DNA from: a virus | Reading direction: 5' to 3' (one strand) | UHGV virus genome: UHGV-1351982 | DNA: 64,000 nt | Part shown: positions 1 through 64,000 of the stretch, piece after piece | Layout of the letters: each line of letters starts with the position of its first letter | Numbering within the stretch: the first letter of the stretch is position 1 | Program-made: the position numbers and the translations under genes | Notes under the pieces: model-generated | What the model was told of the DNA's origin: nothing | The model's database searches: none | The model's input: the letters and a program-made list of their open reading frames with translations, nothing else

Positions 1-159
1 GAAGATATTCTCGAAGAAGCTAAAGGTCAATTAAATCGCATTGGGATCTATGTTCCAGGCCTAAATGATGATTGATTTTCATTAGCCCAATCCTGATTAC
101 CGAGTCATTTTGGCTCGGTTTTCTCTGTGCTCAAAGACACTGATAGCACCTTCGGAAAA

Positions 160-196
160 ATTTTACTTGCAGGATGCTCAAAATCTTGATATAATA
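160..196 (+). promoter_or_regulatory. sigma70-type early promoter (extended -10 TGaTATAAT at 187-195)
   Basis: -35 TTGCAG about 17 bp upstream; AT-rich flanks; conserved downstream box TATTGAATTGAGAGA. Confidence 0.6.
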
Positions 197-691
197 TTTA
201 TATTGAATTGAGAGACATTAGTAAAAATTGATTTTGCTAATTTTTCTTGTTTACAATCCGCAATACGGAACAGTTAGGCTGCCCCATTAAGGGTTGTTTT
301 AACTATTACTAGTGTTTATACTGCATTAGTTAATTATCAATTAAGTGATCTGCGTACCCTGAATTCGGAAAGGTAAATCCAAACCGTGCATATTTAGCTC
401 GTTATATAGGCAGAGCTTTATATGGGGGTGCGAACGAAAAGAGCAGCGAATGGTGACACGTCCAGTAGCCACCTACCAATAGGATAGTGAGGGCAATCAG
501 AATCGGCTTAGCGGCCAATGACCTAGGTTCTGATCTGGATAAGAGTTAAGAGAGCGCAGCACTGAGGTATGATAACTTATTCATACTGCTTGATGATGAT
601 TAATGTTTGTGTAAATGGTAGTAATAGTTGTTCTATTCTTTTGAATAGTCCTAAAGAAAGATATCCGAATAACCAACATAGGAGTATTGTT

Positions 692-3481
692 GTGTTCTCA
701 ATCCTACAAGGTCACGCAGGATTTTCCAGAGATAAAGCCACTGGCATCTGGAAAGAGATCAAAGTGGAAGATTACACCTTTGCAAAGCGATTCTCTAAAG
801 AGCATCCAGAAGGTAAACCAGCTTCCATGCCCTTCAAATTTGATGTACTTGAAGAACTTGACCCGCAAAACCTTGCTGAAATGTTACCTATCATGCGTCG
901 TCTTACCAAAGACCCGCATATTGTAGCTATTCGTGGTAAATGTTTAGCTCCAAAAGATAATGTGCGTCGTACCAGGGGAAACTTTAACGTATCCAATCCT
1001 AGTCATATTATTGCTATGGACGTGGATGGTATTGTAGATACTGGTGGCTATGACAAGTTTAATCTTGTTGGCATGGCACGTCATATTATTAAGATGTTGA
1101 ATAGTATTAGTGAGGATATGTTTCCTCTTGATGCAGGGTTTATTGCCCATGCATCGTCTTCGGCTGGATTAAAACCAGGTATCCGAATGCACTTAATGCT
1201 AGAATCTAATGTCAAGGTAACGCAGGGACAGTTAAAGTTCTTATTTACATCTATCAATGACAGTAGTAAGCAAAAGTATGGCTTTGATATTGCTGACTTA
1301 GCTTATTATTCTTCTGTTCAGCTTCACTATTTTGCAGATCCCTTATTTGATGATGGTATAGTCGATCCGTTTAAAGCGGAGAATAAACCACGTCTTGTGT
1401 ATGTTAAGGGTTCGAAGGTGAATCTACCTAATAACCTAGTTGACTTTGAAACAACTAGAGGTGAGTTTAAAGAAGAGTTCTACTCCTTACTTGACCAAAT
1501 TAAAGGCAAGAAGGCTGCATCTGATAAAGTGGAAGAAACCATCAGCGAACTAGAAGAAGCTGAGGATGGAGTGTACCTGCGTATTATCCCAAAACTTTAT
1601 CACAGAGCGTTAGAAGATGGTGTTGACTTTACGTGGTTAGAACGTGAGATTAAACCAGCTTTATCTGAATATATTGCAACTAAAGATAATAGTCGTAATA
1701 TTCAGGATTACTTTAATAACGGTCGTAAGCAGGCTCTCAAAGCCTTTGTAAATAACTCCAAACGTGAGATTCCACCAAACTTAAAAGGTGTACCATTAAA
1801 ACGTCTAGACACAGATTCTCCACCAGAAGTTCCGTACCTGAAAATTAACATTGTACCCCCAAAAGGACATTTAACATTTGTTAAGGCAAGTCTTGGTACG
1901 GGTAAAACTACAGCAGTAACTAAGTGGCTAGATGCAGGTGTTCTTCCAGGAAACTTTATTGCAATCACAAATACTAGGGCACTTGTATCTTCTAACGCGA
2001 AGAAATTCGGTGCTGGTCAGTATGATAAGTCAGTTGATATGCTGAACTTCAAACGTGGTGCCATTGATCGTATGTCTTCAACTATTCACTCTATCCATAA
2101 GTTCAAGAGCTTTGTGGGTCAGATTGATACGATCTTTATTGATGAATGTGATGCAGTAATGAACGATCTGTTATTCGCTCCGGTTGTTAAAAACCGTCGT
2201 GAATGTATTCAGGTTCTTCGCGATATTCTTATTACTGCTAAAACTGTTATCTTATCTGATGGTGATATCAGTGCAGAAACGATTGAAGCCTATGGTTCTT
2301 TGATTGATTTTGATAAACCGGTTGCGTTCTATAATCATCACCGTAAAATGCTGGCGAAAGCTCACGCTTATGAATTCCCTGACGAATCCAGTATTTGGGT
2401 TGCACTTCAAACATCTCTAGAGATGGGTGAGAAGTCAATCCTAGTATCTGACTGTGGACCAGATGAACTGAATGAAAAGGGAATGGCATTACGTCGTAAT
2501 ACTGGTGCGTTAGTTAAAGAAATTCACTCAAACTCTACGTCTGATGTAGATATCCGACGTATTCTGGATTATACAACTAATGAGCTAATTGATCAACAGA
2601 TTGATTGTTTGTTATGTAGTCCATCTGTAACGAGTGGTGTTGACTTTAACTATTTTGATAATGTATTCGTAATCACTAGAACCTCAAACCAAGCGCCAAA
2701 CATGCGTTTCCAAGCAATCAGGCGCGACCGTGGTGCTCAGAACATTTATTATTTTATTGATAAATCTACGAGTGGATTTTCTGCGGGTTCCGAGCAATAT
2801 AATATTGACGAAGGTTGGATTGAGTTAGCCCAACAACTGTACGCACGCCGTCGTGAGCTGGAATCTAGAAACTATACTAGTACTTTGCGTTATTATCTGC
2901 TTGATCAGGGTGCAACTATCGATATTTTCAGCGAAAGCTGGGGAACTATCGAAGGTGCAGGCAAAGAGTATATAGAAGAGCGAATCAAAGCTATTTTGCA
3001 CTCAACTCCTGAATATTGCGCACCACGTCATGCAGACGCATATGAAGCTAAATTGCTTCTGGTTCGCTATTATCATCTGGATTCTATCAAAGATGTAACA
3101 GTGGAACATGTTGAACAGTATATCAAGGATAAACCGAATGATAGAGCTGCATTTTTCCATAAGATGCACGAGATGTTCTGGGAAGATATCAAGAAGTGTT
3201 CAAACGTAACAATCAAACCTTTTATTGAAGCTCTTAAGAATAAGAAGAAGGATTTCTTCCTTAAGACAGGTCAGAGTGCTAACCCAAAATATGCTCGTAT
3301 GTATCTTGGCATGATGGGTATCGGTAAAGATCTGGATACGGAAAAGATTGTGGACTGGTACAGAACTTACTGTAAGATCGAATGTATGCCGATTCCAGTT
3401 AAGTTTATGACAGATGAAGAACGTCAGATGCATGAGGAAGCTCTTGCTGAATTGGGAGCTAGAAATGACAGTGAAGAATAA
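692..3481 (+). CDS. putative replication origin-binding / initiator ATPase (P-loop, helicase-like)
   Basis: Track ORF 569-3481; likely start GTG 692 preceded by AGGAG. Walker A GTGKTT and Walker B-like IFIDECD motifs. Sits upstream of the replication module. Confidence 0.6.
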   Translation: MFSILQGHAGFSRDKATGIWKEIKVEDYTFAKRFSKEHPEGKPASMPFKFDVLEELDPQNLAEMLPIMRRLTKDPHIVAIRGKCLAPKDNVRRTRGNFNVSNPSHIIAMDVDGIVDTGGYDKFNLVGMARHIIKMLNSISEDMFPLDAGFIAHASSSAGLKPGIRMHLMLESNVKVTQGQLKFLFTSINDSSKQKYGFDIADLAYYSSVQLHYFADPLFDDGIVDPFKAENKPRLVYVKGSKVNLPNNLVDFETTRGEFKEEFYSLLDQIKGKKAASDKVEETISELEEAEDGVYLRIIPKLYHRALEDGVDFTWLEREIKPALSEYIATKDNSRNIQDYFNNGRKQALKAFVNNSKREIPPNLKGVPLKRLDTDSPPEVPYLKINIVPPKGHLTFVKASLGTGKTTAVTKWLDAGVLPGNFIAITNTRALVSSNAKKFGAGQYDKSVDMLNFKRGAIDRMSSTIHSIHKFKSFVGQIDTIFIDECDAVMNDLLFAPVVKNRRECIQVLRDILITAKTVILSDGDISAETIEAYGSLIDFDKPVAFYNHHRKMLAKAHAYEFPDESSIWVALQTSLEMGEKSILVSDCGPDELNEKGMALRRNTGALVKEIHSNSTSDVDIRRILDYTTNELIDQQIDCLLCSPSVTSGVDFNYFDNVFVITRTSNQAPNMRFQAIRRDRGAQNIYYFIDKSTSGFSAGSEQYNIDEGWIELAQQLYARRRELESRNYTSTLRYYLLDQGATIDIFSESWGTIEGAGKEYIEERIKAILHSTPEYCAPRHADAYEAKLLLVRYYHLDSIKDVTVEHVEQYIKDKPNDRAAFFHKMHEMFWEDIKKCSNVTIKPFIEALKNKKKDFFLKTGQSANPKYARMYLGMMGIGKDLDTEKIVDWYRTYCKIECMPIPVKFMTDEERQMHEEALAELGARNDSEE

Positions 3482-3698
3482 AAAGTGGGAGACAAGGAAG
3501 TTTCCCGTAAAAGAACGTAAAACTTCTGTTTACGATACTGCGGAGAAACTATGTAGGGTTGTACCACCTCGTCTCGCTGGTATCCCTAATGTCTCCATAT
3601 GGTTACTTAAACAACGGAAGACTCGTGTGTCTCTTCGCATTGGCTTTGAGTTAGATAAAGTCTATGCTGAACTTGCTTCTTTGCTCAAAGAATCGTAA
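3465..3698 (+). CDS. hypothetical small protein
   Basis: In-frame ATG inside track ORF 3414-3698, overlapping the end of the upstream gene; basic protein; weak support. Confidence 0.3.
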   Translation: MTVKNKKWETRKFPVKERKTSVYDTAEKLCRVVPPRLAGIPNVSIWLLKQRKTRVSLRIGFELDKVYAELASLLKES

Positions 3699-3704
3699 AA
3701 ATTT

Positions 3705-3736
3705 ATTTGCTTTCAGGAAAAATTTTCTGTATAATA
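3705..3736 (+). promoter_or_regulatory. sigma70-type early promoter (TTGCTT -35, TGTATAAT -10)
   Basis: 17-bp spacer; downstream CATAAATTTGAGAGAGGAG leader; drives gene at 3767. Confidence 0.7.
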
Positions 3737-3766
3737 GATTCATAAATTTGAGAGAGGAGTTTAAAT

Positions 3767-4471
3767 ATGGCTGGTTCTCGTAGAAAGAAACTTATCCATG
3801 AAATCCCTGATGAAACCTTTAAAAAGGTTATTGAACATCTGGAGAATGGTGGTACTAAGAAAGCAGCATGTGAAATGCTCGGTGTTTCTTCTAACCCAAC
3901 TATGGAACGAATGATCGAAGAATGGAGAGATCGTCAGGTTCAAGTTGCGGAAATGAAAAAGAAGAAGCGCGGAACACTGATTGAGGGTGTTGAGCTTGCA
4001 AACATAATTGAACAGTATCTTTCTGGTGATTCTTTTGAAGAAATTGCTGATCGTAACTATCGTTCTGTAGCGATGATTAAATCTGTTCTGGAACGTTATG
4101 GTGCTCTGCTTCGTTTAAACGATATTGTTGATCCATTGAATCCTCCGCTGATTCCTGATGATGCAATGGCAGAAGAGTTTGAAGTTGGTGAACTTGTTTG
4201 GGTTCCTGGCTATCAGTGTATTGGTGAGATCAAGAAAGCAATGACTAATCCAGTTGGTTGTTATCGTGTTTGGTTGTTATCAGAAGGTAAACAACAGAAC
4301 GTGCACTATATGCACTACGAATTAGCTTCTGTTAAACATCTGGAAAAGCTGGGTGTTGACGTTAAAGCTCTAGGCTTTAAGTGGAGTCGTGAAGAAGTTA
4401 TCACGTTGGTTAATGAAGCTGTTAAAGCTGCCCTGAAACTCGATAAAGAGAAAGGAAAACGCCGTGAGTAA
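3767..4471 (+). CDS. putative DNA-binding regulatory protein
   Basis: 234 aa ORF with GAGGAG RBS and a conserved early promoter upstream; N-terminal HTH-like segment (GGTKKAACEMLGVS). Confidence 0.6.
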   Translation: MAGSRRKKLIHEIPDETFKKVIEHLENGGTKKAACEMLGVSSNPTMERMIEEWRDRQVQVAEMKKKKRGTLIEGVELANIIEQYLSGDSFEEIADRNYRSVAMIKSVLERYGALLRLNDIVDPLNPPLIPDDAMAEEFEVGELVWVPGYQCIGEIKKAMTNPVGCYRVWLLSEGKQQNVHYMHYELASVKHLEKLGVDVKALGFKWSREEVITLVNEAVKAALKLDKEKGKRRE

Positions 4472-4718
4472 ACTAACTGATCTGTTAAAAGCTGGAGAGG
4501 TAAAATATCTCCAGCGAGATAGCTGGGAAAACAATACTTATTCTACTACTATTATCAAAGTAGATGTTGATAATAATGACATCGTAGAATTTACATGGTG
4601 GTGGTCTAAAGATGGACGCACTAAACTCACGCTAGACGATGCATCGTGGAAAACCACTGAGCTAACTCTAGACGAAGCTCTGGCCGACGATTGGGAGATC
4701 GTTGAACTAGATGTGTAG
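4464..4718 (+). CDS. hypothetical protein
   Basis: 84 aa ORF, GTG start overlapping the upstream stop (translational coupling). Confidence 0.5.
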   Translation: MSKLTDLLKAGEVKYLQRDSWENNTYSTTIIKVDVDNNDIVEFTWWWSKDGRTKLTLDDASWKTTELTLDEALADDWEIVELDV

Positions 4719-4737
4719 CAGTTACTGAAAAATTTCA

Positions 4738-4768
4738 GTTGCTTAATCCTGTAATTCTTGATATAATA
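4738..4768 (+). promoter_or_regulatory. sigma70-type early promoter (TTGCTT -35, TGATATAAT -10)
   Basis: 17-bp spacer; upstream of gene at 4826. Confidence 0.65.
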
Positions 4769-4825
4769 TTCTCATAGTTTGAAAGAACTATTCTGTTTAA
4801 TTCTTAATTAAGGAAATCGAAAAAT

Positions 4826-5236
4826 ATGACTACTCCAACTCAGTGGACTGATGAACTGTTCGAAAAAATGTCTTCCGACTACGTTGCTCGTATGGAGCAA
4901 TTCCCAGAAGATGAGCGTCCGGGCGTTAGCATGGAAATTGTTAGCGAAATTGCTCAGGAAAATGGTGTAACTCCGAATGGTTTCCGTATGAAGCTGACCA
5001 AAGCAGGTCTGTATATCAAGAAAGCTGCTGGCTCTACTTCTAAATCAAGCGCATCTACTGGAGAAAAAGCTTCTGGTGGTTCTCGTACTTCCAAAGCTCA
5101 GGCTCACTCCGATCTTCGCTCTGCATTCTCTGATGCTGGCTTAGCACCGGACTTCCTGGACGACGCAATCATCGACAAGCTGACCGGTAAAGCAGCTGCT
5201 CATCTGGCAGAAGCTATCCGAGCTATCACTAAGTAA
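4826..5236 (+). CDS. hypothetical early protein (host-like codon usage)
   Basis: 136 aa ORF, AAGGA RBS, conserved early promoter upstream; strong preference for ctg/cgt/ggt/ccg codons suggests high expression. Confidence 0.6.
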   Translation: MTTPTQWTDELFEKMSSDYVARMEQFPEDERPGVSMEIVSEIAQENGVTPNGFRMKLTKAGLYIKKAAGSTSKSSASTGEKASGGSRTSKAQAHSDLRSAFSDAGLAPDFLDDAIIDKLTGKAAAHLAEAIRAITK

Positions 5237-5272
5237 TTCTTAGATAAATCCACCAACACAAGGAATACAGCT

Positions 5273-5569
5273 ATGAATAAAGCTGAAATTATTGCTCAAT
5301 GCGAAAAATTTGGTGAGTTTTATCTTCATTACGAAAAACTTCGTCAGAAAGGAACCACGTACCTTCAGGGTACGATGGAATTTGATCCAGCTCAGGATAA
5401 ATACCTGGCTGAGCGTATTAAACGTGAGCGCATCCGTAAGCCGAAAGAAGATGAAATCCTTGTTTTCTCTCGTACTAATGATAGCTTCCGTTTCATTCCT
5501 GTTGCGAAAGTTCGCCGTGTGACGAGCCTCCAGTCAGAGTTAGATCGTGCTTCTCCAGTAGGCCGATAA
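5273..5569 (+). CDS. hypothetical protein
   Basis: 98 aa ORF with AAGGA RBS, followed by an intrinsic terminator. Confidence 0.55.
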   Translation: MNKAEIIAQCEKFGEFYLHYEKLRQKGTTYLQGTMEFDPAQDKYLAERIKRERIRKPKEDEILVFSRTNDSFRFIPVAKVRRVTSLQSELDRASPVGR

Positions 5570-5578
5570 GAAACCAAT

Positions 5579-5604
5579 TAGCCCCTATATGGGGCTTTTT
5601 GTAT
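5579..5604 (+). terminator. intrinsic terminator
   Basis: Hairpin AGCCCC-TATAT-GGGGCT followed by TTTTTGTAT. Confidence 0.7.
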
Positions 5605-5619
5605 ATTTGGGATATGTAA

Positions 5620-5928
5620 ATGAGCGATCAGGTAAATCAAAACTATGAAGGACACGTTGACGACCAGTCCATCATGCTTTGGGAGAAGGAGGGGGAACAA
5701 GTAAGACTAACCGTATCTGAATTTCGTGGGAATCTATACATGGGAATTCGTTACTGGCTCCAAGATATTACTGGAGAGTGGTTTCCAACGAAATCCGGCT
5801 TCTCTTTTCCTTATACCCTAGAAACTACATCACAGCTATTCTACGCTTTTACGCAAATCCTCAGTGAATCCGAGGTCTTGCATGAAGTACAGAAACGAGC
5901 TGAAGAACTCAAAGCCAAGAATGCCTAG
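5620..5928 (+). CDS. hypothetical protein
   Basis: 102 aa ORF followed by a hairpin plus T-run. Confidence 0.55.
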   Translation: MSDQVNQNYEGHVDDQSIMLWEKEGEQVRLTVSEFRGNLYMGIRYWLQDITGEWFPTKSGFSFPYTLETTSQLFYAFTQILSESEVLHEVQKRAEELKAKNA

Positions 5929-5945
5929 TTCTTGGCTTTTTCTTT
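5913..5945 (+). terminator. intrinsic terminator
   Basis: Hairpin AGCCAAGA...TCTTGGCT followed by TTTTTCTTT. Confidence 0.65.
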
Positions 5946-5954
5946 ATAAATGTA

Positions 5955-5985
5955 CTTGCTTTCGACTCAGTTTTCATATATAATA
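5955..5985 (+). promoter_or_regulatory. sigma70-type early promoter (TTGCTT -35, TATAAT -10)
   Basis: 17-bp spacer; conserved downstream box ATTTATATAAATTGATGAGAGGA. Confidence 0.7.
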
Positions 5986-6013
5986 TTTATATAAATTGAT
6001 GAGAGGATCAATT

Positions 6014-6214
6014 ATGGCAATGACAATAACACTTCCAAAGATTCAAGCAAAACTTAATTTGCTCTCCATAGCAAGAATCAATTATCAGGATAGTATCGGC
6101 ACTCCAAACCAGAAAGCGTACAAAGATGCGTGGTTGAAAGAGGCTGCTGATTTAGCTGGTATGGCTGCTCAGTATAATAAAGAACTCAAAATGGAAATTG
6201 CAGACGATGAATAA
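6014..6214 (+). CDS. hypothetical small protein
   Basis: Track ORF 5996-6214; ATG at 6014 lies 6 nt after GAGAGGA, just downstream of a conserved promoter. Confidence 0.5.
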   Translation: MAMTITLPKIQAKLNLLSIARINYQDSIGTPNQKAYKDAWLKEAADLAGMAAQYNKELKMEIADDE

Positions 6215-7178
6215 TGTAAAAGACTTTATCAAACGTTGTCAAGAAGCGTACTACCAGGGAATGAGTCTTATTTCCGATGAAGAATATGATCGTCTGATTA
6301 AAAGATTCCCGTTAGAGGAAGAAATCGGGCCGAAAGGTGATATCCCTCATTTGTATCGTATGTATTCTTTACAGAAAGTCTATTACGATCGTGGTGATAA
6401 AGCTCCATTTAACCCATTAGGTCAGGTTGAAACTGATAAGTTAGATGGTTGTGCGATTTCTCTATTATATATTAATGGTGAATTTGTTCAAGCGTTAACT
6501 CGTGGTAACGGTATTCTAGGGAATGATGTAACGCATAACGTTAAGATGCTGAACATTCCTAAAACTATTTCCCAAAGAGTACCAACTCAAATCACTGGTG
6601 AAGTTCTCATTACTAAAGAAGTAGAGAACAAACGTAACTACGCTTCGGGTGCTATTAACCTGAAAGATAGTGATGATTTCATACAACGTATTGGTGAAGG
6701 TGGTTTAATCTTCGTTGCATATGGTATCCAGTGTTCAGCGGAAACAGTCGGTATTACAGAAGCCTATTTAAAAGATATGCTTTGGCTAGAGAATGAGAAC
6801 TTCTTGACAGTTGTTAATGTTCGTTCCTTTTTTAAATGGATTCCGACGGACGGTAAAGTTGTTCGTATTAACGACAACAATAAATTCTTCCGTGAAGGTT
6901 GGACTAATAAATTTCCTCGTGGTGCATTTGCTATTAAAGAGGATGAAGAAGGCGAAATTACCACACTTGTTAAAGTTGAATGGCAAGTAGGGGCTTCTGG
7001 TAAAGTAACTCCAGTTGGTTATTTCGAGCCGGTGATTATTGATGATGCCACAATTGTTAAAGCAACTCTTAATAACGTTGATTATATTAACGCTCTCGAT
7101 TTAGAGATCGGTTGCCAGATTCGAGTGATTCGTGCTGGTGGTGTAATCCCTTGTATAGTAGAGCGAGTATACGACTAA
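6198..7178 (+). CDS. NAD-dependent DNA ligase, adenylation-domain subunit (ligase subunit A)
   Basis: 326 aa; KxDG adenylation motif (ETDKLDGCAIS); followed by a separate ORF carrying the Zn-finger/BRCT part; split ligase as recalled for T5. Exact start (TTG 6198 or ATG 6207) uncertain. Confidence 0.8.
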   Translation: MQTMNNVKDFIKRCQEAYYQGMSLISDEEYDRLIKRFPLEEEIGPKGDIPHLYRMYSLQKVYYDRGDKAPFNPLGQVETDKLDGCAISLLYINGEFVQALTRGNGILGNDVTHNVKMLNIPKTISQRVPTQITGEVLITKEVENKRNYASGAINLKDSDDFIQRIGEGGLIFVAYGIQCSAETVGITEAYLKDMLWLENENFLTVVNVRSFFKWIPTDGKVVRINDNNKFFREGWTNKFPRGAFAIKEDEEGEITTLVKVEWQVGASGKVTPVGYFEPVIIDDATIVKATLNNVDYINALDLEIGCQIRVIRAGGVIPCIVERVYD

Positions 7179-7320
7179 TTCGTAACCCTTTGCTACCCGT
7201 TTACCGTGTCGGAATTATAAAGTGGTTATTGACATTTTCGCCGCTTAGGTATATACTATTATCATTCAGTTGAGGGATAGAAAGTTATGGCGAGGGTAAG
7301 CAAAGTTAGTTAAAATTGTA

Positions 7321-7351
7321 GTTGCTAAATGCTTAAATACTTGCTATAATA
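7321..7351 (+). promoter_or_regulatory. sigma70-type early promoter (TTGCTA -35, TGCTATAAT -10) inside the split ligase locus
   Basis: 17-bp spacer; conserved downstream box ATTTATATAAATTGATAAGGAAG. Confidence 0.7.
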
Positions 7352-7380
7352 TTTATATAAATTGATAAGGAAGAAATTTG

Positions 7381-8160
7381 ATGAAAATCGAAATTCCAAC
7401 ACAATGTCCCTCTTGTGGTTCTAAGCTAGATCTTGTCAACGGGCAATTATTCTGTAGGAATAAGTCCAACTGTCCAGCGCAATCAAGTAAGTTAATCGAG
7501 AACTTCTGCACAAAAATGAAGTTAAAGGGCTTTGGCCCGAAAACTATTGAGAAGCTGGAGCTGACTAAGATCTCAGAACTGTTTTACCTGACCGAAGAAG
7601 ATTTGGTCGGAGCTGTGGGTAGCAAGGTTGCCGCTAAATTGATTAGCGAGTTAAATACTAAGGTTCGCGGAGACATTGACTTTGGTTCAGTTCTCGGTTC
7701 TTTAGGAATTCCTCTTATTGGAGAGGTTGCAGCAAAGAAACTGTCCCAAAATTGCACTAGCTTCCACGATGTGAAGGCTGACGGCAAGGCTGGAGAAAAT
7801 TACAAAACCTGGCTAAATTCCCCACAAGGCAAGGATGTTATTGAATTACCGTGGAAATTCTCAACAGGTATTCGAGGTGCTAAAGCGGATATCATCATTA
7901 CAGATGATTTAGTTGCCCAGCCAAATGGAATCACGGTCTGTATTACCGGATCTTTGCAAGATTTTGCAAATCGAACGGATGCAACAAACTATTTAGAAAG
8001 TCTAGGATATACGGTTAAGAAGTCCGTTACCAAAGACGTCAAATACCTAATCTGTGAGGATGAATCAAAACGTTCTTCCTCATCTTATAAGAAAGCCGAA
8101 ACGAATGGGATAGAAATCCTGTCGATTAAAGAACTATTGGAGAAAAATAATAATGTCTAA
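7381..8160 (+). CDS. NAD-dependent DNA ligase, C-terminal subunit (Zn finger / HhH / BRCT-like)
   Basis: Track ORF 7378-8160, ATG at 7381 after AAGGAAG; Cys4 motif (CPSCGS...CRNKSNCPAQ); own promoter upstream. Confidence 0.75.
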   Translation: MKIEIPTQCPSCGSKLDLVNGQLFCRNKSNCPAQSSKLIENFCTKMKLKGFGPKTIEKLELTKISELFYLTEEDLVGAVGSKVAAKLISELNTKVRGDIDFGSVLGSLGIPLIGEVAAKKLSQNCTSFHDVKADGKAGENYKTWLNSPQGKDVIELPWKFSTGIRGAKADIIITDDLVAQPNGITVCITGSLQDFANRTDATNYLESLGYTVKKSVTKDVKYLICEDESKRSSSSYKKAETNGIEILSIKELLEKNNNV

Positions 8161-8920
8161 ACTGAACTGGAACGTAGAAGGTGTAACCGAGTCTCTGAAA
8201 GCAAAAGCCACTGCTCTGGGTGTTGCTGTAATCTCTCAAGAACAAGTAGCTGCTATCGCTGCTGAACTGGCTACCGAGACTGGTAAAGACGTTACCGCTC
8301 GCTCTGTTGGCTCTAAGCTGCGTAAAGAAGGTTTCGAAGTACAGAAAGCAAACGAAGTACAGAAATCCCCGTGGACTCCTGAGCAGGAAGCTGAACTGGT
8401 TGATTTCCTGAACGCTCATGCTGGTCAGTATACTTACGCTGAAATCGCTGCTGCTGTAGCTGGTGGTCAGTTCGGTGCTAAGCAGGTACAGGGTAAGATC
8501 CTGAGTCTGGAAATGACTGCTTCTGTTAAGCCAACCGAAAAAGCTGCTGCTGTTCGTTCCTTCACTCCTGACGAAGAAACTGATTTCGTTAATCAGGTTG
8601 TTGCTGGTGCTACTATTGAAGCTATCGCTGCTCACTTCGGTCGCAATATTAAGCAGATCCGTGGTAAAGCTCTGAGTCTGCTTCGTGAAGGTCGTATCGC
8701 TGCTATGCCGGTACAGGAAACTTCAAGTGCTAAAACTCGTGAAGATCTGTTAGAAGGTCTGGATCTGGCTAACATGACTGTTGCTGAGATCGCTGAGAAA
8801 ACTGGTAAGTCTGAGCGCGGTGTTAAATCTATGCTGTCTCGTCGTGGTCTGGTTGCTAAGGACTATGATGGTGCCGCTAAGCGTGCTAAACTGGATGCAA
8901 AAGCTGCGGCTGCTGAATAA
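8153..8920 (+). CDS. DNA-binding protein with four tandem HTH-like repeats (possibly abundant early protein)
   Basis: 255 aa; four ~60 aa internal repeats each with an IAxxxG...K HTH-like core (e.g. TVAEIAEKTGKSERGVKSMLSRRG); host-optimal codon usage. Confidence 0.6.
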   Translation: MSKLNWNVEGVTESLKAKATALGVAVISQEQVAAIAAELATETGKDVTARSVGSKLRKEGFEVQKANEVQKSPWTPEQEAELVDFLNAHAGQYTYAEIAAAVAGGQFGAKQVQGKILSLEMTASVKPTEKAAAVRSFTPDEETDFVNQVVAGATIEAIAAHFGRNIKQIRGKALSLLREGRIAAMPVQETSSAKTREDLLEGLDLANMTVAEIAEKTGKSERGVKSMLSRRGLVAKDYDGAAKRAKLDAKAAAAE

Positions 8921-8937
8921 TCTGGTAAATTAAACCT

Positions 8938-8970
8938 AAGGGGAGGGGGCTATGCTCCTTCCCCTTTTTG
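8938..8970 (+). terminator. intrinsic terminator
   Basis: GC-rich hairpin (AAGGGGAGGGGG...CCTTCCCCTT) plus TTTTTG, directly after gene 8153-8920. Confidence 0.6.
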
Positions 8971-9002
8971 CATTTAGAAGGCACGAAAGCGTGCAAAGGA
9001 GA

Positions 9003-10475
9003 ATGACCTTGTTTAACGTGCAAGCTGTAGTGTTGAAGATGCTTCTCGCTTCTGAACAGAAGCAAATAGCATTGGAAACATTCTCAAAACTGCATAAAGA
9101 TCATTTTAATGACGCTTTCTCCTCAATTTACCAAGCCGTCCAGAATTATTATAAGAAATATAACGCAATGCCGTCCATTGACGCACTGATGCTTGAGGCC
9201 AATAGGAACGCCCGCCTTTCTCAAGCTCTTGTCGTCTTAGCTAACACTCAAATTCCAGAAGTGAGCATGGAACAGGCGCTTGAAGTCCTAGAAGCCGAAT
9301 ATACACAGGATCTATTCCTGAAACTTCTAGAAACAGACGTGCTTCAAGATTTAACAATGCTGGATCAGGGAGAAATTCTCAACCGAGTTGCCTCCCTTCA
9401 CTTAAAATTAGAAGAGAAAGTAACGAATACTGGAAAGGTATTCAACGCAGACACAATGCGTATTTTCCAGAGAGAAGAAGATACCAAACTGAACTTGATC
9501 GCTCTTGGTATTTGTAATGAGTTCGACGCTCAAATTGGTTTAGCTCGCACAGAAACGTTACTGCTTGGTGGTTGGCGTGGTACTGGTAAATCCATTATCT
9601 GTTCAAACATACAGGTTCAGCAATATTTGAATGGAGACATTGCTCCATATTTCTCAATTGAGATGAAAGAGCACGAAGTGTTTAGACGTAATCTGGCTAT
9701 GTTAGCTGGAGTATCTGCATTAGCAATGCGTAATAACACTCTTGAAGGTGCTGCTCTGTTGAGATTAGCCAGAACTAGGGCTAGAATGTTTAATGGTGGT
9801 GAAGAGCTTTTCGATAACTTCGTTAAGCAATACACTATGGCTAAAATGAGTGACTTCTATGATATGGAAAGTAAACTCCTTGAAGGCTATGAGCTTCACA
9901 CTCCTATGATCATCGTTTACGATCCTGAACTGTCTATTACGACGGTTGACGTAGAATTAAATAAACTAGTTGCTAAATATGGTGATAAGGTTACTGTAGC
10001 TCTTCTAGACTATATTAACCAAACAAGACTTCCAGATTCAAAGACCATTGATATGTATGACTGGAAAGAACAGATGGTTGTTAGTTCATCTTTCAAATCT
10101 ATATGCCAGAAACATAACGTGGCTGGTGTTGCCCCTTACCAGATTGACCAAGATGGTAGAACGCGTATGTCTAAAGGGATTCTTGATTCCGCAGATATGG
10201 CTGCTAATCTTAACGCTGCAAAAGCTGATAATGGTCAAGGTGCTATTATGTTTGATTTCGTTAAGACTCGTTCCTCTGATAGTGTGAAGTTTATGCCTAA
10301 GATGAACTGGGAAACTCTACGAATGGATAACACTACCAACCTAGCAATGGAAGATATTGCGCAAATGGAAGCTGAGTTCGTTATTCCTATTGAAAAGGAT
10401 AAACCAGCTCAACCTAAACGTGCTAAGAAAGACAAAGCTGAAAATTCAACAGGTGAACAGGCCAGCGATATATGA
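9003..10475 (+). CDS. replicative DNA helicase (DnaB-like)
   Basis: Track ORF 8952-10475; ATG 9003 follows AAAGGAG and clears the upstream terminator hairpin; P-loop GGWRGTGKS; immediately precedes primase. Confidence 0.75.
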   Translation: MTLFNVQAVVLKMLLASEQKQIALETFSKLHKDHFNDAFSSIYQAVQNYYKKYNAMPSIDALMLEANRNARLSQALVVLANTQIPEVSMEQALEVLEAEYTQDLFLKLLETDVLQDLTMLDQGEILNRVASLHLKLEEKVTNTGKVFNADTMRIFQREEDTKLNLIALGICNEFDAQIGLARTETLLLGGWRGTGKSIICSNIQVQQYLNGDIAPYFSIEMKEHEVFRRNLAMLAGVSALAMRNNTLEGAALLRLARTRARMFNGGEELFDNFVKQYTMAKMSDFYDMESKLLEGYELHTPMIIVYDPELSITTVDVELNKLVAKYGDKVTVALLDYINQTRLPDSKTIDMYDWKEQMVVSSSFKSICQKHNVAGVAPYQIDQDGRTRMSKGILDSADMAANLNAAKADNGQGAIMFDFVKTRSSDSVKFMPKMNWETLRMDNTTNLAMEDIAQMEAEFVIPIEKDKPAQPKRAKKDKAENSTGEQASDI

Positions 10476-11362
10476 GTAGAATAACAGAACTACTTGATCT
10501 GAAAGGCATTGAATACAAAGACACAGGTGGGGACATCCTCATCTGTTGTCTCAATCCAGATCATGATGATAAACACCCAAGCTTGCGTATTGACCCTGAA
10601 TCAGGTATTATGCATTGCTTGAGCTGTGGCTTCGGTAGAGGAATACCGAGCATTTACCATTATTTTAATGAGACTCAGTACAGACAGTCACCAAGATTGT
10701 CACAAGTACGTAAAAAGATTTCAGAGATTAGGAATGGATCTACGAATCTTGCAATTCCTGAATCTGCTTACCTTTTCGAAGGTGATTTCCGAGGTATCAG
10801 TTCTAAGACCTTGAAGAAATATTTTGCTTTCCAACATCAAGCAGACTGGGAAGGCAGAATTGTATTCCCAATAACAGATGCTGTTGGACGCAATATCCTA
10901 TTCCTGGGACGTTCTATAAACAGTTCTGCCCCTCCTAAATACTTAGTAAAACCAAAACAAGTTTCACCACCAATTTTCCCTGTACGATATAATACACCAG
11001 TTCTTGTTCTAGTTGAAGGTATCTTTGATATGTTAAATCTAGAAGATAACGGTGTGGATTATGCTTCTTGCTGCTTTGGTACACATCAGTTTACATCTGA
11101 TAACATTGCCGATAAGTTCAGTCCTTACATTATTGCTGGAGTAAGAGTAGTAGTTATCCTATTAGATAATGATGCCTCTGGTAATAAAGCCGCACAAGCA
11201 CTAGCGAAGCTAATTCGTACAAAAACGCGTTTAACACCTGTAGTTGGTAACTTCCTTCTTCCAGAAGGCAAAGACCCAGGTGATTTAAATAAAGAAGAGA
11301 TCGATATGTTGGCTCAACGTATTGAAATTTTAGTTGCCGAATCGCTCAAAGATTTGGTATAA
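10472..11362 (+). CDS. DNA primase (DnaG-like: zinc finger + TOPRIM)
   Basis: 296 aa; zinc-binding CLNPDHDDKHPS...CLSCG; TOPRIM-like VLVEGIFDMLNL ... LLDNDASG; start overlaps helicase stop. Confidence 0.75.
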   Translation: MSRITELLDLKGIEYKDTGGDILICCLNPDHDDKHPSLRIDPESGIMHCLSCGFGRGIPSIYHYFNETQYRQSPRLSQVRKKISEIRNGSTNLAIPESAYLFEGDFRGISSKTLKKYFAFQHQADWEGRIVFPITDAVGRNILFLGRSINSSAPPKYLVKPKQVSPPIFPVRYNTPVLVLVEGIFDMLNLEDNGVDYASCCFGTHQFTSDNIADKFSPYIIAGVRVVVILLDNDASGNKAAQALAKLIRTKTRLTPVVGNFLLPEGKDPGDLNKEEIDMLAQRIEILVAESLKDLV

Positions 11363-11424
11363 TATATTGGTAAGTTAGAGAAGAAACACTGAAGTTATAC
11401 TTACTTACCAAAAGGAGACTAAAT

Positions 11425-13992
11425 TTGAAAATTGCAGTAGTTGATAAAGCTCTAAATAACACTCGTTATGATAAACACTTCCAGCTTTATGGTGAGGAAG
11501 TTGATGTATTCCATATGTGTAACGAGAAGTTATCTGGTCGTTTGCTGAAAAAGCATATTACAATCGGAACTCCAGATAACCCGTTCGATCCGAACGATTA
11601 CGATTTTGTTGTACTAGTTGGTGCTGAACCTTTCCTGTATTTCGCAGGTAAGAAAGGTATCGGTGATTATACTGGTAAACGTGTGGAGCATGGCGGCTAT
11701 GCCAACTGGATTGCAAGTATTAGTCCAGCTCAGCTACACTTTAAACCTGAAATGAAACCAGTTTTCGATGCAACTGTAGAAAGTATTCATGACATTATTA
11801 ATGGTCGTGAGAAGATTGCAAAAGCTGGTGATTATCGTCCTATTACTGATCCAGACGAAGCTGAAGAATACATTAAGATGGTGTATAACATGGTTATCGG
11901 ACCTGTCGCATTCGACTCCGAAACCTCAGCTTTGTACGCTCGTGATGGTTATCTGCTTGGTGTTTCTATGTCTCACCAAGAGTATCAGGGTGTTTATATT
12001 GACTCTGACAGCATCACCGAAGTAGCTGTACATTATCTCCAGAAAATTCTGGATAGCAAGAATCATCAGATCGTTTTTCATAACTTGAAGTTCGATATGC
12101 ACTTTTATTCCTATCATTTAGGACTTTCCTTTGAGAAAGCACATAAAGAGCGTAGACTTCATGATACCATGTTACAACACTATGTTCTCGATGAACGTCG
12201 TGGTACTCACGGCTTGAAATCTCTGGCTATGAAGTATACTGACATGGGCGATTACGACTTTGAACTGGATAAGTTCAAGGATGATTATTGCAAAGCACAT
12301 AAAATCAAGAAAGAAGATTTCAGCTATGATCTGATTCCATTTGATATTATGTGGCCTTATGCTGCAAAAGATACCGATGCTACTCTGCGTCTGCATAACT
12401 TCTTCTTACCGAAAATTGAGAAGAATGAAAAACTTCGCAGTCTATACTATGATGTTCTGATGCCTGGTTGCGTATTCCTGCAACGTGTTGAAGATCGTGG
12501 TGTACCAATTTCTGTTGATCGCTTGAAAGAAGCTCAGTATCAGTTAACTCACAACCTGAACAAGGCTCGTGAAAAGCTGTATACTTATCCAGAAGTCGTT
12601 CAGCTAGAGAAAGATCAGAACAAAGCATTTAACCCGAACTCTGTTAAGCAACTTCGTGTTCTTCTGTTTGATTATGTTGGTCTGACTCCAACTGGTAAAC
12701 TGACAGATACAGGTGCAGATTCTACAAACGCAGAAGCTCTGAATGAATTGGCTACTCAGCACCCGATTGCGAAAACTCTGCTAGAGATTCGTAAGCTGAC
12801 TAAGCTGATCTCTACTTATGTTGAGAAGATTCTTCTGAGCATCGATGCAGATGGTTGCATTCGTACCGGTTTCCACGAACACATGACTACTTCTGGTCGT
12901 CTGAGTTCTTCTGGTAAGCTAAACCTGCAACAGTTACCGCGTGATGAATCTATTATCAAGGGTTGTGTAGTAGCTCCCCCTGGATATCGTGTAATCGCAT
13001 GGGACTTAACAACTGCGGAAGTTTATTACGCTGCTGTACTGTCTGGTGACAGAAACATGCAACAAGTATTTATCAACATGAAGAATGAGCCTGATAAATA
13101 CCCTGACTTCCACTCAAACATCGCACACATGGTATTTAAACTGACCTGTGAACCACGTGATGTTAAGAAGCTGTTCCCAGCTCTGCGTCAGGCTGCTAAG
13201 GCAATTACCTTCGGTATTCTGTATGGTTCTGGCCCAGCTAAAGTAGCTCATTCTGTTAACGAAGCTCTTCTGGAACAGGCTGCTAAGACAGGCGAACCGT
13301 TTGTTGAATGTACCGTTGCAGATGCGAAGGACTATATCGAAACTTACTTCGGTCAGTTCCCTCAGCTTAAGCGTTGGATTGATAAGTGCCACGATCAGAT
13401 CAAGAACTTTGGATTCATCTATAGTCACTTTGGTCGTAAGCGTCGTCTGCACAACATCCATTCCGAAGATCGTGGTGTTCAGGGTGAAGAAATCCGTTCT
13501 GGATTTAACGCAATCATTCAGTCTGCATCTTCTGATAGCCTGCTGTTAGGTGCTATTGATGCTGATGAAGAAATCCTATCCCTGGGTCTAGGAAAAGAGA
13601 TGAAGATCGTCATGTTGGTTCACGACTCCGTGGTTGCTATTGTACGTGAAGATCTGATTGATCAATATAACGAGATTCTGATTCGTAACATCCAGAAGGA
13701 TCGTGGTATTAGTATCCCTGGTTGCCCAATCGGTATTGATTCTGATTCTGAGAAAGGTGGTTCTCGTGACTACTCTTGTGGTAAGATGAAGAAACAGCAC
13801 CCATCAATCGCTTGTATTGATGATGATGAGTATACTCGTTATGTTAAGGGTGTATTACTCGATGCAGATTTCGAGTATAAGAAGTTAGCTGCAATGGATA
13901 AAGAGCATCCAGACCACAGCAAGTACAAGGATGATAAGTTTATTGCTGTATGTAAAGATCTGGATAATGTGAAAAGGATTTTAGGTGCTTGA
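11425..13992 (+). CDS. DNA polymerase, family A, T5-type (3'-5' exonuclease plus polymerase domains)
   Basis: 855 aa, the size recalled for T5 DNA polymerase; exonuclease motif AFDSETSAL; strong AAAGGAG RBS before TTG start. Confidence 0.9.
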   Translation: MKIAVVDKALNNTRYDKHFQLYGEEVDVFHMCNEKLSGRLLKKHITIGTPDNPFDPNDYDFVVLVGAEPFLYFAGKKGIGDYTGKRVEHGGYANWIASISPAQLHFKPEMKPVFDATVESIHDIINGREKIAKAGDYRPITDPDEAEEYIKMVYNMVIGPVAFDSETSALYARDGYLLGVSMSHQEYQGVYIDSDSITEVAVHYLQKILDSKNHQIVFHNLKFDMHFYSYHLGLSFEKAHKERRLHDTMLQHYVLDERRGTHGLKSLAMKYTDMGDYDFELDKFKDDYCKAHKIKKEDFSYDLIPFDIMWPYAAKDTDATLRLHNFFLPKIEKNEKLRSLYYDVLMPGCVFLQRVEDRGVPISVDRLKEAQYQLTHNLNKAREKLYTYPEVVQLEKDQNKAFNPNSVKQLRVLLFDYVGLTPTGKLTDTGADSTNAEALNELATQHPIAKTLLEIRKLTKLISTYVEKILLSIDADGCIRTGFHEHMTTSGRLSSSGKLNLQQLPRDESIIKGCVVAPPGYRVIAWDLTTAEVYYAAVLSGDRNMQQVFINMKNEPDKYPDFHSNIAHMVFKLTCEPRDVKKLFPALRQAAKAITFGILYGSGPAKVAHSVNEALLEQAAKTGEPFVECTVADAKDYIETYFGQFPQLKRWIDKCHDQIKNFGFIYSHFGRKRRLHNIHSEDRGVQGEEIRSGFNAIIQSASSDSLLLGAIDADEEILSLGLGKEMKIVMLVHDSVVAIVREDLIDQYNEILIRNIQKDRGISIPGCPIGIDSDSEKGGSRDYSCGKMKKQHPSIACIDDDEYTRYVKGVLLDADFEYKKLAAMDKEHPDHSKYKDDKFIAVCKDLDNVKRILGA

Positions 13993-14482
13993 TTTCAAAT
14001 TGCCCGTATATGCTTTACGGGCGTTTGTATCAATTGAGCAGGAAGGTGATTATTCCGTAATTACAACAAGATATAATAAATATGTGCTGGATAACAGGGA
14101 GTTGCCTGGCACATTCTCTCAACGTAGGTTAGCCTTATTTGAGAAGCGGAAAGAATTACCTTATAAGCTCTATCCTATTCGTGGTAGAATATCAATGTTG
14201 TCCCAATTAGTTGGGTCAAAGCGTAGCCAGTTCATAGATTCTGATGGAAATCTCATTAACTGGAAGAAAACTACGTTCTATGATGTTATCACGTCTAAAG
14301 TTCTGCATTCTGCAAGAATTTATAATGGAAAGTATCAATGCTATGTGGCTAAAGTCCCATATCCATTCGTGCTATCCTATGTTCCAGCTTATATAAGCTA
14401 TATTCTGGTAAATAATAGCCCTGTTATTTATCAAGTCCATCAAGAGGAGCCTGAAATTCCTAGACTTAGAATAAAATTATGA
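13985..14482 (+). CDS. hypothetical protein
   Basis: 165 aa ORF with GTG start overlapping the polymerase stop; no recognisable motif. Confidence 0.4.
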   Translation: MLDFKLPVYALRAFVSIEQEGDYSVITTRYNKYVLDNRELPGTFSQRRLALFEKRKELPYKLYPIRGRISMLSQLVGSKRSQFIDSDGNLINWKKTTFYDVITSKVLHSARIYNGKYQCYVAKVPYPFVLSYVPAYISYILVNNSPVIYQVHQEEPEIPRLRIKL

Positions 14483-15831
14483 AGGTTGTTATATCTAATA
14501 AAGCCTATTTCAAGCCCGATGATGAACTCTGGGATTATTGTAGTAAGCAAACCACTTATCACATCGAGACAATGACTAGTAAATACCCTATTATGTATAA
14601 GAATAGTGGTGTTGTTGCTAAAGAGATTAAGTGGATTCCCCTTACGCGCCTGGATTTACTAGATGCTAAGGGAGTAAAATACGAATTAGTTGATAAACGC
14701 ACATTAGCTCCGGTAGAAATACCAGAACCTCAGTTCAAGCTACGTGAAGAAGATCAGCTTCCTATATATGAAGAGTGCGATGATACCTGTATTATTAATG
14801 GTAAGCCTGGATTTGGTAAAACTATCCTAGCTCTAGCTCTTGCATATAAGTTTGGCCAGAAAACTCTGGTAATCTGCACTAACACATCCATTCGTGAAAT
14901 GTGGGCTGCAGAAGTTCGTAAATGGTTTGGATTCGAGCCGGGTATTATAGGTTCTGGAAAGTATAACATTGATCCACCAATCGTGGTCAGTAATATACAA
15001 ACAGTGAACAAACATGCGAATAATCTTTCTAAGGTATTCGGTACTGTTATAGTTGATGAAGTTCACCACTGTGTAGCTACAACTTTCACTAATTTCCTAG
15101 AGATCTCATGTGCTCGCTACAAGATCGGTCTATCAGGTACATTAAAACGTAAAGATGGGCTACAAGTTATATTCAAAGATTTCTTTGGATATAAGATCTT
15201 TAGTCCCCCTGTTAATAACACTGTTCCACCCACAATCCATAGGTACTCCGTACCTGTCGAGTTATCAGGAAACCAGAACGTACCATGGGCACTACGTGCT
15301 AATGATGTATATAATCATCCTGAATATCGGGAAACTATTATAAACCTAGCACATTTATATGTGTCTATGGGGCATAAGGTTCTCTTTGTAAGTGATAGGA
15401 CGGAACTAATCCAAACAATATTAGAAGCTCTCGCACAACGTGGTGTTACAACCTATGAGATTATAGGTGCAACTCCTTTGGATGACCGATTGAGAATCCA
15501 GAAAGATGTAGCGGAGGGCGGACCCTGTGTGCTTGCAGCAGCTCAGAGTATCTTCTCAGAAGGTATTTCTCTTAACGAGCTGTCTTGTTTAATAATGGGA
15601 AGTCTCATTAATAATGAATCTCTCATAGAACAGTTAGCAGGCCGCGTTCAACGTATTGTTGACGGAAAGCTAGATCCGATTGTTGTAGATTTAATTATGA
15701 AAGGAGGTACTGGTTTAAGACAGGCTTCTGGACGTATGGCCGTGTATCGCAATAATGCATGGAAAACTATTACTATGACTCCGGAGAAAGCAGTACAATT
15801 AGCTAAAATTGCATTTGGCAACTGCTCATAA
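14479..15831 (+). CDS. D10: SF2 DNA helicase (T5 D10-like)
   Basis: 450 aa; Walker A GKPGFGKT, DEVH box (VIVDEVHH); position after polymerase. Confidence 0.8.
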   Translation: MKVVISNKAYFKPDDELWDYCSKQTTYHIETMTSKYPIMYKNSGVVAKEIKWIPLTRLDLLDAKGVKYELVDKRTLAPVEIPEPQFKLREEDQLPIYEECDDTCIINGKPGFGKTILALALAYKFGQKTLVICTNTSIREMWAAEVRKWFGFEPGIIGSGKYNIDPPIVVSNIQTVNKHANNLSKVFGTVIVDEVHHCVATTFTNFLEISCARYKIGLSGTLKRKDGLQVIFKDFFGYKIFSPPVNNTVPPTIHRYSVPVELSGNQNVPWALRANDVYNHPEYRETIINLAHLYVSMGHKVLFVSDRTELIQTILEALAQRGVTTYEIIGATPLDDRLRIQKDVAEGGPCVLAAAQSIFSEGISLNELSCLIMGSLINNESLIEQLAGRVQRIVDGKLDPIVVDLIMKGGTGLRQASGRMAVYRNNAWKTITMTPEKAVQLAKIAFGNCS

Positions 15832-15844
15832 TTATTGTATAATA
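15814..15844 (+). promoter_or_regulatory. sigma70-type early promoter (TTGGCA -35, TGTATAAT -10), first of a tandem pair
   Basis: Conserved downstream box ATACACATAAATTTGAGAGAG, followed by a hairpin at ~15862-15895. Confidence 0.6.
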
Positions 15845-15913
15845 TACACATAAATTTGAGAGAGAAAGTTTCGGATTGATAAGAAAGTCCGAAGCAGAAA
15901 AATAAAAATTGTA

Positions 15914-15945
15914 CTTGTCAAATCCTCCCGATTTAATGTATAATA
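15914..15945 (+). promoter_or_regulatory. sigma70-type early promoter (TTGTCA -35, TGTATAAT -10), second of the tandem pair
   Basis: 18-bp spacer; conserved downstream box ATATACATAAATTGATGAGAGA; drives gene at 15972. Confidence 0.7.
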
Positions 15946-15971
15946 TATACATAAATTGATGAGAGACAAAA

Positions 15972-16334
15972 ATGAAATTCTTTGATTACGAGAGAATTTA
16001 CCTCTTAGCTAGAGGAAACTCCGACCTGATTGTCAAGCTATTTAATAGAATGCTTGCAGAGCCTGATGCTCACCAGTTACTGGTCGGTTCTTCATTCATC
16101 TTGAATGAATCAACTATTGTTGATAACCCTTACAAATTGTCTAATAGACAACTGGCAGAATATCTAGGAATTCTAAGTCTACGAAATTATGCCGAATATA
16201 AGTTTACAAACGATCCGAGTTTGGACATGCAATATGTTCCCATATGGATACCACGTTCTGTAATCGACACTAACCCACTAATTGCAATCAATAAATCGAA
16301 GATAATCTTTAAAGAGGAAATAAAATATGGCTAA
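15972..16334 (+). CDS. hypothetical protein
   Basis: 120 aa ORF downstream of tandem conserved promoters. Confidence 0.55.
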   Translation: MKFFDYERIYLLARGNSDLIVKLFNRMLAEPDAHQLLVGSSFILNESTIVDNPYKLSNRQLAEYLGILSLRNYAEYKFTNDPSLDMQYVPIWIPRSVIDTNPLIAINKSKIIFKEEIKYG

Positions 16335-17100
16335 GTCTTGGGGCGAAACTACTGGCGGTTCTAACGATAAAATCGACTTCCTGAAATTCAACAACGGTGT
16401 AACTCGTGTTCGTATCGTTTCTGGTGTTCTTCCACGTTATGTCTACTGGCTGACTAACAAAGATGGTAATGCAGCTCCGTTTGAGTGCCTGCGTTTCAAC
16501 CGTACTAAAGAGAGCTTCGTTCGCGGTAAAGCTGACCCGATTCACGAAATGGGCTTCTTCGAGAAAGAGCTGGACAAAGATGGTAATCGTGTTCCGCTGA
16601 AACCGAAGAAAAACTACATCGCTTTCGTTATCGACCGTTCTGATAACAAACTGAAAGTTATGGAAGTTAAAGCTACTATCCTGAAAGGCATCCAGTCTAT
16701 CATGAAGCAGCTGAAACTGTCCGACCCGTTCGATATCGATATTTCTATCGAGAAGAAAGGTAAAGGCTTCGATACTGAGTACGATGTACAGCAGATCGCA
16801 GCAATGCAGTTCCAGATGGCTCTGAAAGATCCTACTAGCGCAGAAGCTAAACTGCACGCCGCAGATGCCGATATTCTCGGTGAAGCTATGTGTGATGATA
16901 CTGGTGAGTTCATCAAGTTTGAAAAAGTTCCTTCTCTGGAAGAAACCTACCCGGTTCCGTCCTACGAAGAGCAGAAAGAAGCTATTCTCGCCTTCATGGA
17001 AGGTCGTGAGAAGCAAGACGGCGGTGACGCTAAGTCTGGTGGTGATGCTGGTTCTCAGAAAGGCATCGACGCTGAAGCTGCTAGCGATCTGGACGACTAA
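16327..17100 (+). CDS. hypothetical abundant protein with acidic C-terminal tail (possible ssDNA-binding protein)
   Basis: 257 aa; AGAGGAAA RBS; host-optimal codon usage; acidic C-terminus (EAASDLDD) as in many SSBs; followed by intrinsic terminator. Function is inference. Confidence 0.55.
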   Translation: MAKSWGETTGGSNDKIDFLKFNNGVTRVRIVSGVLPRYVYWLTNKDGNAAPFECLRFNRTKESFVRGKADPIHEMGFFEKELDKDGNRVPLKPKKNYIAFVIDRSDNKLKVMEVKATILKGIQSIMKQLKLSDPFDIDISIEKKGKGFDTEYDVQQIAAMQFQMALKDPTSAEAKLHAADADILGEAMCDDTGEFIKFEKVPSLEETYPVPSYEEQKEAILAFMEGREKQDGGDAKSGGDAGSQKGIDAEAASDLDD

Positions 17101-17108
17101 TAAACCAA

Positions 17109-17134
17109 GGGGAGCTACGGCTCCCTTTCTTTTT
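17109..17134 (+). terminator. intrinsic terminator
   Basis: Hairpin GGGAGC-TACG-GCTCCC followed by TTTCTTTTT. Confidence 0.7.
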
Positions 17135-17139
17135 AACTT

Positions 17140-18117
17140 ATGAGAATACTATTTAGTGCTGATCATCATATCAAATTAGGACAAGATAAAGTTCCAAAGG
17201 AATGGCAGAAGCGTCGCTTCCTGATGCTAGGAGAACGGTTAAATGACATATTCCATAATCATAACTGTGATCTGCATATTGCTGGTGGTGATATTCTTGA
17301 TGTTGCCGACCCATCGTCGGAAGAAATAGAACTTCTTGAACAGTTCATGTCAAGACTTGACCATTCAGGCAAGATCTTCACTGGGAACCATGAAATGTTA
17401 ACTAAAACTATTTCATGTCTGTATCATTATGCAGGAGTTATTAATAAAGTAACAAACGGAAATTGGGAAGTCATTACTAAACCATATCGTTCTCCTGAAT
17501 TTGATATTATCCCTTATGATGAAATCCACAAACCAAAGTGGAAACCATCTGAATCAAAACTATGTTTCACGCATGTTCGTGGTGAAATCCCTCCACATGT
17601 AAAACCAGAGATTGATCTAACGAGGTATAACTGTTATGACACTGTAATTGCTGGCGATTTACATTCTTATACTAATAGTCAAACTGTTGGTTCTACTAGA
17701 CTTCTTTATCCAGGATCTCCATTAACTACATCGTTCCATAGAGAAAGAACAAAAGGTACAAATGGTTGTTTTATCATTGATACCGACACATTAAAAGTAG
17801 AATGGATTGAACTTGGTGACTTACCACAACTGATTCGTAAAACAATCGGAGTTGGTGAGGAAATGGAGCCTAGTGACTATGACCGTGTAATTTATGAAGT
17901 CACTGGTGACGTCGTTCAGTTAAAGTCTATTAAAGATTCCGATCTCTTAGATAAAAAGATTAACCATCGAGTTACTAAAGATGCTAAGTTAAATCTTGTT
18001 GATCTTGATATGTTAGGCGAGCTTGAGCTTTACTTCCGTGAAGTTGAAAAGCTGTCTCAAGACGACATTGATAGAATCTTGGCTAGAGCTGCTAAATATG
18101 TCAAAGATTATAATTAA
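17140..18117 (+). CDS. D12: SbcD/Mre11-like nuclease (T5 D12-like)
   Basis: 325 aa; calcineurin-type phosphoesterase motifs (SADHH, GGDILD, GNHE); followed by SbcC-like gene. Confidence 0.8.
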   Translation: MRILFSADHHIKLGQDKVPKEWQKRRFLMLGERLNDIFHNHNCDLHIAGGDILDVADPSSEEIELLEQFMSRLDHSGKIFTGNHEMLTKTISCLYHYAGVINKVTNGNWEVITKPYRSPEFDIIPYDEIHKPKWKPSESKLCFTHVRGEIPPHVKPEIDLTRYNCYDTVIAGDLHSYTNSQTVGSTRLLYPGSPLTTSFHRERTKGTNGCFIIDTDTLKVEWIELGDLPQLIRKTIGVGEEMEPSDYDRVIYEVTGDVVQLKSIKDSDLLDKKINHRVTKDAKLNLVDLDMLGELELYFREVEKLSQDDIDRILARAAKYVKDYN

Positions 18118-19936
18118 GACACTAAAATTCAGCAACGTTATGTCTTACGGTAAGGATATAGTAATTCATTTCGATAAGAATCCAGTTACTCAGTTAATCG
18201 GAGGAAACGGTCTAGGGAAGTCCACTATTGCTACTGTTATCGAGGAATTGTTCTATAACAAGAACTCACGTGGTATCAAGAAGGACGCCCTATTCTCTTG
18301 GGGTTCTCCGAAGAAAGAGTATGATATGCACGCTTACTTCTCGAAAGATGAAGATGAGTATGAGTTGCATAAAGTAGTTAAATCAACTGCTAAGGTTACA
18401 CTGATTAAGAATGGAGAAGATATCAGTGGACACACAGCAACTCAAACGTACAAGATGATTGAAGAGATTATGGGTGGTGACTTCCAAACATTCACTAAAC
18501 TGATCTATCAATCTGTTGGTTCCAATCTAGACTTCCTCAAAGCAACTGATGCAACACGTAAAGCTTTTCTTGTTAATCTGTTCAATCAGGAACAGTATAA
18601 AGAGATGTCAGAAACTATTAAGGCTGATCGTAAAGAAGTGGCAAGTACGTTAAGTAACTTGCAAGGCCAGATGGCCGTAATTACGAAGATCCTCAACGGA
18701 AAAGGCAATCTCGGAAGTTTACAAGAGCCAGTTGAAGTTCCAGAGTTTGATGAAGAACCATTAGCACAAGAACTTACTGAATCGAAAATTAAGGCGGCAT
18801 TAGCCAAGTCACAAGAGGCTAATATTACTAAACTCCGTAATTTGGACAAAGCTGTACAAGTTGCCGAACAATCTTTCGAGCCTTTCAAAAATTTCCCTGC
18901 GCCCACTGACCAATCTGAAGAGATCTCAAGTGTTACGCGTGACCTAACGATTGTTACCTCACGTGCGGGAGAAGTCAAGAAACGTTATCAGAAGTTTAAG
19001 CAAGAGGCTTCAAATACTGAATGTCCTACTTGTGGTACGCATCTTGATACAACTGCTGCTCAAAAAGCAATGGATATGGCTAGAACAGAATATGATCCTC
19101 TGTTTAAAGAGAAACAATCTCTTGAAGCTACATTGGAGCAGTTAAAGAAAGAACAACTCGAGTACACTGCGTATACTAGAGCTAAAGATACTTTGGATAG
19201 GGCAGTAGCAGCTAGAGACGAGTTCAAAAATTCAATGAGTGATGCTTCTTTTGAAGAACTCAATGTGCAAATCCTACAGGTGCAAATCCGACAATTAGAA
19301 CAGGAAATCGCAGATGGACGTTCTAAAGTTGCAATTGCCAAAGAGCATAATGCAAATGTCGAATTAGCCAATGCAAAATATAAGGCGAAATTAGAACAGA
19401 TTGAGAAAGCTGAGGCAGAAATGTCTGAGATAACGTCCAAACTGGATGGAGTATCAGAAGCTGTTGCTGATCTTGATATTCTGATCACTGCATTGAAAAA
19501 TCTGGTAGGATATAAATTAGAGCATAGTGTGAAAGTATTTGAGGAATTGATTAATAAATATCTTTCTATTATGACTGGTGGTAAGTTCGCACTTGGATTT
19601 GAGCTTGATGAAACGAAATTACAAGTAGTAATCTTCAATGATGGGAACCGTACCAGTATGGAGAACTGCTCTACTGGTCAGCAAAGTAGAATTAACCTAG
19701 CAACTCTGTTAGCTATTCGAATGCTGTTAACATCTATTAGTAAAGTTAATATTAATCTTCTGTTCCTTGACGAAGTTATTAGCTTTATTGATACGAAAGG
19801 ACTTGATACTCTCGTTGAATTATTAAATGAGGAAGATAGTCTGAATTCTATCATTGTTTCTCATGGGCATACGCATCCATTAGCCCATAAGATTACTGTC
19901 AAAAAAGATGCAGAAGGATTTTCCTACTTAGAATAA
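18098..19936 (+). CDS. D13: SbcC/Rad50-like ATPase (T5 D13-like)
   Basis: Track ORF 18023-19936, ATG at 18098; Walker A GGNGLGKST, long coiled coil, CPTCG zinc hook, Walker B LLFLDE. Confidence 0.8.
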   Translation: MSKIIIKTLKFSNVMSYGKDIVIHFDKNPVTQLIGGNGLGKSTIATVIEELFYNKNSRGIKKDALFSWGSPKKEYDMHAYFSKDEDEYELHKVVKSTAKVTLIKNGEDISGHTATQTYKMIEEIMGGDFQTFTKLIYQSVGSNLDFLKATDATRKAFLVNLFNQEQYKEMSETIKADRKEVASTLSNLQGQMAVITKILNGKGNLGSLQEPVEVPEFDEEPLAQELTESKIKAALAKSQEANITKLRNLDKAVQVAEQSFEPFKNFPAPTDQSEEISSVTRDLTIVTSRAGEVKKRYQKFKQEASNTECPTCGTHLDTTAAQKAMDMARTEYDPLFKEKQSLEATLEQLKKEQLEYTAYTRAKDTLDRAVAARDEFKNSMSDASFEELNVQILQVQIRQLEQEIADGRSKVAIAKEHNANVELANAKYKAKLEQIEKAEAEMSEITSKLDGVSEAVADLDILITALKNLVGYKLEHSVKVFEELINKYLSIMTGGKFALGFELDETKLQVVIFNDGNRTSMENCSTGQQSRINLATLLAIRMLLTSISKVNINLLFLDEVISFIDTKGLDTLVELLNEEDSLNSIIVSHGHTHPLAHKITVKKDAEGFSYLE

Positions 19937-19939
19937 AAC

Positions 19940-20422
19940 ATGGCCGTAGATAGTAGAGAGAAAGGTAAACGTGGGGAATATCAGGTAAGAGATATACTAC
20001 GTGAACGTACAGGTCTTGAGTGGGAACGTGTTCCAGGCTCTGGTGCTTTTGGCCAGAGCCATGGACTGAAGGGCGACATCTACCTTCCACCACAAAGCGG
20101 ACACATTAGTAAATACTGCTTCGAAGTTAAGTGGTATAAAGATGATAACATATCAAGTAATTTATTTAACGTTGGTGAATCCACTCTAGAGAAGTGGTGG
20201 CAGCAGTGTTCCCGTGAGGGTGAACAGATGAACTCCAAACCAGCCTTAATATTCAAGAAAGACAGAGGACAGTGGTTAATTGCTTTGGATAGCTCAGACC
20301 CGATGGTAGACAACTTAATGAGTCGTACCCATATGGTGTTAAATAAGAAAGACATGGAAATCGTAATCGGGTTATTCGAACCGTGGTTACATCACGCATC
20401 TGTTGAGGACTTAATTAAATAA
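19940..20422 (+). CDS. D14-like protein, putative PD-(D/E)xK nuclease or resolvase
   Basis: 160 aa; position between D13 and D15 homologues; nuclease assignment is a weak motif-based guess. Confidence 0.5.
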   Translation: MAVDSREKGKRGEYQVRDILRERTGLEWERVPGSGAFGQSHGLKGDIYLPPQSGHISKYCFEVKWYKDDNISSNLFNVGESTLEKWWQQCSREGEQMNSKPALIFKKDRGQWLIALDSSDPMVDNLMSRTHMVLNKKDMEIVIGLFEPWLHHASVEDLIK

Positions 20423-21297
20423 TGAGTAAATCCTGGGGAAAATTTATTGAAGAGGAAGAAGCTGAGCTGGCTTCTCGTCGCAACCTAATGATTGTTGATG
20501 GAACTAACTTAGGCTTCCGCTTCAAACATAATAATAGTAAGAAACCATTCGCATCAAGTTATGTTTCTACAATTCAATCTCTGGCAAAATCCTATTCAGC
20601 TAGAACTACAATAGTTCTCGGTGATAAAGGAAAGTCTGTATTCCGTTTAGAGCATCTCCCTGATTATAAAGGGAACCGTGACGAAAAGTATGCACAACGT
20701 ACAGAAGAAGAAAAAGCACTAGATGAACAGTTCTTTGAATATCTTCGTGATGCTTTCGAATTATGTGAAACCACATTCCCGACCTTTACTATTCGTGGTG
20801 TAGAAGCAGACGATATGGCAGCTTATATTGTTAAGCTCATTGGTCATTTATATGATCACGTTTGGCTGATCTCTACTGATGGTGACTGGGATACCCTATT
20901 AACTGATCGAGTTTCTCGCTTCTCCTTCACCACACGTCGTGAGTACCATCTTCGTGATATGTATGAACACCATAACGTTGATGATGTTGATCAGTTTATC
21001 TCCCTGAAAGCAATCATGGGGGATCTCGGTGATAACATTCGCGGCGTTGAAGGCATTGGTGCAAAACGTGGTTATAACATTATCCGTGAATTTGGTAATG
21101 TTCTGGATATTATTGATCAACTCCCTCTGCCTGGGAAACAGAAGTATATACAGAATCTGAACGCATCGGAGGAGTTGCTTTTCCGAAACTTGATTCTGGT
21201 TGATTTACCGACCTATTGTGTAGATGCTATTGCTGCTGTGGGTCAAGACGTATTAGATAAGTTTACGAGAGATATTTTGGAGATCGCAGGACAATGA
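20422..21297 (+). CDS. D15: flap endonuclease / 5'-3' exonuclease (T5 D15-like)
   Basis: 291 aa, matching the size and N-terminal sequence I recall for T5 exonuclease (MSKSWGKFIEEEEAE...); conserved acidic residues. Confidence 0.9.
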   Translation: MSKSWGKFIEEEEAELASRRNLMIVDGTNLGFRFKHNNSKKPFASSYVSTIQSLAKSYSARTTIVLGDKGKSVFRLEHLPDYKGNRDEKYAQRTEEEKALDEQFFEYLRDAFELCETTFPTFTIRGVEADDMAAYIVKLIGHLYDHVWLISTDGDWDTLLTDRVSRFSFTTRREYHLRDMYEHHNVDDVDQFISLKAIMGDLGDNIRGVEGIGAKRGYNIIREFGNVLDIIDQLPLPGKQKYIQNLNASEELLFRNLILVDLPTYCVDAIAAVGQDVLDKFTRDILEIAGQ

Positions 21298-21740
21298 TTA
21301 AAATTAAACTAACTCATCCAGATTGCATGCCAAAGATTGGCTCTGATGATGCCGCAGGTATGGATCTGCGTGCGTTCTTCGGCACTAACCTTGCAGCAGA
21401 TTTACGTGCTATTGCACCAGGCAAATCCCTTATGATTGACACCGGTGTTGCGGTGGAAATTCCGCGAGGTTGGTTTGGTTTGGTAGTTCCTCGCAGCTCT
21501 TTAGGTAAGCGTAAACTGATGATCGCAAATACCGCAGGAGTGATCGACTCAGACTACCGTGGTACTATTAAGATGAACCTTTATAACTACGGTTCTGAAA
21601 TGCAAACTCTGGAGAATTTCGAGAGACTTTGTCAGCTAGTAGTACTACCACACTACTCAACTCATCATTTTGAAATCGTTGACGAACTAGAGGAGACTGA
21701 TCGTGGAGAAGGCGGCTTTGGAAGCTCAGGAAGTAAATAA
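21294..21740 (+). CDS. dut: dUTPase
   Basis: 148 aa; dUTPase motifs (AGMDLRA, IDSDYRG, C-terminal GGFGSSG). Confidence 0.8.
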   Translation: MIKIKLTHPDCMPKIGSDDAAGMDLRAFFGTNLAADLRAIAPGKSLMIDTGVAVEIPRGWFGLVVPRSSLGKRKLMIANTAGVIDSDYRGTIKMNLYNYGSEMQTLENFERLCQLVVLPHYSTHHFEIVDELEETDRGEGGFGSSGSK

Positions 21741-21972
21741 TTATAACTATTCAGATCCTAATATGGTAGGCAATTTTGAGCAGTCAAATACTTATCATGT
21801 TGCAGTTGCTGAACCTAACCTGAATAATGTAGTTCTTAAGGTAGATCGTGAAGGTAACGTAATCCATTGGGATGAAGAAGCTTTTGTCGAATTATGTAGT
21901 AAGTCTGATGATCCTACACTTAGAACTATGTTGGCAGTGTTTAACTTAGGTATTATTGCTGGAAGCAGATAA
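21703..21972 (+). CDS. hypothetical protein
   Basis: 89 aa ORF overlapping dUTPase 3' end; followed by bidirectional terminator. Confidence 0.35.
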   Translation: MEKAALEAQEVNNYNYSDPNMVGNFEQSNTYHVAVAEPNLNNVVLKVDREGNVIHWDEEAFVELCSKSDDPTLRTMLAVFNLGIIAGSR

Positions 21973-21977
21973 TAATA

Positions 21978-22010
21978 AACCCCAGTGGATTTCCACTGGG
22001 GTTTTCTTTT
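21978..22010. terminator. bidirectional intrinsic terminator between convergent early and late blocks
   Basis: Stem CCCCAGTGGA/TCCACTGGGG with A-run upstream and T-run downstream. Confidence 0.75.
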
Positions 22011-23223
22011 ACTTATCAAGTAATTGTTTTACCAATTTCTTAAGTTCATCAATTTCTTGCTGTTGCTTTTCAACAACTTCATTAAGTTCATTAAAAGCAT
22101 TAACTAGGAGAGCGGTAACACCGCTATAACTTACACCTAAATACTCGCTGTTAGAGATTTTATAAACAGCCTCCGGCAAAACTGCCTGTACATCCTGAGC
22201 TATTACACTTGCTTCCTCAGAATAAATAGAGTGTTCATCTTCATCAAGATTATTACGTTTAAAATAAGTATAACCCTTAATAGATTTAACTTTCTCTCTT
22301 GCTGTTTTAATCTCTTTTAAATTGGCTTTTAATCTAATATCAGAAGTGCTAACCCATTGAACGCAAGACGCATATCCAGCATCATTAAATGTGTAGATTG
22401 CACCTTTTATGTTAAAATGAGCCTCACAACCCCCGGCACTATATCTAACAACATCAAGGCCAGCAGCCCAGTCACCACCCCATCTAACTACTTTAAACAC
22501 GTTTGAGGCAGCATCATCACCTGGTAATTCAACAAGAAGGCCACAAGCGCGATCGGCTTCAGCCTTAGCACGATTTGCCTCAGTAGTAGCATCTACAGCC
22601 TTATCTCCTGCTTCTACAGCAGAACCAGCCGCATTAGTTTCTGATTCTTTAGCATTTAATTCTGATTGTTTAGCGGAAGCAGCATGTTCTCCAGCAGTTG
22701 TAGCAGCAGCTTCTGCACCTGCTTTTGCTGTTTCAGCACCAGTCTTAGCAGTTTCTGCAGCTGTCTGAGCTTGTTGAGCCGCAGTTTTAGCTTGTTCGGC
22801 AAGTCTACGACTGGTCTCCGCATTTTGAGCAGCTAATTCAGCAGAATTCCTGAATCCTTTAGATTCTTCCGCCGATGTAGCGGATGCTTCAGCACTCTTT
22901 TGTGACAGACCAGCTTGTCTCTCAGCTTCCGCGGCAGATGCCGCAGATTGAGTTGCAGATGTTTCAGAAGAAGTAGCATAAATTGCAGCTAGGTTCTCCG
23001 AGTCCTTAGCATTTGTTTCAGATTCTTTTGCTGCAATCTCAGAATCTTTTGCTGCCGCAGCAGAAGAAGCAGAGGCTTCTACAGCAGCAGTTAATTCACC
23101 AGCAGTAATAGAACTAATAGAATTACCTAAAACTACTGTATATTTAGGATACTTACTAGCAGTAGTTGTAGTGTCATCTATATTCAGAATCTGCTGTACA
23201 ATAATTTTAGTTTTAAGTGCCAT
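22009..23223 (-). CDS. tail fiber protein with C-terminal intramolecular-chaperone (peptidase S74-like) domain
   Basis: 404 aa; Ala/Ser/Glu-rich low-complexity N-terminal half; C-terminal part resembles autoproteolytic chaperone domains of phage fibers. Confidence 0.65.
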   Translation of the reverse strand: MALKTKIIVQQILNIDDTTTTASKYPKYTVVLGNSISSITAGELTAAVEASASSAAAAKDSEIAAKESETNAKDSENLAAIYATSSETSATQSAASAAEAERQAGLSQKSAEASATSAEESKGFRNSAELAAQNAETSRRLAEQAKTAAQQAQTAAETAKTGAETAKAGAEAAATTAGEHAASAKQSELNAKESETNAAGSAVEAGDKAVDATTEANRAKAEADRACGLLVELPGDDAASNVFKVVRWGGDWAAGLDVVRYSAGGCEAHFNIKGAIYTFNDAGYASCVQWVSTSDIRLKANLKEIKTAREKVKSIKGYTYFKRNNLDEDEHSIYSEEASVIAQDVQAVLPEAVYKISNSEYLGVSYSGVTALLVNAFNELNEVVEKQQQEIDELKKLVKQLLDK

Positions 23224-23645
23224 TATTGAGTTACTCCATCGCTGATGTATACTTTACCTTCCATAATACGGAAAGAACTGACTTCAGAGCCAATTACATC
23301 ACGAGTCATTAGGATATCATAATAACCAGCAAAACGTTGTCTTGGGTTATACTTATCACGTTCTTTAGATGCTTTTTCACCAATATTAGTAACGTCTGCA
23401 ACGGAAAGACTAATTGCAGCAGCACCTTGAGCAGCATCAATAACACGAGTTTTAAAGTTAGCTAGAACCTCGGCGTTCTCATCTAAACTAGATTTAATAG
23501 TTCCTCGGAGTGAATATCCGGTTAAGTTAACAGGAACTTCTGTTGGTGGATATACACTGTCATCAACATCCATAAACTGCATGATAAGACCATAAGGTAC
23601 TTTCTCATCAACAACAATATCAATAACTCGGTTTTCTGTACTCAT
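23223..23645 (-). CDS. hypothetical tail-associated protein
   Basis: 140 aa ORF; stop overlaps the start of the fiber gene (TAATG); lies within the tail gene block. Confidence 0.5.
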
Positions 23646-23650
23646 TATAA

Positions 23651-25708
23651 TTACCTTATATGGATATACCCACTATTTAGGTCTATCTTCATCTTGTAGT
23701 ATGCTTCAGGGTTCCCTGATAACGCAGCATTTCTATCATAGATTATATTAACACCGATTTGTGATAAGAAGGCATTTCCTGCCACAATCTTATCCGCAGT
23801 AACAGTTCCATTAACAATCATATTGCCATGAAGAACCATTGCAGGGTTAATCCATCCAGCTCCGTTCCATTGACGGGTAAATGCTGTTTGTGGAGCATTA
23901 CTGTTAAATTGTGTTAGAACATCGTATTTAACCGGAGGTTTTCCAAAGTTATTTTGAAAGAATGCGTTAGCTTGTCCATCATCCCAACCGCCTAATCCAG
24001 GAATACCCATGGAGTACATCCCAGGACCACGCTGTCCATCATGTCCTATAGTACCTTCAGTACCACTCCATTGAACTACATCAGACCAGCTAGTACCTTC
24101 AAGAAGTTTGTCAGTAACTGGATCAAGTGTACCTGTAGTCGCATAGATATTTTGTGTCATATCTGTACGGTTAGGTGGAGTTTTTGACCAACCAGGAGGT
24201 GGATAATCTTGTTCTAACGGTTTGGCCGGTAAAGATGTTGCTAACTTATAAACAAATACTATTTGCTTACCTTGTAAACCAGTTCCAATATCTACGTCAC
24301 CATTTGGTGTTCCAATTACTACACCACTAGAAATACGCAGAGTAGTACCATCATAACGTATCCATTGTGTAGCATTACCAATGTCTAACTTAGCTTTGGC
24401 AGAGGTATTATCCATACCCATCCAAATACCAGAGTTATTATCCCCCCAGGATTTACCTTGAGTGTAAATTGCTGGGTTATCTTTACCAGACAAGTTAGTC
24501 ATGATAAAGTTCGCAGCATTAATATCTCTAGTAATTACTTTACCATCAACGTTAACAACACGGTTTATAGGGTCAAAAGAAATAGGTGCTTTACCTTCTT
24601 CATCTAGCAGACCAATGTTAATAGCACCAGTAGCTGCATCAATTAGGAATGTTTGTCTCCAGATTTCCCCATCTTTCATACTACCCTTAATAAAGGCATA
24701 GTTAACATCAATACCCGTCTCATTGACAAAACTATTATCTAGAGGAGTATCTTCATTCAGAATAAATGTTACAGGAGATGACTCTGTTATATCTTGTTTG
24801 TTTGGTCCCCAGGCAATTGATGAAACCTTAAAGGTATGTTCAACTTTCCATGGGAATGATATAATCGTTGCAGCTCTGGCAGCACCCACGTTTATCTTTT
24901 GAGCTTTAGCCCATCCGGTTTTAGCGTATTCCTCGGAGTTTATGTAAGTAACCAAGAATTCACGAACGTTAGCACCAGCACCACGTTCCCAGTCCCACTC
25001 AATTCTAACATCATATCGTTCTTTACCATCAGCAATTCGTGCAGCTTTAAAAACAATATCGATAGGTGCAGTAGGAGGAACAAAATTATAAGCTACAGTT
25101 AGAATATTAGGGAACTCATAGTACCCAGAAGAATCAACTGTAACACCATCAGGCATAGTTACTTGACCAGATATTCTGATCTTATAATCTCCGATAGGAA
25201 CTCCACCAAATTTAATAGTAGAACCTAAAGCCCCAATATAATATTTAGTCCATGGACTGTCTTCAGTGGCTGTACTTTTTAACTCAATAGTACAGTAGCT
25301 TGCTTCACCAGTTGTTTCCACAACAACTATTGGTGCGCCCACCCCAACATCCACAGGTTCTGACTCAGATCTTGCTGCAACAATTATTGGCTTCTCTTTT
25401 GTTTTAAAGTTAGTTTCATTAGAGAGGTTAATACCAATTTTTGCATTTAAAAGTTCTGAGTCAATAATTGAGTCATAAAAAGCTCCCTGAACCTGATAGG
25501 TAGTTGAGGGAGTTAAGTTATTGATCATAACAAAGAAAGTGTCGATTCCAGTGAAATCTCTCCTATCCACTTCTTCGCCAAGTTTAAGCCAGAATGATCT
25601 ACCGATAACATCGTAGTCGGTATAGATAGAATGCTGGATATACGCCATAGTATATCCAGTCATAATACTATTTAAGACCATCTTGGCTGGTGCATTATTC
25701 GAAATCAT
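23651..25708 (-). CDS. baseplate / central-fiber protein (T5 pb4-like)
   Basis: 685 aa (T5 pb4 recalled as ~688 aa); synteny after pb3-like gene. Confidence 0.7.
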
Positions 25709-28558
25709 TTAAATAGATGCCCAATCCACAGATTGCTCGCCATTATCACCTTCTGCTCTTATACGGAAGCGTAACTTCCTATTAATACCTAGAGCATCCT
25801 CGTTATGAAGAGCATAGTCTGCCTTATTGTATATCAGTAGATAATCGTAGACATACTGATCTTCAATTCGTACACTTCTTAATAAACGATCTAGGTTATC
25901 GTAGATTTCGAGAGTGTAGAAGATTCCATCAATGATATCTTCTTCTGGAATTCTATCCCAGGCCAACTTAACGTCTGGTCCTACAAACTCCGATGCATCT
26001 CCTGAAGCTGTGTTAGTAACCCTGAAATTACTAACGATGCTTAAGTTTTTAGCAGAGTTAAGTTCTACCGATAATGTTACAGGAGAACTTCGTCTACCAT
26101 TAATATCTACAGCTCTAATCTCAAAGACTGCTAAACCAGCAGGTTCTCCAATAATTTCTTGGATCATTCGTAGATTTGGATTAGTTTCTAGTTGCTGTAT
26201 GATATAAGGATCAGCATGCCCTGAATGAACGATGGAGTAATAAACAACGTTATTAGTTAAGCTAGGAAGCCAAGATAACTCACCATTCTTACCAATAGAT
26301 CCTACTTGTCCACCCGGTGTTGGTGTGTACATAAAGTCTCTAGGAGGCAGTACGTTATTACTAACATCAGGGATATCGTTACCACTATTATCAACCTGCT
26401 CGGAGTTAATGAATACATCCTCACCATACTCTTGCAGTGTAATATTAATCTTACCTTCTCTAGAGTTTTCAACTTCATCAACTAGGAAGTATTTCTTATC
26501 CCAACCATAACGACCATATGTAAAAGCAATCGGATCGTTAGGCTCAATGCCTATGAAATGATATGGTAATGAGAATGTGAGAGTTCGTGAGTAACGAGAC
26601 TTTTTCAGTTCTCTATCTGCAAAGCTACGTGCAGTATAGTAGTTAGTGATATTTGCAAAAGAAAGCTGAAGTTTTTTATCTAATCCTTTATCTTGTTCCT
26701 TAAATATAGAGTTAAAGAATGTAATGGAGTTAGTTTTCCAGCTTAATGCGGGATCTAATATAGAGGCTTGTACTGAGTTAAACTTATTTCTACCAGTAGT
26801 ATCTGATAGCTCCAGATCACCATAGGTATCTAAGAAGTCAATCTCTAATGGGGTGTTTGAGAACTTCTCAACAGTTATTCTATACTGTCCAGATAAGTTG
26901 TTGATAGCACCGCCATAAGACTCTATTAATCCCTGCACGTTTTTAAATACTGACTCAGAGGTATCGAGAATAGTATTCATTTGAACTATTTGTCTATTCT
27001 CTCCTACAGCATCAGTCCATCCAACGTATCTCCAGTAGGGTTGCCAAGAAACCTGATAGGATTCATCAATGATATCCAGGATAGCTGCTTCTTGAATAAG
27101 TTGCTGGAGAGGGAACTGATCAATAGTGATATTAGCACCATAGCGATCAGAGGTTAGGTAGTCCAGAGTTTGCCAGATACCATTTAAGCTAGTCTTGTCA
27201 GCAGTTACTCTACCATCTGAATGATAGATCTTAATCTTCTTACCCTGAACTTCAGCACTAACTTCTGGAATTTCTGTTCTGTTTTCATTAATAGTAAAGC
27301 GAACGATAGCATAAGCAGTATCTAACAGTTTATAACGAGAGTCCCAGTATTCCGGGCCATTCTCATTCATGTTCTGTAAATAGAAACCTTTCTCTTTTGC
27401 AATGTTAACTAGAACATCCGCAGCAGATTGATCTGCTTTACCATGATAAGTCCATATACGGATATCGCCATTACCATCATTATACTTATATTCCTGTCCA
27501 TGAACAGAAGGTTCAGAGCTTGGCTGGCCTGAAGCAATACGTTGCATGGTATCACCAGCTACTTTCTTAGTACCAAAGCAAGTACGAGACTTACTATCAT
27601 TAGGATCAATACAGATCATTGGTACATCACCAAAGTAGAAATCTAGGAATCCATCAATCTCACCCTCACAGAAAGCGTATACTACATATACGATATTAGG
27701 GTTATGCAGTTCAGTATCTGCGAATACTGGGATTCCAGGAATTTTCTGAACTCCGTACACTACTGGCAGGAATTTAGCAGCTAAGTTAAAATCAAGATCT
27801 ACTTCCTTAGTTACAGTCTCATAGTATTTCTTTAGGCTATAGCTTCTAGAAAGACCAAATAACTTTTTCTTAGATTGTAACTTATAACGTTCTTCCTGAA
27901 CCTGATACTTAGCAAGAATAGAGATACTCTTGTTAGCGTGGAAGAACCCGTAGTCCTCTTGATATTCAGGTCGCTTAGCACCATTAGACGGAACTAATTG
28001 TCCGGCAACAATCTCAAGCCCTCTATGGTCAGCATCATCTGTGAAACGTCCATTTACTCTATCAAAGTCATAGAATTGGTTTGAACAGTTCCATGTAATA
28101 ACGGATGTACTAACTCCCGAAGTACCAATGTTATCCTTAATACCACCACCAGTGATTTTACCACGGAAGTAAAGTAAAGGACCATTAGTGTCTGGATCTA
28201 CAGGAAGAATGTTACCTTCTTCATCAATAACCGCTTGATGGATTGAGATAGATCTATCTAGGAAGGATACACCATTTTGGACTAGTTTTAATACTTCATC
28301 CTCAGCAGTACCTGTGATAGTAAAAGAAAGGCTACCAATGGAAAGTTTTCTATTTTGTTTATGTGTTGTTATAGACTTAACTTTACCGGATGTGTAAAGA
28401 ATACCATTATAAATTACATCCCTAAAATAGTCTGTAAGATAAATGTATGCAGAACTTGATCCGGTAGAGCTTGGCAATTCAAGAGTAATAAGGCATGCAG
28501 TTTTTATTTTATTATTAGTTCTTAAATACTCTCTTGCACTGTCAAGAATTTTCTTCAT
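25709..28558 (-). CDS. baseplate hub protein (T5 pb3-like)
   Basis: 949 aa, same size as T5 pb3 as I recall; synteny pb2-pb9-pb3-pb4. Confidence 0.75.
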   Translation of the reverse strand: MKKILDSAREYLRTNNKIKTACLITLELPSSTGSSSAYIYLTDYFRDVIYNGILYTSGKVKSITTHKQNRKLSIGSLSFTITGTAEDEVLKLVQNGVSFLDRSISIHQAVIDEEGNILPVDPDTNGPLLYFRGKITGGGIKDNIGTSGVSTSVITWNCSNQFYDFDRVNGRFTDDADHRGLEIVAGQLVPSNGAKRPEYQEDYGFFHANKSISILAKYQVQEERYKLQSKKKLFGLSRSYSLKKYYETVTKEVDLDFNLAAKFLPVVYGVQKIPGIPVFADTELHNPNIVYVVYAFCEGEIDGFLDFYFGDVPMICIDPNDSKSRTCFGTKKVAGDTMQRIASGQPSSEPSVHGQEYKYNDGNGDIRIWTYHGKADQSAADVLVNIAKEKGFYLQNMNENGPEYWDSRYKLLDTAYAIVRFTINENRTEIPEVSAEVQGKKIKIYHSDGRVTADKTSLNGIWQTLDYLTSDRYGANITIDQFPLQQLIQEAAILDIIDESYQVSWQPYWRYVGWTDAVGENRQIVQMNTILDTSESVFKNVQGLIESYGGAINNLSGQYRITVEKFSNTPLEIDFLDTYGDLELSDTTGRNKFNSVQASILDPALSWKTNSITFFNSIFKEQDKGLDKKLQLSFANITNYYTARSFADRELKKSRYSRTLTFSLPYHFIGIEPNDPIAFTYGRYGWDKKYFLVDEVENSREGKINITLQEYGEDVFINSEQVDNSGNDIPDVSNNVLPPRDFMYTPTPGGQVGSIGKNGELSWLPSLTNNVVYYSIVHSGHADPYIIQQLETNPNLRMIQEIIGEPAGLAVFEIRAVDINGRRSSPVTLSVELNSAKNLSIVSNFRVTNTASGDASEFVGPDVKLAWDRIPEEDIIDGIFYTLEIYDNLDRLLRSVRIEDQYVYDYLLIYNKADYALHNEDALGINRKLRFRIRAEGDNGEQSVDWASI

Positions 28559-29169
28559 AGACTTTCCCTCAAGGAAAGTGAAATACCAGTATATGTACCA
28601 TTACTATTTAACGTAGAGCCGAAGCTGTCTCCGTTCATTAATTTAGTTCTAAATAGAATACCATTAAATACCGGTTTCTCACTACCCGTAGTAGTAATGA
28701 ATAGATCAGGGTAAACACTTATATTCCAAGTATTTCCTACTGTGTTGATAGAAGTGATTTTGTACACTTTTGGGTGGTTGGACAATTTAAATAAATCGCC
28801 TGGTTTAGGCAGTCCACGAAGTGTACCTTTAGTGTCCATAATAACTGTTGAACCTTTTTGTCCAGCAGGAATATTTACAGCACTAGTATCACCACGAACT
28901 CGGAAAGCTTCATATTGTGGTAATAACACATCAATATAGCTACCTGTTCTTTTGTAATCTAGAATGAATGAATCTAATTTAGCAAATTCATCTGGGAATA
29001 ATTCTGGATAAGAGATATTAATACCCCAATATTGAGCAGACACCTTAACCTCCCTAACTTTACCATTAGGTAATTCATCACGAATCATAGGGTCATTGTC
29101 TACTAAGTTAACGCTTTCAAAACCTAACCCTGATAGCTCTGGGTTCGTGTATGGGTCTGGTAGTCTCAT
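28555..29169 (-). CDS. distal tail protein (T5 pb9-like)
   Basis: 204 aa; position directly downstream of the tape measure gene. Confidence 0.7.
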   Translation of the reverse strand: MRLPDPYTNPELSGLGFESVNLVDNDPMIRDELPNGKVREVKVSAQYWGINISYPELFPDEFAKLDSFILDYKRTGSYIDVLLPQYEAFRVRGDTSAVNIPAGQKGSTVIMDTKGTLRGLPKPGDLFKLSNHPKVYKITSINTVGNTWNISVYPDLFITTTGSEKPVFNGILFRTKLMNGDSFGSTLNSNGTYTGISLSLRESL

Positions 29170-29224
29170 AGTTAATTTCTCCTCTTAATAACAATATTAT
29201 AATAGGATTGGAAAATTTTATCAA

Positions 29225-29272
29225 GAAATTTTTATTTTTCCATAAAGAAAAGGAGGACATAAAGTCCTCCTC
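29225..29272 (-). terminator. intrinsic terminator (- strand) after tape measure gene
   Basis: Hairpin GGAGGAC-ATAAA-GTCCTCC; T-rich tract follows on the - strand. Confidence 0.65.
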
Positions 29273-29277
29273 CAGTA

Positions 29278-32200
29278 TTAAGAATTACCAAGTGATTTCA
29301 GGGTGGTTCCATTCTCATTAAGAGCCTGTTCCACGGCATCCCTGAAAGCAGCACTATTGCTCGAAGCAAAATCTCGGAAGCTAGCCGCATCCATCGTACT
29401 GATGTTCAGCACAATAGGTCTACCCGATGTGCCTTTTGAAGATCCTTTGAGTTCATCAGTAGGGGTAGCCTTCATCGGAACCATAGGAGTGATTACTTCG
29501 GTACCATGCTCACCCATCTGGTAACTAACTCCAGGATACATATTACCACCTTCTGCACGAGGTACGAAAGAGTTAGCATTACCAATCCCTTGATCTCCTC
29601 GAATATAAGAAAGTTCACCTGCGTTAGCCGACATAGAAACGTCTACATTCTTCTGGCGCTCTCCAAGAGTTAAGTAACCCGCTGTCTCAGCACCAGAGTC
29701 TCCAATAGAAGACATACCAGATGCAGAGGATGCTTGAGCAAGAGCCATAGCACCTGCTAAACCAGCCGCAACCATCAGAGGAATAGAGAATGGATACGGA
29801 ACAGCTGTTGCTGCTTGCATCACCGCTACTGCCGTCTGGATAATGATTTGCTTCTTAGCTGCATCTTGCTGGATCTTGAGCTTTTCAGCCTCTAACTTCT
29901 TGATCTTAGCTTTGGATTGCTCAGATTTACCATCACGTTTCTGTTCTGCTGCAATAGCTGCATCAATAGCACTTACCTGTTGACCAACACTATACTGAAT
30001 CATTGAAGACACAGTTTGCATACCAGCCGCTACTAGAGAAGTGGTATCCAGAGATCCTTGTGAGAACTGGATCATAGCGTTAGTTAGGTTACCCATGCTT
30101 TGTGCTACAGCGGTTGCTTCGGAGTTCAGTTCAGACAGCTTAGAAATAGCCTGGTCATAGGACGCCATTCTATTCTGCATATCTGCGAAGTTTTTATCTT
30201 CTCCAGTTAATCCAGTAGTAGGAGTATACGTAGCCCCTACAGCCGCACCTACAGAAGACTGCATTTCTGCATCGCGCTGTACTCTTAAAGCTGCGAGCTG
30301 GGCTCTAGTTTCTGCTAGCTTTTTATTATACTCTAACTGAGCAGCAGCATTCCCTAAAGTTTTTTGCTTAAGGTCTTCGAATAGCTGGATTTGCTCCTTG
30401 ATACGTTCCGCAGCTCCCATTAAAGGATTTGCGGTAAATTTCCTTTGTTGCTCCTCTTCCCTGCCAGCAGCCATTTCCCTTTGCTGATCCTGACGGAATT
30501 TCCAGATTTCACGTTCAATTTGTGCCTGAGCACGTCTTGATTGTTCAGCTTCCTTATGCTTATCAACCTGTTTGGAGTACCATTCATACTTTTCTTTCTC
30601 GACAGTCAGTTCAAGGTTCAACTGAGCTAAACGATATTGAGTATCTGTCATAGTACGGTTATTCAGGAGAGCAATTTCACGATCAACACCAAGAATCTTA
30701 TCGGTATAGTCCTTAACCTTCTTCTGGGCTTCCATACCCTGGTTAGTAATCTTGATACGTTCTAACTGAATCTTAGCTATTTCACCTTCGATTGCTTTGT
30801 TACCTTTGTTAGTTTCTAGGACACGCTTAAGAGCTGCTTCCTGTTCTTCTAACTGTTGAATTTCCAAACGTCTACCAGCTTCCTGTGCTTTCTCTTTGTC
30901 CTTAGTCTGGTTATACACTTCGGCAATCTTCTGCTGAACTTCTAACTGATTCTTAGTCTCATTACCAGTTAATTTTACATAACCAGCAAGAGCTTGTGAA
31001 GCAGTCTTCATCTCACTAAGAGTATTATATCCTAAGTTCAGGCTCTTAACATACTCATCAGCATTTTTACCAGTACCAGCAGAAAGAGACTCAATAGTCT
31101 TAATCGTATCTGATAGGGATGCACTAGTTTTAGCCGCAGTATTAGTATTCTGAGCAATGTTCTGGATATCATTAGCTAAGTCGCTAGCAGTTTTCTTAGC
31201 TTGGTCATACGCTTTCTGCTGTTCTGTCAATCCTTTCAGAGTTGCAGAGTTAAAGTCATAAACCGCATCAGGATCATTCATATCCTTCTGCAGATTAATC
31301 TGCTTCTGAAATTCTGGATTAGCCTTAGCAGCCGCAGCACCCGCAGCTTGATATGCAGATTTCCATGCACCTAAATTATCGGTTGAATCAGTAACTTCCT
31401 TATCCAAACGTTCTACTTGGAGTGCCATAGCCGCAGTTTCAGCTACGAACTTCTTGTTTTCCTCAGAAGCACCAAGAGCCGCAGCACTTACCGGAACACC
31501 CTGAGCCACAGAACGAATTGCACCTGCAGTAAAGAAGTCAGCCTGTTCCATACGCTTGTCTAGATCAGCTTTTAACTTATTACGCTTTTCTAGAGATTCT
31601 TTATACATATCAAGAGCTTTATTATACCCTTCCTCAGAAGCGGAAAGACTTAAAGCTACAGCGCCAACGTTAGTTGGGTCAATCTGACGGTTAGTTTCTT
31701 CCTGTGCTCTAGCAGCAGAAGCTGAGATAGATGCTTGAGAAGTATAGAATACTGCGTTAATAGAATCAATTACCGGACCTAAATACTTAGCAGCAGCCTG
31801 TTGAACCTTTCTCAGTGCAGCATCAGCATTAGCAGCAAACTGTTCCCATGGAGTTGCGCGAAGTACATCATCTAGGTAGCCGAAACGTTTAGTAGATTCA
31901 GCGATTACTGCGTTAGCATATGCTTGTTGCTTCTGGAAAGTAGATAGACTATTAACGTTATATGTAATACCTGTGTTAGCAGCATTTAACTGTTTAACAT
32001 AGTCAGCATAAGCATCGTTAAGACGTATAGTAACACCAAGTTCGTCCAGAAGTTCGATTTCTTGTTTAGATACACCCTTGATTACACGGTTAAGTGCATC
32101 AGTCATATCAACACCAAGAACAGCAGCAGCACGACGAGCTACTAGACCAAATTTATTAAGTTGTTCCGCATCGAATCCATATGCAGAAGCAGAGGATGCC

Positions 32201-32958
32201 TGTCTCATTGCTTCTTCGAAGGAGATTGCGTAACCAGCAGCCTCTTGTAGAGATCTAGCTAGAGTTTGTACCGGAGTACCTGTTTGAGTACCAACAATAG
32301 TACCAAACTTCTCAAGACGGTTTAACTGGTCACCCATCTTAAGCTGTTCAAATGCAGATTGTAGAACGAACACGTTAGATGCGATAGCAGCGTACATAAG
32401 AGGTAAACCACCACCCACTTTAGCCATAGCTGCGAAGTCACGAGTAGCACCACGTGCTGAGCCAGAAGTATTACCAATTGCACGACTAGCACGTCCTGCA
32501 GCGGTAGTTGTATCATTAAAGCCTCTAGCAGTATTACCTAGGGCTCGGTTAGTATCATATAATCTATCTTGAACTTTTTCAGTTGCAGCAGCTACATCAT
32601 TACCCATCGCCTTAACAGATTTACCAACATGTGTAAATCCAGACTCTAGCTTCTCAGATACCTCGATCATAGCAAGGGCAAGATCATCTAGCTTATCACC
32701 AATACCCTCAATGGATTTAGTGATACCAGCCATACCTCTGCTAGCCTGCATTTTAGTTAGACTTTTAGCTGCTCTATCCGCCGCCCTCTCAATGGAGTAA
32801 AGAGTTTTGGGCATTTTTCCTAACTGCTCATTAGTCAGTTCGGAAGCGGCAGCAGCATTTTCTAACGCATCGGAAACGTTCTCAATAGATTTTGCAGTAC
32901 GGGTTGCCCCTTTCTGCTTTACATCTATAAGTAGTTCTCGTATTAGCTTATCAGTCAT
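29278..32958 (-). CDS. tail tape measure protein (T5 pb2-like)
   Basis: 1226 aa; long Ala/Gln/Lys-rich coiled-coil; largest tail gene; flanked by terminators. Confidence 0.85.
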   Translation of the reverse strand: MTDKLIRELLIDVKQKGATRTAKSIENVSDALENAAAASELTNEQLGKMPKTLYSIERAADRAAKSLTKMQASRGMAGITKSIEGIGDKLDDLALAMIEVSEKLESGFTHVGKSVKAMGNDVAAATEKVQDRLYDTNRALGNTARGFNDTTTAAGRASRAIGNTSGSARGATRDFAAMAKVGGGLPLMYAAIASNVFVLQSAFEQLKMGDQLNRLEKFGTIVGTQTGTPVQTLARSLQEAAGYAISFEEAMRQASSASAYGFDAEQLNKFGLVARRAAAVLGVDMTDALNRVIKGVSKQEIELLDELGVTIRLNDAYADYVKQLNAANTGITYNVNSLSTFQKQQAYANAVIAESTKRFGYLDDVLRATPWEQFAANADAALRKVQQAAAKYLGPVIDSINAVFYTSQASISASAARAQEETNRQIDPTNVGAVALSLSASEEGYNKALDMYKESLEKRNKLKADLDKRMEQADFFTAGAIRSVAQGVPVSAAALGASEENKKFVAETAAMALQVERLDKEVTDSTDNLGAWKSAYQAAGAAAAKANPEFQKQINLQKDMNDPDAVYDFNSATLKGLTEQQKAYDQAKKTASDLANDIQNIAQNTNTAAKTSASLSDTIKTIESLSAGTGKNADEYVKSLNLGYNTLSEMKTASQALAGYVKLTGNETKNQLEVQQKIAEVYNQTKDKEKAQEAGRRLEIQQLEEQEAALKRVLETNKGNKAIEGEIAKIQLERIKITNQGMEAQKKVKDYTDKILGVDREIALLNNRTMTDTQYRLAQLNLELTVEKEKYEWYSKQVDKHKEAEQSRRAQAQIEREIWKFRQDQQREMAAGREEEQQRKFTANPLMGAAERIKEQIQLFEDLKQKTLGNAAAQLEYNKKLAETRAQLAALRVQRDAEMQSSVGAAVGATYTPTTGLTGEDKNFADMQNRMASYDQAISKLSELNSEATAVAQSMGNLTNAMIQFSQGSLDTTSLVAAGMQTVSSMIQYSVGQQVSAIDAAIAAEQKRDGKSEQSKAKIKKLEAEKLKIQQDAAKKQIIIQTAVAVMQAATAVPYPFSIPLMVAAGLAGAMALAQASSASGMSSIGDSGAETAGYLTLGERQKNVDVSMSANAGELSYIRGDQGIGNANSFVPRAEGGNMYPGVSYQMGEHGTEVITPMVPMKATPTDELKGSSKGTSGRPIVLNISTMDAASFRDFASSNSAAFRDAVEQALNENGTTLKSLGNS

Positions 32959-33003
32959 TTATTTTTCCCAATAAAAAAGGCTCTGGGCAAATCACCCAGA
33001 GCC
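32956..33003 (-). terminator. intrinsic terminator (- strand) plus conserved 25-mer leader
   Basis: Hairpin GGCTCTGGG-CAAATCA-CCCAGAGCC followed on the - strand by TTTTTTATTGGGAAAAATAAATG, which includes the tape measure start codon. Confidence 0.65.
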
Positions 33004-33038
33004 AAGCCTCATCGTGGAACGCCCATTGGAGGAAACTT

Positions 33039-33407
33039 TTACTGAGCTCGAGATCTAGCATGCGGTTTAATGTTCGGAGTACGACCATTAGGTTTACTAT
33101 GCTTCTCGGCTCTCTTACGAGCTGCATCTACAGCTTTCGAATCAAATATATTGATTATGTGTAGAACAAACTCTTTCTCTATGGGATCAGTAATCCCATA
33201 GATATCAAATAAAACACCTAATGCACTTTTGTCTTTTCCTATAAATATAGGAAAATCGCCTGGTATGAAGCAGTCAATAAGACTATTATAAATATTCATA
33301 CTAGTAGATACAATAGGTGGAAAATCTTCGAGTTCAACAGGCATTGCCTTAGGATCAGGTTCAATACCAAGTGACTCACAAAGCATTAAATATTGTTGTT
33401 TTGTCAT
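33039..33407 (-). CDS. putative tail assembly chaperone
   Basis: 122 aa ORF immediately upstream (in transcript order) of the tape measure gene. Confidence 0.5.
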   Translation of the reverse strand: MTKQQYLMLCESLGIEPDPKAMPVELEDFPPIVSTSMNIYNSLIDCFIPGDFPIFIGKDKSALGVLFDIYGITDPIEKEFVLHIINIFDSKAVDAARKRAEKHSKPNGRTPNIKPHARSRAQ

Positions 33408-33468
33408 TTTAGATGCCGAGGATTTAATGCATTTATCAGCAAAATCGGCAACAGCATCTAGTAACTGC

Positions 33469-33873
33469 TTACGCTTTTGAGCTACGAAAAGTGTCTAAGT
33501 GGAACACTGTCTGGTTGATCCAAGAATCAAACGCAGCAGAGTTCTGCATAAGCATGATAGCGTTATCGCGACTAAATGGAACTTCAGTAGTAGGATCAGC
33601 CTCAGTTTCGATAAGCATCAGCTTCTCAACATCTCCAATCGTCAAGCCAGTCCAGCCAGCAATTGCAGTATCAACGAAAGCTTCAATAAACTTATCATCA
33701 TCCTGAACCTGAATCATAGTACCGTTAACCCACTCGTCACGCTTAGCGGAAGAGATAACACGCTTAGACGCAGCACGAGACATGTAGTTCAGTTGCAGCT
33801 TGAAGTTAGGCATACCTGGGTAAGCCAGCTCAATAGTACGAGTTTCAAGGGTAATATCTTTTAAATTGATCAT
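33469..33873 (-). CDS. tail protein (hypothetical)
   Basis: 134 aa ORF between tail tube and tape measure genes. Confidence 0.5.
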   Translation of the reverse strand: MINLKDITLETRTIELAYPGMPNFKLQLNYMSRAASKRVISSAKRDEWVNGTMIQVQDDDKFIEAFVDTAIAGWTGLTIGDVEKLMLIETEADPTTEVPFSRDNAIMLMQNSAAFDSWINQTVFHLDTFRSSKA

Positions 33874-34769
33874 TTCTTTATTTCTCCAAAGAAGTCGATT
33901 CTTACCGGATCAGAGTCTGCAGTAGGGATTACATCCCATTCAACTCTGTATATATCCGAGAATTGTAGGCGTTTTGTTATACGTGCTGAAGGAAAATCAA
34001 TCGAAATATGTTCATTTCGGATGGTTAATGGTATGTCAGTTTCGGGTTCAATATTATAAAACATATCGCCAGCAAATCGCTTGGTGTAGTAAAATGCAAT
34101 TGTTGCCGAAGCATTCATTTCATTAACATAAGCTCTCTTATTATTATATATTTTGTTTATGTCAAATACGCTTTTATCTTCTCTCCAAGAACATTGTTGC
34201 TGGAATGACATAGAAGCGGATAAAAGAGCCGGTAAAACGTTACTGTTAGTAGATACTCTAGGAGGACTATATGACATAACTTCACCCTGAACAATAGAAC
34301 CAGCAGGAGTAAAAGTAGACACCTCAGAGAACTTACCAGATTCAATTCCTACGTTTAGAATAGGAACGCTTTTATCTAGAGAAAAGTCTACAGTAGATAC
34401 ATAGCAATTCTCAAAATACACACAGTTATTATCTTTATTAACTATGTATATATTAAACATTGTTGGCTCAATATTTGTACTATAAAGTGGTAGTAGGAAT
34501 GTGTTACCCTCTCGGTCAAAGCCCATCCATTCAAAGAAGTTAGCTTCAGTAAGGGTATTACTAAAATTTATAGCCAGCGATATTGAAGATGGAGTTTGTG
34601 CATTAATAATAGAGTCAGCATAGTTGGTTCTACGATGTATAGTCCTACGAAGAGTTTTAAATTCCTCATAGGACGTATTGATATCGTAATTTGACAGGGC
34701 ATCAAAATGATAAGCCCTGCCATCGTACTCAACTATAACTTTTGACTCCCTCATTAGAGAGTAGTACAT
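33870..34769 (-). CDS. tail protein (T5 p140-like)
   Basis: 299 aa; position after the tail tube gene. Confidence 0.55.
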   Translation of the reverse strand: MYYSLMRESKVIVEYDGRAYHFDALSNYDINTSYEEFKTLRRTIHRRTNYADSIINAQTPSSISLAINFSNTLTEANFFEWMGFDREGNTFLLPLYSTNIEPTMFNIYIVNKDNNCVYFENCYVSTVDFSLDKSVPILNVGIESGKFSEVSTFTPAGSIVQGEVMSYSPPRVSTNSNVLPALLSASMSFQQQCSWREDKSVFDINKIYNNKRAYVNEMNASATIAFYYTKRFAGDMFYNIEPETDIPLTIRNEHISIDFPSARITKRLQFSDIYRVEWDVIPTADSDPVRIDFFGEIKK

Positions 34770-34773
34770 TTAA

Positions 34774-36183
34774 TTAGCCACCAGAAGCAGTAACTGTAAT
34801 GCTCTTAGTACCTTCTACACCAGAACCATCTTTAGCTACAGCTTTCACAGTAACTGCACCAGTCTTAGAAGCATCAGCGGTTAGTAACCCAGAAGTTGCA
34901 TCAATAGTGGCAGCAGTACCAGAGGAAATAGACCAAGTTACTTCCTTATTAGTAGCTTCAGCAGGTAAAACATCTACAGTCATCTGAAGAGTTGCACTAT
35001 TCTTGACGGAAGTTGCATCACCCGCAGATTTAACAGTAATACCTGTTACTTTTACTGGAGCTGCTTTACCACCGTCACCAGTTGCAATCAGATTTGCAAT
35101 AGTAGCTTTGGTGTACTTATTAGAGAAACCAAGATAACCTTCATCACCAGTATCCAGATCAGTAGGAATTGCTTTGAACTCTACAGAAGTACCAAGTACA
35201 TCGTCAGTCTCAATAGTTGGGATGTTTACGTGGGCTTGCTTAGCAACCAGAACAGCAGCAGGGCGCTCATCATCATATTCACCCCCAAGTACTAGAGCGA
35301 TTTCGAAACGGTTAACTACTTTCAGGGTCTTAATTAGATCTTTGTACAGATCCATAGAACCTAGAGCTTTATCGTTAAGATAAGCAGTTAGAGAACCAGT
35401 TAGTTCGAATGCACCAGTAAATGAACCGATTGGGATGTTAACACGGGACATAACGTTCGGAGTCAGGTAGGTGATGTTGTTGTTGATTGTAAAACTACCA
35501 CCAGTGATCGGAATGTCATATGCCTTACCAGTATCCATATCCTTAATTTTGAGGATAGTCAGTTTGTTCTTGATATAAGAACCCTGGATAGTCATGTAAG
35601 TTTCATCATCAATACCTACAGTATCAGGATCAAATGGAGCAGCATCCAGAGGGATCAGCTGGTTACCATTACCTGACCAAGTTACACGACCGATATCTTC
35701 GATATCAACGTTTACTTCAGCCTGGTTGATCTGGCAGGAATCGATGTAGCTCCATGCTTTATCAGTAAGGATGTAAATATGTAGCATTGCCAGTTCGTGG
35801 TATGCGTTATCCTTAAAGTTAACCATGAAGTTAGTTTCGTTAGTGTGTGCACCTGTATCACCATCTAGGTTGATAGGCTTACCACTAGAAAGAGCATGCC
35901 ACAGCATGTAGTCCGGAACGATCTGCTTACTCGTAGTCTTGTCTAAGTAAGGCAGGATGTAAGTAGAGAAACTCCACTCAGCTGCGTTCAGGGAGTCGTT
36001 GAAACGTTTTGAACCACGAGTTGGACGCGGACCAGCTTCGTTAACAGTAATATCGGTTGAGTTACTGTCCTGACCCCAAGAAATATCATCTTGAACTAGA
36101 ATCTCTTGCGTGTTTTCTTTGGTGTGACCAGACTTAACCGTAGACACGAAGATTCGAGTATTACGTAATAGTTGTAAAGACAT
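34774..36183 (-). CDS. tail tube protein (T5 pb6-like) with C-terminal Ig-like domain
   Basis: 469 aa (T5 pb6 recalled as ~464 aa); C-terminal Big_2-like segment (VTGITVKSAGDATSVKNSATLQMTVDVLPAEATNKEVTWS). Confidence 0.8.
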   Translation of the reverse strand: MSLQLLRNTRIFVSTVKSGHTKENTQEILVQDDISWGQDSNSTDITVNEAGPRPTRGSKRFNDSLNAAEWSFSTYILPYLDKTTSKQIVPDYMLWHALSSGKPINLDGDTGAHTNETNFMVNFKDNAYHELAMLHIYILTDKAWSYIDSCQINQAEVNVDIEDIGRVTWSGNGNQLIPLDAAPFDPDTVGIDDETYMTIQGSYIKNKLTILKIKDMDTGKAYDIPITGGSFTINNNITYLTPNVMSRVNIPIGSFTGAFELTGSLTAYLNDKALGSMDLYKDLIKTLKVVNRFEIALVLGGEYDDERPAAVLVAKQAHVNIPTIETDDVLGTSVEFKAIPTDLDTGDEGYLGFSNKYTKATIANLIATGDGGKAAPVKVTGITVKSAGDATSVKNSATLQMTVDVLPAEATNKEVTWSISSGTAATIDATSGLLTADASKTGAVTVKAVAKDGSGVEGTKSITVTASGG

Positions 36184-36209
36184 TTATATATATTCTCCTA
36201 ATCTGTAAC

Positions 36210-36695
36210 TTATCTGCGTAATGCACGCTTAGGTGGCATATAACGCACTGTTACATTTATTTCCGCTAAACCATATGGGGCCAGTAGACCTTCATCTGTA
36301 GCTACTGAGGTGATGTTCATATCAGTTGCCTCACATGGGAAGGTCGATCCATTAGGTTTACTAACAGTATATTCTAAATTTCCACCTGTGTCAATGACGG
36401 TTTTTATGTCAGCTACGAGTTTTTCAAGTTGCTCTTGAATATCTGTTTTCTCTTTGTCATACACGAGGATTGGAAGTTCTAAAAACATCCACTGTTGGCC
36501 TGAAGGAAGATACTGCCCAGTTTCAGTTCCGATATGGACTGCCACATAAGGAAATTCTCGGATTTCCTCAAATTTATAAGTTTGACGAGAAACGTTTCCA
36601 TAAAGGTTATTGAAATACTCGTCAGGTTGTGAACCATCCATTTGTGTGGCGATTCGGTCAACCACTGCTTGTGCAATACTTGTTCTGTGATCCAT
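36210..36695 (-). CDS. tail completion / terminator protein (putative)
   Basis: 161 aa ORF between neck genes and tail tube gene. Confidence 0.5.
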   Translation of the reverse strand: MDHRTSIAQAVVDRIATQMDGSQPDEYFNNLYGNVSRQTYKFEEIREFPYVAVHIGTETGQYLPSGQQWMFLELPILVYDKEKTDIQEQLEKLVADIKTVIDTGGNLEYTVSKPNGSTFPCEATDMNITSVATDEGLLAPYGLAEINVTVRYMPPKRALRR

Positions 36696-36698
36696 TTA

Positions 36699-37466
36699 TT
36701 AGGTTCCTTGATTAACCTTGATTTTATATCTAGAATGAATCAGGTCTCTTGCAGCTTTTGCGATTGCTTCCCCAATAAGTTTTTGAGGGTTTCGAGCGCC
36801 AGGGTAAGGTCGTAGAGAAAGTCTTCGATATGTAGAAACTGCGGGGTTGAACACAGAATAAGGACGAACCATATAATTATACGTCACATTCAGCTCTGGA
36901 GCACCTTTACTAGTTTCTGCATCACGTAGCATAACGTCTTTAATCTTTAAGGAGTTAGCAAAGCGACCAGTTCTGAACTTCAATGGTGCTCCTGCTTTTT
37001 TCATATCCTTGATTAAGTATTCCTTAGCTACTATCTCAAGAATAGCACGCATGTTACTATTCGATACGAAACGACCGGAAGCACCTGTTACTGCACCAGA
37101 ATAGCCATCTTCAGTATCTCTAGGATCTCCAAAGTTTACCTGAACTCTACCGGTAGAACGTTTTTTACCAACAGCAGAACGTTTACCTGCGGTTGCTTGA
37201 ATTAGATTCTCTAGAGCACCTAAATCACCAGAAAGATCTAAGTTAGAAGAGACGGCCTTCAATATAGATGCTGTCCTAACATTTAATAAGTCTTGAGATA
37301 CTGGTTTTGAGAATTTGAAAGATACCTGTGCAACTGTACCATCTCTTGTAGGATCTTTCAAACCTGTCTCAACTGTATACACAACAGTATTCTTATTATT
37401 CTCAGATCGTCCTGCAGTATCTAGCTGCTCTTTAATAATTTGTCTAGCTAGATCAGAAAGAGCCAT
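36699..37466 (-). CDS. head-tail joining protein (putative)
   Basis: 255 aa ORF in neck gene position. Confidence 0.5.
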   Translation of the reverse strand: MALSDLARQIIKEQLDTAGRSENNKNTVVYTVETGLKDPTRDGTVAQVSFKFSKPVSQDLLNVRTASILKAVSSNLDLSGDLGALENLIQATAGKRSAVGKKRSTGRVQVNFGDPRDTEDGYSGAVTGASGRFVSNSNMRAILEIVAKEYLIKDMKKAGAPLKFRTGRFANSLKIKDVMLRDAETSKGAPELNVTYNYMVRPYSVFNPAVSTYRRLSLRPYPGARNPQKLIGEAIAKAARDLIHSRYKIKVNQGT

Positions 37467-37978
37467 TACACTCTCCTATAGACTTCGATGATTGTACGAA
37501 TATGCTCTGGAATACCAGACTTAGTATTGTTAAACGTAACTGTCTCACCACCAATAGTCTTGGCTTGACGATAATCTTGCTTATGCCAGTGATCTACTAA
37601 CAGACATGCTGCCAGTTTAAGATCTTCAGGCATTGGATTGAAACCACCTTGAGTATACTCTACATCCATGTATCCTTCAGGAGGATTAAACTTAAGGAGA
37701 ATAACACCATCAGGATACAGTTTAAACTGTTCCGGGTCTATTTCATTCTCGTTAATAGTCATCTTTGTAATAGATGTGGCTGAGGGAGAACTCAGAAAAT
37801 ATTTTCTGCGAGTAGGTTTTGTGTTGATTAGCTGATCTATCGCATCCGCATCATCCATACCTAAAAGGCTAGTAATCAGCGTATTGGCAGCCTTAATCAT
37901 CATGTCTACTCCAGATTCGATTTCAGGTCGTTTTAGGCTACCGTATAGTCTATAATCTTCAGCTGTGATGATTTGCAT
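37466..37978 (-). CDS. head completion protein (putative)
   Basis: 170 aa ORF immediately downstream of the major capsid gene. Confidence 0.5.
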   Translation of the reverse strand: MQIITAEDYRLYGSLKRPEIESGVDMMIKAANTLITSLLGMDDADAIDQLINTKPTRRKYFLSSPSATSITKMTINENEIDPEQFKLYPDGVILLKFNPPEGYMDVEYTQGGFNPMPEDLKLAACLLVDHWHKQDYRQAKTIGGETVTFNNTKSGIPEHIRTIIEVYRRV

Positions 37979-38018
37979 TTATTTTTCCCAATAAAAAAGG
38001 AGAGCCGAAGCTCTCCTT
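37976..38018 (-). terminator. intrinsic terminator (- strand) after major capsid gene plus conserved 25-mer leader
   Basis: Hairpin AGGAGAGC-CGAA-GCTCTCCT followed on the - strand by the same TTTTTTATTGGGAAAAATAAATG. Confidence 0.7.
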
Positions 38019-38037
38019 ATCGGCTGAAAAGCCTGTA

Positions 38038-39411
38038 TTAAGCAGCGTAAGCACCAGATACAACGCCGTTTTCGAAGTAACGTTGCAGGTTAACACGCTG
38101 AGTAACGTAGTATGCGTCACGCTGTTTTCCAGCTTGGCGCTCACGTTCAACAGTAACAGCACGCTGACGCGGCATTACGAAGTTATCTTTGTAAACAATA
38201 ACTGCGAATTCAGCGGAAGCAGCTTTAGCTGGGAAGTACTCAGAAACTACAACCGGTAGACCGTAAATACGACCAACCTGACCCTGCAGTTTAACAGCAT
38301 CATTACCAACCTGGGCAACATCCTGCCATTCTTCATCTTCCAGCAGATCGTAGTAAGCATCCATAGATACGATCAGTACCAGTTTACTCAGTTTCAAACC
38401 ATGACGGCCCAGTTTACGACGCAGCTTGGAGATAGTCTTAGCAGTTACCAGAACAGAACCGTCAGCTTTAGCTTCGGTAACAACCTTAGCACCATCATCA
38501 GCAGCCAGTTTCAGCAGACCCTTAGGCTGACCAGTACCATTACCAGACATGAAAGCTTCTTCGATAGAAACAGCGTGTGCTTCGATCAGACGCTTACGCA
38601 GCAGAGGCAGCAGGGAGAAGATTGCATCTTCTTCAGTTTCATCAGTGATGAAGGATTTAGCAGCCAGCTTGTAAGTTTTGAAGCTGATTTCAGTCAGTTG
38701 ACCTTTAACTTCGTCACCAACAGTTTCGTCAGTACCGAATTTGGAAGCGTCTACCCAAGTAGCACGACCAGCTTCTGGTTCAACGAGCATAGTAAGAATT
38801 TTGCTGGACATTGGCAGTTCATCGAACAGTGCACCAACTACCAGTTCCTTCTGCAGGTCACGGATAATACGGGTAGAGAAGATAGTTTCGTATGCTTCGC
38901 TAGACATGGAAACGGAAGAAGAACCGTTAACAGCTTTAACGTGAGCCTTACCATGTTCAGTTTCGAATACGTCCTTCTCCATCATATAAGACAGAAGAAC
39001 CAGTTTCTCAACTTCATCCTCGAAAGCATCCTGAGTGCCATAAAGAGCTTTAGCTACGCTATCACCAACGAAGGAACGACCTTCACGAGCTGCCAACAGA
39101 GACTTGATTTCGTCCTGAAGACCAACGATGGTTTCCTGTTGCTTTTCTACAGTCTGTGCAAACAATTCTGCGCTCTTCTTAGACTTCTCGTCCAGGTTCT
39201 TAACCAGATCCAGAGCTTCTTCCAGACGCTTACGGTCTTCACCAACAGCTTTAGATACTAGGTCGTTCATACGAGCCAGTTCTTTTTCTTCCTGCTCTTC
39301 ACGCAGACGCTTAGCTTCCGCAGCTTTCTGAGCAGCAGTCAGACCTTCCAGAGATTTAGCCAGATCACCCAGACCAAGTTCTTCCTTCAGCTTATTAATA
39401 TCAATAGTCAT
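38038..39411 (-). CDS. major capsid protein (T5 pb8-like)
   Basis: 457 aa (T5 pb8 recalled as 458 aa); host-optimal codon usage; follows protease gene; intrinsic terminator downstream. Confidence 0.85.
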   Translation of the reverse strand: MTIDINKLKEELGLGDLAKSLEGLTAAQKAAEAKRLREEQEEKELARMNDLVSKAVGEDRKRLEEALDLVKNLDEKSKKSAELFAQTVEKQQETIVGLQDEIKSLLAAREGRSFVGDSVAKALYGTQDAFEDEVEKLVLLSYMMEKDVFETEHGKAHVKAVNGSSSVSMSSEAYETIFSTRIIRDLQKELVVGALFDELPMSSKILTMLVEPEAGRATWVDASKFGTDETVGDEVKGQLTEISFKTYKLAAKSFITDETEEDAIFSLLPLLRKRLIEAHAVSIEEAFMSGNGTGQPKGLLKLAADDGAKVVTEAKADGSVLVTAKTISKLRRKLGRHGLKLSKLVLIVSMDAYYDLLEDEEWQDVAQVGNDAVKLQGQVGRIYGLPVVVSEYFPAKAASAEFAVIVYKDNFVMPRQRAVTVERERQAGKQRDAYYVTQRVNLQRYFENGVVSGAYAA

Positions 39412-39428
39412 TTTTAAATAATTCTCCG

Positions 39429-40061
39429 TTATTCTTTAACGTAGCCTAAAGCTATCGCAAGTTTTTCTAGTTCAGAAAGATTACGTTCTTGAGCTGGGAC
39501 AGCCTTAGAACTTGTTGCAGTAAAAGATTTGCGCCATTCAGTGTAATCGTGGCCATTCATACTCTTAGCGAGGTTGAACGTTGAGTCCTGATTACAAGGT
39601 ACAGAAACTACCGAAACTTCGTATAGTTCTAAATCTTTAATAATAAATATGTCAGTAGCTTCATCCCATTCTGCGTCTAGGCAGCGGAATCCGATACTGA
39701 AGGTTTTCAGTACACCGTTTTTAATTAGTGAGAAGATAGCTGGATCAGAACTTTCATAAATCTCGCATTCAATTTCGAGACCCATTTCAGTAGGGTTAAG
39801 ATCAATACACTTGCCGATTGGACGACGATGGTCGTGGCCGAAAAGAATAATCGGGTTTTTCATGTAGTTAGCAAGTGCATTAGACGTTTTCCATGCCGAA
39901 GCAGGAATTACGTCACCAGCGCGATCTTTACTAATTGTATTAGCGAATCCACGGATTTTTACAACACCCTCTTTGGATTCGCTATCAATAGACTTAATGT
40001 AAGCGTCTAAATGAACCGGTGCTGATTTTAACTTGTTATAGTCAATAGCAGCATTTGTCAT
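39429..40061 (-). CDS. prohead protease (T5 pb11-like)
   Basis: 210 aa, matching T5 pb11 size; located between decoration and capsid genes. Confidence 0.7.
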   Translation of the reverse strand: MTNAAIDYNKLKSAPVHLDAYIKSIDSESKEGVVKIRGFANTISKDRAGDVIPASAWKTSNALANYMKNPIILFGHDHRRPIGKCIDLNPTEMGLEIECEIYESSDPAIFSLIKNGVLKTFSIGFRCLDAEWDEATDIFIIKDLELYEVSVVSVPCNQDSTFNLAKSMNGHDYTEWRKSFTATSSKAVPAQERNLSELEKLAIALGYVKE

Positions 40062-40064
40062 TTA

Positions 40065-40547
40065 TTAAGCCTCCAGCGCAGGGTTGATAGTTGTTACGCA
40101 CTCGTTAGAAGTAATAGAAGTAGATTTACTATCCGTTACAACAACTTTGTAAGTACCAGCATCTTCTGCAGCAGCTGTAGCTTTGTTGAAATTAGGGCCA
40201 GTAACACCACTAAGTGGAGAACCGTCTTTAGTCCAAGCATAAGTATATGGTGCAGTACCACCAGTAACTGTTACGCCCAGATTAATTGCTGCACCAGTAT
40301 CAACAGCTAGAGTTTTAGCCAGATTCTTCGTGAAAGCTAGAGCCGGAACAACCGGAGCAGTAACTTCGTATGCTTCTTTGAACTTATTCCAAACCTTGCG
40401 GTTGGTATGTGCAGTGGTCATTCCAAACTCTTTACGTAGAGTAGTGTAGTTTGGAACGAACTTGTGTGCTGCAACCGTAGCAAAGAAGATATGAGATTCT
40501 GGCAGCTTTTCACCAAAAATGGCCTTTAGACCATCATAATCAATCAT
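40065..40547 (-). CDS. capsid decoration protein (T5 pb10-like) with Ig-like domain
   Basis: 160 aa; Ig-like segment (VTGGTAPYTYAWTKDGSPLSG...AGTYKVVVTDS). Confidence 0.7.
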   Translation of the reverse strand: MIDYDGLKAIFGEKLPESHIFFATVAAHKFVPNYTTLRKEFGMTTAHTNRKVWNKFKEAYEVTAPVVPALAFTKNLAKTLAVDTGAAINLGVTVTGGTAPYTYAWTKDGSPLSGVTGPNFNKATAAAEDAGTYKVVVTDSKSTSITSNECVTTINPALEA

Positions 40548-41761
40548 TCTTTATCCCCATCGGCAGTGCCTTGCGGTCTACCACCTTCTTGACCAGATAC
40601 ACCTGTTGCAGAACCAGCAACGTTAGCAGGAATACGAATCTTATTCATCTGCTCATCATCTAAAGGTTCAAGGTTAAGCTCTTCACGAGCTTCGTTACCA
40701 GTCATGATACCGTTATTAACCAAAGAGGTTAAATGTTTAGCCTCAGCTTCTTTATCTGGCGTCAGTGCAGCTACTTCCTTAGTATTAGGAGTAACCTTGT
40801 AGCCAAAGAAGAAAGTAAGAGAACTAGTCAGCTTGTTCAGCATAGGAATGATAGTCATGTAATAGAACAATTCGATGTTTGGTCGAATGTTAGCATTATT
40901 ACCACCATCAAGTAACACTTGCGGAACACCAAAGGCAAGACAGATGGATTTATTAAATCCTTCGATATCTTCCTTGAAGTCTAGATCTTTAAAAGAGGAT
41001 ATTTGGGAGTACGGTTTTGCTTTCATACCACCATCTAGAATCAGGACAGTAGACTGACCAGTACTAGGATTATAATCGAGTTGTAATTCTTCTTGTTTAC
41101 GCTCACGCAATTTCTTGTTCAGGATTTCATCCGTCTCAAGAATAAGACCAATCACTGTGCCGTTATCGAGGAACTTCTCTTTAAAGTTAAGCATTTTAGA
41201 ACGCTTCTCAAGAGAGTCAATAACTGTAGCAACACGAGATTGTCCAGAAATTTGGGAGTTTGTGCCACACACGTAACTGTTATCCTTTATAAAGATAATC
41301 TCATCTACGCGATAGTCTATCTGGTTATTAAATATGAATTTTTTGATAAACTTATTGGCATCTGCCTCTACTTGCATTAGTGCAGCAGGGACATGGTAAA
41401 GTGCTGTGCCATCCCAATAGATGTATGCACAACCCTCAAAAAGTAGGTCAGTGACTACAAGTCTACGGAATGTGCTTATATCCATGAATGGATTAGGTCG
41501 TACATTTAAGAGAGTGTCTAGAGTCTTTGCCTTGACGCCATTAGCGTACGTGACAATATTATATTTATCTCCGACAGTATAAGAACACTCCGCCGCACTA
41601 TCGATAACCATGTTAGCAGTTCGGTTGAGAATCTCAATCTTACTGTAGGCTTGTCCAGTGGTAAATGGCTTACGGTTAGTGCGATGACTAACTGGTTCCA
41701 TGTCTCTTATAATACGTTGACCCGGATTTAGCTTTTCAGTAATCCAGCTTTTTAAACCCAT
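40544..41761 (-). CDS. portal protein (T5 pb7-like)
   Basis: 405 aa (T5 pb7 recalled as ~403 aa); position after terminase. Confidence 0.75.
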   Translation of the reverse strand: MGLKSWITEKLNPGQRIIRDMEPVSHRTNRKPFTTGQAYSKIEILNRTANMVIDSAAECSYTVGDKYNIVTYANGVKAKTLDTLLNVRPNPFMDISTFRRLVVTDLLFEGCAYIYWDGTALYHVPAALMQVEADANKFIKKFIFNNQIDYRVDEIIFIKDNSYVCGTNSQISGQSRVATVIDSLEKRSKMLNFKEKFLDNGTVIGLILETDEILNKKLRERKQEELQLDYNPSTGQSTVLILDGGMKAKPYSQISSFKDLDFKEDIEGFNKSICLAFGVPQVLLDGGNNANIRPNIELFYYMTIIPMLNKLTSSLTFFFGYKVTPNTKEVAALTPDKEAEAKHLTSLVNNGIMTGNEAREELNLEPLDDEQMNKIRIPANVAGSATGVSGQEGGRPQGTADGDKE

Positions 41762-42285
41762 TATAAGAACCTTGCGAATCCTGATTTAATTTCAGTCTTG
41801 ACTTGTGTCTTTTCTTGAGGATTCTGTAGCTTTTCCTTTTGTTTAAGAACCCATACCTTCTGCTTATTAGCAGAGAAAAGGGGAGGTTCTTTAGTGTACA
41901 CCTTATGTAATAGTTGGTGATGGTGGACACAAAGGGTAACAGTGTCATCTACTAGCTCATGCCTATATCTTTCATAGAATGCCGTCCTATTTGAGAGGAC
42001 TGTTTCTTCGTCAGTGAAATCCAACTGGAGTTCTTTAGCAAATTTTTTAACTAGTAGAGACACTGTATGGTAATGATGAAGCTCTAATTCTTCACCACAA
42101 CCACAGATTTCGCAGCGATCGGCTTTTTTATATTGACTTTTTATACCGTCTCGCATGAGTGATATAGCATCACGTTTATATTTTACATTTCCTGCCACAG
42201 TATTCTCCTCAACTGTATGAATATAGTATACATAATCATGTCGAATTTGTAAAGGGGATTTTAAAATGCAGGAATGGGATACCAA
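41761..42285 (-). CDS. HNH endonuclease
   Basis: 174 aa; Cys pairs and His-rich HNH core (CEICGCGEELELHHYH ... LCVHHHQLLH); sits between large terminase and portal. Confidence 0.6.
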   Translation of the reverse strand: MVSHSCILKSPLQIRHDYVYYIHTVEENTVAGNVKYKRDAISLMRDGIKSQYKKADRCEICGCGEELELHHYHTVSLLVKKFAKELQLDFTDEETVLSNRTAFYERYRHELVDDTVTLCVHHHQLLHKVYTKEPPLFSANKQKVWVLKQKEKLQNPQEKTQVKTEIKSGFARFL

Positions 42286-42312
42286 CTGAGTAGTATCCCA
42301 TCCTATACTTAT

Positions 42313-43629
42313 TTATTTCCCACGGGAAATTGAGTAAATTCCATAACGCAGTGCGTCACAAAGGTGAGAGTTCGCATCATGACGTGGTTTTTCACGTGAT
42401 AATTTCTCTTCGCCTTCCTGGAAGTCCCACTTGTAGTTCGCTAGGGCGTGGATCAATGAGGTACATGAAGCATCTACGATGATCTTGCCTTGCTGGAACA
42501 GTGCTTGCAGACATGCCAAACCATCTAGGACAGATTTCTTAGCAGGTGCAGAAGCGATTTCATGTTCATATGCTAAGTCCTGACGGAACTGAGCAGCAGC
42601 GGAGTCTACAAATATACGATCAACATTATAACGATCTATGCAGTGTTGGATATAAGCAGCGTGTTGAGCTGTAGTCTTTTCAGCTTGCTGATATTCTTCC
42701 AGTACGTAATAAACATCAGTATCATAGTGATACTTGATAGTAAGAACTGCTGTAGGGTCACGATAACCAACGTCGATACCAAGTAATGTTTCGAAAGCCT
42801 CATCATCTTTAAAGAAGTGGCGCATACCTTTGAGGTCTTTAACATGTTCGATAGCATTGAAGGTGTCAAAGATCTGACCTTCGAATACAGAGAAGTCAGC
42901 CTCATATTCTTGACGGAAGTAGTTTTTACTAACAGTACGACGCGCTTCTTCGATATCGTTCAGATCAGCACGTGGGTTATCACGATATGTACCATGAATA
43001 GATACCCAGTTAGGTAGCGTTTCGTTAAATCCTTTCTCATAGAACTCTTTAAACCAGTTACCACCACGAGGTGTGGAAATAAACAGAGCTTTAGAGTTTG
43101 GCTTATCTAGAGTAGGACGTAACTGAATATCGAAAGCTGCACCACCAACGTCGGAAATCGCTGCTTCGTCAAAAATGATGAAGTCATATGAACGACCAAC
43201 CGCGGAGTCAGCCTGCGCCGCAGAAGCCAGCTTAAAGAGAGAGCCGTTTGCTAGCTCAATCTCTTTATCTTTGGCGTTCTCACGTTCAGTCTGTAGTCCA
43301 TACTTCTTAATAAGACCACGAATCTGTGACCAACCGATGTTAGCCAGTGAGTAGTTAGGTGCAACTACCAGCACCTTCACATTGGGTTCCAGAAGTTTTA
43401 GGAACCCAAGTGTATATGCGATGAATGACTTACCTACACGACGTGATACACATGCAGTCACGAAGCGGTGTCTTGGGTCTTCCAGCGCATTAATGATTGC
43501 AATCTGAGGGGCATTAGGTGTAATTCCCTCTTGAGCTAGAATGCTAGAGACTGGCAGACGGAAGAATCGTTTGTCAATACCAAAGTCAATAACATCTGTG
43601 GTGTTAATATAGTCTCTAGAGACTTTCAT
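42313..43629 (-). CDS. terminase large subunit
   Basis: 438 aa; Walker A-like (VSRRVGKSF); nuclease-type acidic residues C-terminally; canonical position. Confidence 0.85.
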   Translation of the reverse strand: MKVSRDYINTTDVIDFGIDKRFFRLPVSSILAQEGITPNAPQIAIINALEDPRHRFVTACVSRRVGKSFIAYTLGFLKLLEPNVKVLVVAPNYSLANIGWSQIRGLIKKYGLQTERENAKDKEIELANGSLFKLASAAQADSAVGRSYDFIIFDEAAISDVGGAAFDIQLRPTLDKPNSKALFISTPRGGNWFKEFYEKGFNETLPNWVSIHGTYRDNPRADLNDIEEARRTVSKNYFRQEYEADFSVFEGQIFDTFNAIEHVKDLKGMRHFFKDDEAFETLLGIDVGYRDPTAVLTIKYHYDTDVYYVLEEYQQAEKTTAQHAAYIQHCIDRYNVDRIFVDSAAAQFRQDLAYEHEIASAPAKKSVLDGLACLQALFQQGKIIVDASCTSLIHALANYKWDFQEGEEKLSREKPRHDANSHLCDALRYGIYSISRGK

Positions 43630-44111
43630 TATCTCTTACCTCCTCCTGCTAGAGCGGTAATAAGATTCATATAGTTTTCGTCACCACTTCCAGCAATAAT
43701 ATTATTCTGAATATTAGTCTGGTTAGCCGGAGTACGGGCTGCTGCCTTCACTTTCTCCAGTTCTACCATCATTTTCATTTCTTCCATCTTCATCTTGTGC
43801 GCCTTCCAGAGAATATCCATGATATCCTGGTCAGAACCCATGCCAGTTTCTTCGAGTTCTTCCAACTTGCGCTTGATAACTTCATCAAGAACTCCGAATA
43901 AGCGGTCACGATTACGGAAGCCGCTTTCCATAAAGATATCGTTAAGATAGTTTTTAACTTCCCCACGATTCATTATATCACGGAATGCAATCTCGGACAT
44001 CCCAAGACTACGAGCAGCGGCAGGAACATCACTACCGCACTGTAAATAGGCTTCAATAACATCCATGCCTTCGGGAGACATGAGATCGGGAACTAATACA
44101 TCATTTGCCAT
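43629..44111 (-). CDS. terminase small subunit (putative)
   Basis: 160 aa; N-terminal HTH-like region; stop overlaps large terminase start. Confidence 0.6.
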
Positions 44112-44121
44112 ATATCCTCCT

Positions 44122-45903
44122 TTAGGTTAGGCGTTGAACTGTTACACGTAGTCTTGGCAAGAAAACAGCTGCCGCTTCTGCAGCGTGAATGATAACACCC
44201 AACTCAACGTTGCCATTACCAAGGTTTTTAATAGTATAAATATATCCGTTCCTACGGAAAGCAAACTTATCAGGCCTACTAGCCCAAGTTTGTGTATAAC
44301 TATAGGAAGTTGTACTGTGATAAGGTACTAGATATCCAGGTGGCAGAGTAAGAATCTGGTGGAATACACCATCACCAGCTGTATAACTTTGTTGACGTCT
44401 ACCTTGTACCTGCCAAGCGCTACCGCCGTAAGTACGCACAGGCATTCCAGCAGTATTAAGATTACCCATAATAACTTCAGTAGTTAATATAACGGTAGAG
44501 TGAGCATTAGGTAATCCTAACCAAACAGTGGCCAAAGGTGTATAGAAGTCACCAGCACCAGGGTAGGAAGGAGTTATATCATCACCAACATAAGTACTTG
44601 CAACGTTGCCTGGAAATAACCTGAGGGGTACAGTACTAGGACTCCACACAGGTCCATGTTCATTACCGATGGAGTTGGTATTAGTATCTACATACCATTG
44701 TTTACCTACACCAAATTTATATAAGCTAATTTGAGAAGCTGCACCCCCATAGTTAACAGGAGACCACAACCCGCCATTACTAGAGCCGATAAATTCACAT
44801 CGTGCAGTATTATCACCAAAAACTCCGGTATACGCAGCGTTATTACCAACATACTCCATATCAGGGCGATAGCCTAAGTTTCCAAAGGCATTCTGGTTAA
44901 TGAATTTATATCCTGTATTTGGTAAACTAACACCTTTAATAGTAAAGTTAGATGGAGATATTAGGATATCTGAACCGGTAAATGGATTACCAGAAACTCC
45001 CATACTACCATTAGAATAGCGCAGATTTAGCACATACCAAATAACCTTAGTTGGCGTAACGTTATACCAGTCCTGTACATATACCTTTCTAGCAGACTGA
45101 GCAGCCATATTAGAAGTAGAACCTCTACAAACATATATTTTTTTTGGATATGCAGGAGATTGGTAAAGAACGTTTACGTTATCTGGTAGTACACCTTTCT
45201 TACCTGCAAAGCCACGAATATTAGAATTACAAACATAAAACCAATCATGGCCTCTACCAGCAGAACCAACAGGCGCCTGCCAGTTAGGTTCCCAATAATC
45301 TGCGTTACCACCATCTAAAGGAACAGTAGAGACACCAGTTGGAAAACCCATAAGACTCCAGGCTCTGGCAATGGCTTCACCAGCAGAAACACCACCAGGT
45401 CTAAAGATCTGGAAACCAGAGGACTGTAGTAAACTGCCTCCAGAACCTTGCCGAGCAATAGATTCCTCATGACCAAGACCACCATTATAGATATAGGTAC
45501 CATGAGCTAAACTATCACCGATCGCAAAAGCAGATGTTACAGATAATTCAGCACCAGCACGTGGTTGGTCTTCAAAGAATGATAAGAACTGGCCAACCTG
45601 AGATTGTGTACCATTAAGGAAACCCCTATGAGTACCATTTATCTCAATAGCAGTTAATATAACTCTACCAGGATCATTGGATTTAATGTTTATAATATCC
45701 CAAGGCATCTGAGTAACAAAGTACCCATTACCTGCATCACCTAGGGCAGCCTCATAAGTCCCATCAACTAGGACGAAGGGCATATCTGAGTGGAAGATAC
45801 TATTAGTATTTGGAGAGTAGTGCTGATTTATATCACCACCATTAGCAGCGTTTAGAGATAATACAGTTTTACCATCACTAAATTTTCCTGCGAAAAAACT
45901 CAT
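44122..45903 (-). CDS. receptor-binding tail protein (T5 pb5-like)
   Basis: 593 aa; Gly/Asn/Ser-rich; N-terminus MSFFAGK... resembles what I recall of T5 pb5; divergent from a lipoprotein gene, as for oad/llp in T5. Confidence 0.6.
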
Positions 45904-45927
45904 ACAATCTCCTTCTTTAAAAATGTA

Positions 45928-45959
45928 TTTGCTTAGATCCCTCTATTTTGCTATAATAT
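45928..45959 (+). promoter_or_regulatory. sigma70-type promoter for the lipoprotein gene (TTGCTT -35, TGCTATAAT -10)
   Basis: Conserved downstream box ATATTTATAAATTAAACAGAGGA; lies in the divergent region shared with the receptor-binding gene. Confidence 0.65.
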
Positions 45960-45986
45960 ATTTATAAATTAAACAGAGGAACGATT

Positions 45987-46253
45987 ATGAAAAAGTTACT
46001 AGCTATCGTAGTTGCAGCAGTAGTGTTGACTGGTTGTGTGCCAGCTCCCGAGCCATTTTGTAGGGCATATGTGAAGTCTTATGGTCATGTTGGTGAAGAA
46101 CACTACGCTTTAGATATTCGAGAAGCACGTACTGTGGGCTACCGATTCCCTAAAACTCAGTTACGCACTAAGTTTGGGTGGTGGGATTTGTCACAGTTTG
46201 ATCTCAAATATGGCGATTGCAAATTTAAACTAGAACAATCTGGTCACTTGTAA
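45987..46253 (+). CDS. llp: lipoprotein, Llp-like (candidate receptor-blocking / superinfection-exclusion protein)
   Basis: 88 aa; signal peptide with lipobox (AVVLTG-C); conserved early promoter upstream; divergent from receptor-binding gene. Confidence 0.7.
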   Translation: MKKLLAIVVAAVVLTGCVPAPEPFCRAYVKSYGHVGEEHYALDIREARTVGYRFPKTQLRTKFGWWDLSQFDLKYGDCKFKLEQSGHL

Positions 46254-46327
46254 TTAGTATAAAGTAAAAAGATCTCGAAGTAAACAAAAATTTTTATTTC
46301 TGGGATGAGGTACAGGTAGCAAACACA

Positions 46328-46642
46328 ATGCAAGATGAAGAAAAGTCCTTTCAGGAACCTGTTAACTTTGAAATAGATCCCAGGACTAAAGCAATACATG
46401 ATGCGATTAACGAAATCATTCAAGACGTCATAGAAGATACAATGGAAGATGTGATGGGAACATCCTTCTTACTAGAAGAATCCGGCTTCGATGAAGTAAT
46501 GGATCTTATCGGGACAGTCATAATGGTTCGTGCAATTGCTAGGATATTCCAAATACCAGGACTACAGGAGAAGCAAAGAGATGTCAGACGACAACAGAAG
46601 AAAGAACAGACGCGGGGAAGTGTACGAAAGTTGGATAAATAG
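46328..46642 (+). CDS. hypothetical acidic protein
   Basis: 104 aa ORF; overlaps the next small gene in another frame. Confidence 0.4.
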   Translation: MQDEEKSFQEPVNFEIDPRTKAIHDAINEIIQDVIEDTMEDVMGTSFLLEESGFDEVMDLIGTVIMVRAIARIFQIPGLQEKQRDVRRQQKKEQTRGSVRKLDK

Positions 46643-46715
46643 TTTCGGATTCGGGACTGTATTATTCTTTATCTTTGTACTCTTTTGGTTAGCGGCTATG
46701 GCGGGATGGTTATAA
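46581..46715 (+). CDS. small membrane protein
   Basis: ATG at 46581 after GGAGAAG inside track ORF 46530-46715; basic N-terminus then one hydrophobic helix. Confidence 0.4.
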   Translation: MSDDNRRKNRRGEVYESWINSFGFGTVLFFIFVLFWLAAMAGWL

Positions 46716-46819
46716 TGGAAGTAGTAATTATTGCTTTACTAGTTGTGGTACTTATCGGGCAGTGCATCTTAGACAACCACTTAGCTCGTATCGAACGTAA
46801 GCTGCGGGGAGACAAATAA
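46715..46819 (+). CDS. small membrane protein (34 aa)
   Basis: Not in track (below size cutoff); ATG overlaps upstream stop (TAATG); hydrophobic N-terminus MEVVIIALLVVVLIG. Confidence 0.4.
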   Translation: MEVVIIALLVVVLIGQCILDNHLARIERKLRGDK

Positions 46820-47013
46820 TGGATTGGTTAGGACTTATTACACTTGTAGTATGGCTTGTCTGGATTGTTGGATATATGACTTCACATCGTAACCGTATAC
46901 AGCGGCTAGAGGATAAAGTCACCCAGCTTAATATTAATATGGATAAGTTACTGGACTCCCAACGTAATGATCGGGCACGTATTCACCAACTTGAGAGGGA
47001 ATTAGATGTTTAG
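46819..47013 (+). CDS. small membrane protein
   Basis: 64 aa; start overlaps upstream stop (TAATG); N-terminal TM helix followed by a charged helical tail. Confidence 0.5.
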   Translation: MDWLGLITLVVWLVWIVGYMTSHRNRIQRLEDKVTQLNINMDKLLDSQRNDRARIHQLERELDV

Positions 47014-47233
47014 CTTTGTAGCTATCTTCATTATCGGGGTGCTTGCGGGAATCTTCGGAACACTCGGGGCTATTAACAAGCATCGTGAATACGTTGCGGG
47101 AGTATCGCGGGAGCTTTCGGAAAGGGAGCGGAAGTTTGCGGAGAAACGTGCGGAGTTTGAGCGAGAGTGGTCGGATGGATCTCGGGCGTCGCAGAGGAGG
47201 TTTCGGGCTGATTCCGTGAGTTCTCCTAAGTAG
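47006..47233 (+). CDS. small membrane protein
   Basis: 75 aa; N-terminal TM helix, Arg/Glu-rich tail; followed by strong terminator. Confidence 0.5.
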   Translation: MFSFVAIFIIGVLAGIFGTLGAINKHREYVAGVSRELSERERKFAEKRAEFEREWSDGSRASQRRFRADSVSSPK

Positions 47234-47340
47234 CGCTAATTTGACTTTTGCCAAATCTCATAAGATTACACATGAAGGTGTGCCCAGAGGTTCCCTAGAT
47301 GAGAATGAGTCTCATTACCGCCCCCTTACTTAGCAAGCTA

Positions 47341-47390
47341 ATAGTCACACCATGTTATCATTACACAGTGTGACTATTTTATTTTTAATT
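47341..47390 (+). terminator. intrinsic terminator after small-membrane-protein genes
   Basis: 10-bp stem ATAGTCACAC/GTGTGACTAT followed by TTTTATTTTT. Confidence 0.6.
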
Positions 47391-47391
47391 G

Positions 47392-48126
47392 TTAGGCAAC
47401 TTTTAATTTATCAATGAATTGTTGCGGTGTGGTACTATATTCCGCGCGTTCTTCCTCGGTCATACCTTCCCAACACATTTTTAAACGTTCGGCTAGGAAT
47501 TGATAATCGTTATCATCATCAAGCGATTCATCAATAAAGGTTTCACCGATCAATGTTACGCCGATTGATAGGATATCGTTAACGGCTTGAGCATCCAGCG
47601 TTTTAAATCCAGCACTTGCCGCCGCTGATAATACACCTTTATGATCATCAATCATTGTAAAATCAGCATTAGGATATAGCTGTTTAAACAGTTCAAAGTA
47701 ATAAGATTTATATACAGCGTCTTTACTGTGGTATATTTCGCTAACCTTATTTGCATCAAAGTATTTATGTAATGTATCGCGGGAAAATACGCGAATATTA
47801 CTATTTCCGCGCCCTCGCAAGCCTTGTTTGCGTAAATAAAAATAATCGCTTTTAGACATTAGGCGCGCGGTACAAATAATATTTAAAGTATTTGCATCAT
47901 TCATACATTGGCGCATATATTCAACCAATGGCAATAAAGAATCCTGCATAATTAAATCATGCTTGCAGGCTTCGCGGGAATATTTATTTAAATCTAAATT
48001 CCCATTATCATCAAAACAAGGCCCGACACGGTGCATTGAGTTAATGATTGTACCGTCTAAATCCCAAATCATAACGCGGGAAATATGCGGGAAAGTGCGG
48101 GTAATATTCATGTTGACTTGATTCAT
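47392..48126 (-). CDS. dmp: 5'-deoxyribonucleotidase, HAD-like (T5 Dmp-like)
   Basis: 244 aa; HAD motif I (VMIWDLDGTI); pre-early gene neighbourhood with A1/A2 homologues. Confidence 0.7.
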   Translation of the reverse strand: MNQVNMNITRTFPHISRVMIWDLDGTIINSMHRVGPCFDDNGNLDLNKYSREACKHDLIMQDSLLPLVEYMRQCMNDANTLNIICTARLMSKSDYFYLRKQGLRGRGNSNIRVFSRDTLHKYFDANKVSEIYHSKDAVYKSYYFELFKQLYPNADFTMIDDHKGVLSAAASAGFKTLDAQAVNDILSIGVTLIGETFIDESLDDDNDYQFLAERLKMCWEGMTEEERAEYSTTPQQFIDKLKVA

Positions 48127-48213
48127 TTGTTACATTCTCCATTTAAGGGATTTAGGTTAATTCAATCTTGCCAGCTAATTATATTGGATTAGCTGGCAAT
48201 GTTCAATTAACTA

Positions 48214-48606
48214 TTAATTAGTGAGGCCATACGCTAGCGCGTCACCAATAAAGCTAAGATCTTCACCATGTACGCTAGAACGAATCCCCGCGCAAGTGTA
48301 GACCATCGCGCTAGCTTCTGGATTGCAGACCGGACACGGCTTAACAACCGCAAACGCTAGACCGGATTTAAGCGCATCAATAATAATTGTTTGTACTGTT
48401 AAAGTATCAGCGTAAACACCTTTTGCTTTTGTATGGCTTGCCACTTTGCCGGTATCATAAGCAAAGGTAGTAACCTGCAAAACGTCGTTATAATTCAGCA
48501 AATCGAAATTAACTTGCCCCGCCTCGACGTGATAACGTTCGCCATTAGAATAAACTAGAACGATGGAAGAAGTAGCGCGGTCAAAAGGAATGCTTTGGTT
48601 TTTCAT
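48214..48606 (-). CDS. hypothetical protein
   Basis: 130 aa ORF in pre-early operon. Confidence 0.5.
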   Translation of the reverse strand: MKNQSIPFDRATSSIVLVYSNGERYHVEAGQVNFDLLNYNDVLQVTTFAYDTGKVASHTKAKGVYADTLTVQTIIIDALKSGLAFAVVKPCPVCNPEASAMVYTCAGIRSSVHGEDLSFIGDALAYGLTN

Positions 48607-48638
48607 GTTTATGACTCCAGATTATTTAATTACGGGAT

Positions 48639-48917
48639 TTATTGAAAAAATACATTTAAAGATAAATCAGTTTTACGAAAATATGTTTCGTCGCCGTCTT
48701 TCCTTTCTTGATTAAGGTAATCGCCTGTCATTACCTGAATAGAATCTTTTCCGAAAAAGATCATATTTTCGCCAATATTACTATCCCATACGGCGTACAT
48801 TCCCGCGTACATTCCACGGGTAACTAAATAAACGCAACTATCAAAAGACATTTCAGACCATGCAATATCTTCTAAACAATTGCTATCAGGGATAGATATA
48901 TTAATTTTACTAGCCAT
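48639..48917 (-). CDS. hypothetical protein
   Basis: 92 aa ORF in pre-early operon. Confidence 0.5.
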   Translation of the reverse strand: MASKINISIPDSNCLEDIAWSEMSFDSCVYLVTRGMYAGMYAVWDSNIGENMIFFGKDSIQVMTGDYLNQERKDGDETYFRKTDLSLNVFFQ

Positions 48918-48969
48918 TTAATAAACCTTTTATTAATGGCGGTATATTTCAACCGCCGATTAAATTTAA

Positions 48970-50634
48970 TTATGCAAAGAATTTACCGTTCTTAAAGTCA
49001 ATCAATGTTCTTTGACCGTTTGCATAGGTAATTAAATGCGTTTGCGTCCAGCTTGACGCGCCCACGTTGTAGCCCATATCAAGGGAACCAGCAACGCCAG
49101 CGGTATAAACGCCGCCGTAAATGCTAGCCGTATGAGTATGACCAGTGTTAAGGCGTCCCAACTTTTTAAACTGCTTAGGATTGCCCCGACTGCCGTTAAT
49201 GCCATTGTGACCATGTACGCCGCATTCAATGCCAGCGATTTTAAACGACTGGTCAGTAGTCAGGAAAATAGCGTTAAATTCGCAACCTGCGACACTACGC
49301 AAGGCGTAATCTAGCACGTTAAAAGTATCATCCTTTTCAGCAATAGCGGCGTATATAGCAGCGTTTAGACGGTGATACAATTCCGCGTTTGCGGGATCGT
49401 CTTTAATGTTAGCGTTACGATCATCTAACCAGCGGGATAAAGCTAAATCATGGTTAGATTCAACAATGATTGTTTGAGAGAAATCACGCTCCATTGATTC
49501 TAATACGCGTCCAGTGTCGATAAGATCATCTAGAACCTTGTCACGTCCTGCGGCGTACTGTTTAGCAAGGAATACACCACTAGCGCGGTTGTGATGGTTA
49601 CGCGATGTAAAATCATGCACATCATGAATAAACTGATATTTAGGCTTGAGAATATCAAGCAAGCTGTTTTCACTAGCCCATGAAGCAACGGCGCATTCAT
49701 CATCTAATTTTTCGGCGTGAATATCACCATATTGCAAGCCTAGAACATGATCGGACGTTTCAAAACATCCGGTAGGCATAGCGCAAACATTCAAATCATA
49801 AAACATTCCGCTTTCGTCCATCGTTTCAAGCTGACGAACAAAAAATTCGCCGTCGTCGTCAAATTCTACCAGCAAAGCGCCGAAATTATGTAAAGCCTCG
49901 GCCTTTTGTCCTGCCTTTTGCTGGATATAGTTTTTAAGCGTAGCCGTTCCGGTTGAATACATACGGCGCACTACTTCACCTTTTAACGCTGGCACACTTT
50001 CAGCGGTAATTTTAGCGTGACCAATTGCCAGACCTTCAATATTTAAAGCCGTGGCGGTTTCTGCGAATCCTGAAAGCGGATAGTCTGCCGTTGGTAACAC
50101 GTTAATTTCAGCCATGAAAGCAAAACGGCGATTATTTAAAAATACGTTTTTCTCGCAAATATATTTATTAAATGCGGGATCGTATTTAATGCCTTCGTTA
50201 CCTTCTCCATTCTGGAAGCCGTTTTTATTGTAAATGAATTTACTAACCAGCAATTCACCGCCGATATATTCAGCGAATTTTTCCAGACTTGCTAAAAAGT
50301 TTTTATGCGGGAAAGTATTATTTTGAATCGACGTTAGAATAAAACGGCGACCGGATTTAACTTCCCACTGTTCCACGGTACTAGAAACAATTCCCGCCGC
50401 TTCGGGGCGATCATCATTTTTAATCGCCTTTTCAGCTTTTGCCGCTTTCGGTTTTGCTGGCTTATTTGCTTCCAACCAATCGCAAATTGCGGTTGAATGT
50501 TTCGTTGTATCGTAAACAGCTTTTGATATATCGTCGCAAACTTCCAGCTTAGTAGCGCGTAAACGTTTACCGTAGAAATTAAAATCAGCGGCAAGTTTAA
50601 CGATCTGGGCTTGTTTTTCTGCGGAAATATTCAT
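48970..50634 (-). CDS. A1: A1-like pre-early protein, metallophosphoesterase fold
   Basis: 554 aa (T5 A1 recalled as ~556 aa); calcineurin-type motifs (SDH, GDIH, ESNHD, GHTHT). Confidence 0.8.
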   Translation of the reverse strand: MNISAEKQAQIVKLAADFNFYGKRLRATKLEVCDDISKAVYDTTKHSTAICDWLEANKPAKPKAAKAEKAIKNDDRPEAAGIVSSTVEQWEVKSGRRFILTSIQNNTFPHKNFLASLEKFAEYIGGELLVSKFIYNKNGFQNGEGNEGIKYDPAFNKYICEKNVFLNNRRFAFMAEINVLPTADYPLSGFAETATALNIEGLAIGHAKITAESVPALKGEVVRRMYSTGTATLKNYIQQKAGQKAEALHNFGALLVEFDDDGEFFVRQLETMDESGMFYDLNVCAMPTGCFETSDHVLGLQYGDIHAEKLDDECAVASWASENSLLDILKPKYQFIHDVHDFTSRNHHNRASGVFLAKQYAAGRDKVLDDLIDTGRVLESMERDFSQTIIVESNHDLALSRWLDDRNANIKDDPANAELYHRLNAAIYAAIAEKDDTFNVLDYALRSVAGCEFNAIFLTTDQSFKIAGIECGVHGHNGINGSRGNPKQFKKLGRLNTGHTHTASIYGGVYTAGVAGSLDMGYNVGASSWTQTHLITYANGQRTLIDFKNGKFFA

Positions 50635-50743
50635 AACTAATTCAACTCCTATAAAGGGATAAAGATTAAAGCTGGCAATATTGCCAAATATAACGCCTTG
50701 CCTGAAGTGAGGACAATTTAAAAGGCGTTATAATTTGCAACAT

Positions 50744-50968
50744 TTAATTAATCGGCATTAAACTAGAACAAAAGCCAAATACAATGCCAATTGTAAGAAA
50801 GATAATTGACATATATTTTTGAATGTTCGCGTTTTTGCGGAAATTATTTGCGGCGTAAACGTTATTAATTCCAATTATTGCCAGAATTGACCGCGTATAA
50901 TTCAGAATAAAAGCGGCGGCAATAATAAATAAACCTAAAATAAACGCTTCGCTAGGATAAAAGATCAA
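50744..50968 (-). CDS. small membrane protein
   Basis: 74 aa; two hydrophobic segments. Confidence 0.45.
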   Translation of the reverse strand: MIFYPSEAFILGLFIIAAAFILNYTRSILAIIGINNVYAANNFRKNANIQKYMSIIFLTIGIVFGFCSSLMPIN

Positions 50969-51018
50969 GATTATTCTCCTTTAAGGGATAGCGGGGAATA
51001 TTCCCCGCTAATTAAAAT

Positions 51019-51435
51019 TTATTCACCTGCGGCCTGTTTTACTTCCTCCGCTACGCCTAACAATTGCGCTACGGCGTCCAGCGTTTCCAGTTTTGCACTT
51101 TCCAGACTTGCCAAATCGTCGGCATCTTTTACAATGCCGCTATCAATGGCATGTTTAGCAATGACGCGCACATAGTGAGCTTTACGGACAGAGCTACCGC
51201 CGCCAACTTTACGCGGTTTATCGCTTTTCTGATAGGCTTTTGCACTGGCCAATTTAGAACGTACAGAAACAGGGGACGCAGCGCCAACGGCGGCGGCAAT
51301 TTCTTTTAAGCCGTCACTATTCGCAAACTCAATCCCGCTTTTAGCAACCATTTCAGAGTACATAGAAACAGCTTTTTCGGTGTTTTCTTCGTTCCAAGAG
51401 AATTTTGCGGTTTTTTCGGTTTTAACGTTAGACAT
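51019..51435 (-). CDS. A2: A2-like pre-early protein (putative DNA-binding)
   Basis: 138 aa; immediately upstream of A1 homologue in transcript order; size consistent with T5 A2. Confidence 0.6.
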   Translation of the reverse strand: MSNVKTEKTAKFSWNEENTEKAVSMYSEMVAKSGIEFANSDGLKEIAAAVGAASPVSVRSKLASAKAYQKSDKPRKVGGGSSVRKAHYVRVIAKHAIDSGIVKDADDLASLESAKLETLDAVAQLLGVAEEVKQAAGE

Positions 51436-51535
51436 AATTTAATACTCCATTCAATTATTAATTAAGGGATTATGATTAACTAATGTTAATCCATATATTC
51501 CCCATATTTCAGGGGAATATAAAAGTAACACTAAT

Positions 51536-51787
51536 TTATGCTATAGCTTGCCATTTATCATCTTTCTGAATGATCTTTACAACGTCGCCAGATTTAACGC
51601 GAACATTATAAATAGGCTTGCTGTTGTTACTGCGTTCCGTTTCCGCATAGACCGCTTCAATCTTATCAAAGGGATCAAGCGCCGCACCTTTGATACGTTC
51701 GGCTTTTCCGGTTAATTCATCAGTTTTAGTTACAAAAGGAATGAAAACAGATTGACCTACTTTCGGCGCGGTAATAACGTTTTGCAT
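51536..51787 (-). CDS. hypothetical protein
   Basis: 83 aa ORF in pre-early operon. Confidence 0.5.
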   Translation of the reverse strand: MQNVITAPKVGQSVFIPFVTKTDELTGKAERIKGAALDPFDKIEAVYAETERSNNSKPIYNVRVKSGDVVKIIQKDDKWQAIA

Positions 51788-51898
51788 TTTTAATACTCCG
51801 GTTTATTGGGGATTATTCCACAATAGCGCCTCGATACTTTGAAACGCTATTAGATTATAATCCGCTAGGAGTTAGCCTAAACATTACCATTATCCAAA

Positions 51899-51944
51899 TT
51901 TTTAAAGAGCAGTTACTACGGGGAACATCTTAAAACCTATCGGC
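51899..51944. repeat. composite repeat A+B upstream-flanking a small basic ORF
   Basis: 13-mer TTTTTAAAGAGCA (A) plus 25-mer GGGGAACATCTTAAAACCTATCGGC (B); partner at 52204-52243 has B inverted and A direct. Confidence 0.55.
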
Positions 51945-51951
51945 TAGCGTG

Positions 51952-52170
51952 TCAAGCGTTTTTTAAACTTTTTTCGATTTGATGTGAGTTATATAAATCA
52001 ATCATTATATTACGCCACACCATTTCCAGACCTTGCTGCTTACCTTTCTTGTATTGCTTGAATCTGTATTTTACAGATCGTTGCGCTACTGTCAACAAAT
52101 TTTTTGTTCTGCTATCCAGTGGGCTAGCAGGTTTTGCACTAATCACTAAAGCGTTTTTTGATTTGATCAT
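51952..52170 (-). CDS. small basic protein (possible DNA-binding)
   Basis: 72 aa, Lys/Arg-rich; flanked by 25-bp inverted repeats. Confidence 0.45.
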   Translation of the reverse strand: MIKSKNALVISAKPASPLDSRTKNLLTVAQRSVKYRFKQYKKGKQQGLEMVWRNIMIDLYNSHQIEKSLKNA

Positions 52171-52203
52171 TATCGTCGATTCCTTATAATGTATAAGTTT
52201 ACC

Positions 52204-52243
52204 GCCGATAGGCTTTAAGATGTTCCCTAGTTTTTAAAGAGCA
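52204..52243. repeat. composite repeat B'(inverted)+A
   Basis: GCCGATAGGCTTTAAGATGTTCCC is the reverse complement of B (2 mismatches), followed by a direct copy of TTTTTAAAGAGCA. Confidence 0.55.
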
Positions 52244-52560
52244 TGGCGGTAAACTTCCCCGCCGTGTAATCTTGCGTTTCGTTTCCGTCCCGCCGTCCTA
52301 CGAGATAAATAATAGGGGATTCCCGAAAATGGCGCAACCTTATTTTTGTAAAGAAACGTAAAGAAAACCACTACCCGCACCACGGCAAGCGGCGCACTAA
52401 GTTTAATGAAACAGGCGCGCGAATAACACTAAAACAACCACTTTAGCAAGTAATTTTTTCATTTATATCTGCTCTAGGGTACTTGACAAAATCTAAAATC
52501 CTCGTGGTGAGGTTTTCTCGGTGTACCCCTTATGATTGCCTATCTTTTCCTTTGATGCGC

Positions 52561-52587
52561 TTAGAATCGCTTACAGAGCGTTTTAGA
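52561..52587. repeat. ~27-bp direct repeat, copy 1 (TTAGAATCGCTTACAGAGCGTTTTAGA)
   Basis: Near-identical copy at 56302-56329. Confidence 0.6.
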
Positions 52588-52799
52588 CCCTGTTAATAAC
52601 TTATACAAAAAGCAAAAATGAAATTTAATGAGTTATCCACTTGATTTTTCAAAAAAGTATTTTCTGCTGTTATTTTTCATTGACAAATAAGTTTAGACGT
52701 GCATTGATTGGTTAGCAGACTAACAATCGCTAGGATAATAATCACGCTGGTGGATTGTAACAGCCGAAACAGTTAGCAGACTATTAATACTCTAAAAAC

Positions 52800-52834
52800 C
52801 TATTAGCCAACTAACTATTTCATATTATATAATA
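52800..52834 (+). promoter_or_regulatory. orphan promoter-like element (TATAAT at 52828-52833) in a non-coding region
   Basis: Matches the conserved -10 plus downstream box (TATAATATACTTATAAATTAAAGAGA) but no ORF follows for >400 bp; -35 weak. Confidence 0.35.
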
Positions 52835-52904
52835 TACTTATAAATTAAAGAGAAATAATAACTATAAGAAACTATCGGCTAAGTGAGAACCACTATCATT
52901 TAGG

Positions 52905-52974
52905 TTATTCACAAAGTTATCCACAGCACAAAATAACTTGACGCAATAGGCGACGTTTTGGCGACTTATCCACA
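52905..52974. promoter_or_regulatory. DnaA-box cluster (TTATTCACA 52905-13, TTATCCACA 52917-25, TTATCCACA 52966-74)
   Basis: Two perfect and one near-consensus 9-mer matching the E. coli DnaA box TTATCCACA, inside an ~1 kb non-coding region. Confidence 0.6.
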
Positions 52975-52994
52975 GACTTATGTACAGGTTATCC

Positions 52995-53014
52995 TACTGT
53001 ATAAATATACAGGG
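52995..53014. promoter_or_regulatory. LexA-type SOS-box-like palindrome (TACTGTATAAATATACAGGG)
   Basis: CTGT-N8-ACAG with AT-rich core, next to the DnaA boxes. Confidence 0.5.
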
Positions 53015-53261
53015 TAGAATGGTAGCAGTAACAACCGCAATCAAATTTAAGCGGCCTAGAACGCGCTACACGGCGTTTTCTCACTGCTACCCTTATTATA
53101 ATAAAGCCTTGTGTACGCTTACAGAGAGCTAGAAATAGAAAACGCGCGGTTATCATAAAAACAGGCAGTAGGCAAGGAATAAAAAACCTTTTCTTTTTTC
53201 TTGCCCATAGTGAACAAATATCTATATCATTCACTCACCGATTAACGAGGGAGGCAAAGAA

Positions 53262-54281
53262 ATGTCTACTGTAAGAATTGCAGTGCCAGCAAACGCAACT
53301 ATTGTTAAAGGTAGTTTGCGCAACCTGCTAGATGGTAGTAGTGCGGCAAGTATTCAGCACACCGCTACTATTGTAGAAAAGATTCACGATGAAATTTTAG
53401 ACAATAATGATACTCATTATTCAGTTGATGATTTCACGCTATTACTAGACCAGACAAGGGCGCTAGTAATTTTCAACCGTGATTATCACATTTTCCGTAA
53501 TAGTCGGGGAACTGATATTGATTTTATCATTGTTGGTTATAGTGAGTCTCATAGTGGTTACATTGCGCGATTATATAACGTGCAAGAAAAGGAGCAGGTA
53601 ACAGCAACAAAAGTAAATAATATCCGGCTGGATAGTGTCGGATCGTTATTAAATAGTATCTGGCGTGAATTATCCTCAAGCTATAAAGGTGCGGATAGTG
53701 ACGCAATCGAAACAACTGGCGTATTGTGTTTTGAAAAGTCAACGGGTAACATGTTGATCCCTAGCGATTATTTAGGGTATGGGAATGAATCAAACGTTGC
53801 AAACGCTGGATTTACACTTTTCCCGCTTGACAATGTAACAAAACAGGCTGTAAACTCTCAAACTTCAAGCGCAATTGCGCAAACTACTGAAAATAAAGGA
53901 AATAACACTATGTCTAAAGTAACCGCTATCGTTGCCGCTAATAAATCCGCCGCCGCTACCGCTGCAAAACTGGAAGCGGGTAAAGTAGCACTAACTCAGC
54001 TTACAAAAGTAGCGGCTAAAGCCCTGCCTTCTGGTATGGCTGGCATGTTCGCTAAACAGTATTTAGATACTCCGGTCGGGCGCGTTGTTGTTGCCAACTT
54101 GTTAAATCTGGCAATCGAACAATACGCACCGAATAACCAGAAAGCGCGAATTGTTGCTAAAGCCGCAATGGATGCCGCAATGCTGGAAGTGGTACAGAGT
54201 TTCAATATTTCTGAAATGATCGACAAGGCAATCGAGGGAATCAACATTGATGCTTTGACTGCTAATATTTCAGAAGAGTAA
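53262..54281 (+). CDS. hypothetical pre-early protein
   Basis: 339 aa; GAGGGAGG RBS; Ala-rich C-terminal half; intrinsic terminator downstream. Confidence 0.6.
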   Translation: MSTVRIAVPANATIVKGSLRNLLDGSSAASIQHTATIVEKIHDEILDNNDTHYSVDDFTLLLDQTRALVIFNRDYHIFRNSRGTDIDFIIVGYSESHSGYIARLYNVQEKEQVTATKVNNIRLDSVGSLLNSIWRELSSSYKGADSDAIETTGVLCFEKSTGNMLIPSDYLGYGNESNVANAGFTLFPLDNVTKQAVNSQTSSAIAQTTENKGNNTMSKVTAIVAANKSAAATAAKLEAGKVALTQLTKVAAKALPSGMAGMFAKQYLDTPVGRVVVANLLNLAIEQYAPNNQKARIVAKAAMDAAMLEVVQSFNISEMIDKAIEGINIDALTANISEE

Positions 54282-54289
54282 TAATAACA

Positions 54290-54325
54290 AGCGGGAATTA
54301 ATTTTCCCGTTTTCTTCCCTTTTAG
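54290..54325 (+). terminator. intrinsic terminator
   Basis: Hairpin CGGGAA-TTAATT-TTCCCG followed by TTTTCTTCCCTTTT. Confidence 0.65.
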
Positions 54326-54339
54326 TTAGGAGACTAATT

Positions 54340-54831
54340 ATGTTTGGTAACAGAAATTATGGCAACCCTATTGAAGCACGATCCCTTAATCATGACGCAA
54401 TTGTATTCACTCATGCGTCTACCGGTTATTGTGGATCAGATGGGAATGATTATCATTTCGTTCCCGCTGGTGACGATATTGATGATCTATGTAATGAGGC
54501 AGGTTATGAAAATGCTTGCTCTTATGGTCTAGAAGTTATTGAAGTAGACGACGGCGAATATGAGGATAATGATAATATTGAATGCTCCGCTTATCATTAT
54601 CAGTTAAGTGAATCAGGTTGTTATATTGGCGGCGGCGATCCTATTAATTCCATCACTGAAATAATTATTGAAAATGGTGGCGTTTCGCTGAATGGTAACA
54701 AGGCGTTACTATATGCAAACCGATTAAAGCAACTTGTATATATTCCTGATGGGAAAGAATGGGAAGAATACAACGTTCTAATTGCAGAATTGAAAAGCTG
54801 TTTCGGCGTGGAAGTGGTAGAAATAGTCTAA
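54340..54831 (+). CDS. strongly acidic protein (candidate DNA mimic / anti-restriction)
   Basis: 163 aa; roughly 30 Asp+Glu against about 7 Lys+Arg, several Cys; AGGAG RBS; own terminator. Confidence 0.6.
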   Translation: MFGNRNYGNPIEARSLNHDAIVFTHASTGYCGSDGNDYHFVPAGDDIDDLCNEAGYENACSYGLEVIEVDDGEYEDNDNIECSAYHYQLSESGCYIGGGDPINSITEIIIENGGVSLNGNKALLYANRLKQLVYIPDGKEWEEYNVLIAELKSCFGVEVVEIV

Positions 54832-54845
54832 TGTAAAGTTTTGTA

Positions 54846-54875
54846 AAGGTCGCCCTAATCGGCGGCCTTTTTTGT
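54846..54875 (+). terminator. intrinsic terminator
   Basis: Hairpin GGTCGCC-CTAAT-CGGCGGCC followed by TTTTTTG. Confidence 0.65.
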
Positions 54876-54938
54876 TATAATGCCTTTACACCGAAACGGT
54901 GGATTGAAAATTTTCCCTGATTTCTAGGAGGCGTTAAA

Positions 54939-55169
54939 ATGGTTGCTTTCTCTTCTTCTGACTCCCTTTTCACTGGTAAAGGTTGGGTATCTAATCGCTG
55001 GATCATTGATCAAATGGTTTCGGAATTTGGGATTGGTAAAACTTATGTTACCATTCAGGCGCTTTATGATAATGACAAGATTGACCAGCAAACCGCCGGA
55101 TTTTTGCTGGATACGCTGAAAGCGGAACATTGCACTAAAAAGCAAGCGGCAAAAATTGTTTTAATGTAA
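54939..55169 (+). CDS. hypothetical protein
   Basis: 76 aa; TAGGAGG RBS 7 nt upstream. Confidence 0.55.
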   Translation: MVAFSSSDSLFTGKGWVSNRWIIDQMVSEFGIGKTYVTIQALYDNDKIDQQTAGFLLDTLKAEHCTKKQAAKIVLM

Positions 55170-55216
55170 TTAATAACGGGGCGTTACTTTCGCCCCTCAT
55201 TCCCTTACTAGGAGTT

Positions 55217-55435
55217 ATGCAAATGTTAAAGAATGTTTCCCTTGCCCGTTCTAAAGGTTTTAAGCTGGTGGATGTTAACACCTTCGAGCGTCCAGATTGT
55301 AAAATCGAATATGTAGCACGCAACAAAAACCCTTTCCGTGTTACAGAAAAGAAATTTGACAAGCGCGGCAATTTGATAGCCGAAACGGTTAAACACTTTG
55401 CTACTTTTTACGCTGCTTTTCGTGGGGTATTATGA
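55217..55435 (+). CDS. hypothetical protein
   Basis: 72 aa; TAGGAG RBS. Confidence 0.55.
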   Translation: MQMLKNVSLARSKGFKLVDVNTFERPDCKIEYVARNKNPFRVTEKKFDKRGNLIAETVKHFATFYAAFRGVL

Positions 55436-55544
55436 GATCCTTATATATTGCTCTAGCGTTTGCTACTGTTGGCGTTGTATGCTCATTCGCCGCATTTGTT
55501 TTAAAAATGTACATGATATTTTCCCAGCTTTAGGAGGTTGACAA

Positions 55545-55892
55545 ATGGTAATTTATGAGGGCAATCGTTTTGTTGCTAATTGCCGTCCGGCATTGTTAGC
55601 AAACTATTTAAATCAGCTTTCACCAGTTTATAAAGGCGTGGTTAATATCTATGAAGGCAAAGCACATTATAAAATTTCTGCCGTTGTCGCTCGCGAGCTT
55701 GCCTTTCAGTTTCTTACTTTTAACTCATGCGATATTCAGGTTATGGGTGAGCCATTAGTCGCAGAAAATGAAAATGAATTTATTGACATTTTCCGCAAAG
55801 TATGTACAGAGCGCCTGATTATGAAGGGCGCGTATATTCAATCAACCGCTGAAAGTATTGAAACAGCGTTTCGAAAAATTGTAAATGAATAG
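55545..55892 (+). CDS. hypothetical protein
   Basis: 115 aa; TAGGAGG RBS. Confidence 0.55.
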   Translation: MVIYEGNRFVANCRPALLANYLNQLSPVYKGVVNIYEGKAHYKISAVVARELAFQFLTFNSCDIQVMGEPLVAENENEFIDIFRKVCTERLIMKGAYIQSTAESIETAFRKIVNE

Positions 55893-56018
55893 CTGGTGGC
55901 GAAAAACACAAAGCCATAAATCTAATAATACCGCTGGGAAACATTCCCAGCGTTTACGATTTGGTAATGGCTGCGTAATGATATTGATAATCATCCTCAT
56001 TCTAGGAGCGATGGCGTT

Positions 56019-56213
56019 ATGAGTGATAAAATTGTTGTAACTAAAACTACTGTTACCGTTGATACTTTCTTTGTGCCTGATACGCTGGAAAATCGGCAAT
56101 TAGTCGAGCGTGGCGATTATGACAAAGTGATATATGATGGGGATGGATACTATCAACATTTGGTAGACTCCTACGGCGAAAGCGAAAAGATCACACATCG
56201 ACTACCAGACTAA
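56019..56213 (+). CDS. hypothetical protein
   Basis: 64 aa; TAGGAG RBS; terminator downstream. Confidence 0.5.
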   Translation: MSDKIVVTKTTVTVDTFFVPDTLENRQLVERGDYDKVIYDGDGYYQHLVDSYGESEKITHRLPD

Positions 56214-56216
56214 TAA

Positions 56217-56250
56217 TAACGGGGCGCAACTATCGGCCCCGTCTTTTCTG
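56217..56250 (+). terminator. intrinsic terminator closing the pre-early + cassette
   Basis: Hairpin ACGGGGC...GCCCCGT followed by CTTTTCT. Confidence 0.55.
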
Positions 56251-56301
56251 GCCTTCCTCAAATTTCCCCTTATTAAAATACCTCTTCCAAAAATAAACGC
56301 G

Positions 56302-56329
56302 TTAGAATGCGTTACAGAGCGTTTTAGAG
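56302..56329. repeat. ~27-bp direct repeat, copy 2
   Basis: TTAGAATGCGTTACAGAGCGTTTTAGA, matching 52561-52587. Confidence 0.6.
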
Positions 56330-56358
56330 CTATATTAGAGTTATTCACTACGCAGGAA

Positions 56359-56378
56359 TACTGTATAAATATACAGTA
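56359..56378. promoter_or_regulatory. LexA-type SOS-box-like palindrome (TACTGTATAAATATACAGTA)
   Basis: Near-perfect match to the LexA consensus TACTGTATATATATACAGTA; second copy, in inverted module. Confidence 0.55.
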
Positions 56379-56398
56379 GAATAATCTGTTGATAAGTC

Positions 56399-56468
56399 TG
56401 TGGATAACGCCTCAAAATCGCTAGGATTTTGTCAAGTCAAATCGTGCTGTTAATAAACCTGTGGATAA
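56399..56468. promoter_or_regulatory. DnaA boxes in inverse orientation (TGTGGATAA at 56399-56407 and 56460-56468)
   Basis: Two perfect reverse-complement DnaA 9-mers; with the LexA-like box they form an inverted copy of the 52.9-53.0 kb module. Confidence 0.6.
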
Positions 56469-56499
56469 CTTAAATAACAGTGTTTCTCACTTCGCTTTG

Positions 56500-56640
56500 T
56501 AAATGCGAGTCATTCTCATTATCATTCGCGTTTCCCTTCCTAAATGCAAATCATTCTCATTCGTATTCCGGTAGTCAAATGATAACTATTCTCATTCGCA
56601 TTCAACTTCTCAAATGCGAATCAATCTCATTATCATTCGC
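56500..56640. repeat. four tandem ~30-bp dyad-symmetric iteron-like repeats
   Basis: AAATGC(G/A)A(G/A)TCATTCTCATT(ATCATTCGC) units at about 56500, 56542, 56575 and 56610, each with an internal GCGA..TCATTCGC inverted repeat. Confidence 0.6.
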
Positions 56641-56680
56641 ATTTCGGCAGGCAGGGCATTTTCTATTTGCCCTGCGCTTT

Positions 56681-57281
56681 TGTGCAAATCCGACATTTGC
56701 CCCCACGGATTACGTGCCAGCGTGTATGTGCGAATCCGACAATTTTTGGTAGTGTGCAAATCCGACCCGAAATATTTTTATAGTGTGCGAATCCGACAAT
56801 GAATTTCCCTAAAAACTCCAGCAATCTCGAACTGCGATCGAATCCTGTGGGATATGCGCAAATCCGACATGAGTTTGCTAGGAGACAGATTTATGGTTTC
56901 AGGAATATTTTTGTGACTTCGATGAGAGGGTGTGTAATTGTGTGAGTTTGGGGAGAAGTGCGAATCCGATGAGGTTTTGGGAGGAACTATGAGAGGAGCA
57001 GCGGTGTTGGTGCTTTAGCACCGATTTGCTGCGTTTTTGGGGATAATGTGAGATGTTTTGGGATAATTGGGCGTGGGGTGAGATAAAGTGAAATTTTATT
57101 AGTTAAATGGGGCAAAATCGCTTGACAAGTGAAAATTCCTGTGTCCCTAAAAACTCAGGCAATCATGGGCCTTCGGCCCGAAATAATGCTGCTATTTTCA
57201 GGAGATTATGTGCTCATGAAAACTTAGGCAATTGTGCAAATCCGACCAGTTTTTAAACTTATATCAGTGTGCAAATCCGAT
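56681..57281. repeat. eight dispersed copies of the 13-mer GTGCRAATCCGA(C/T)
   Basis: Copies at about 56681, 56727, 56754, 56784, 56855, 56958, 57232 and 57266, in a region with no convincing ORF. Confidence 0.65.
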
Positions 57282-57817
57282 AGCAATTTCCAGAAATGTG
57301 TTTTCAAAAAATGTTGTCTAGAAATAACCGCCCTCCCCATAACCGCCCTGTATTAACCGCCTATTGCTGGAGTTTCTAGGAACATGAAAACCGCCTGAGT
57401 TAATGGGAGTTTTCCTAGAAACTTAGGAGTCTAGAAGAAAGTGTTGTGCCATCCTAGCAGATGAGCGGCAACAGGTGTATCATCTTGAACGTTAATTTAT
57501 CTATTTAACAGTATTAGTTTTTATATAAGTATAAGATCCCCAAGGGTTCTCATATAGAGCTTTGCCCCCGCCAGAAGGTCTCGTGATGTTTCTAGTAATC
57601 TTTATTAAATTACTTGTTGACTTGTCCTGTCGCTCCGTAACCTACGCTACAAGTCAGTAATTTAAGATTCCTGAACCACCACACCTTCTGTGTGGCAACT
57701 CTAAATGGTTAATTCTATTAACTCATAGAGTTATGATAACATACATTTAGCTATCTGTCAACGAGAGTTTGTATCTGAGTCTCGGTACAGGTATTGTGCA
57801 CCGAGACATGCAGGATC

Positions 57818-58705
57818 TTACAGTAACTCTTGGTATGCTTTTTGGTACGCCTCAGTGTTAGTAGGTGTATCTTTTGCAATAGTTATTAATTCATCTGTGA
57901 TCTGAATATTCGTATTATAACGTGAGTGGAACTCGTCAGGAATTTCTAGATACCTATTGATGAATGCTGCAGCAAGCGGTGAAGCTATACCCATTTCTAG
58001 AACCCATCCAACTTGTTTCTCAAACTTCAAATAAGGAGATTCTGTTTGAATAGTAGAAGTTTTGGTTTCCTTGATTTCTTTTATTGGTAGGATTGGATTT
58101 TCATAACGTGCTTCTTCAGGGATAGCAGATCTACGTTCTTTATAAATATAAGTCTCTAGATCCGATGCTTTAGACCCTGAATATACTGCAAAGACACTTG
58201 CTTTACCTTGTGATGCTCTAATTGGTAAATAGCAATTTGGATAACTTCTCAATGCATCGTGGAAAGGGCTTCCAGAATATTGATAACGCTCTCCATATAA
58301 ATCATCAATGTTCATTCGTTCATCTTCGAAGATATGGAATGCACTAAATGAAGGTAGTGTGAAATATTCTGTTTCTAGCGCGCGAATTAAGAATCGATGA
58401 GCATATGCACTAATCTTAATAACTGTGTAGGGTTTTTCTCCTTCTTTGAGAGCGTTACCCTTAGATGTAACTTGATAACGTTTTCCGAAGAACTCTACTA
58501 AACGCTTCTCGTTTAAAGAGAGTGTAGAGTATAAACGTCCGTTCAGTCCTAGCAAGGTATCAAACATAAATGCTAGCTTATCTTTTTCTTCTTGGGTTAG
58601 TTCAGGAAATGGTAGGATCTTAGCATTTGGAATGTTATTTGTTTCCTTTGCCTTTCCTTTGCCAGCATTTTGTCTCAGTTTGTCTTTAAAATTATAAGTA
58701 CCCAT
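57818..58705 (-). CDS. hypothetical early protein
   Basis: 295 aa ORF; hairpin just downstream of stop. Confidence 0.55.
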   Translation of the reverse strand: MGTYNFKDKLRQNAGKGKAKETNNIPNAKILPFPELTQEEKDKLAFMFDTLLGLNGRLYSTLSLNEKRLVEFFGKRYQVTSKGNALKEGEKPYTVIKISAYAHRFLIRALETEYFTLPSFSAFHIFEDERMNIDDLYGERYQYSGSPFHDALRSYPNCYLPIRASQGKASVFAVYSGSKASDLETYIYKERRSAIPEEARYENPILPIKEIKETKTSTIQTESPYLKFEKQVGWVLEMGIASPLAAAFINRYLEIPDEFHSRYNTNIQITDELITIAKDTPTNTEAYQKAYQELL

Positions 58706-58774
58706 TGTATTTCCTTTTTAAGGTCAGATGACCTGCTTTTTATTTTAAAGCCTCCGTAGAGGCTTTTGTGTTAG

Positions 58775-59020
58775 CTACTTTTTGCGTGGTATTACATCCA
58801 CACATACTAGACCTAGTTGTTTAACAAGATCTGCTAAATAACAATGATGCAAGATTGCTTCTTTTGGTATTTTACTTACTAACTCAATAATAGTGCGTAG
58901 ATCTTGTTGGTTAGCAAAGAAAACATGTCTGATTTCTTCTTTTAAATAAATACCAAACGTATCTGTATTAATAAGTTTTATACTAAAGTCTTCATGTTCA
59001 TAAGAGAGCAGTGTATCCAT
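58775..59020 (-). CDS. hypothetical protein
   Basis: 81 aa ORF in - strand early gene array. Confidence 0.5.
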   Translation of the reverse strand: MDTLLSYEHEDFSIKLINTDTFGIYLKEEIRHVFFANQQDLRTIIELVSKIPKEAILHHCYLADLVKQLGLVCVDVIPRKK

Positions 59021-59682
59021 TAACGACCTCTAGCCTTATCTGCATCAATAGCTTCGAATACTTTCGTTAACATTTCTTCAAGCTCACCTTCTTTGCTAGG
59101 ATTGCTCAAGCGAATAGTATATGAGTTCCTAGAAACTCCGGAGTCCTCGAACTGTTTCTGTGCTATCTCTTGGAACTTCTCGGTAGACCCCGTCCCACCA
59201 TCCGCAATCTTTAGAGCATCAATTTTAGTACCGATTACCATTCCATTAGCTAGAATGGGTTCTCCACTAACTTCACCAAACTTATAAGACTGTGTGCTAT
59301 TTACTACACCACCACACTTAATATTGTGCATATCCAACATTAATCTTTTATCAGAATTATTTAATATCGTGATTGGTCCCGACTGCCACGGATCTCTAAT
59401 AGTTACTGGAGTACTCGGGCGATTCACCTCAGTCTTCACGAGTTTGTATCCAGCGTCGATTAGTGAATTAATCAGATTATCAGCCGGGATGCGAGCTGTG
59501 CCAAAGATCTTACGAGCATTCATGAGTTTAGCCTGAAACTCTTTGCACGCCTGAAGATCAATGTGCAAAAACGACAGTTGCATAGATTTAAATTGTACTG
59601 TAGCAGTCAGATCTTTAAAGCTATAATCCCACGTGTCGAGTTCGTGATCTGCAACTACTTTAATGGTTTGTTGTGTAAACAT
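59020..59682 (-). CDS. hypothetical protein
   Basis: 220 aa ORF; start overlaps upstream stop. Confidence 0.55.
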   Translation of the reverse strand: MFTQQTIKVVADHELDTWDYSFKDLTATVQFKSMQLSFLHIDLQACKEFQAKLMNARKIFGTARIPADNLINSLIDAGYKLVKTEVNRPSTPVTIRDPWQSGPITILNNSDKRLMLDMHNIKCGGVVNSTQSYKFGEVSGEPILANGMVIGTKIDALKIADGGTGSTEKFQEIAQKQFEDSGVSRNSYTIRLSNPSKEGELEEMLTKVFEAIDADKARGR

Positions 59683-59867
59683 TATCTATTCTCCAGTTTA
59701 TCTAACAGCTTACGAGCTGCGATATTATGTTGTTTAATTTCTCGGTTAAGAATCTCATTCTCACTATTTAATTCTAGATTCTTAACATTAAGACGACTGC
59801 ATATAATTATCAAGCCTAGAATAGTTAAGAGTGAGCCGCCTAGTAGTACAAGAAGTAGTGTTTCCAT
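59682..59867 (-). CDS. small membrane protein
   Basis: 61 aa; N-terminal TM helix, coiled C-terminus. Confidence 0.45.
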   Translation of the reverse strand: METLLLVLLGGSLLTILGLIIICSRLNVKNLELNSENEILNREIKQHNIAARKLLDKLENR

Positions 59868-59868
59868 A

Positions 59869-60153
59869 TTAACCCCAGATTAGCATCCAACTTTTATCAA
59901 AGGTGGCTGCTCTATTAATTACTTCACGCATAGAGATACTATTATCTTCTACAGCTTCTATTACAAACTCATGCCCAAAAGAGTCTAGCAGATATTCTTT
60001 ACCATCAATCTTTACCTTAAATAGGGTAGGAACTAACGGATGATTATTTGGGTAAGGATTTGTACCTATAAAGACTTCATGCCTCCCCCACGTCGTCTTG
60101 AATAGTTTGTGGGAGAGTAGAGCTAAGGGGTTTGACCAGACTACGTACTCCAT
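59869..60153 (-). CDS. hypothetical protein
   Basis: 94 aa ORF; overlaps upstream gene by ~77 nt. Confidence 0.45.
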   Translation of the reverse strand: MEYVVWSNPLALLSHKLFKTTWGRHEVFIGTNPYPNNHPLVPTLFKVKIDGKEYLLDSFGHEFVIEAVEDNSISMREVINRAATFDKSWMLIWG

Positions 60154-60619
60154 CTTTCTTTAACTCCTGTTTTAACTTTTGATCTTTATTATACCAAATT
60201 ATGTGCTCACCGTCAACTACAAATTTGTGGAAAGATGCTGGTACGGTGTACACTCCATATTCTGTTAAGCGTGTCACAACTTTATGGGCGCATAATCGGC
60301 AACCGTGTCCTTCTAAGTGAGACCGTGCAGTTTGCAAGAAGTAACCATCGTGATCTGGACAATAGATTTCAACTTGCTGTTGCATCGTTCTATACTTAAC
60401 TCTTTCATACCCAAAGAACTTACCATGTGCTTCTACAGCTCTTCTAATAAAGATTAGATTAAGTGCATCTTGCTGAAAGTCTGGATGAAGTTGTTTGAGT
60501 TTAGTTCTATTAATAGATCCATCTGACTTAGTGAATCTATTTATAGGGAATTGTAGTGCTTCCTCATACAGTAATTCGTTTATTTTATCACGCATAGTAT
60601 ACACGAAAGGCCAGAACAA
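60077..60619 (-). CDS. hypothetical protein with Cys/His cluster (possible zinc-binding)
   Basis: 180 aa; CPDHDGY...HLEGHGCRLCAH cluster. Confidence 0.5.
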   Translation of the reverse strand: MFWPFVYTMRDKINELLYEEALQFPINRFTKSDGSINRTKLKQLHPDFQQDALNLIFIRRAVEAHGKFFGYERVKYRTMQQQVEIYCPDHDGYFLQTARSHLEGHGCRLCAHKVVTRLTEYGVYTVPASFHKFVVDGEHIIWYNKDQKLKQELKKDGVRSLVKPLSSTLPQTIQDDVGEA

Positions 60620-60639
60620 TTAAGTTCTGGCCTCTAGGA

Positions 60640-61023
60640 TTAGTGAAGTTGCTTGCCGTTTAAGGCCATATCAGCAGTTTCCAGAAGAGATTCGGTAATC
60701 TCACGAGAAACTAGATATTCATCAATTGAATGGCGGCGTTTATAGGCATAAGCATTAACAATCAGATCTAGAGCACCGAGAACATCATGAACAGTTACTT
60801 CTTCATCATTATCTAGCTCTTCTTGGGTGATCTCAATTAATTGGCCCACTGCCATTAAAAGCCCAAGAATATCTGCTGTTTCACCTGCCACCAGCGGATT
60901 AGCACATCCTACTGTAAGATCGAAAGCATGATTGACAATTGACTGTCCATCAACGCTTCCTTCTTCAATCTGCTTCTCCAACTGCTTCATCTGCTCTAGC
61001 ACTGGATTTTTCTTTTGTGTCAT
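60640..61023 (-). CDS. hypothetical acidic protein
   Basis: Track ORF 60640-61089; ATG at 61023 preceded by AGGAAA; overlaps the 3' end of the upstream gene. Confidence 0.45.
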   Translation of the reverse strand: MTQKKNPVLEQMKQLEKQIEEGSVDGQSIVNHAFDLTVGCANPLVAGETADILGLLMAVGQLIEITQEELDNDEEVTVHDVLGALDLIVNAYAYKRRHSIDEYLVSREITESLLETADMALNGKQLH

Positions 61024-61432
61024 GGTAAAGATTTCCTGTATCAGTTGGAAGGAATGCCGATTGTGCCTTCGGCGGATGTTGTTTAGCAATCCAGTTGAGG
61101 ATCAGTACACGGCTAGGAACGATATCGGTATTATACCAGAAGTCATGAACCCAATGTCGTGCATCTTCGAACTTACCGAACTTATATGCTTTCTTAAACA
61201 GTTCAAAACCAAAACAGTCAGGTGCAAAATCTACATCACGATAAGGAATTACCTTAGAACCAGTGAGATCTTGAATCGCTGCGTTAATCTCTGTATGCGA
61301 GAACTTCGTTTCATGGAAAGTATTAAAGAAGCGGTAATTAAAACGTCCGTTCGTTTCGACAAACAACTGGATGAATAAATCATTAAATTGGCTATCAAAC
61401 CAGTAATTCTGTAATCTTTGCAGTGCTGTCAT
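60965..61432 (-). CDS. hypothetical protein
   Basis: 155 aa ORF. Confidence 0.5.
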   Translation of the reverse strand: MTALQRLQNYWFDSQFNDLFIQLFVETNGRFNYRFFNTFHETKFSHTEINAAIQDLTGSKVIPYRDVDFAPDCFGFELFKKAYKFGKFEDARHWVHDFWYNTDIVPSRVLILNWIAKQHPPKAQSAFLPTDTGNLYHDTKEKSSARADEAVGEAD

Positions 61433-61629
61433 TTACGAACTCCATTTATTGCTGCGATAACGCCTTCATACATGAAAGGAAGAACTTGTGAAATGTGGAA
61501 ATCTTGAACTGTCCAACCAGCTTCTTGGTACATAATGTTAATGATTGCACAACTTAACATAAAGGCTGGTAGAACTATAAAGTAATCCCACGTTGCTTTC
61601 TGCAAGTTAGGGTTATAAAAATTAATCAT
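61429..61629 (-). CDS. hypothetical small protein
   Basis: 66 aa ORF, stop/start overlap with neighbour. Confidence 0.45.
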   Translation of the reverse strand: MINFYNPNLQKATWDYFIVLPAFMLSCAIINIMYQEAGWTVQDFHISQVLPFMYEGVIAAINGVRK

Positions 61630-61729
61630 CTATTTTTAAGTCTCCGTATTACTTTGGCCTGCTCAACGATTATGAAAACGGCAACCACTAAACCGAAGAT
61701 TAGGATTGCCGTAATAGTTGTTAAATCAA

Positions 61730-62062
61730 TCAAGGCAGACGCCAAACGTAATGGGCTGTCCAAAGTGTTTCTGGTTCATCGTCATGATGCATCACTAGGG
61801 ACTCTGGAGAATAACTATTAGCCAGTTCTTTACGAACCATTTCACGTTCTTCACCAGTTTCAATATTTTTAACAATCACTTTCATATTAAGAGGAGTTAA
61901 CTCAGAAAGCGGTCGCCATAAGTCTTCCAGATCTGTTTTAGTTTTATTCTGGATGGATTGCAGTACTTCTAGTGTCTGAGGGTCTACGTTAATAAACCCA
62001 CATTCAGTAACAAAACCTAGAAACTCGTCCAGCAGGGTTAGTTCACTAAAATTAAGCTTCAT
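61730..62062 (-). CDS. hypothetical protein
   Basis: 110 aa ORF. Confidence 0.5.
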   Translation of the reverse strand: MKLNFSELTLLDEFLGFVTECGFINVDPQTLEVLQSIQNKTKTDLEDLWRPLSELTPLNMKVIVKNIETGEEREMVRKELANSYSPESLVMHHDDEPETLWTAHYVWRLP

Positions 62063-62297
62063 CTTTCAGGATATCCTCGATCATGTCAGAAGATTGCTGT
62101 AGTTCGTCTACAATGCGTCTAACGTCAGTTTTTGTTACTTTACCGGCCAACATCGTGAATAGCATAGCAACGATGATGATAGGAACCGGCAGAACAAACA
62201 GTGCTACTTTACCAACGTTCTTCGGAGTCCAGGTGTGATACTTAGTAACCAGAACACCAACAATAACCAGATAAAAAGCTAAGATAATTAACATCAT
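62052..62297 (-). CDS. small membrane protein with two TM helices (holin-like topology)
   Basis: 81 aa; two hydrophobic segments and a charged C-terminus. Confidence 0.45.
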   Translation of the reverse strand: MMLIILAFYLVIVGVLVTKYHTWTPKNVGKVALFVLPVPIIIVAMLFTMLAGKVTKTDVRRIVDELQQSSDMIEDILKDEA

Positions 62298-62575
62298 TTC
62301 TTAATCTCCGTGATTACCTGAGCGCGCAGGACTTTAATAGGAAGTTTAGTGTTACCAACAAGAGTTTCAATATTCGTTAGCTTTTCTTTAAGGAGATCTG
62401 AGCGTCTTTGCGTGTCCTCGATATCTTTTTCAGCAGCTATATATTTTTCCCAAAGCGCATTGTTGGTGGCCTTCATTGCTTCCATATTTTTATTAGCATT
62501 AAGAATGCCAATGATTCCACCAATTGCTGCTAAAGTAGTGAGAACCAGCAATCCAATTAAAATTTCTGTAATCAT
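62294..62575 (-). CDS. small membrane protein (single TM plus coiled coil)
   Basis: 93 aa; N-terminal TM helix (LIGLLVLTTLAAIGGIIGIL). Confidence 0.45.
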   Translation of the reverse strand: MITEILIGLLVLTTLAAIGGIIGILNANKNMEAMKATNNALWEKYIAAEKDIEDTQRRSDLLKEKLTNIETLVGNTKLPIKVLRAQVITEIKK

Positions 62576-62970
62576 TTAAATACTCCGTTGCCACATTCAA
62601 TATATGGGCTTATAGTTCTATAAAACGTGATTTTTTCTAAAGATTGGTCTATTGATTTACAAAATCTTTTGGCCTCTTCAATTTGATGCTTTATTTCTTC
62701 CAAGTCTTTCATAACGTGTGCATCTTTTACTTCAGCACCGGAATATTTTGAGAGAGCTATATCAAACTCTGCTTGATTAAGCACAAGGTTTGCTTCTGCG
62801 AGCATTTTATTACGTTTTGCTTGTTCTTTGATTTCCGGGCTAATGTACACTTGTTCAAGAGCTTCTTTCTTCTCATGCTGATTAAGCATGAAGTCACTAA
62901 CACCGAGTGTGATAGCTAGAGAGACTAGGGCATTCAGCCCTAGTACAAGTAAGAATTTTCCATTAGTCAT
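62572..62970 (-). CDS. membrane-anchored / secreted protein
   Basis: 132 aa; N-terminal hydrophobic signal-like segment. Confidence 0.45.
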   Translation of the reverse strand: MTNGKFLLVLGLNALVSLAITLGVSDFMLNQHEKKEALEQVYISPEIKEQAKRNKMLAEANLVLNQAEFDIALSKYSGAEVKDAHVMKDLEEIKHQIEEAKRFCKSIDQSLEKITFYRTISPYIECGNGVFK

Positions 62971-63221
62971 TATTTCTTACCTTTCAGTTGCTTAACTTCA
63001 CGCTCAAAGGATGCTGCACGACGTTCGGCAGTTGCCTGATGCTCTTTCGCAAAACGTGCTTCCTGTTTTGTTAGGTTGAATGCCATAGCATTCTTGTTCA
63101 GAGAATCATACATTTTTTTCATTGCCGGAATAGACATCTTCATGAGCTGACCTTCAAAACCCTGCATATCGAGGAGAATTGCCAGAACGTTAGCCATTTC
63201 AGTTTTAGTCATGTTTTCCAT
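62970..63221 (-). CDS. hypothetical protein
   Basis: 83 aa ORF; overlapping stop/start. Confidence 0.45.
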   Translation of the reverse strand: MENMTKTEMANVLAILLDMQGFEGQLMKMSIPAMKKMYDSLNKNAMAFNLTKQEARFAKEHQATAERRAASFEREVKQLKGKK

Positions 63222-63301
63222 TAGAATTTCCTCTCTCTCATTAATTTATGAACTTATTATACAGAATTTTAAAGCTAAAAGCAACTGAATTTTTTATTTA
63301 C

Positions 63302-63733
63302 TTACCAATCGTTAACGAAACCTGAGAACTCAGAAGCAAATACTAGCTCAAATTTCTCAGCAATTTCAGGATGATCTTTACAGATCAGTTCGATACACTT
63401 CTCAGGTTCCATACCATCTTCTTCGGGGTCACCATAATACTTGTCCCAAAGATCGTCAGGAATAACTTGCTCAGCTAGATCTTGGAAGTTCACTAACTGA
63501 TAGCGTGGAGTATCCTCATTAATAAAGATCTCATGCAATTCCTCAGATACTTCTCCTTTATAATCGGAAATTAGCAGAGCATTGCAAGCAAAACATTCCC
63601 ACATCATCAAACGCTCAGAAATCGGGTTAGATTTGTCTTGAACATAGGACTGAAAGACTGCCTTAAAAGTAGCTTTAACTTGCTCAAACTTATCTGCTGT
63701 TGCGATTAAAAGTGCTTTATCAATCTTTTGCAT
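63302..63733 (-). CDS. hypothetical acidic protein
   Basis: 143 aa ORF with a conserved early-type promoter upstream on the - strand. Confidence 0.5.
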   Translation of the reverse strand: MQKIDKALLIATADKFEQVKATFKAVFQSYVQDKSNPISERLMMWECFACNALLISDYKGEVSEELHEIFINEDTPRYQLVNFQDLAEQVIPDDLWDKYYGDPEEDGMEPEKCIELICKDHPEIAEKFELVFASEFSGFVNDW

Positions 63734-63754
63734 TTTGATTCCTTCTCATCAATT

Positions 63755-63795
63755 TATAAAGTATATATACAGAAAACTAAGCGTTTTAGCAAATG
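63755..63795 (-). promoter_or_regulatory. sigma70-type early promoter on the - strand
   Basis: Reverse complement reads TTGCTA-17 bp-TATATAT then CTTTATAAATTGATGAGAAGGA before the ATG of gene 63302-63733. Confidence 0.5.
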
Positions 63796-63807
63796 AAGTT
63801 TTAAAAT

Positions 63808-63832
63808 AAAAGGCCTAAGCCTAGGCCTGTAA
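63808..63832 (-). terminator. putative intrinsic terminator (- strand)
   Basis: Palindromic GGCCTAAGCCTAGGCC hairpin with T-rich tract on the - strand side. Confidence 0.4.
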
Positions 63833-64000
63833 AGAAAGAGATAAGGACTACTATCCCTATTGCTATAAATAGCTCACGAGCCATTCCATCAAAATCAAAC
63901 ATCATATACTCCCATCGCTAAATCTCCAGCATCAATTTCAGATACCACACCAGTTACAGGATCAACAATTTTATTCCACGTCTGAAACTTGCCAGATACA

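Follow-up and report, generated by a model that had tools for sequence, protein, structure and literature searches.

Four small overlapping genes that directly precede the right-hand terminal repeat of a T5-like phage encode predicted single-helix membrane proteins, and the last of them is written over a helically phased array of CGG motifs close to the genome end. The gene cluster itself is known, as T5.159-T5.162 are already annotated in the T5 record, while the array beneath the fourth gene is a new result. The window, i.e. the whole 64-kb stretch of DNA that was analyzed, derives from a T5-like Salmonella/E. coli phage of the genus Epseptimavirus and is 96-98% identical to Stitch, 1-29 and SmurfNell. 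The initial annotation had described four consecutive + strand ORFs of 44, 34, 64 and 75 aa at 46581-47233, and these are present as claimed. The features of the locus are as follows.

45929-45962, + strand: llp promoter, T5 early class (TTGCTT 45929-45934, 17-nt spacer, TATAAT 45952-45957, ATATT 45958-45962)
45987-46253, + strand: llp, Cor-type receptor-blocking lipoprotein, 88 aa, lipobox LTGC (phrog_1119, E = 2e-23)
46328-46642, + strand: orf104, acidic protein, 104 aa (phrog_16810)
46581-46715, + strand: ORF1, 44 aa, T5.159 ortholog (phrog_8596, E = 2.4e-28)
46715-46819, + strand: ORF2, 34 aa, T5.160 ortholog (phrog_6369, E = 1.5e-22)
46819-47013, + strand: ORF3, 64 aa, T5.161 ortholog (phrog_5851, E = 6.4e-36)
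47006-47233, + strand: ORF4, 75 aa, T5.162 ortholog (phrog_6447, E = 4.3e-42)
47097-47206: phased (G/T)CGG(A/G)(A/G) array of nine to ten motifs, in ORF4 codons 31-67
47281-47282: boundary between unique region and terminal repeat, the left end of the packaged genome, between …GAAGGTGT and GCCCAGAGG…
47340-47386, + strand: terminator-like hairpin and U-run inside the terminal repeat, identified by fold z-score and covariation

The four ORFs are conserved in T5-like phages

The PHROG matches of ORF1-4 cover nearly the whole protein in each case, and by sequence comparison the four are genuine genes, the Epseptimavirus version of T5.159-T5.162. Order, overlaps and location, with llp on one side and the right terminal repeat on the other, are those of the T5 orthologs, and the T5 record labels all four products "contains single transmembrane domain". 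The gene order llp, four ORFs, right terminal repeat and dmp is the same in T5, DT57C, OSYSP, DaisyDussoix, FGS009, KookSpook, Stitch and 1-29. As a gene cluster the block is ordinary: it has been annotated since the T5 genome was published and occurs in essentially every T5-like phage, with 446 phage records carrying the four-ORF block and 445 carrying dmp at at least 80% identity.

Conservation of the reading frames in related genomes, the lack of which the initial annotation had counted towards a refutation, is borne out by 10 diverged loci (about 70-97% nucleotide identity), in which the ORFs are intact and keep their order and overlaps. ORF1 is 77-100% identical across these loci. Between the window and T5, ORF1, ORF2 and ORF4 are 73-83% identical; ORF3 shares only about 38-44% identity with the Tequintavirus versions. 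The corresponding substitution rates are pN 0.13 and pS 0.60 for ORF1 (dN/dS 0.12), pN 0.21 and pS 0.84 for ORF2, pN 0.38 and pS 0.61 for ORF3 (dN/dS about 0.4) and pN 0.20 and pS 0.38 for ORF4. Klebsiella phage KPP2018 lacks ORF3 and other phages have a duplicated ORF2, so the stoichiometry is not fixed. A profile search with ORF3 matched 272 clusters (90% identity), and the 120 matches listed are all T5-like records or T5-like-sized contigs, with no relative outside T5-like phages among them. The ORF4 profile retrieved 5 clusters only from 1.84 billion representatives, none of them outside T5-like phages.

In a T5 CRISPRi-ART knock-down screen T5.159-T5.162 were all scored "Not Fit", i.e. 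with no measurable cost to the phage (PMC11879866, supplementary file 16). Based on this screen of the T5 orthologs, ORF1-4 are accessory and dispensable in the laboratory K-12 host.

Overlapping frames encode predicted single-helix membrane proteins

Each of the four proteins contains a single hydrophobic stretch of 19 residues with a mean Kyte-Doolittle hydropathy of 1.9-2.8, confirming the one helix per protein that had been proposed from the sequence. ORF1 has this segment at its C-terminal end and ORF2-4 have it at the N-terminal end, the non-hydrophobic tails are 15-52 aa long, and K/R residues cluster on one flank of the hydrophobic 19-mer in every case. According to the positive-inside rule, we infer that all soluble parts face the cytoplasm. 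ORF1 would thus be tail-anchored with its basic N-terminus inside, and ORF2-4 would be inserted N-out, with a charged, helical C-terminus in the cytoplasm.

Individually, ORF1 combines a basic N-terminal tail with a transmembrane helix at residues about 22-40 (hydropathy 2.33). In ORF2 the N-terminal transmembrane helix (hydropathy 2.79) is followed by a DNHLARIE motif conserved in the alignment. ORF3 has an N-terminal transmembrane helix, a coiled-coil-like tail and an invariant ELDV end. ORF4 carries GxxxGxxG within its N-terminal transmembrane helix and a highly charged tail with 14 K/R; its AlphaFold model is one long, featureless helix (pLDDT 58.6). Compared with the usual 81-aa form, ORF4 of the window has a shorter C-terminus that also differs in sequence. 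The tails had also been described as charged and rich in Arg and Glu. A charged remainder is found in each protein, but in ORF4 the Arg/Glu richness is partly imposed by the underlying DNA. An hhalign probability of 76% between ORF2 and ORF3 is only suggestive of shared ancestry.

The stop/start overlaps reported initially are all there: ORF1/ORF2 and ORF2/ORF3 overlap by 1 nt, with TAATG each, and ORF3/ORF4 by 8 nt, with ATGTTTAG. TAATG or ATGA and ATGTTTAG overlaps are kept in the loci examined, and the ATGTTTAG start overlap was found in every locus with ORF3. Shine-Dalgarno-like sequences were read ahead of ORF1 (AGGAG, 10-nt spacer), ORF3 (GGGGAG, 7-nt spacer) and ORF4 (GAGAGGGA, 5-nt spacer), and the ORF2 start has a weak GGGA only. 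This arrangement is consistent with translational coupling.

A predicted transcription unit extends from the llp promoter into the terminal repeat

The block had been placed beside the lipoprotein gene. It does lie downstream of the llp/Cor gene, which in Stitch and 1-29 is annotated as encoding a receptor-blocking protein, but orf104 stands in between. The last 62 nt of orf104 overlap ORF1 in a different frame, and its non-overlapping part gave pN 0.12 and pS 0.56 against FGS009. Whereas this upstream gene is intact in the window, only a decayed copy interrupted by stop codons remains in T5, DT57C, OSYSP, DaisyDussoix and KPP2018.

The llp promoter is a perfect TTGCTT-N17-TATAAT-ATATT, and T5 llp has the same upstream layout. 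Five perfect TTGCTT-N17-TATAAT sites occur in the window; with 1-mismatch sites included there are 7, compared to 1.0 expected. The ATATT discriminator is a feature of T5 early promoters (PMC7472727), and Llp is described as a lipoprotein expressed early in work of Decker et al. (1994) as cited in PMC4342426 and PMC10644984. In the llp-ORF4 interval we observed no promoter-like site on the + strand and one weak terminator-like site only.

The strong terminator claimed for the end of the block could be upheld in part. A hairpin with a U-run exists, but it begins 107 nt past the ORF4 stop and has 4 G-C pairs in its 11-bp stem. The stem is formed by 47340-47350 paired with 47368-47378 and is followed by the U-run at 47379-47386. 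A simple terminator scan missed the hairpin at 47340-47378. The 71-nt segment 47325-47395 folds with -18.4 kcal/mol (z = -4.95), and compensatory double changes were found at 5 of 8 aligned pairs (8 phages). Transcripts likely end at this hairpin (47340-47386). One transcript would start at the early-class promoter of llp, cover llp, orf104 and ORF1-4, and reach down to this site. An Rfam scan of 45900-47450 yielded no match.

ORF4 overlies a phased CGG array next to the genome end

The 47281/47282 boundary is supported by the T5 repeat annotation, the Stitch repeat annotation and the first base of the Sw2 record, the termini of which were set with PhageTerm. The terminal repeat starts 48 nt past ORF4, and the array motifs are found 72-185 nt upstream of 47282, where the left genome end is located. 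They recur with a best period of 10.7 nt (P = 0.0005), and the array region has a GC content of 60% compared with 39.9% in the window. Given the protein sequence and the codon usage of the window, 0.77 CGG would be expected in the array, and 9 are observed (P < 5e-6). Codon choice in ORF4 codons 31-67 departs from that of the long ORFs in the window: of 9 Arg codons 4 are CGG (1.0% in the long ORFs), of 5 Ala codons 4 are GCG (8.7%) and of 5 Ser codons 4 are TCG (3.7%). Synonymous divergence is also low here, with pS of 0.20-0.28 in the array vs 0.35-0.65 in codons 1-30, and each array site is kept in 10 phages. Tandem Repeats Finder did not detect the CGG array. Dual coding was considered and rejected: the alternative frame is not conserved, running for 14 aa from ATG in the window and for 26-69 aa elsewhere, and thus does not explain the low synonymous divergence.

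Sugarlandvirus has an analogous array under a non-homologous protein tail, the proteins at the corresponding position having no significant homology, and the equivalent repeats of Proteus phage RP7 carry the annotation of a dubious ORF of 52 aa. A phased motif in Vibrio phage D25 is without statistical support (P = 0.32). These patterns suggest that the Arg/Glu-rich tail of ORF4 is largely a translation of the CGG-motif array under DNA-level constraint. The DNA array, as opposed to the protein, accounts for part of the conservation of ORF4.

We consider it a reasonable possibility, short of an even chance, that 47097-47206 is a cis-acting element, its motifs aligned on one face of the helix and overwritten by a membrane-protein gene, and a candidate recognition platform for the T5-type terminase or another concatemer-processing factor. 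The small terminase subunit is encoded at 43629-44111 on the minus strand. As in pac-like sites, phased repeats lie by the cleavage site and are conserved independently of the overlapping coding sequence. Similar arrangements are known from other phages: the origin iterons of lambda lie within gene O, and the pac sites of P22/SPP1-type phages within small-terminase genes. Like the array, they are helically phased short repeats within an ORF, adjacent to their presumed site of action. In contrast to both, the array described here sits in a small membrane-protein gene, and the phage has exact ends with roughly 10-kb direct terminal repeats. Our literature search returned no description of how T5-like concatemers are recognized and cut to give such repeats. 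In a bolder version of this idea, the coupled transcription, translation and insertion of four membrane proteins would hold the packaging site at the inner membrane.

Database searches and rejected identities

Searches of all proteins against Pfam, NCBIfam, PADLOC and PDB sequences gave sub-threshold matches only. These comprise PspB, LapA, MotB_plug, CcmD and DUF7365, the kind of matches expected from a transmembrane-plus-coil composition. ORF3 resembles PspB in size, in its predicted N-out/C-in layout and in its helical cytoplasmic tail. Its scores against PspB (PF06667 / PRK09458), 16.7 bits vs a cut-off of 25.6 in Pfam and 15.8 vs 90 in NCBIfam, are below the curated cut-offs, and it is therefore not a PspB member.

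Neither could the proteins be assigned to lysis or lipoprotein families. For a two-component spanin we looked for a significant family match together with a periplasmic coiled-coil of about 100 aa or more; the best matches had E = 0.021 and 0.073, and the tails of 15-52 aa are cytoplasmic by the positive-inside rule. A spanin partner was rejected as well, with no lipobox in ORF1-4 and Llp, of the Cor family, as the sole nearby lipoprotein. A holin identity was discarded, as ORF3 matched phrog_1296 with E = 0.02 only and no endolysin is adjacent. Membership in the Cor/Llp family was dismissed on the grounds that ORF1-4 have neither a lipobox nor a phrog_1119 match, while the gene at 45987-46253 has both. 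The database names "tail assembly protein" for ORF3 homologs and "tail fiber protein" for ORF2 homologs occur in the phiLLS annotation table and were rejected; the same table calls dmp a minor tail protein and the receptor-binding protein a superinfection exclusion protein. A literature search on the locus tags found no article text discussing T5.159-T5.162-type genes, and a search of the PMC13250531 supplement was equally without result.

Possible functions of the membrane proteins

Our favored reading, which we put forward tentatively and as short of probable, is that ORF1-4 form an inner-membrane accessory complex that is made together with Llp and blocks the entry of further phage DNA. The topology, the co-transcription with llp and the complex formation are all predictions. 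From the overlaps, co-production and assembly into one small inner-membrane complex would be expected. Such a complex would act once the phage's own DNA is fully inside, shutting the inner-membrane route of T5-type entry, and superinfection exclusion at the inner membrane would complement the Llp block of the outer-membrane receptor. In the first step of T5 injection only the left terminal repeat enters (PMC10644984). ORF1-4 directly precede the right-hand terminal repeat, which is the trailing genome end, and are the last unique DNA to enter; they could thus not be expressed until transfer has finished. ORF1-4, in contrast to llp and the receptor-binding gene, do not vary with receptor type, as would be expected of a receptor-independent block. 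That the genes lie near llp carries little weight, since exchange of the llp/receptor-binding module takes place independently of ORF1-4. The "Not Fit" score from the laboratory screen fits many other accessory roles equally well.

With T5 Llp and phi80/T1 Cor, ORF1-4 share the predicted transcription unit, the early class, and an accessory, envelope-acting character. As a secreted lipoprotein of the outer membrane, Llp has a lipobox and varies with the receptor, whereas ORF1-4 are receptor-invariant, lack a lipobox and are predicted to be inner-membrane proteins. T4 Imm and HK97 gp15 are inner-membrane superinfection-exclusion proteins. Both are small, phage-encoded and dispensable in the laboratory, which makes them the favored functional analogy. 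However, they have no detectable sequence relationship to ORF1-4 and are one protein each, compared with four from overlapping genes. More generally, ORF1-4 displayed no similarity to known inner-membrane exclusion proteins, and no homolog with demonstrated function was found in PHROG, Pfam, NCBIfam, PADLOC, PDB or profile searches.

The location of the genes 48 nt from the genome-end cut site and atop the phased array raises the question of whether the proteins handle DNA. The tails, basic in ORF1 and ORF4 and of coiled-coil type in ORF2 and ORF3, might tether replicating or concatemeric DNA, or the packaging site, to the inner membrane, a role that seems doubtful to us. phi29 p16.7 is a small, early, non-essential membrane protein. 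It combines a transmembrane helix at the N-terminus with a coiled coil and a basic C-terminal region, features echoed by the N-terminal helix, helical tail and basic end seen here, by the single long helix modeled for ORF4 with 14 K/R in its tail, and by the laboratory dispensability. On the other hand, p16.7 has a folded DNA-binding domain, while in ORF1-4 no such domain, no sequence or profile similarity to DNA-binding proteins and no homology to p16.7 were found. The basic/acidic composition of the ORF4 tail is moreover largely dictated by the CGG/GAG DNA array and so may not be selected for DNA binding. The array would equally be the core of an explanation in which some ORFs are non-functional as proteins and ORF4 or its tail is a tolerated translation of cis-acting DNA. 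The skewed CGG/GCG/TCG usage, the CGG excess and the suppressed synonymous divergence in codons 31-67, the Sugarlandvirus and RP7 repeats under unrelated or dubious coding sequence, and the variable length and sequence of the ORF4 C-terminal end all agree with it. Nevertheless, ORF4 codons 1-30 vary at synonymous sites with pN still below pS, the ATGTTTAG overlap persists wherever ORF3 does, and most of the 92 clusters matched have an ORF4 of 54-85 aa. ORF1-3 combine high pS with low pN and have no nucleotide-level anomaly, so this explanation cannot account for the whole block, and we regard it as very improbable.

Two further proposals concern host and lysis functions. Bacterial regulators that are small membrane proteins act much as would be required if ORF1-4, of 34-75 aa with a single transmembrane helix, were to bind, tune or inhibit host membrane machines or membrane-based defense, be it a transporter, a protease, a Psp-like sensor or an abortive-infection effector. 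The GxxxGxxG helix-packing motif of ORF4 and the accessory status in the K-12 host would suit this, as would the sub-threshold PspB match of ORF3 (Pfam E = 0.008, NCBIfam E = 0.014) and the weak match of ORF1 to the MotB N-terminus (E = 0.049). Yet the PspB and MotB matches are below curated cut-offs and typical of transmembrane-plus-coil composition, and PADLOC gave no matches. T5 shuts off host gene expression early (PMC10644984), which makes induction of a host stress regulon unlikely as the purpose. Overall we think a host-directed role unlikely. Regulation of lysis timing by antiholin-like or holin-associated proteins, or a second spanin-like set, is improbable in our judgment. Small single-helix proteins with charged tails are typical of lysis regulators, and weak PHROG matches link ORF3 with a holin family (E = 0.02) and with Rz-like spanin families (E = 0.02-0.07), but none of these is significant. 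T5-like phages have a separate cassette of holin, endolysin and inner/outer spanin elsewhere (PMC4342426, PMC6658699). Furthermore, the tails are predicted to be cytoplasmic instead of periplasmic, a lipobox is absent from ORF1-4, and the promoter upstream of llp, the only one found for the block, belongs to the early class and not to the late class.

Implications

The array carries a warning for annotation: the Arg/Glu tail of T5.162-type proteins, the Ser/Gly-rich tail in Sugarlandvirus and the 52-aa "ORF" of RP7 may mainly reflect DNA repeats. Knowing what ORF1-4 do would close a gap in the picture of a classical model phage and would matter for mutual exclusion among T5-like therapeutic phages. 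Of greater use is the phased CGG array by an exactly mapped genome end, which provides a concrete, mutable candidate site.

Genomic setting and identity of the gene cluster

The phage is T5-like (Demerecviridae, Markadamsvirinae, Epseptimavirus), with 96-98% identity to Salmonella phages Stitch, 1-29 and BD13 and Escherichia phage SmurfNell. Four small genes, ORF1 to ORF4, follow the gene for the receptor-blocking lipoprotein Llp.

Genes in and around the cluster
43629-44111, minus strand: small terminase subunit gene
44122-45903, minus strand: receptor-binding protein pb5/oad
45987-46253, plus strand: Llp/Cor lipoprotein
46328-46642, plus strand: orf104, an acidic 104-aa ORF (phrog_16810)
46581-46715, plus strand: ORF1, 44 aa
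46715-46819, plus strand: ORF2, 34 aa
46819-47013, plus strand: ORF3, 64 aa
47006-47233, plus strand: ORF4, 75 aa
47392-48126, minus strand: dmp, inside the terminal repeat
48214-48606 and 48970-50634, minus strand: two ORFs past dmp, inside the terminal repeat, which we take to be the T5 A2 and A1 genes

At the identical position the T5 records hold T5.159 (42 aa), T5.160 (35 aa), T5.161 (64 aa) and T5.162 (81 aa), each with the remark "contains single transmembrane domain", and ORF1-4 give hits to the PHROG families of these genes at E-values between 2e-28 and 4e-42. The cluster had thus been annotated before, though not characterised, and the finding, as a rediscovery, is of only moderate interest. 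A literature search found no paper naming T5.159-T5.162 in its text.

An ORF4 profile searched against 1.84 billion representative proteins returned five clusters, all from close T5-like relatives. Word-indexed searches yielded 92 clusters for ORF4 and 272 for ORF3; among the matches listed for these two, all came from records of T5-like phages or from contigs of a T5-like size. Pfam, NCBIfam, PADLOC, PDB and Rfam searches gave nothing significant. We found no experimental basis for calling ORF3 homologues "tail assembly protein" or a 38-aa ORF2 homologue "tail fiber protein", and rejected both names. Such tail names for ORF2 and ORF3 appear in the phiLLS annotation table, which also misnames the neighbours dmp (as minor tail protein) and the receptor-binding protein (as superinfection exclusion protein). 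The "tail assembly protein" label is widely propagated in UniRef.

Gene layout and predicted topology

The initial annotation described four consecutive overlapping ORFs, each encoding one hydrophobic helix, and both observations hold. The junctions TAATG, TAATG and ATGTTTAG can be read directly, as can Shine-Dalgarno-like motifs 5' of ORF1, ORF3 and ORF4 and a weak one for ORF2. Each protein has a single 19-residue hydrophobic stretch with a mean Kyte-Doolittle hydropathy of 1.9-2.8. ORF1 begins with a basic tail (MSDDNRRKNRRGEVY…) and carries this stretch at its C-terminus. In ORF2-4 it lies at the extreme N-terminus, where the proteins start with ME, MD or MF and lack positive charge, and is followed by K/R-rich sequence. 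Under the positive-inside rule, the soluble parts of all four are predicted to face the cytoplasm. The AlphaFold model of ORF4 is a single long helix of low confidence (pLDDT 58.6). Because of an indel of about 23 nt, the C-terminus of ORF4 (75 aa, ending …RADSVSSPK; 47205-47233) differs from that of its closest relatives (81 aa, ending …RMSESGDKPVDRxSS). Stitch-type phages have an extra 71-aa ORF between ORF4 and the terminal repeat (Stitch-type locus L001, 2849-3064).

Conservation of the reading frames

We compared ten diverged loci, from Stitch, 1-29, FGS009, KookSpook, T5, DT57C, OSYSP, DaisyDussoix, KPP2018 and the window. The ORFs are intact in all of them, with the same order and stop/start overlaps, except that KPP2018 lacks ORF3. 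Between the window and T5, dN/dS is 0.12 for ORF1, 0.43 for ORF3 and 0.45 for ORF4; for ORF2, pN is 0.21 and pS 0.84 (saturated). On this comparative evidence ORF1-4 are real genes. The block occurs in 446 phage records and dmp, at ≥80% identity, in 445, making the block effectively core to Markadamsvirinae. Its copy number is not rigid: ORF3 is missing from the Klebsiella phage KPP2018, and DaisyDussoix and KookSpook have an extra 51-aa ORF2 paralogue with a 14-residue insertion (loci L009 959-1114, L006 1216-1371 and L008 1343-1695). ORF2 and ORF3 may themselves be distant paralogues, for which an hhalign probability of 76% is only suggestive.

The initial annotation had missed orf104. Purifying selection acts on its non-overlapping part in Epseptimavirus, FGS009 and KookSpook (pN 0.12, pS 0.56); in T5, DT57C, OSYSP, DaisyDussoix and KPP2018 the gene has decayed to a remnant with stop codons (comparison locus L003, 3164-3326). 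The last 62 nt of orf104 overlap ORF1; there, pN is below pS in the ORF1 frame and not in the orf104 frame, indicating that constraint within the overlap is carried by ORF1.

Probable transcription unit

A perfect promoter precedes llp (45929-45962), consisting of TTGCTT, a 17-nt spacer, TATAAT and an ATATT discriminator, with the same layout in T5. Perfect TTGCTT-N17-TATAAT sites occur only five times in the 64-kb window, and seven sites are found when one mismatch is allowed, against 1.0 expected. The other four perfect sites lie at 3707-3735, 4739-4767, 5956-5984 and 63256-63284 (-), and we take the first to be nearly identical to the classical T5 promoter P_N25. From llp to the end of ORF4 a scan detected no plus-strand promoter-like site and one weak terminator-like site, in ORF1, which is no more than chance. 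ATATT is reportedly the hallmark of T5 early promoters (PMC7472727), and Llp is described as an early-expressed lipoprotein (Decker et al. 1994, as cited in PMC4342426 and PMC10644984). From these signals we infer that llp, orf104 and ORF1-4 form one early operon.

The block had also been said to end in a strong terminator. A hairpin (47340-47378) with a U-run (element 47340-47386) does exist, but its first base lies 107 nt downstream of the ORF4 stop and it belongs to the terminal repeat, within its initial 100 nt. Its fold is far more stable than those of shuffled sequences (z = -4.95), double compensatory changes are seen at five of eight aligned pairs across eight phages, and T5-type phages have a different, equally paired stem. 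Covariation and folding thus mark the hairpin as a real structural element, which could be an operon terminator or a genome-end element.

Knock-down phenotype and possible function

The transcriptome-wide CRISPRi-ART knock-down screen of T5 covers all four counterparts (PMC11879866, supplementary file 16).

Fitness of T5 upon knock-down (PMC11879866)
T5.159: -3.86, 5 guides, Not Fit
T5.160: -3.55, 7 guides, Not Fit
T5.161: -4.11, 6 guides, Not Fit
T5.162: -3.60, 4 guides, Not Fit

Blocking translation of T5.159-162 causes no measurable impairment of T5 on a laboratory host. In file 8 of the same study, the re-annotation still has "unknown function" for T5.159-161 and "membrane protein" for T5.162. 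Taken together, the results show ORF1-4 to be small conserved proteins whose genes overlap, which occur only in T5-like phages and can be dispensed with in the laboratory; a single membrane-spanning helix is predicted for each.

The initial annotation's interpretation is partly supported, with superinfection exclusion, injection control or membrane remodelling as proposed roles. Tentatively, we favour the possibility that ORF1-4 block or close T5-type DNA entry at the inner membrane, complementing the receptor block by Llp at the outer membrane. The proteins would be co-expressed early with Llp, hold their tails in the cytoplasm and assemble as one inner-membrane complex. This reading is preferred because the genes lie in the predicted Llp transcription unit, because a change of receptor type, which replaces llp and the receptor-binding gene, leaves them conserved, and because no unique gene enters the cell after them. 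[quoted passage not shown] The first injection step delivers the left terminal repeat only (PMC10644984), so ORF1-4 can act only after complete transfer.

ORF1-4 might instead anchor phage DNA to the membrane or modulate host membrane proteins or defence effectors; we consider each of these two roles unlikely, and to the same degree. A canonical lysis set was rejected, since the holin, endolysin and spanin pair of T5-like genomes are located elsewhere (PMC4342426, PMC6658699); that the proteins regulate lysis timing is less likely than either of those two roles. Non-functional translation would concern at least the ORF4 tail; for the whole block we regard it as highly improbable.

A phased CGG array beside the genome end

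Codons 31-67 of ORF4 contain nine to ten (G/T)CGG(A/G)(A/G) motifs (47097-47206), with CGG or CGA at 47097, 47108, 47118, 47129, 47139, 47151, 47162, 47172, 47183 and 47204, spaced by 10-12 nt or double that and alternating between two codon phases. The segment has 60% GC against 39.9% for the window and reaches a density of 11 CGRRR motifs per 130 nt, where 0.58 would be expected and the next-best plus-strand value in the whole window is 4. Compared with the window's long ORFs, its codons are biased: CGG for 4/9 Arg (1.0%), GCG for 4/5 Ala (8.7%), TCG for 4/5 Ser (3.7%) and GAG for 6/7 Glu (30%). Back-translating the same peptide with window codon usage gave a mean of 0.77 and a maximum of 6 CGG in 200,000 trials, against 9 observed. 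Periodicity is strongest at 10.7 nt (P = 0.0005 relative to random placement). Since 10.5 nt corresponds to the helical repeat of DNA but also to the protein heptad (3.5 residues), the spacing by itself could reflect either; codon choice points to a DNA-level origin. Individual sites are each conserved in ten phages, one retaining CGG through a Ser TCG to Ala GCG change. Synonymous divergence is 0.20-0.28 in the array, 0.35-0.65 in ORF4 codons 1-30 and 0.55-0.84 in ORF1-3.

The left physical genome end, where unique sequence passes into the terminal repeat, is at 47281/47282 (…GAAGGTGT before the cut, GCCCAGAGG… after it), and the array is found 72-185 nt outside it. Three sources agree on the position of this end: the repeats annotated in T5 and in Stitch, and the first base of the Sw2 record, for which PhageTerm had been used to set the termini. 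The Sugarlandvirus Spivey record begins at the homologous position (…GAGGGTGG before, GCTTAGAGGG… after). Markadamsvirinae and Sugarlandvirus share the boundary motif, TGA(A/G)GGTG(T/G) before and GC(C/T)(C/T)AGAGG after the cut (window 47240-47330; relatives' loci L011, L014 and L015), and, some 40 nt into the repeat, a conserved box resembling ACCGCCCC, which reads ACCCCCC in Sugarlandvirus. The window holds one repeat copy, from 47282 to an expected end at about 57300 (relatives' repeats, 9.8-10.2 kb), beyond which it agrees with relatives assembled with a single repeat, such as STG2; the source record is therefore a collapsed-repeat or permuted assembly.

In Klebsiella phage DevonBitter (Sugarlandvirus), motifs of the TCGGGAAGTTC type form a separate array directly outside the homologous cut (period 10.5 nt, P = 0.018; 12 CGG per 201 nt against 2.4 expected). 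This array underlies the Ser/Gly-rich tail of a protein of 153 aa that starts with a transmembrane helix and has no detectable homology to ORF4. At this map position (L011 4361-5050), Sugarlandvirus encodes that protein and a 74-aa one (MEVVIGALV…), both with an N-terminal transmembrane helix and then a helical tail; neither shows significant homology to ORF2-4. Architecture is conserved and sequence is not. At the equivalent place Proteus phage RP7 has five 21-nt direct repeats outside the genome-end motif, annotated as a dubious 52-aa "hypothetical protein" (…CVTLFVRCVTLFVRCVRLVV…; L012 4481-4639) that is probably a mere translation of the repeats. In Vibrio phage D25 the array pattern was not significant, and the RP7 and D25 P-values are optimistic because the motifs were chosen after sequence inspection.

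A literature search of incomplete coverage brought up no apparent description of such a T5 site. We read the array as a candidate cis-acting site for terminase or concatemer processing, the main alternative being an iteron-type replication origin. It is this phased array, embedded in ORF4 beside the genome end, that is worth follow-up.

Follow-up and report, generated by a model that had tools for sequence, protein, structure and literature searches.

The palindrome found in each of the two inverted-repeat arms around the pre-early cassette of a T5-like phage reads, from its sequence, as a near-perfect site for the host SOS repressor LexA and is kept family-wide. It was found in a window of 64,000 nucleotides, the whole stretch of viral DNA analysed (UHGV-1351982). 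The new element is this LexA reading of "palindrome D" of T5. The bracket and its DnaA boxes were already known, since the T5 arms are annotated in GenBank AY587007 (IRC-spacer-IRD at 6022-6152, IRD'-spacer-IRC' at 9332-9462, and palindrome D) and have been discussed by Davison (bioRxiv 10.1101/866236), who described the inverted pair, the eight DnaA boxes at the T5 injection stop signal, and a constant 52-bp spacer across 25 T5-like phages. In the accessible T5 descriptions the palindrome appears as "palindrome D" or as a possible cleavage site (Davison, bioRxiv 10.1101/866236). An earlier note on this DNA, made from the letters alone, had mentioned repeats and DnaA boxes as reported near the T5 injection-stop locus, which are indeed published, but not paired LexA-type boxes; no LexA reading of palindrome D was found in the papers within reach of the search.

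By homology, the window contains the first-step-transfer terminal repeat of a T5-like phage. The terminal-repeat (pre-early) region at 47282-57152 corresponds to the terminal repeat of Salmonella phage Stitch (1-9982), and the locus is 93-95 % identical to Epseptimavirus terminal repeats. Within it lie dmp (47392-48126), A1 (48970-50634), and A2 (51019-51435), all on the minus strand. Six plus-strand ORFs of the ORF list (53262-56213) are flanked by the arms, located by a repeat search of the window at 52878-53012 and 56361-56495; these are 135 nt each, 75 % complementary, and 3348 nt apart. All elements of the inverted modules claimed around the six-gene block were found in place. Sequence identity showed the arms to be orthologues of IRC-spacer-IRD (Repeat Region 2; left arm, ~79 % identity to T5 6022-6164) and IRD'-spacer-IRC' (Repeat Region 3; right arm, 87 % identity to T5 9261-9491). 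They share with these T5 regions eight DnaA/DnaA* boxes arranged as 3-bp-spaced pairs, an identical CTGTATAAATATACAG in both copies, and the placement with respect to A2, to the rightward operon, and to the stop-region repeats with the 7.9 % nick, whereas the window phage belongs to another genus (Epseptimavirus-like) and carries other cassette genes.

The rightward operon comprises, all on the plus strand, the genes for a DUF7566 protein (53262-54281), phrog_6741 (54340-54831), phrog_5145 (54939-55169), an Ung-dependent abasic-site nickase named after T5 gene 015 (55217-55435), phrog_4379 (55545-55892), and phrog_6973 (56019-56213). Its likely driver, judged from the motif, is the promoter-like TTGCCC-18-TATCAT at 53201-53230 (+), a homologue of the T5 annotated putative promoter T5P4 just 5' of gene 011; the promoter 5' of T5 gene 011 (P11) has been characterised by experiment. 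A second, T5-type promoter-like site at 52804-52848 (+), TAGCCA-18-TATAAT followed by ATACTT-ATAAATTA, is directed at the left arm; T5 has this motif too (-10 at 5999). The operon is followed by a terminator-like GC hairpin and T run, read from the sequence at 56217-56247 (+); according to the repeat search it resembles a hairpin at 55171-55196. A small hairpin AACGC-N8-GCGTT with a T-rich run, likewise read by eye, occupies 53060-53077 (+) inside a degenerate inverted copy of a 27-bp repeat. It is weak, was not flagged by the terminator scan, and by position and by-eye similarity probably corresponds to T5 inverted repeat B'.

Four copies of TTATCCACA are present in the 64-kb window, all within the arms, at 52917 and 52966 on the plus strand and at 56399 and 56460 on the minus strand; chance predicts 0.78 per window, and four were reached in 1 of 100 shuffles. 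The two perfect DnaA boxes previously counted per module are present as TTATCCACA in each arm, but the full number of DnaA-type boxes is 4-5 per arm, grouped into pairs or triples whose members are 2-3 bp apart. Those of the left arm start at 52905, 52917, 52966, 52978, and 52989 and form the pair TTATTCACA-aag-TTATCCACA (52905-52925, +; fits TTWTNCACA) and, from sequence and alignment, the triple TTATCCACA-gac-TTATGTACA-gg-TTATCCTAC (52966-52997, +), whose final box, TTATCCTAC, runs into the flank of the LexA-like box. The rule of DnaA-box pairs with 3-bp spacing is that of Davison (bioRxiv 10.1101/866236). The right-arm boxes start at 56376, 56387, 56399, 56448, and 56460 and form, on the minus strand, a triple at 56376-56407 (TTATCCACA at 56399-56407, TTATCAACA at 56387-56395, and a degenerate TTATTCTAC at 56376-56384) and a pair at 56448-56468 (TTATCCACA at 56460-56468, TTATTAACA at 56448-56456). 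An IHF-core-like sequence, TATCAACAGATTA, was matched by eye at 56382-56394, inside the right triple. In each module, two same-orientation groups of DnaA boxes lie about five helical turns apart, the inner group adjoining the LexA-type box, and the modules may be regarded as phased arrays of predicted sites for host DNA-binding proteins.

The palindrome CTGT-N8-ACAG starts at 52997 and 56361, both window copies lying in the arms and having the same 16-mer, CTGTATAAATATACAG. Compared with the published LexA consensus TACTG(TA)5CAGTA (PMC6590174), the predicted distal (right) operator TACTGTATAAATATACAGTA at 56359-56378, which is the T5 palindrome D, matches at 19/20 positions and the proximal (left) one, TACTGTATAAATATACAGGG at 52995-53014, at 17/20. 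Scored with a reconstructed LexA matrix, the right box has a heterology index (HI) of 0.78 and the left box one of 3.57, values that equal or beat those of the strongest E. coli operators listed, while the next-best LexA-type site in the window reaches 8.7. Markov shuffles of the window gave 0.05 sites at HI <= 8.5. The box had been described as inverted with its module. It is present in both arms, but in each of them the asymmetric central AA is found on the plus strand, and the box is therefore a direct rather than an inverted repeat.

Conservation was followed in 32 distinct T5-like loci and in six distant Demerecviridae (Pantoea, Proteus, Aeromonas, Vibrio). As the earlier note had asked of close relatives, the arrangement persists: both arms were found in 32/32 T5-like loci, and the right box kept its CTG...CAG in all 32, while the left box has decayed in six. 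Strong LexA-type boxes lie beside perfect DnaA boxes at both ends of the block in the 32 T5-like and the six distant phages, against a chance expectation of <= 0.05 per locus across the sample. In the distant phages (6/6; A1 identity from 64 % down to 31 %), the boxes score HI 1.8-5.7 with the reconstructed matrix and lie ~100 bp or less from a perfect TTATCCACA at the ends of a divergent pre-early block (chance, <= 0.02 per locus). CTG is invariant in the phage boxes and the central N4 is free, and their positional information follows the profile of E. coli LexA operators with r = 0.75; two Vibrio phages carry CATG as a half-site of the proximal box. The right arm is highly conserved throughout, and some of its stretches, for instance CTTAAATAACAGTGTTTCTCACTTCC, vary less than the box, which is therefore no isolated island of conservation.

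The 27-nt direct repeat (52561-52587 and 56302-56328, 89 % identical) had been placed just outside each module. Two copies do exist, but they are asymmetric about the bracket: the left one, TTAGAA..CGCTTACAGAGCGTTTTAGA (+), lies ~290 bp outside the left arm, and the right one falls within the bracket, with 33 bp between it and the right box. Going by position and motif, the left copy probably corresponds to T5 inverted repeat B. The right copy (+), strongly conserved in the right-arm alignment of relatives, overlaps a minus-strand terminator-like hairpin running from 56313 to 56296 (combined feature, 56296-56328). Beyond the right arm, the repeat search and the T5 annotation delimit an injection-stop-type repeat field (56501-57281, +) with four AAATGCGAATCATTCTCATTATCATTC repeats of the T5 DRC type (56501-56638), CCCTGCGC (56670-56677), homologous to the sequence of the 7.9 % nick, and TGTGCAAATCCGAC repeats of the T5 DRD type (56671-57281). 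The right arm thus adjoins both the injection-stop repeats and the nick homologue.

With E. coli LexA operators (such as those of dinD, umuDC, sulA, and plasmid mucAB) the phage boxes share a 20-bp palindrome, invariant CTG/CAG and a free centre, and their HI, by the same reconstructed matrix, is in the range of the tightest of them. Unlike those operators, the predicted phage boxes lie off the annotated promoter, one of them 3' of the operon, are phased with DnaA boxes, and belong to a phage that is strictly virulent. Host-factor control of the cassette, one of three options raised in the earlier note, is unsupported as simple operator control, since the left box lies ~190 bp upstream of the T5P4 homologue, without overlapping the T5P4 position, and the better-conserved right box lies 3' of the terminator-like hairpin of the operon, beside the stop-region repeats and the nick homologue and away from any promoter. 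The only one of the three to agree with the evidence is the first-transfer boundary: the arms are the inverted repeats of T5 Repeat Regions 2 and 3.

The best explanation, to which we give a little less than even confidence, is that the modules are host-factor docking sites at the first-transfer boundary. DnaA and LexA would occupy the modules, and the resulting nucleoprotein complexes would mark the boundary reached by the injected DNA and keep it in place; a role in the pause of transfer itself is speculative. At the pause, the right module, which lies immediately to the left of the injection-stop repeats and the 7.9 % nick, would sit against the membrane on its cytoplasmic side. The box copy on this injection-stop side is the robust one, and the left module would be a weaker, dispensable duplicate. 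DnaA is partly membrane-associated, and an extra first-transfer fragment of ~5.85 kb near IRC, besides the one of ~9.6 kb, places pauses near both arms (Davison, bioRxiv 10.1101/866236). Against docking, T5 with a deletion from hegG to 017, which probably takes out the left arm, is viable; the decay of the left box in six of the 32 relatives, the CATG half-site in two Vibrio phages, and the conservation of the right arm well beyond its box also speak against it. Moreover, LexA cleavage cannot be necessary, given that T5 plates on recA strains, and LexA is not known to be membrane-bound. DNA bound in this way is already inside the cell, which is hard to square with stopping further entry. T7 offers a parallel, with staged entry in which host proteins on the first-entered DNA set how far the DNA goes. 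Entry of T7 is, however, transcription-dependent, with RNA polymerase pulling and without known DnaA or LexA sites, whereas the T5 pause is released by A1/A2 and the part of DNA-bound host proteins in T5 is putative.

The palindrome may in truth be bound by A2, an essential dimeric DNA binder. In this unlikely alternative, a phage protein rather than LexA, most likely A2 acting with A1, recognises the palindrome and perhaps the 27-bp element and would restart or process DNA transfer at the modules, the likeness to an SOS box being coincidental or competitive. A2 is essential for second-step transfer and binds DNA without a known target, and the putative recognition helix of A2, S..SVRSKL, stays unchanged from T5-like phages through to those of Vibrio; a family-wide conserved site is therefore expected here too. 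Positions 6-9 (TATA) are stricter in the phage boxes than in E. coli operators, and TGTATA..TATACA is kept in two Vibrio phages despite the loss of one CTG. However, chance is unlikely to produce a 19/20 match to the host consensus together with the exact positional profile of LexA, abundant LexA would compete for the palindrome, and the unambiguous host DnaA boxes next to it favour host-factor logic. The A2 fold prediction reached a pLDDT of 57 and gave no significant fold or sequence match.

It is likewise doubtful that the arms are transcriptional boundary elements of the rightward operon, with DnaA arrays and LexA as roadblocks or insulators together with inward-facing hairpins. Such elements would stop RNA polymerase from leaving the operon toward DNA still in the tail and keep outside transcription (from the 52804 promoter-like site and the leftward early transcripts) off a toxic cassette, and loss of LexA after phage-induced DNA damage could change the insulation. 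Promoter, operon, and terminator are exactly bracketed by the arms, the terminator-like hairpins beside each box face inward (56313-56296, -; 53060-53077, +, by eye), the promoter-like site aimed into the left arm is kept in T5, and T5 genes 011, 013, and 015 of the corresponding operon are toxic when expressed alone. Box-bound DnaA can reportedly block RNA polymerase, as on the E. coli asnC transcript. On the other hand, ~190 bp separate the left box from the gene 011 promoter homologue, which works early with no need of SOS induction; apart from the DnaA/LexA motifs themselves, nothing points to a promoter within the arms; and one LexA dimer is a weak roadblock.

Quite improbably, the arms are mainly recombination boundaries through which co-infecting T5-like phages swap a variable accessory cassette, the protein sites being incidental. 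The block does vary strongly in content, and its length between the conserved arms runs from ~1.5 to 4.1 kb (this comparison and Davison, bioRxiv 10.1101/866236); the box centre flips between AA and TT in close relatives without AT/TA intermediates, which suggests gene conversion between arms. Exchange nevertheless requires flanking homology, but neither inversion nor a constant spacer nor host sites of perfect consensus; distant phages whose arm-to-arm identity is mostly below BLAST detection still have the DnaA and LexA motifs; cassette orientation is identical in all annotated genomes examined; and no recombinase or transposase families were found in the cassette. An origin-like element, the remaining option of the earlier note, whether a DnaA-dependent replication origin or a datA/DARS-like device manipulating host DnaA, is very improbable: several consensus TTATCCACA in one orientation, 2-3 bp apart, with an IHF-core-like sequence, do resemble oriC, datA, and DARS, but the phage has two inverted clusters 3.3 kb apart in which no unwinding element was noticed, the T5 origins are mid-genome and the replication genes enter only with the second transfer (Davison, bioRxiv 10.1101/866236), and steering host initiation is of little obvious value when the host chromosome is destroyed within minutes.

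For docking at the first-transfer boundary, the predicted LexA site in the arms would provide a simple new handle on the pausing of DNA injection by T5.

Judged by their sequence, the two modules that bracket the six-gene plus-strand cassette are the T5-type IRC-spacer-IRD and IRD'-spacer-IRC' pair. The region shares 93-95% identity with the terminal repeats of T5-like phages of the Epseptimavirus type, among them Stitch, EH3, and NG_S8, and homology to the annotated Stitch repeat places the terminal repeat at 47282-57152 of the window. Unique phage DNA flanks this single repeat copy on both sides (at 47282 and at 57152), so the source record is a collapsed or circularly permuted assembly rather than the natural linear genome with two repeats. 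The pre-early genes dmp, A1, and A2 are located on the minus strand to the left of the arms, and the operon between the arms is transcribed in the opposite direction. This rightward pre-early operon comprises six genes, including those for a DUF7566 protein and for a member of the Ung-dependent abasic-site nickase family (named for T5 gene 015); six plus-strand ORFs do occupy 53262-56213, as had been noted earlier. In the T5 sequence (AY587007), inverted repeats C and D are annotated at 6022-6152 and D' and C' at 9332-9462, together with inverted repeats B and B', a "palindrome D" at 9330-9349, the DRC and DRD repeats, and the 7.9% nick. The left and right arms of the window are 79% and 87% identical, respectively, to those of T5. 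The structural marks of the T5 repeat pair were found here: location in the terminal repeat, two alignable inverted arms, eight paired DnaA/DnaA* boxes and, 3' of the right arm, a DRC/DRD repeat field with the 7.9% nick sequence CCCTGCGC (56670-56677, corresponding to T5 9661-9668).

The same repeat pair has been described by Davison in 25 T5-like phages, with eight DnaA/DnaA* boxes in pairs spaced by 3 bp, a spacer that is constant at 52 bp, and, between the arms, a gene block that varies greatly (10.1101/866236). According to the proposal made there, DnaA bound to the membrane retains the DNA at the injection stop signal; this proposal has been restated in later papers, and an action in cis of the repeat pair in the injection stop is treated in the literature as a hypothesis. 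Given the T5 annotation and the description by Davison, the bracket and its DnaA boxes were thus already known.

The arms form an inverted repeat of 135 nt (52878-53012 and 56361-56495) that is 75% complementary and encloses 3348 nt, as seen from the sequence and from repeat finding in the window. The perfect DnaA box TTATCCACA occurs four times in the 64-kb window, where 0.78 would be expected by chance, and all four copies lie inside the arms, two on the plus strand (left) and two on the minus strand (right). The left arm reads TTATTCACA-aag-TTATCCACA, approximately 40 bp, and then TTATCCACA-gac-TTATGTACA-gg-TTATCCTAC, and the right arm is its mirror image. There are two DnaA/DnaA* pairs with 3-bp spacing per arm (52905/52917 and 52966/52978, and 56387/56399 and 56448/56460), which brings the number of paired boxes to eight, and the innermost DnaA-type box adjoins the palindrome. 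A 16-mer, CTGTATAAATATACAG, is present at the inner end of both arms; the identical 16-mer occurs in both T5 copies. The inverted bracket of DnaA boxes and palindromes that the earlier note had claimed is therefore real, with the arms, the four TTATCCACA boxes, and both 16-mers located in the window. The note was right about two perfect DnaA boxes in each module but had listed too few, as each arm holds more DnaA-type boxes. Its placement of a 27-bp repeat just outside each module did not hold: the two copies, at 52561 and 56302, are 89% identical and lie asymmetrically relative to the bracket. An identical small hairpin (AACGC-N8-GCGTT) followed by a T-rich run is found on the cassette side of each palindrome, at 53060-53077 (plus strand) and 56296-56313 (minus strand); it is part of the 27-bp element, and the two hairpins resemble weak terminators that face inward. 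An exact 12-bp repeat, AATCGCTAGGAT, is located upstream of the left arm (52725-52736) and in the spacer of the right arm (56416-56427). By eye, TATCAACAGATTA at 56382-56394 on the minus strand agrees with the IHF core WATCAANNNNTTR; it overlaps the right-arm DnaA* box TTATCAACA.

By sequence, the palindromes themselves, both of the form CTGT-N8-ACAG, are of operator grade. The right (distal) box, TACTGTATAAATATACAGTA at 56359-56378, which is the T5 palindrome D, matches the LexA consensus TACTG(TA)5CAGTA (PMC6590174) at 19 of 20 positions, and the left (proximal) box, at 52995-53014, at 17 of 20. Using a heterology index (HI) matrix reconstructed on the basis of 24 E. coli operators, with which all values are approximate, an HI of 0.78 was obtained for the right box and of 3.57 for the left box, against 2.1-12.2 for the 24 operators; on this approximate scale both boxes fall within the range of proven operators. 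In shuffled sequence, 0.05 sites per window were found at an HI of 8.5 or less. The next-best LexA-like site in the window, AGCTGTATACTTATCCAGAA at 12575-12594 (HI 8.7), is located inside an ORF of 855 amino acids and is probably a chance match. LexA, SOS, and promoters are not mentioned in 10.1101/866236, and a search of the accessible part of the literature returned no paper that connects T5-like phages with LexA and none with the 16-mer. That T5 palindrome D would be a top-grade LexA operator, present throughout the Demerecviridae and phased against the DnaA array, thus appears to be unreported.

Conservation among close relatives was examined in loci retrieved by means of the A2 protein, and hence blind to the motifs; of 40 loci, 32 were distinct and had enough DNA to be analysed. 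The conservation among T5-like genomes on which the earlier note had made its reading depend was borne out: both arms are present in 32/32 loci, as is the CTG...CAG frame of the right box (variants ATCCAG, GTACAG, and CTGTGT). Six of the 32 have a damaged left box, with ACAA in four, CCAG in one, and a 1-bp deletion in Stitch. The entire right arm is very conserved throughout, so the box does not constitute an isolated conservation peak. The central dinucleotide of the box (52997-53012 and 56361-56376; loci L003-L042) is AA or TT only, never AT or TA, and flips between close relatives as well as between arms; the arms may thus have undergone gene conversion with each other, or hairpin-templated switching.

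A more distant set was collected via A1 (64% down to 31% identity) and consists of Pantoea phage AAS21, Proteus phage Stubb, Aeromonas phage TS3, and the Vibrio phages 70E36-1, PG07, and Thalassa. In most of these six phages the block ends could not be aligned with each other by BLAST, and only AAS21 and Thalassa retain a short inverted repeat where the boxes lie. All six carry LexA-type boxes (best HI 1.8-5.7) approximately 100 bp or less from a perfect TTATCCACA at the ends of a divergently transcribed block, with a chance expectation of at most 0.02 per locus. All share one order of elements towards the stop signal: a "GCTTACAGRGCG" element, approximately 30 bp, CTGTAT-N4-ATACAG, and finally DnaA boxes, which are on the opposite strand. 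The 27-bp element is also present in inverted orientation on that side of the proximal box which faces the cassette in Sugarland-type, Pantoea, and Vibrio phages; this points to an ancestral arm made up of a DnaA pair, a spacer, a DnaA group, a LexA-type box, and the 27-bp element. The inner left copy of this element has degenerated in the window and in T5, where by position and motif it is probably inverted repeat B'. The positional information of the phage boxes tracks the E. coli operator profile (r = 0.75), with CTG invariant and the flanks and centre free. The Demerecviridae examined all infect gammaproteobacterial hosts; the A1 homologue of a Rhizobium phage is located within an unrelated Autographiviridae replication module.

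As to function, the earlier note had offered host-factor control of the cassette, an origin-like element, or a boundary of the first-transferred DNA. The homologue of T5P4, the putative promoter annotated in T5 5' of gene 011, is located at 53201-53230, approximately 190 bp downstream of the left box; P11, the promoter 5' of gene 011, belongs to the three T5 pre-early promoters that have been characterised by experiment. The right box, which is the better conserved one, lies after the terminator-like hairpin of the operon. Because of these positions, control of the cassette in its simple operator form is unlikely. The boxes are overlapped only by motif-derived promoter-like hexamers (TTATCC/TTATCA-16-TATAAA/TATATT). 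A mutant of T5 with a deletion from hegG to 017, which has probably lost the left arm, is viable and forms small plaques, so that the pair would not be essential as a pair. The boundary reading is the one supported by the evidence: the modules are those of T5 Repeat Regions 2/3, the stop-region repeats, with the nick homologue (56670-56677), come immediately after the right arm, and an old observation cited in 10.1101/866236 is that a second first-transfer fragment ends near IRC. We favour the view that DNA-binding proteins of the host dock at these modules on the first-transferred DNA; the right module would then serve as the functional boundary element, with the left module as a weaker duplicate.

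LexA is abundant and binds its operators with high affinity, for which reason occupancy of the box by LexA is strongly expected on physical grounds; a role of the bound protein in the pause may be proposed. This reading is limited by two points. Since recA strains support the growth of T5, cleavage of LexA cannot be a required trigger. With purified receptor in vitro, T5 DNA is released completely, which suggests that the stop depends on cell factors.

The palindrome could instead be the site of a phage ligand, the essential dimeric DNA-binding protein A2. A2 has a putative recognition helix, S..SVRSKL, that does not vary within the family, so that the conservation of the box is compatible with A2 and LexA alike. 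The A2 protein (51019-51435, minus strand) has an N-terminal three-helix region with the pattern W-x2-E...S-x3-V-R-x-K-L, invariant from T5-like to Vibrio phages, which we take to resemble a helix-turn-helix of the Myb/SANT type. Sequence searches of Pfam and PDB with A2 gave no match, and Foldseek returned nothing significant with a poor single-sequence model (pLDDT 57). Transcriptional insulation by the arms would be in line with the small inward-facing hairpins that lie next to the two boxes (minus strand, 56313 to 56296; plus strand, by eye, 53060-53077) and with a conserved T5-type promoter-like site directed into the left arm. This sequence (52804-52848; TATAAT, N6, ATAAATTA) points rightward and is kept in T5 (AY587007, approximately 5960-6015); if active, it would cause the left arm to be transcribed as a leader. 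The arms as boundaries of cassette exchange would fit the variable content of the block and the AA/TT flips but would leave unexplained why perfect host consensus sites have outlasted detectable homology between the arms. A replication origin or a datA-like element is disfavoured, since DnaA boxes are present but T5 origins have been mapped mid-genome, as summarized by Davison (10.1101/866236).

Several other readings were rejected. Folding z-scores of +0.56 to -1.33 and the lack of an Rfam match in the arms argue against a structured RNA. A transposon, IS element, or invertible segment was dismissed as the cassette has no recombinase or transposase family and its orientation is constant in all annotated relatives, and the 27-bp repeats are not target-site duplications as they do not flank the arms symmetrically. 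A host origin of the module was discarded upon finding zero matches among 5,426 E. coli genomes. Four stop-region repeats of the AAATGCGAATCATTCTCATTATCATTC type (56501-56638) match the E. coli Fur-box consensus GATAATGATAATCATTATC at only 14 of 19 positions, too weak for a Fur-box reading to be retained. Fourteen Fur-like sites of at least 14/19 occur in the window, 12 of them within the terminal repeat, where approximately 4.5 would be expected in the whole window; this weak signal is curious in that T5, the prototype of the family, uses the iron-regulated receptor FhuA.

In conclusion, a near-consensus host LexA operator at approximately two helical turns from a DnaA-box array may be a conserved component of the first-transfer boundary throughout the family Demerecviridae. 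On this tentative and, in our estimate, somewhat doubtful proposal, a strictly virulent phage would make use of both DnaA and the SOS repressor in its two-step control of injection, where they would have a structural or sensing part, with LexA helping to hold the DNA or to insulate the boundary and its state tying the progress of infection to DNA damage caused by the phage. How T5 stops after injecting 8% of its genome and then restarts is a question of some 60 years' standing, for which the one sequence-based proposal concerns the DnaA boxes, as a hypothesis. Reading the palindrome next to them as a putative top-affinity LexA site, kept in phages from those of E. coli to those of Vibrio, would add a second host factor that is non-essential and easily manipulated. 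Hosts that are lexA(Def), lexA(Ind-), or recA exist and T5 genome engineering is now possible. The LexA-grade palindrome is moderately interesting since it would allow an easy and direct test of the model in which host factors govern the pause in T5 injection; should LexA be irrelevant, the palindrome would be the best candidate target of the essential A2 protein.

Follow-up and report, generated by a model that had tools for sequence, protein, structure and literature searches.

A hypervariable, strongly acidic pre-early protein of T5-like phages is a candidate binder of host defense proteins and is absent from T5

Ocr of phage T7 folds as an all-helical, banana-shaped dimer, and it inhibits both type I restriction and BREX as a DNA mimic; many acidic phage proteins are not DNA mimics. 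In phage T5, two highly acidic proteins (Ptr1 and Ptr2) are sensed by the PARIS system, which also senses Ocr (10.1101/2024.01.02.573894), and unrelated heterologous DNA mimics rescue T5 from the PUA-Cal-HAD defense system (PMC12871103). Both T5 and BF23 are broadly insensitive to type I, II and III restriction-modification (R-M) systems (PMC10644984; PMC8594841; PMC13250531), and the restriction insensitivity of T5 is still without an assigned gene (PMC10644984; bioRxiv 10.1101/866236). In T5-like phages, the outcome of infection is decided by the pre-early genes, at a stage when most of the genome has yet to enter, and most of these genes lack a known function. Here, one such gene was analyzed within a 64,000-nucleotide stretch of the virus genome UHGV-1351982 (hereafter, the window). 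Its product had been described in an initial annotation, made from the sequence alone, as a candidate DNA mimic comparable to Ocr and ArdA that might account for the anti-restriction function of T5.

Based on its sequence, the window belongs to an Epseptimavirus (Demerecviridae, Markadamsvirinae) that resembles Salmonella phage 1-29 and is not T5. The ORF of the acidic protein is 99.6% identical at the nucleotide level to those of Salmonella phages 1-29, NBSal002 and EH3 and of E. coli phage NG_S8. The genes dmp, A1 and A2 lie on the minus strand, and a divergent rightward operon holds, in this order, the DUF7566 gene, the acidic gene, the T5.012 homologue and small ORFs. The features of the locus are as follows (window coordinates):

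47392-48126, minus strand: dmp
48970-50634, minus strand: A1
51019-51435, minus strand: A2
53201..53230, plus strand: sigma-70-like promoter (TTGCCC, 18 nt spacer, TATCAT) of the rightward pre-early operon, from a promoter scan and the sequence
53262..54281, plus strand: gene for a 339-aa DUF7566 protein, the T5.011 homologue and conserved upstream neighbor (Pfam PF24450, E 4e-124; phrog_4263), 47% identical to the BF23/T5 allele
54289..54312, plus strand: weak hairpin between the DUF7566 gene and the acidic gene (9 pairs, interrupted T tract), from a terminator scan
54328..54332, plus strand: Shine-Dalgarno sequence AGGAG, 7 nt before the ATG, from the sequence
54340..54831, plus strand: gene for the acidic 163-aa protein (PHROG 6741), with Lys/Arg-free residues 15-120, a charge-balanced C-terminal part and a predicted alpha/beta fold
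54523..54579, plus strand: variable acidic loop, codons 62-80, with 8 Asp/Glu per 19 residues and a pLDDT of ~60-64
54845..54876, plus strand: rho-independent terminator of the acidic gene (10-bp stem with 6 GC pairs, T-run), from a terminator scan
54873..54881, plus strand: extended -10-like element TGTTATAAT preceding the next gene, from the sequence
54939..55169, plus strand: gene for the 76-aa T5.012 homologue (phrog_5145), the conserved downstream flank of the variable slot, 88% identical to BF23

The position of the operon promoter (53201..53230) equals that of the promoter annotated upstream of T5.011, and the promoter upstream of gene 011 has been characterized experimentally (Annor et al. 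2026). Comparison with T5 and BF23 placed the weak hairpin (54289..54312) within an indel that is missing from T5, and at the extended -10-like element (54873..54881) the BF23 annotation has a predicted pre-early promoter. A ribosome-binding site and a terminator of its own, both of which had been ascribed to the acidic gene in the initial annotation, were recovered as AGGAG at 54328-54332 and as a hairpin with T-run at 54845-54876. Further to the right, repeat families and two perfect DnaA boxes are found at 56370-57400 in non-coding DNA that resembles the injection stop signal.

The assignment of the gene to the pre-early cassette was likewise borne out, by synteny with dmp, A1 and A2, by these repeats and by the terminal-repeat annotation of relatives. 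The annotated terminal repeats of BF23, chee24, Kenya-K16 and KpGranit contain a homologue of the acidic gene, and records that keep both terminal repeats contain two copies of it. Throughout the seven lineages inspected, the gene is found in first-step-transfer (FST) DNA downstream of the DUF7566/T5.011 gene, which it follows directly in most of these lineages and from which it is separated by one small ORF in some relatives. The label "pre-early" is thus justified by the position of the gene, and given its FST location the acidic protein is most likely produced along with the remaining pre-early proteins within the first minutes of infection, while the bulk of the DNA is still outside the cell.

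The acidic ORF (54340..54831, plus strand) starts with ATG and encodes 163 aa. Its composition bears out the initial estimate, with 30 Asp+Glu and 7 Lys+Arg; the pI is 4.05, the net charge is about -23, and the product is the most acidic of all 58 that are encoded by window ORFs of 100 aa or more. Residues 15-120 contain 22 Asp/Glu and not a single Lys/Arg, and the charges of the last 43 residues are balanced. When compared with the allele of Obesumbacterium phage Ob_P (93% nucleotide identity) by the Nei-Gojobori method, the gene showed a dS of 0.256 and a dN of 0.034, and the resulting dN/dS of 0.13 indicates a constrained coding gene under purifying selection. By this measure, the ORF is a genuine, selectively constrained gene.

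A homology search, which the initial annotation had allowed might assign an unrelated function, led instead to PHROG 6741, a family of "unknown function" that was matched with an E-value of 1.3e-48 (residues 5-163 on profile positions 4-164 of 164) and that was likewise matched by distant members of the acidic family. When 1.84 billion representative proteins were searched exhaustively with an HMM, only 31 clusters scored at E<=1e-3. Pfam, NCBIfam and PADLOC scans of the acidic protein gave zero matches even at E<=10, and the family profile produced only noise against PDB sequences (best E 0.28, ribose-5-phosphate isomerase). Members include BF23_00011, bas27_0186, bas29_0191 and bas31_0175. 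All members with a visible origin come from T5-like phages (Demerecviridae), with hosts among Salmonella, Escherichia, Klebsiella, Pectobacterium, Pantoea and Vibrio, and the family also occurs on metagenomic contigs with dmp/A1/A2 cassettes. The longer members (P0037, P0043 and P0031) contain no informative domains, with only sub-threshold zinc-ribbon matches for the loop insert. An acidic 167-aa ORF that neighbors the family member in KpGranit was considered as a second paralogue and rejected, as it did not match the family HMM. No characterizing paper for PHROG 6741 was found in a literature search; the T5.015/Ung nickase, Rad, PARIS-trigger, PUA-Cal-HAD DNA-mimic and OLD literature does not concern the family, and neither do the daunorubicin/Bas33 work and the T5 pre-early deletion study. 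Rad is an anti-retron protein encoded in the tRNA region. The family is therefore already catalogued, as hypothetical (PHROG 6741), and has no relative of solved structure.

Negative charge is a constant of the family: all 48 recovered members have a net charge between -10 and -33, and the part aligned to residues 15-120 carries a net charge of -13 to -23 in 31 of 31 diverse members. High net negative charge, a trait of the DNA-mimic class, is thus conserved family-wide. At 11 alignment columns, an acidic residue is found in 60% or more of the 31 sequences (D37, D46, D48, E53, E57, E65, D70, D71, D76, D78 and E111). In the same 31-sequence alignment, only T28, G29, G32, A55, A59 and G98 are conserved at 90% or more, all of them small residues, and a search for invariant polar or catalytic residues returned none. 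Near-invariance that is limited to small residues speaks for a role in scaffolding or binding and against an enzyme.

AlphaFold2 was used with a 20-sequence alignment to model the window allele, which gave a mean pLDDT of 81 and a pTM of 0.76. The model of an allele with a zinc ribbon (pLDDT 88.8, pTM 0.80) has the same topology, and BFVD models of homologues with 22-29% identity superpose at a TM of about 0.77. Consequently, the acidic protein is predicted to adopt an alpha/beta fold, for which no fold match was found in the PDB. The acidic loop is the most variable, indel-prone and lowest-confidence segment of the family (pLDDT about 60-64 in the window allele), and in 12 of the 31 members (~40%) it is replaced by a CxxC...CxxC insert that has sub-threshold Pfam zinc-ribbon matches and, in the model of one allele that carries it, a confident structure. 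In the window allele, residues 62-80, where acidic residues are densest, are modeled as a low-confidence loop at an indel hot spot rather than as a rigid array. The acidic run that had been highlighted initially, EVIEVDDGEYEDNDNIE, is present as residues 65-81 (nt 54532-54582), but it lends no support to the initial interpretation: it falls in the most variable and indel-prone part, and a zinc ribbon takes this place in ~40% of members. That the densest acidic segment is an indel-prone loop of low confidence also counts against a decoy role of the kind considered below.

The comparison of the protein with Ocr and ArdA failed when taken as kinship. Neither the Ocr (PF08684) nor the ArdA (PF07275) Pfam family was matched by the acidic protein, even at E<=10, and hhalign of the 31-sequence family profile against T7 Ocr (from NC_001604) returned a probability of 0.5% and an E-value of 0.13. 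The predicted model shows neither the all-alpha elongated fold of Ocr nor the three-domain fold of ArdA and, as described above, matched no PDB fold; in addition, tblastn found no homologue of the acidic protein in 72,556 plasmid records. As judged by these searches, the protein is a member of neither the Ocr nor the ArdA family. Its charge per residue is -0.14, compared with -0.24 for T7 Ocr.

In T5 (NC_005859), T5.011 ends at 7505 and T5.012 starts at 7624 with no gene in between. The T5.011 stop codon (gagTAATAATtaacc) runs directly into TAATGTAAAGTTTTGTAAAGGTCGCC..., which corresponds in both the window and BF23 to the end of the acidic gene, with its stop codon and terminator; the terminator annotated after T5.011 in T5 is hence the conserved terminator of the missing gene. 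Read from this junction, a clean indel of ~560 bp removes the acidic gene from T5. When the family HMM was run over all stop-to-stop ORFs of the whole T5 genome, no member was detected (best E 0.09); in the window, the same HMM gave an equal background E-value, compared with 2e-61 for the true gene. The gene is missing from 14 of 24 distinct IMG/VR T5-like contigs and present in the other 10, and 12 of the 14 non-carriers, among them T5, have the same 120-122-bp junction. In tblastn counts, roughly 255 of about 442 Markadamsvirinae records contain a family member. Laboratory loss was rejected as the sole explanation for the missing gene of T5, with 13 other contigs also being without it.

The distribution of the gene was then set against the published restriction phenotypes of its carriers. 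Restriction-resistant Tequintaviruses comprise both carriers (BF23, with BF23_00011, and Bas31, with bas31_0175) and a non-carrier (T5). Bas31 is restricted by the type I system EcoR124II via sites in its FST DNA (PMC10644984). Epseptimaviruses are "generally more sensitive to R-M systems", including Bas27 and Bas29, and no phage of the panel is more sensitive to BREX than Bas27 (PMC10644984; PMC8594841; PMC13250531); both Bas27 TrudiGerster (bas27_0186) and Bas29 SuperGirl (bas29_0191) encode full-length members of the acidic family. Being absent from T5 and present in the sensitive Bas27 and Bas29, the gene is neither necessary nor sufficient for restriction insensitivity of the T5 type. The acidic protein is not the factor behind the classical restriction insensitivity of T5, for which it had been put forward initially, and the absence of the gene from T5 thereby removes one tempting candidate from a 45-year-old problem. 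The cases of sensitive carriers are confounded by recognition sites in FST DNA, which is exposed before any pre-early protein exists, and these data are therefore compatible with an anti-restriction activity of narrower range. The carriers Bas27, Bas29 and Bas31 show no obvious extra protection, an observation that goes against a decoy and is subject to the same confounding by FST recognition sites.

Divergence between the window and BF23 is concentrated in two neighboring genes: A1 and the 012 homologue have protein identities of 93% and 88%, but DUF7566 has only 47% and the acidic protein 50%. Along the acidic protein, identity rises from 35% over residues 1-84 to 63% over residues 85-163. 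The window allele is rare, with 7 phage records at >=93% nucleotide identity and full length versus 229 for the BF23-type allele, and it is mosaic, in that its 3' half matches alleles that are otherwise different (GSW6, STG2 and TrudiGerster). In some phages, the slot between the DUF7566 gene and the 012 homologue also takes another small ORF (phrog_16959). As far as can be told from the genomes compared, the acidic gene is both accessory (about half of the relatives are without it) and hypervariable. That the gene is present in some phages and absent from others, and that its alleles have diverged deeply while under purifying selection and have recombined at a domain boundary, fits a protein that meets a variable host partner, and this accessory behavior, which is like that of host-interaction genes, leaves an anti-defense role as a reasonable candidate.

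Following this reasoning, we tentatively propose that the acidic protein is a non-enzymatic acidic binder or decoy directed against a variable host defense protein, a candidate role that we consider quite possible while rating it at somewhat less than an even chance. The small, nearly invariant residues, the conserved scaffold, the negatively charged N-terminal part and the acidic loop, often exchanged for a zinc ribbon, are the features from which we infer a non-enzymatic binder. In such a scheme, an alpha/beta scaffold with a strongly negative and almost Lys/Arg-free N-terminal part would sit on the basic surface with which a host protein that differs from strain to strain binds nucleic acids; the likeliest target would be a defense nuclease or sensor, and the protein would thus serve as an electrostatic decoy that is Ocr/ArdA-like in principle and built on an unrelated fold. 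Ptr1 and Ptr2 as triggers of PARIS and the rescue of T5 by heterologous DNA mimics are precedents from this group of phages.

The constant company of the DUF7566 gene raises the alternative that the acidic protein is a phage-internal partner of DUF7566/T5.011 (e.g., a chaperone, inhibitor, immunity factor or specificity subunit) and not a direct inhibitor of defense, which we regard as unlikely. The gene order is kept from Markadamsvirinae to Sugarlandvirus and in metagenomic relatives, where P0048 and P0049 (23-30% identical to the window protein) are encoded directly downstream of DUF7566 in cassettes with dmp, A1 and A2 whose overall arrangement differs from that of the window. Among the loci examined, none has the acidic gene without DUF7566, and the two loci without DUF7566 are also without the acidic gene. 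The two genes are apparently co-transcribed, with only the weak hairpin between them, and both are hypervariable next to a conserved A1 and 012 homologue. Moreover, T5.011 is toxic when expressed alone, disorganizes the nucleoid and "resists functional predictions" (bioRxiv 10.64898/2026.04.02.716235). The conserved adjacency could thus point to a phage-internal role and, to that extent, away from a decoy. However, gene order in FST DNA is generally conserved, which makes adjacency weak evidence, and another ORF separates the two genes in some phages, as in Klebsiella phage KpGranit with its order of DUF7566, the unrelated acidic 167-aa ORF and the family member. DUF7566 itself often occurs alone (in T5 and 11 other contigs) and so does not need the acidic gene. 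Alleles of the two genes also reassort independently: in L027, a DUF7566 that is 82% identical to that of the window is paired with a BF23-type acidic allele at 52%, and in L033, a DUF7566 at 71% identity is paired with a very divergent acidic allele. Co-evolution of the two genes was for this reason rejected as a strong claim.

A host-takeover factor acting on a DNA- or RNA-binding protein of conserved housekeeping function (e.g., RecBCD, RNA polymerase, a nucleoid protein, Ung or Dam/Dcm) would agree with pre-early expression beside host shut-off functions, with an acidic surface suited to nucleic-acid-binding targets and with a family that spans phages of Escherichia to Vibrio and would thus call for a widespread class of target; T5-like phages also suppress host methylation by a mechanism that is not established (PMC10644984). 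Yet inhibitors of conserved targets are usually conserved themselves, whereas acidic alleles are only ~50% identical between phages of the same host, about half of the relatives do without the gene, and T5 avoids methylation, degrades host DNA and grows normally in its absence, all of which makes a housekeeping target decidedly unlikely. The initial proposal of an Ocr/ArdA-like mimic that blocks type I or other restriction enzymes and supplies the unassigned pre-early function of T5 draws on the strong family-wide negative charge, the pre-early timing, the accessory and fast-evolving nature of the gene and the fact that T5 insensitivity still awaits a gene. Its T5 part is refuted by the clean indel and the lack of any homologue in the T5 genome, and the remainder must be reconciled with 14 of 24 natural T5-like contigs without the gene, with restriction-sensitive carriers (Bas27 and Bas29) and with a lack of any Pfam, hhalign, PDB-fold or plasmid link to Ocr or ArdA, so that we hold it to be improbable. 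Finally, a decaying or functionless ORF of incidental acidity might be suspected from the dispensability of the gene in many relatives and from their records, which annotate no function for it. This reading is barely credible, as it is already contradicted by the data on selection and conservation: the dN/dS is 0.13, more than 260 phage records retain the ORF at full length, the predicted fold is confident and reproducible, and motifs and charge are kept down to 23% identity.

The binder or decoy aimed at a variable defense protein therefore remains the reading that we tentatively prefer. A bolder version of it, which we think rather unlikely, is that the family constitutes a structurally new class of anti-defense decoy whose acidic face is devoid of Lys/Arg and whose zinc ribbon is ancestral; such a decoy would enter with the first 8% of the genome and neutralize a defense not yet linked to T5-like phages, possibly as a two-gene module with DUF7566. 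Independent of the function, the locus offers a natural experiment, in which a ~560-bp indel separates carriers from closely related non-carriers and the alleles in this one slot are highly diverged. This pattern is typical of counter-defense loci, and carriers (BF23, Bas31, Bas27 and Bas29) can therefore be compared directly with T5 on defense panels. Should the acidic protein prove to be an inhibitor, the acidic decoy proteins would gain a new fold. The protein may also be of use when therapeutic phages of Salmonella and E. coli are selected or engineered.

Overall, the acidic protein shares with T7 Ocr (gp0.3) a small size, a very acidic composition (pI ~4), a location in the first DNA to enter the cell and what would be a non-enzymatic, accessory anti-host function. 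It differs from Ocr in having no sequence relationship to it, in a lower charge density and in its predicted alpha/beta fold, and no anti-restriction phenotype tracks the presence of the acidic gene. Its likeness to ArdA lies in a length of ~165 aa, a mixed alpha/beta structure (predicted for the acidic protein), a strongly negative charge and early expression upon entry of the element; ArdA, however, is carried by conjugative plasmids and transposons, whereas the relatives of the acidic gene are all in Demerecviridae phages. Ptr1 and Ptr2 of T5 are similarly highly acidic, uncharacterized and possibly sensed by or aimed at host immunity. In contrast to the acidic protein, they are encoded by T5 and are not placed among the pre-early genes by their source paper (10.1101/2024.01.02.573894), and since T5 is without any family member, they are not homologues of the acidic protein. 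The closest counterparts are the other members of PHROG 6741, which occupy the same genomic slot and share the same predicted fold. Among these, the window allele is a rarer and more acidic variant than that of BF23 (net charge -23 versus -15), and it is without the zinc ribbon that is present in 12 of the 31 members.

The interval flanked by the homologues of DUF7566/T5.011 and T5.012 is a variable slot, which was compared between the window and T5-like phages at the following positions:

window 54282-54938, variable slot
T5 RefSeq (L002) 7506-7623, variable slot

Three states of the slot were observed. In T5 and 11 other contigs it is empty and reduced to a junction of 120-122 bp, in others the acidic gene is present between the two flanking homologues, and in the third state the acidic gene is accompanied by an additional ORF of 102-113 aa. 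The terminator annotated 3' of T5.011 in T5 is the one belonging to the absent acidic gene. This extra ORF belongs to phrog_16959 (unknown function) and is a second accessory gene of the slot; the T5-like phages that carry it have it downstream of DUF7566 and ahead of the acidic gene, as in:

L033 3040-3348, phrog_16959 ORF
L007 3044-3385, phrog_16959 ORF
Bas31 (L043) 869-1186, phrog_16959 ORF

Klebsiella phage KpGranit carries a further acidic protein between DUF7566 and its family member:

KpGranit (L039) 6324-6827, acidic protein, 167 aa, pI 4.4

This protein was not recognized by the HMM of the acidic-protein family (PHROG 6741), and therefore acidic pre-early proteins from different families cluster at the site adjoining DUF7566. 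Within the family, the distant members P0037 (261 aa) and P0043 (241 aa) are prolonged at the C terminus by about 80-100 residues, and phrog_21299 (unknown function) is matched by one of the two extensions.

The DUF7566 protein (window 53262-54281) shares 47% identity with the BF23/T5 allele, compared to 93% for the pre-early protein A1. Differences fall mostly within the N-terminal ~200 residues, while the Ala-rich C-terminal third is conserved. This homologue of the toxic T5.011 is likewise hypervariable.

The following positions bear on the annotation of T5.014 and T5.015:

T5 RefSeq (L002) 8086-8644
relative L041 8928-9290
window 55545-55892

In the T5 RefSeq record, T5.014 (70 aa) is labeled "endonuclease nicking abasic sites generated by host Ung" and T5.015 hypothetical, whereas the publication on this nickase assigns the activity to T5.015. 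Pfam Phage_T5_AP_Endonuclease matches proteins of ~115-127 aa at the T5.015 position of relatives, and the RefSeq label looks to be one gene off.

Two other markedly acidic ORFs of the window are found in the early-gene block, immediately beyond the repeat region:

63302-63733, minus strand, 143 aa, pI 4.26
60640-61023, minus strand, 127 aa, pI 4.4

The repeat region itself lies beyond the pre-early operon and comprises:

window 56370-57400, non-coding region with several repeat families, e.g., GTGCAAATCCGAC in five to six copies
window 56484-56645, 27-51-nt repeats inside this region
window 56399-56407 and 56460-56468, two perfect DnaA boxes (TGTGGATAA)

Such repeats and DnaA boxes are consistent with the injection-stop-signal region as reported from T5 and BF23.

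Follow-up and report, generated by a model that had tools for sequence, protein, structure and literature searches.

A non-coding repeat field in a T5-like phage genome as the predicted counterpart of the T5 injection-stop region

Why does the DNA of bacteriophage T5 halt after 8% of the genome has been transferred, and how does it restart? The question dates from the 1960s. The T5 literature places the stop at about 7.9–8.3% of the genome and states that A1 and A2 are both required to resume transfer. A 2026 preprint reports that A2 is essential in T5 and is needed together with A1 for second-step transfer. Two 2026 papers place the stop in a repeat- and palindrome-rich region and describe its mechanism as poorly understood.

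A field of repeats that raises the same question occurs in the virus genome UHGV-1351982, of which a stretch of 64,000 nucleotides was analysed, referred to as the window. An initial annotation of the window had described four dyad units, a hairpin and eight short boxes between 56480 and 57300, and had offered three options for them: a replication origin, a partition-like site, or the injection-stop region of a T5-like phage. The elements themselves are all found where they had been placed. What kind of locus do they form, and can its parts be assigned a role?

Identity of the repeat field

A megablast search with positions 56200-57500 matched 518 phage records, nearly all of them T5-like phages (Demerecviridae) of Salmonella, Escherichia and Klebsiella. 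The best match shows 91% identity, and at least 80% of the query is covered in 365 of the records. Searching plasmids with the repeat field gave no match. The complete genome of Salmonella phage vB_SenS-3 carries an annotated terminal repeat at 1-9455; its first nucleotide aligns to window position 47282, and the window sequence runs on unbroken to the left of this point. The window can thus be read as a T5-like phage assembled with a single copy of its terminal repeat (about 47282-57147), the ends of which are placed for UHGV-1351982 by homology to the annotated ends of its relatives. The homologues of the pre-early genes dmp, A1 and A2 all lie inside the repeat, with the repeat field downstream of them. 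A1 and A2 are considered only as candidate trans-acting partners of the field; Pfam and PDB searches with both proteins yielded no match supporting a binding mode.

The field aligns with T5 positions 9149-10499 at a mean column identity of 85% over 1.3 kb. Record AY543070 annotates T5 9140-10149 as a misc_feature 'injection stop signal (iss)', and record AY587007 annotates each T5 repeat singly, including direct repeats C and D, palindrome J and nick 1. The features of the latter map one-to-one onto the window, and every named T5 feature has a counterpart there. The name 'Repeat Region 3' is found in Davison 2020 (10.1101/866236), where it covers an inverted-repeat module, the dyad repeats and nine D repeats; the region is described there as 'extremely conserved', its neighbouring ORFs not being so, and is proposed as the iss. 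For T5, this assignment has two grounds, the shear point (about 9.6 kb, 7.9%) and conservation.

Judged by its sequence, the field is the orthologue of T5 Repeat Region 3, the non-coding module that holds the iss at the inner end of the terminal repeat, and here, too, it overruns that end into unique DNA. Both the region and the iss are reportedly also to be found in work by Heusterspreute et al. from 1987. Because the T5 features map one-to-one, the third of the three options, the injection-stop region, was the right one. The element is therefore already known: a published and annotated feature of T5, seen here in another T5-like phage, and no new type of element.

Only the extent needs to be redrawn. 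The repeats do fall inside 56480-57300, but the module reaches about 120 bp further left (56359-56468). It measures about 1.2 kb in T5 terms and sits inside a 1.6-kb ORF-free gap, and is thus larger than had been noted. Four points had been missed: this left extension, the full length of the gap (1604 nt, 56214-57817), the position of the terminal-repeat end within the field, and the presence of the T5 nick motif in the hairpin.

The absence of a convincing ORF, on the other hand, is borne out. The longest ORF in the field has a GTG start, encodes 90 amino acids and overlies the repeats. When the window is compared with 18 relatives, most indels, including all seven relative to T5, have lengths that cannot be divided by three, so that the field does not appear to encode small proteins. 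The curated records of T5 and BF23 carry no CDS over the region. Some GenBank records list up to 8 'hypothetical proteins' there, and the ORF calls differ between records; since most indels break the frame, we regard them as over-calls. An Rfam search at E <= 1 returned only a 17-bit match to PhrS, far under the threshold of that family, and a tRNA search of the field found none. With a GC content of 0.407, as compared with 0.399 for the window, the field is not AT-rich.

Architecture of the module

Table 1 Features of the module and its genomic setting in the window, with T5 names where these apply
Feature	Position	Strand	Remarks
dmp homologue	47392-48126		inside terminal repeat
A1 homologue (DNA transfer protein / predicted metallophosphatase)	48970..50634	-	PHROG 1745, E = 1e-243
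A2 homologue (predicted DNA-binding protein)	51019..51435	-	PHROG 1725 'DNA binding protein', E = 6e-50
Partner module (T5 Repeat Region 2, IRC-spacer-IRD)	52878..53012	-	inverted LexA-like palindrome and DnaA boxes
Stem-loop and T-run (T5 palindrome C / putative terminator)	56218..56250 (palindrome C 56218-42)	+	T5 9194-9213
Perfect 20-bp palindrome TACTGTATAAATATACAGTA (T5 palindrome D)	56359..56378		
IRD' and IRC' with their DnaA boxes	56361-56491		from the T5 feature map
Two DnaA-box pairs (T5 IRD'-spacer-IRC')	56387..56468	+	variant box, 3 bp, consensus TGTGGATAA
Four dyad units (T5 direct repeat C copies 1-4, palindromes E-I)	56501..56644		half-sites AAATGMGAAT
Hairpin GCAGGGCA-N9-TGCCCTGC (T5 palindrome J)	56651-56675; with nick motif to 56677	+	
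Putative nick motif CCCTGCGC ("Major single-stranded nick 1, 7.9%" in T5)	56670-77		overlaps the hairpin
Cluster A, six TGTGCRAATCCGAC (T5 direct repeat D)	56681..56970	+	starts 56681, 56727, 56753, 56784, 56855, 56957
21-mer TCCCTAAAAACTCMRGCAATC, first copy	56806..56826	+	
G-rich repeats TTTTGGGGATAA / TTTTGGGATAA (T5 direct repeat A copies 2 and 3)	57034..57072	+	
Near-invariant block with predicted repeat end and hairpin GGGCCTTCGGCCC (57167-79)	57122..57205	+	
Cluster B, two TGTGCRAATCCGAC copies, 35 nt apart	57233..57281	+	85 and 120 nt past repeat end
Right edge of Repeat Region 3 equivalent	57324..57423		ATAACCGCCCT x2 and AACCGCC, inverted 21-mer, 12-nt inverted repeat

The features of the module and of its surroundings are collected in Table 1. 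At its left edge, a stem-loop closes the rightward pre-early genes; the T5 equivalent is annotated as a putative rho-independent terminator. Further to the right lies a perfect palindrome with a CTGT-N8-ACAG core. Such sites occur only three times in the 64 kb, and two of them are this palindrome at 56359 and its copy at 52995. It agrees at 19 of 20 positions with TACTGTATATATATACAGTA, which we take to be the gamma-proteobacterial LexA/SOS-box consensus, and is conserved in relatives infecting Klebsiella, Erwinia and Vibrio. In the T5 iss literature no mention of a LexA-type box at palindrome D was found.

The palindrome is followed by two DnaA-box pairs (56387-95/56399-407 and 56448-56/56460-68). 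Together with the palindrome they belong to a 135-nt inverted repeat, in which the left part of the module pairs with a partner module 3.3 kb leftward. In total the window holds four consensus boxes of this type, distributed over the two modules and paired at 3-bp spacing. The inverted-repeat structure with its DnaA boxes has been described for T5 by Davison 2020 (10.1101/866236).

The four dyad units that come next are 27-33 nt long, start at 56501, 56542, 56577 and 56612 (spacing 41/35/35 nt) and share 74-93% identity with the reference copy. Inversion is seen both between units and within them, and the fourth has perfect 10-nt arms, AAATGCGAAT/ATTCGCATTT. Folded as single-stranded DNA, the stretch 56495-56680 shows much greater stability than shuffled versions of itself (z of -5.2). 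When one mismatch is allowed in the half-site, 9 of its 23 matches in the whole window lie within the 144-bp dyad block. The units are also present in Klebsiella phage IME260 and Erwinia phage KEY. A dyad-like motif at 47299-47316, 18 nt from the left genome end and 83-89% complementary to units 1-2, was set aside as chance or lineage-specific, because the left ends of T5 and BF23 do not have it. In the neighbourhood of the hairpin, the block TTTGCCCTGCGCTTTTGTGCAAATCCGACA is nearly invariant in 19 relatives; for both T5 and BF23, a transfer halt and a single-strand nick at CCCTGCGC in virion DNA have been reported.

No other motif of the region is as constrained as the 14-mer, which is recognisable from Escherichia to Vibrio phages. 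Its eight GTGCRAATCCGA boxes in the field (56682, 56728, 56754, 56785, 56856, 56958, 57234 and 57269) are all on the + strand, and seven are exact, the box at 56856 (GCGC...) having one mismatch. At up to one mismatch the window holds 10 such boxes where 0.40 are expected, a number reached in none of 100 shuffles. The repeats are kept in related phages: across 21 phages from Tequintavirus, Epseptimavirus, Sugarlandvirus (IME260) and Erwinia phage KEY, 177 boxes were counted, every one of them in the same orientation. The resulting motif, T-GTGC-R-AATCCGA-C(A), carries 1.2-2.0 bits at each of 14 core positions, while its immediate flanks mostly stay below 0.7 bits, and the spacing is near-fixed over these phages (46/26/31/71-81/25-35 ... 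35). A CRISPR array had been dismissed from the start, and rightly so: instead of regular identical repeats with uniform spacers, the boxes are 26-276 nt apart and the DNA between them is itself conserved between phages.

How widely is this motif distributed? Among 2.9 million viral contigs of IMG/VR, scanned for two boxes 10-40 nt apart, 47 stretches were found. All except three lie on contigs of about 104-123 kb, a T5-like size; the remaining three come from metagenomic contigs 47-96 kb in length, and one of these carries genes for homologues of two proteins of the window. Outside the field, the window has two extra boxes at 19265 and 19280, inside an SbcC-like gene; 27 of 28 close relatives retain both these boxes and the coding sequence around them. 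Their conservation tracks that of the coding sequence and is uninformative as additional evidence. It was also considered whether the 14-mer could be a DnaA box, its 5' half TGTGCAAAT fitting TGTGNAWAA at 8 of 9 positions. This reading fails: neither the G variant nor the Vibrio form AGTGCG retains the match, and DnaA does not account for the half AATCCGAC, which is fully conserved.

The boxes fall into two clusters. Cluster A belongs to the terminal repeat, whose end follows the boxes of this cluster at distances of 467 to 191 nt; cluster B lies outside the repeat and should consequently stand only beside the left repeat in virion DNA. The IMG/VR contig of T5 shows the outer box pair on the left copy, and the right copy stops 246 nt after box 6. 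Between the clusters, the right end of the terminal repeat is predicted at 57147/57148, after CCTGTGTCCC and before TAAAAACTCAGGCAATC. A comparison with the terminal-repeat ends of T5-like phages, as the initial annotation had suggested, places their annotated ends inside the field and at this very point: those of T5, BF23, EscoHU1 and Sepoy coincide at the identical nucleotide (after CTGTGGMTC, before TAAAAACTCAGGCAA), and those of Stitch and vB_SenS-3 are 3-4 nt away. The predicted end is contained in the second copy of the 21-mer (57144-57164), and a third, inverted copy is found at 57362-57379. The G-rich repeats lie to the left of the predicted end, and repeats of the TTGGGGATAA type take their place in IME260, KEY and the Vibrio phage VCPH. 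The right edge of the module includes the 12-nt inverted repeat AGTTTCTAGGAA/TTCCTAGAAACT, and its ATAACCGCCCTCCC repeats are also present in KEY.

Transfer stop, genome-end cutting and other readings

What could such a module do? We think it likely that the field, as the orthologue of Repeat Region 3, is a composite cis-acting, protein-binding platform that marks the stop of first-step transfer and also contains the cut site for the genome end. Support for this explanation comes from the homology, the element map, the position of the repeat end, the non-coding nature of the field, its conservation and the orientation bias of the boxes. Read from left to right, the platform would begin with sites for host factors, namely the LexA-like palindrome and the two DnaA-box pairs. 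Four palindromic, operator-like dyads would follow, suited to a dimeric protein for which A2 is a candidate, and then the hairpin with its putative 7.9% nick motif. Beyond it, the one-directional 14-mer array, which would be read by some protein, brackets the predicted terminal-repeat end. During first-step transfer, the left-end copy of the platform would be the last DNA to enter, and bound proteins, or the structure of the platform itself, may hold the DNA at the pause. The remaining DNA would then be let in by A1 and A2, whose genes lie on the part already inside the cell. In packaging, the same block would serve as the cut site for the right genome end.

The individual parts of this scheme differ in strength. 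The host factors in question would be DnaA and probably LexA. For the dyads and the 14-mer, we infer that they bind protein and that they have a share in the stop beyond packaging alone; in the T5 literature, neither an experiment making any repeat of the field necessary for the stop nor a protein binding the dyads or the 14-mer was found. The arrangement of the 14-mer array around the cut site would fit packaging at least as well as a role in the stop.

This leads to the strongest alternative, which is not mutually exclusive with the platform. Here, the 14-mer clusters, the three 21-mer copies and the invariant block would together form a packaging signal, a terminase pac/cos-like site for the right end, and the presence of this signal 8% from the left end would be a by-product of terminal-repeat duplication, which is compatible with the explanation given above. 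We regard packaging as the main function as possible, in a tentative sense. It would account well for the right end of the module, where the repeat ends of four phages fall on one nucleotide within a near-invariant block and where this nucleotide sits in one of the three 21-mer copies. The block has six boxes at 191-467 nt on one side and two or three at 85-258 nt on the other, a bracket that is kept in IME260 and KEY, and all boxes face the same direction, as a polar process would predict. DNA is generally packaged by a last-in-first-out rule; as the left end enters cells first, the right end would have been packaged first. Cluster A would then be located on the first-packaged DNA, placed like cosB of lambda. 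However, the literature on T5-like phages yielded no data on DNA binding or cleavage by terminase, and the left genome end, which differs between Tequintavirus and Epseptimavirus, has no obvious motif in common with the right one. Packaging would moreover leave the DnaA sites, the LexA-like sites and the nick-site hairpin unexplained.

Could the left part of the module be sufficient for the stop? In the model of Davison 2020 (10.1101/866236), membrane-bound DnaA holds its boxes until A1 and A2 cut the DNA free. The stop would be due solely to the DnaA-box pairs at 56387-56468 and the inverted set at 52905-52974, bound by membrane-associated host DnaA, with the dyads and 14-mers playing no part. 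The four consensus boxes, their two modules and the 3-bp pairing are all in place, as this published model would have it, and the pairs are conserved out to Vibrio phages. We nevertheless think it unlikely to be the whole answer. A 2026 paper describes a viable T5 mutant without hegG-017, which keeps Repeat Region 3; by its coordinates, this deletion should remove Repeat Region 2 and with it the second DnaA-box module. It is also not obvious how a protein on DNA that has already entered would halt further entry, and the most information-rich repeats are left without a role, as Davison himself states (section 4.10).

A rather doubtful extension would merge the stop signal and the packaging signal into one element. 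Read by the DNA-translocating machinery or by some conserved protein of the phage, the polar 14-mer array might direct the end cut in packaging and act as a brake on the DNA in ejection. The first-step DNA may in addition be held not by DnaA alone but also by host LexA, bound at the two near-consensus SOS boxes. The array spans about 590 bp in the window and up to about 730 bp in T5, which presumably is close to the length of DNA that the T5 tail could hold, going by our own estimate from tail dimensions.

A replication origin, at which DnaA boxes and iteron-like repeats would start phage DNA replication, is highly improbable. The DnaA boxes do adjoin repeated units that look like protein-binding sites, which lends the field a formal resemblance to iteron origins. 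But the four flanking ORFs scanned match only DUF or unknown-function families and none of an initiator type, the field has neither AT-richness nor similarity to plasmids, and in T5 the origins were mapped near the genome centre, with the replication genes on second-step DNA (Davison 2020, 10.1101/866236). The origin option of the initial annotation is thus not supported. The same holds for its partition option: that the repeats are a centromere-like site, translated small ORFs or a non-coding RNA gene is scarcely credible, for although plasmid centromeres have direct-repeat arrays and several GenBank records call proteins here, the phage family is virulent, no plasmid match or Rep/Par-type family turned up in the plasmid search and the four flanking ORFs scanned, the calls are inconsistent and frame-broken, and no Rfam match exceeds its threshold.

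For the old question of the T5 halt, the comparison sharpens what has to be explained: the polarity of the boxes and their bracket round the genome end, the deep conservation of the box, and a LexA-like palindrome. The 14-mer, its bracket of the cut site and the LexA-type box represent defined targets for the genome-engineering tools that already exist for T5.

Relation to T5 and to other known systems

The closest comparison is T5 itself. The order of elements is shared throughout: terminator, palindrome D, IRD'-spacer-IRC', four copies of direct repeat C, palindrome J with the nick-1 motif, direct repeat D, direct repeat A, the repeat end, and again direct repeat D. Shared as well are the 46/26/31 spacing in the first box cluster and the way the module straddles the boundary between terminal repeat and unique DNA. 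The differences are in the details. The window has 8 boxes as compared with 9 in T5: T5 boxes 6 and 9 are absent from the window, whereas the window box at 56958, common to its Epseptimavirus relatives, is absent from T5. The dyad half-site reads AAATGCGAAT in the window and AAATGAGAAT in T5. Compared with T5, the window has a dyad block shorter by 28 nt and a palindrome J with a longer loop.

With growing distance the layout is retained better than the sequence. In Sugarlandvirus IME260 and Erwinia phage KEY, only 26-44% of the query lies in alignable pieces, yet the order is kept: LexA-like palindrome, DnaA pairs, dyads, CCTGCGC, boxes, G-rich repeats, end block, boxes. Among Vibrio phages, for which the comparison is based on VCPH, a recognisable version of the layout persists. 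VCPH keeps the terminator, a AAATGAGAAT palindrome, an identical CTGTATAAATATACAG palindrome, two DnaA-box pairs and the TTGGGGATAA repeats; about ten GCAACTGTTGCGGT units stand where the enterobacterial dyads would be, and its boxes have the related form AGTGCGRAWYCKA. In the circularly written record of Vibrio phage Quinn, a matching palindrome/DnaA module is found beside dmp.

oriC and iteron origins share with the field the clustering of DnaA boxes beside repeated units. They differ from it in having an adjacent initiator gene and an AT-rich unwinding element, and here the whole module is duplicated, being inside the terminal repeat.

Parallels among terminase sites are the R-sites of lambda cosB, the hexamers of P1 pac and the short repeats flanking the terminal repeat of T7. 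As in pac/cos sites, a physical genome end is flanked by repeated motifs, by homology in the case of this phage. The likeness would consist in the setting of the genome end: it lies within a block of conserved sequence, and the short repeated motifs to its left and right all have the same polarity. In contrast to lambda cosB, P1 pac and T7, the T5-like module has boxes of 14 nt, distributed over about 0.6-0.75 kb, and combines them with host-factor sites and a nick-motif site.

A LexA-like palindrome and other short repeats

The repeat field, orthologous to Repeat Region 3 of T5, opens with a palindrome (T5 'palindrome D') that agrees at 19 of 20 positions with the gamma-proteobacterial consensus of the LexA SOS box. 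Its core is found again at 52995-53012, within the inverted partner module, and sites of the form CTGT-N8-ACAG occur only three times across the 64-kb window. Sequence comparison showed that the LexA-like palindrome is kept in T5-like phages of Klebsiella, Erwinia and Vibrio. LexA is nowhere named in Davison 2020 (bioRxiv 10.1101/866236), and a literature search found no paper combining bacteriophage T5, LexA and first-step transfer.

Repeat searches added two further families of short elements. One is a 21-mer that is missing from the repeats annotated in AY587007; the terminal repeat is inferred to end within its second copy. The other lies close to the right border of the field, and Erwinia phage KEY also carries such ATAACCGCCCTCCC repeats at the equivalent place. 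At the other end of the terminal repeat, 47281|47282 is the junction where right-end unique DNA meets its left end. The repeat, about 9.9 kb long, is present as one copy in the assembly, and the window therefore represents a collapsed or permuted form of the linear genome.

Features in and around the repeat field and elsewhere in the window
Feature	Position	Orientation	Basis or context
Two boxes, 15 nt apart: GTGCAAATCCTA, GTGCAAATCCGACAA	19265-19291		inside SbcC-like gene 18023-19936
Palindrome TACTGTATAAATATACAGTA	56359-56378	palindromic	sequence match to LexA SOS-box consensus
21-mer TCCCTAAAAACTCMRGCAATC, three copies	56806-56826; 57144-57164; 57362-57379	third inverted	repeat search
ATAACCGCCCT, two copies, plus AACCGCC	57324-57362		repeat search
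Near-consensus sigma-70 promoter and conserved non-coding stretch	57505-57761	minus	sequence, alignment, folding

A candidate small RNA beside the repeat field

Promoter and folding analyses point to a candidate small RNA that has so far escaped annotation, in the interval separating the T5.018 homologue from the repeat field. The promoter, TTGACA-17-TATCAT plus a TG, matches the consensus at 11 of 12 positions and is unchanged in T5 and the aligned relatives, three excepted. Downstream, non-coding sequence is highly conserved over about 200 nt, and RNAalifold (-63 kcal/mol) folds it as one long imperfect hairpin with 3 compensatory pairs. With no more than 7 distinct sequences, from 2 clades, to draw on, the covariation signal is thin. 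The 3' end of this stretch is a hairpin with a U-rich tail; searches for Rfam and tRNA matches to the region returned none.

Boxes outside the array

The 14-mer box (T5 direct repeat D) is not confined to the field. The pair in the SbcC-like gene codes for VQILQVQIRQ; its second member is retained in 27 of 28 close relatives while synonymous sites nearby vary, but these sequences diverge too little to separate selection on a DNA motif from coding conservation. An additional box, exact or with one mismatch, was found in T5 (position 3653 of locus L012) and in other loci including L005 (3653), L007 (3651), L009 (3652) and L011 (3655). It sits within the next gene (T5.019 homologue), some 350 nt upstream of where the T5.018 homologue starts, and points the same way as the array. 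At this position the window shows no match, even with one mismatch allowed.

Variation of the module among relatives

In two T5-like IMG/VR contigs (L008 and L011), box cluster A is split between boxes 3 and 5 by about 515 bp of inserted DNA, which widens the distance between boxes to 616 and 626 nt. The insertion carries a 200-codon stop-free stretch, so the array can evidently accommodate an extra gene, probably a mobile one. Vibrio phage VCPH retains the flanking LexA-like/DnaA module and box-like motifs. Where enterobacterial phages have the dyad repeats, it carries about ten tandem GCAACTGTTGCGGT-type units at 17-18 nt spacing (L028, 3630-3800), a layout which suggests that the dyad array is the lineage-specific part of the module.
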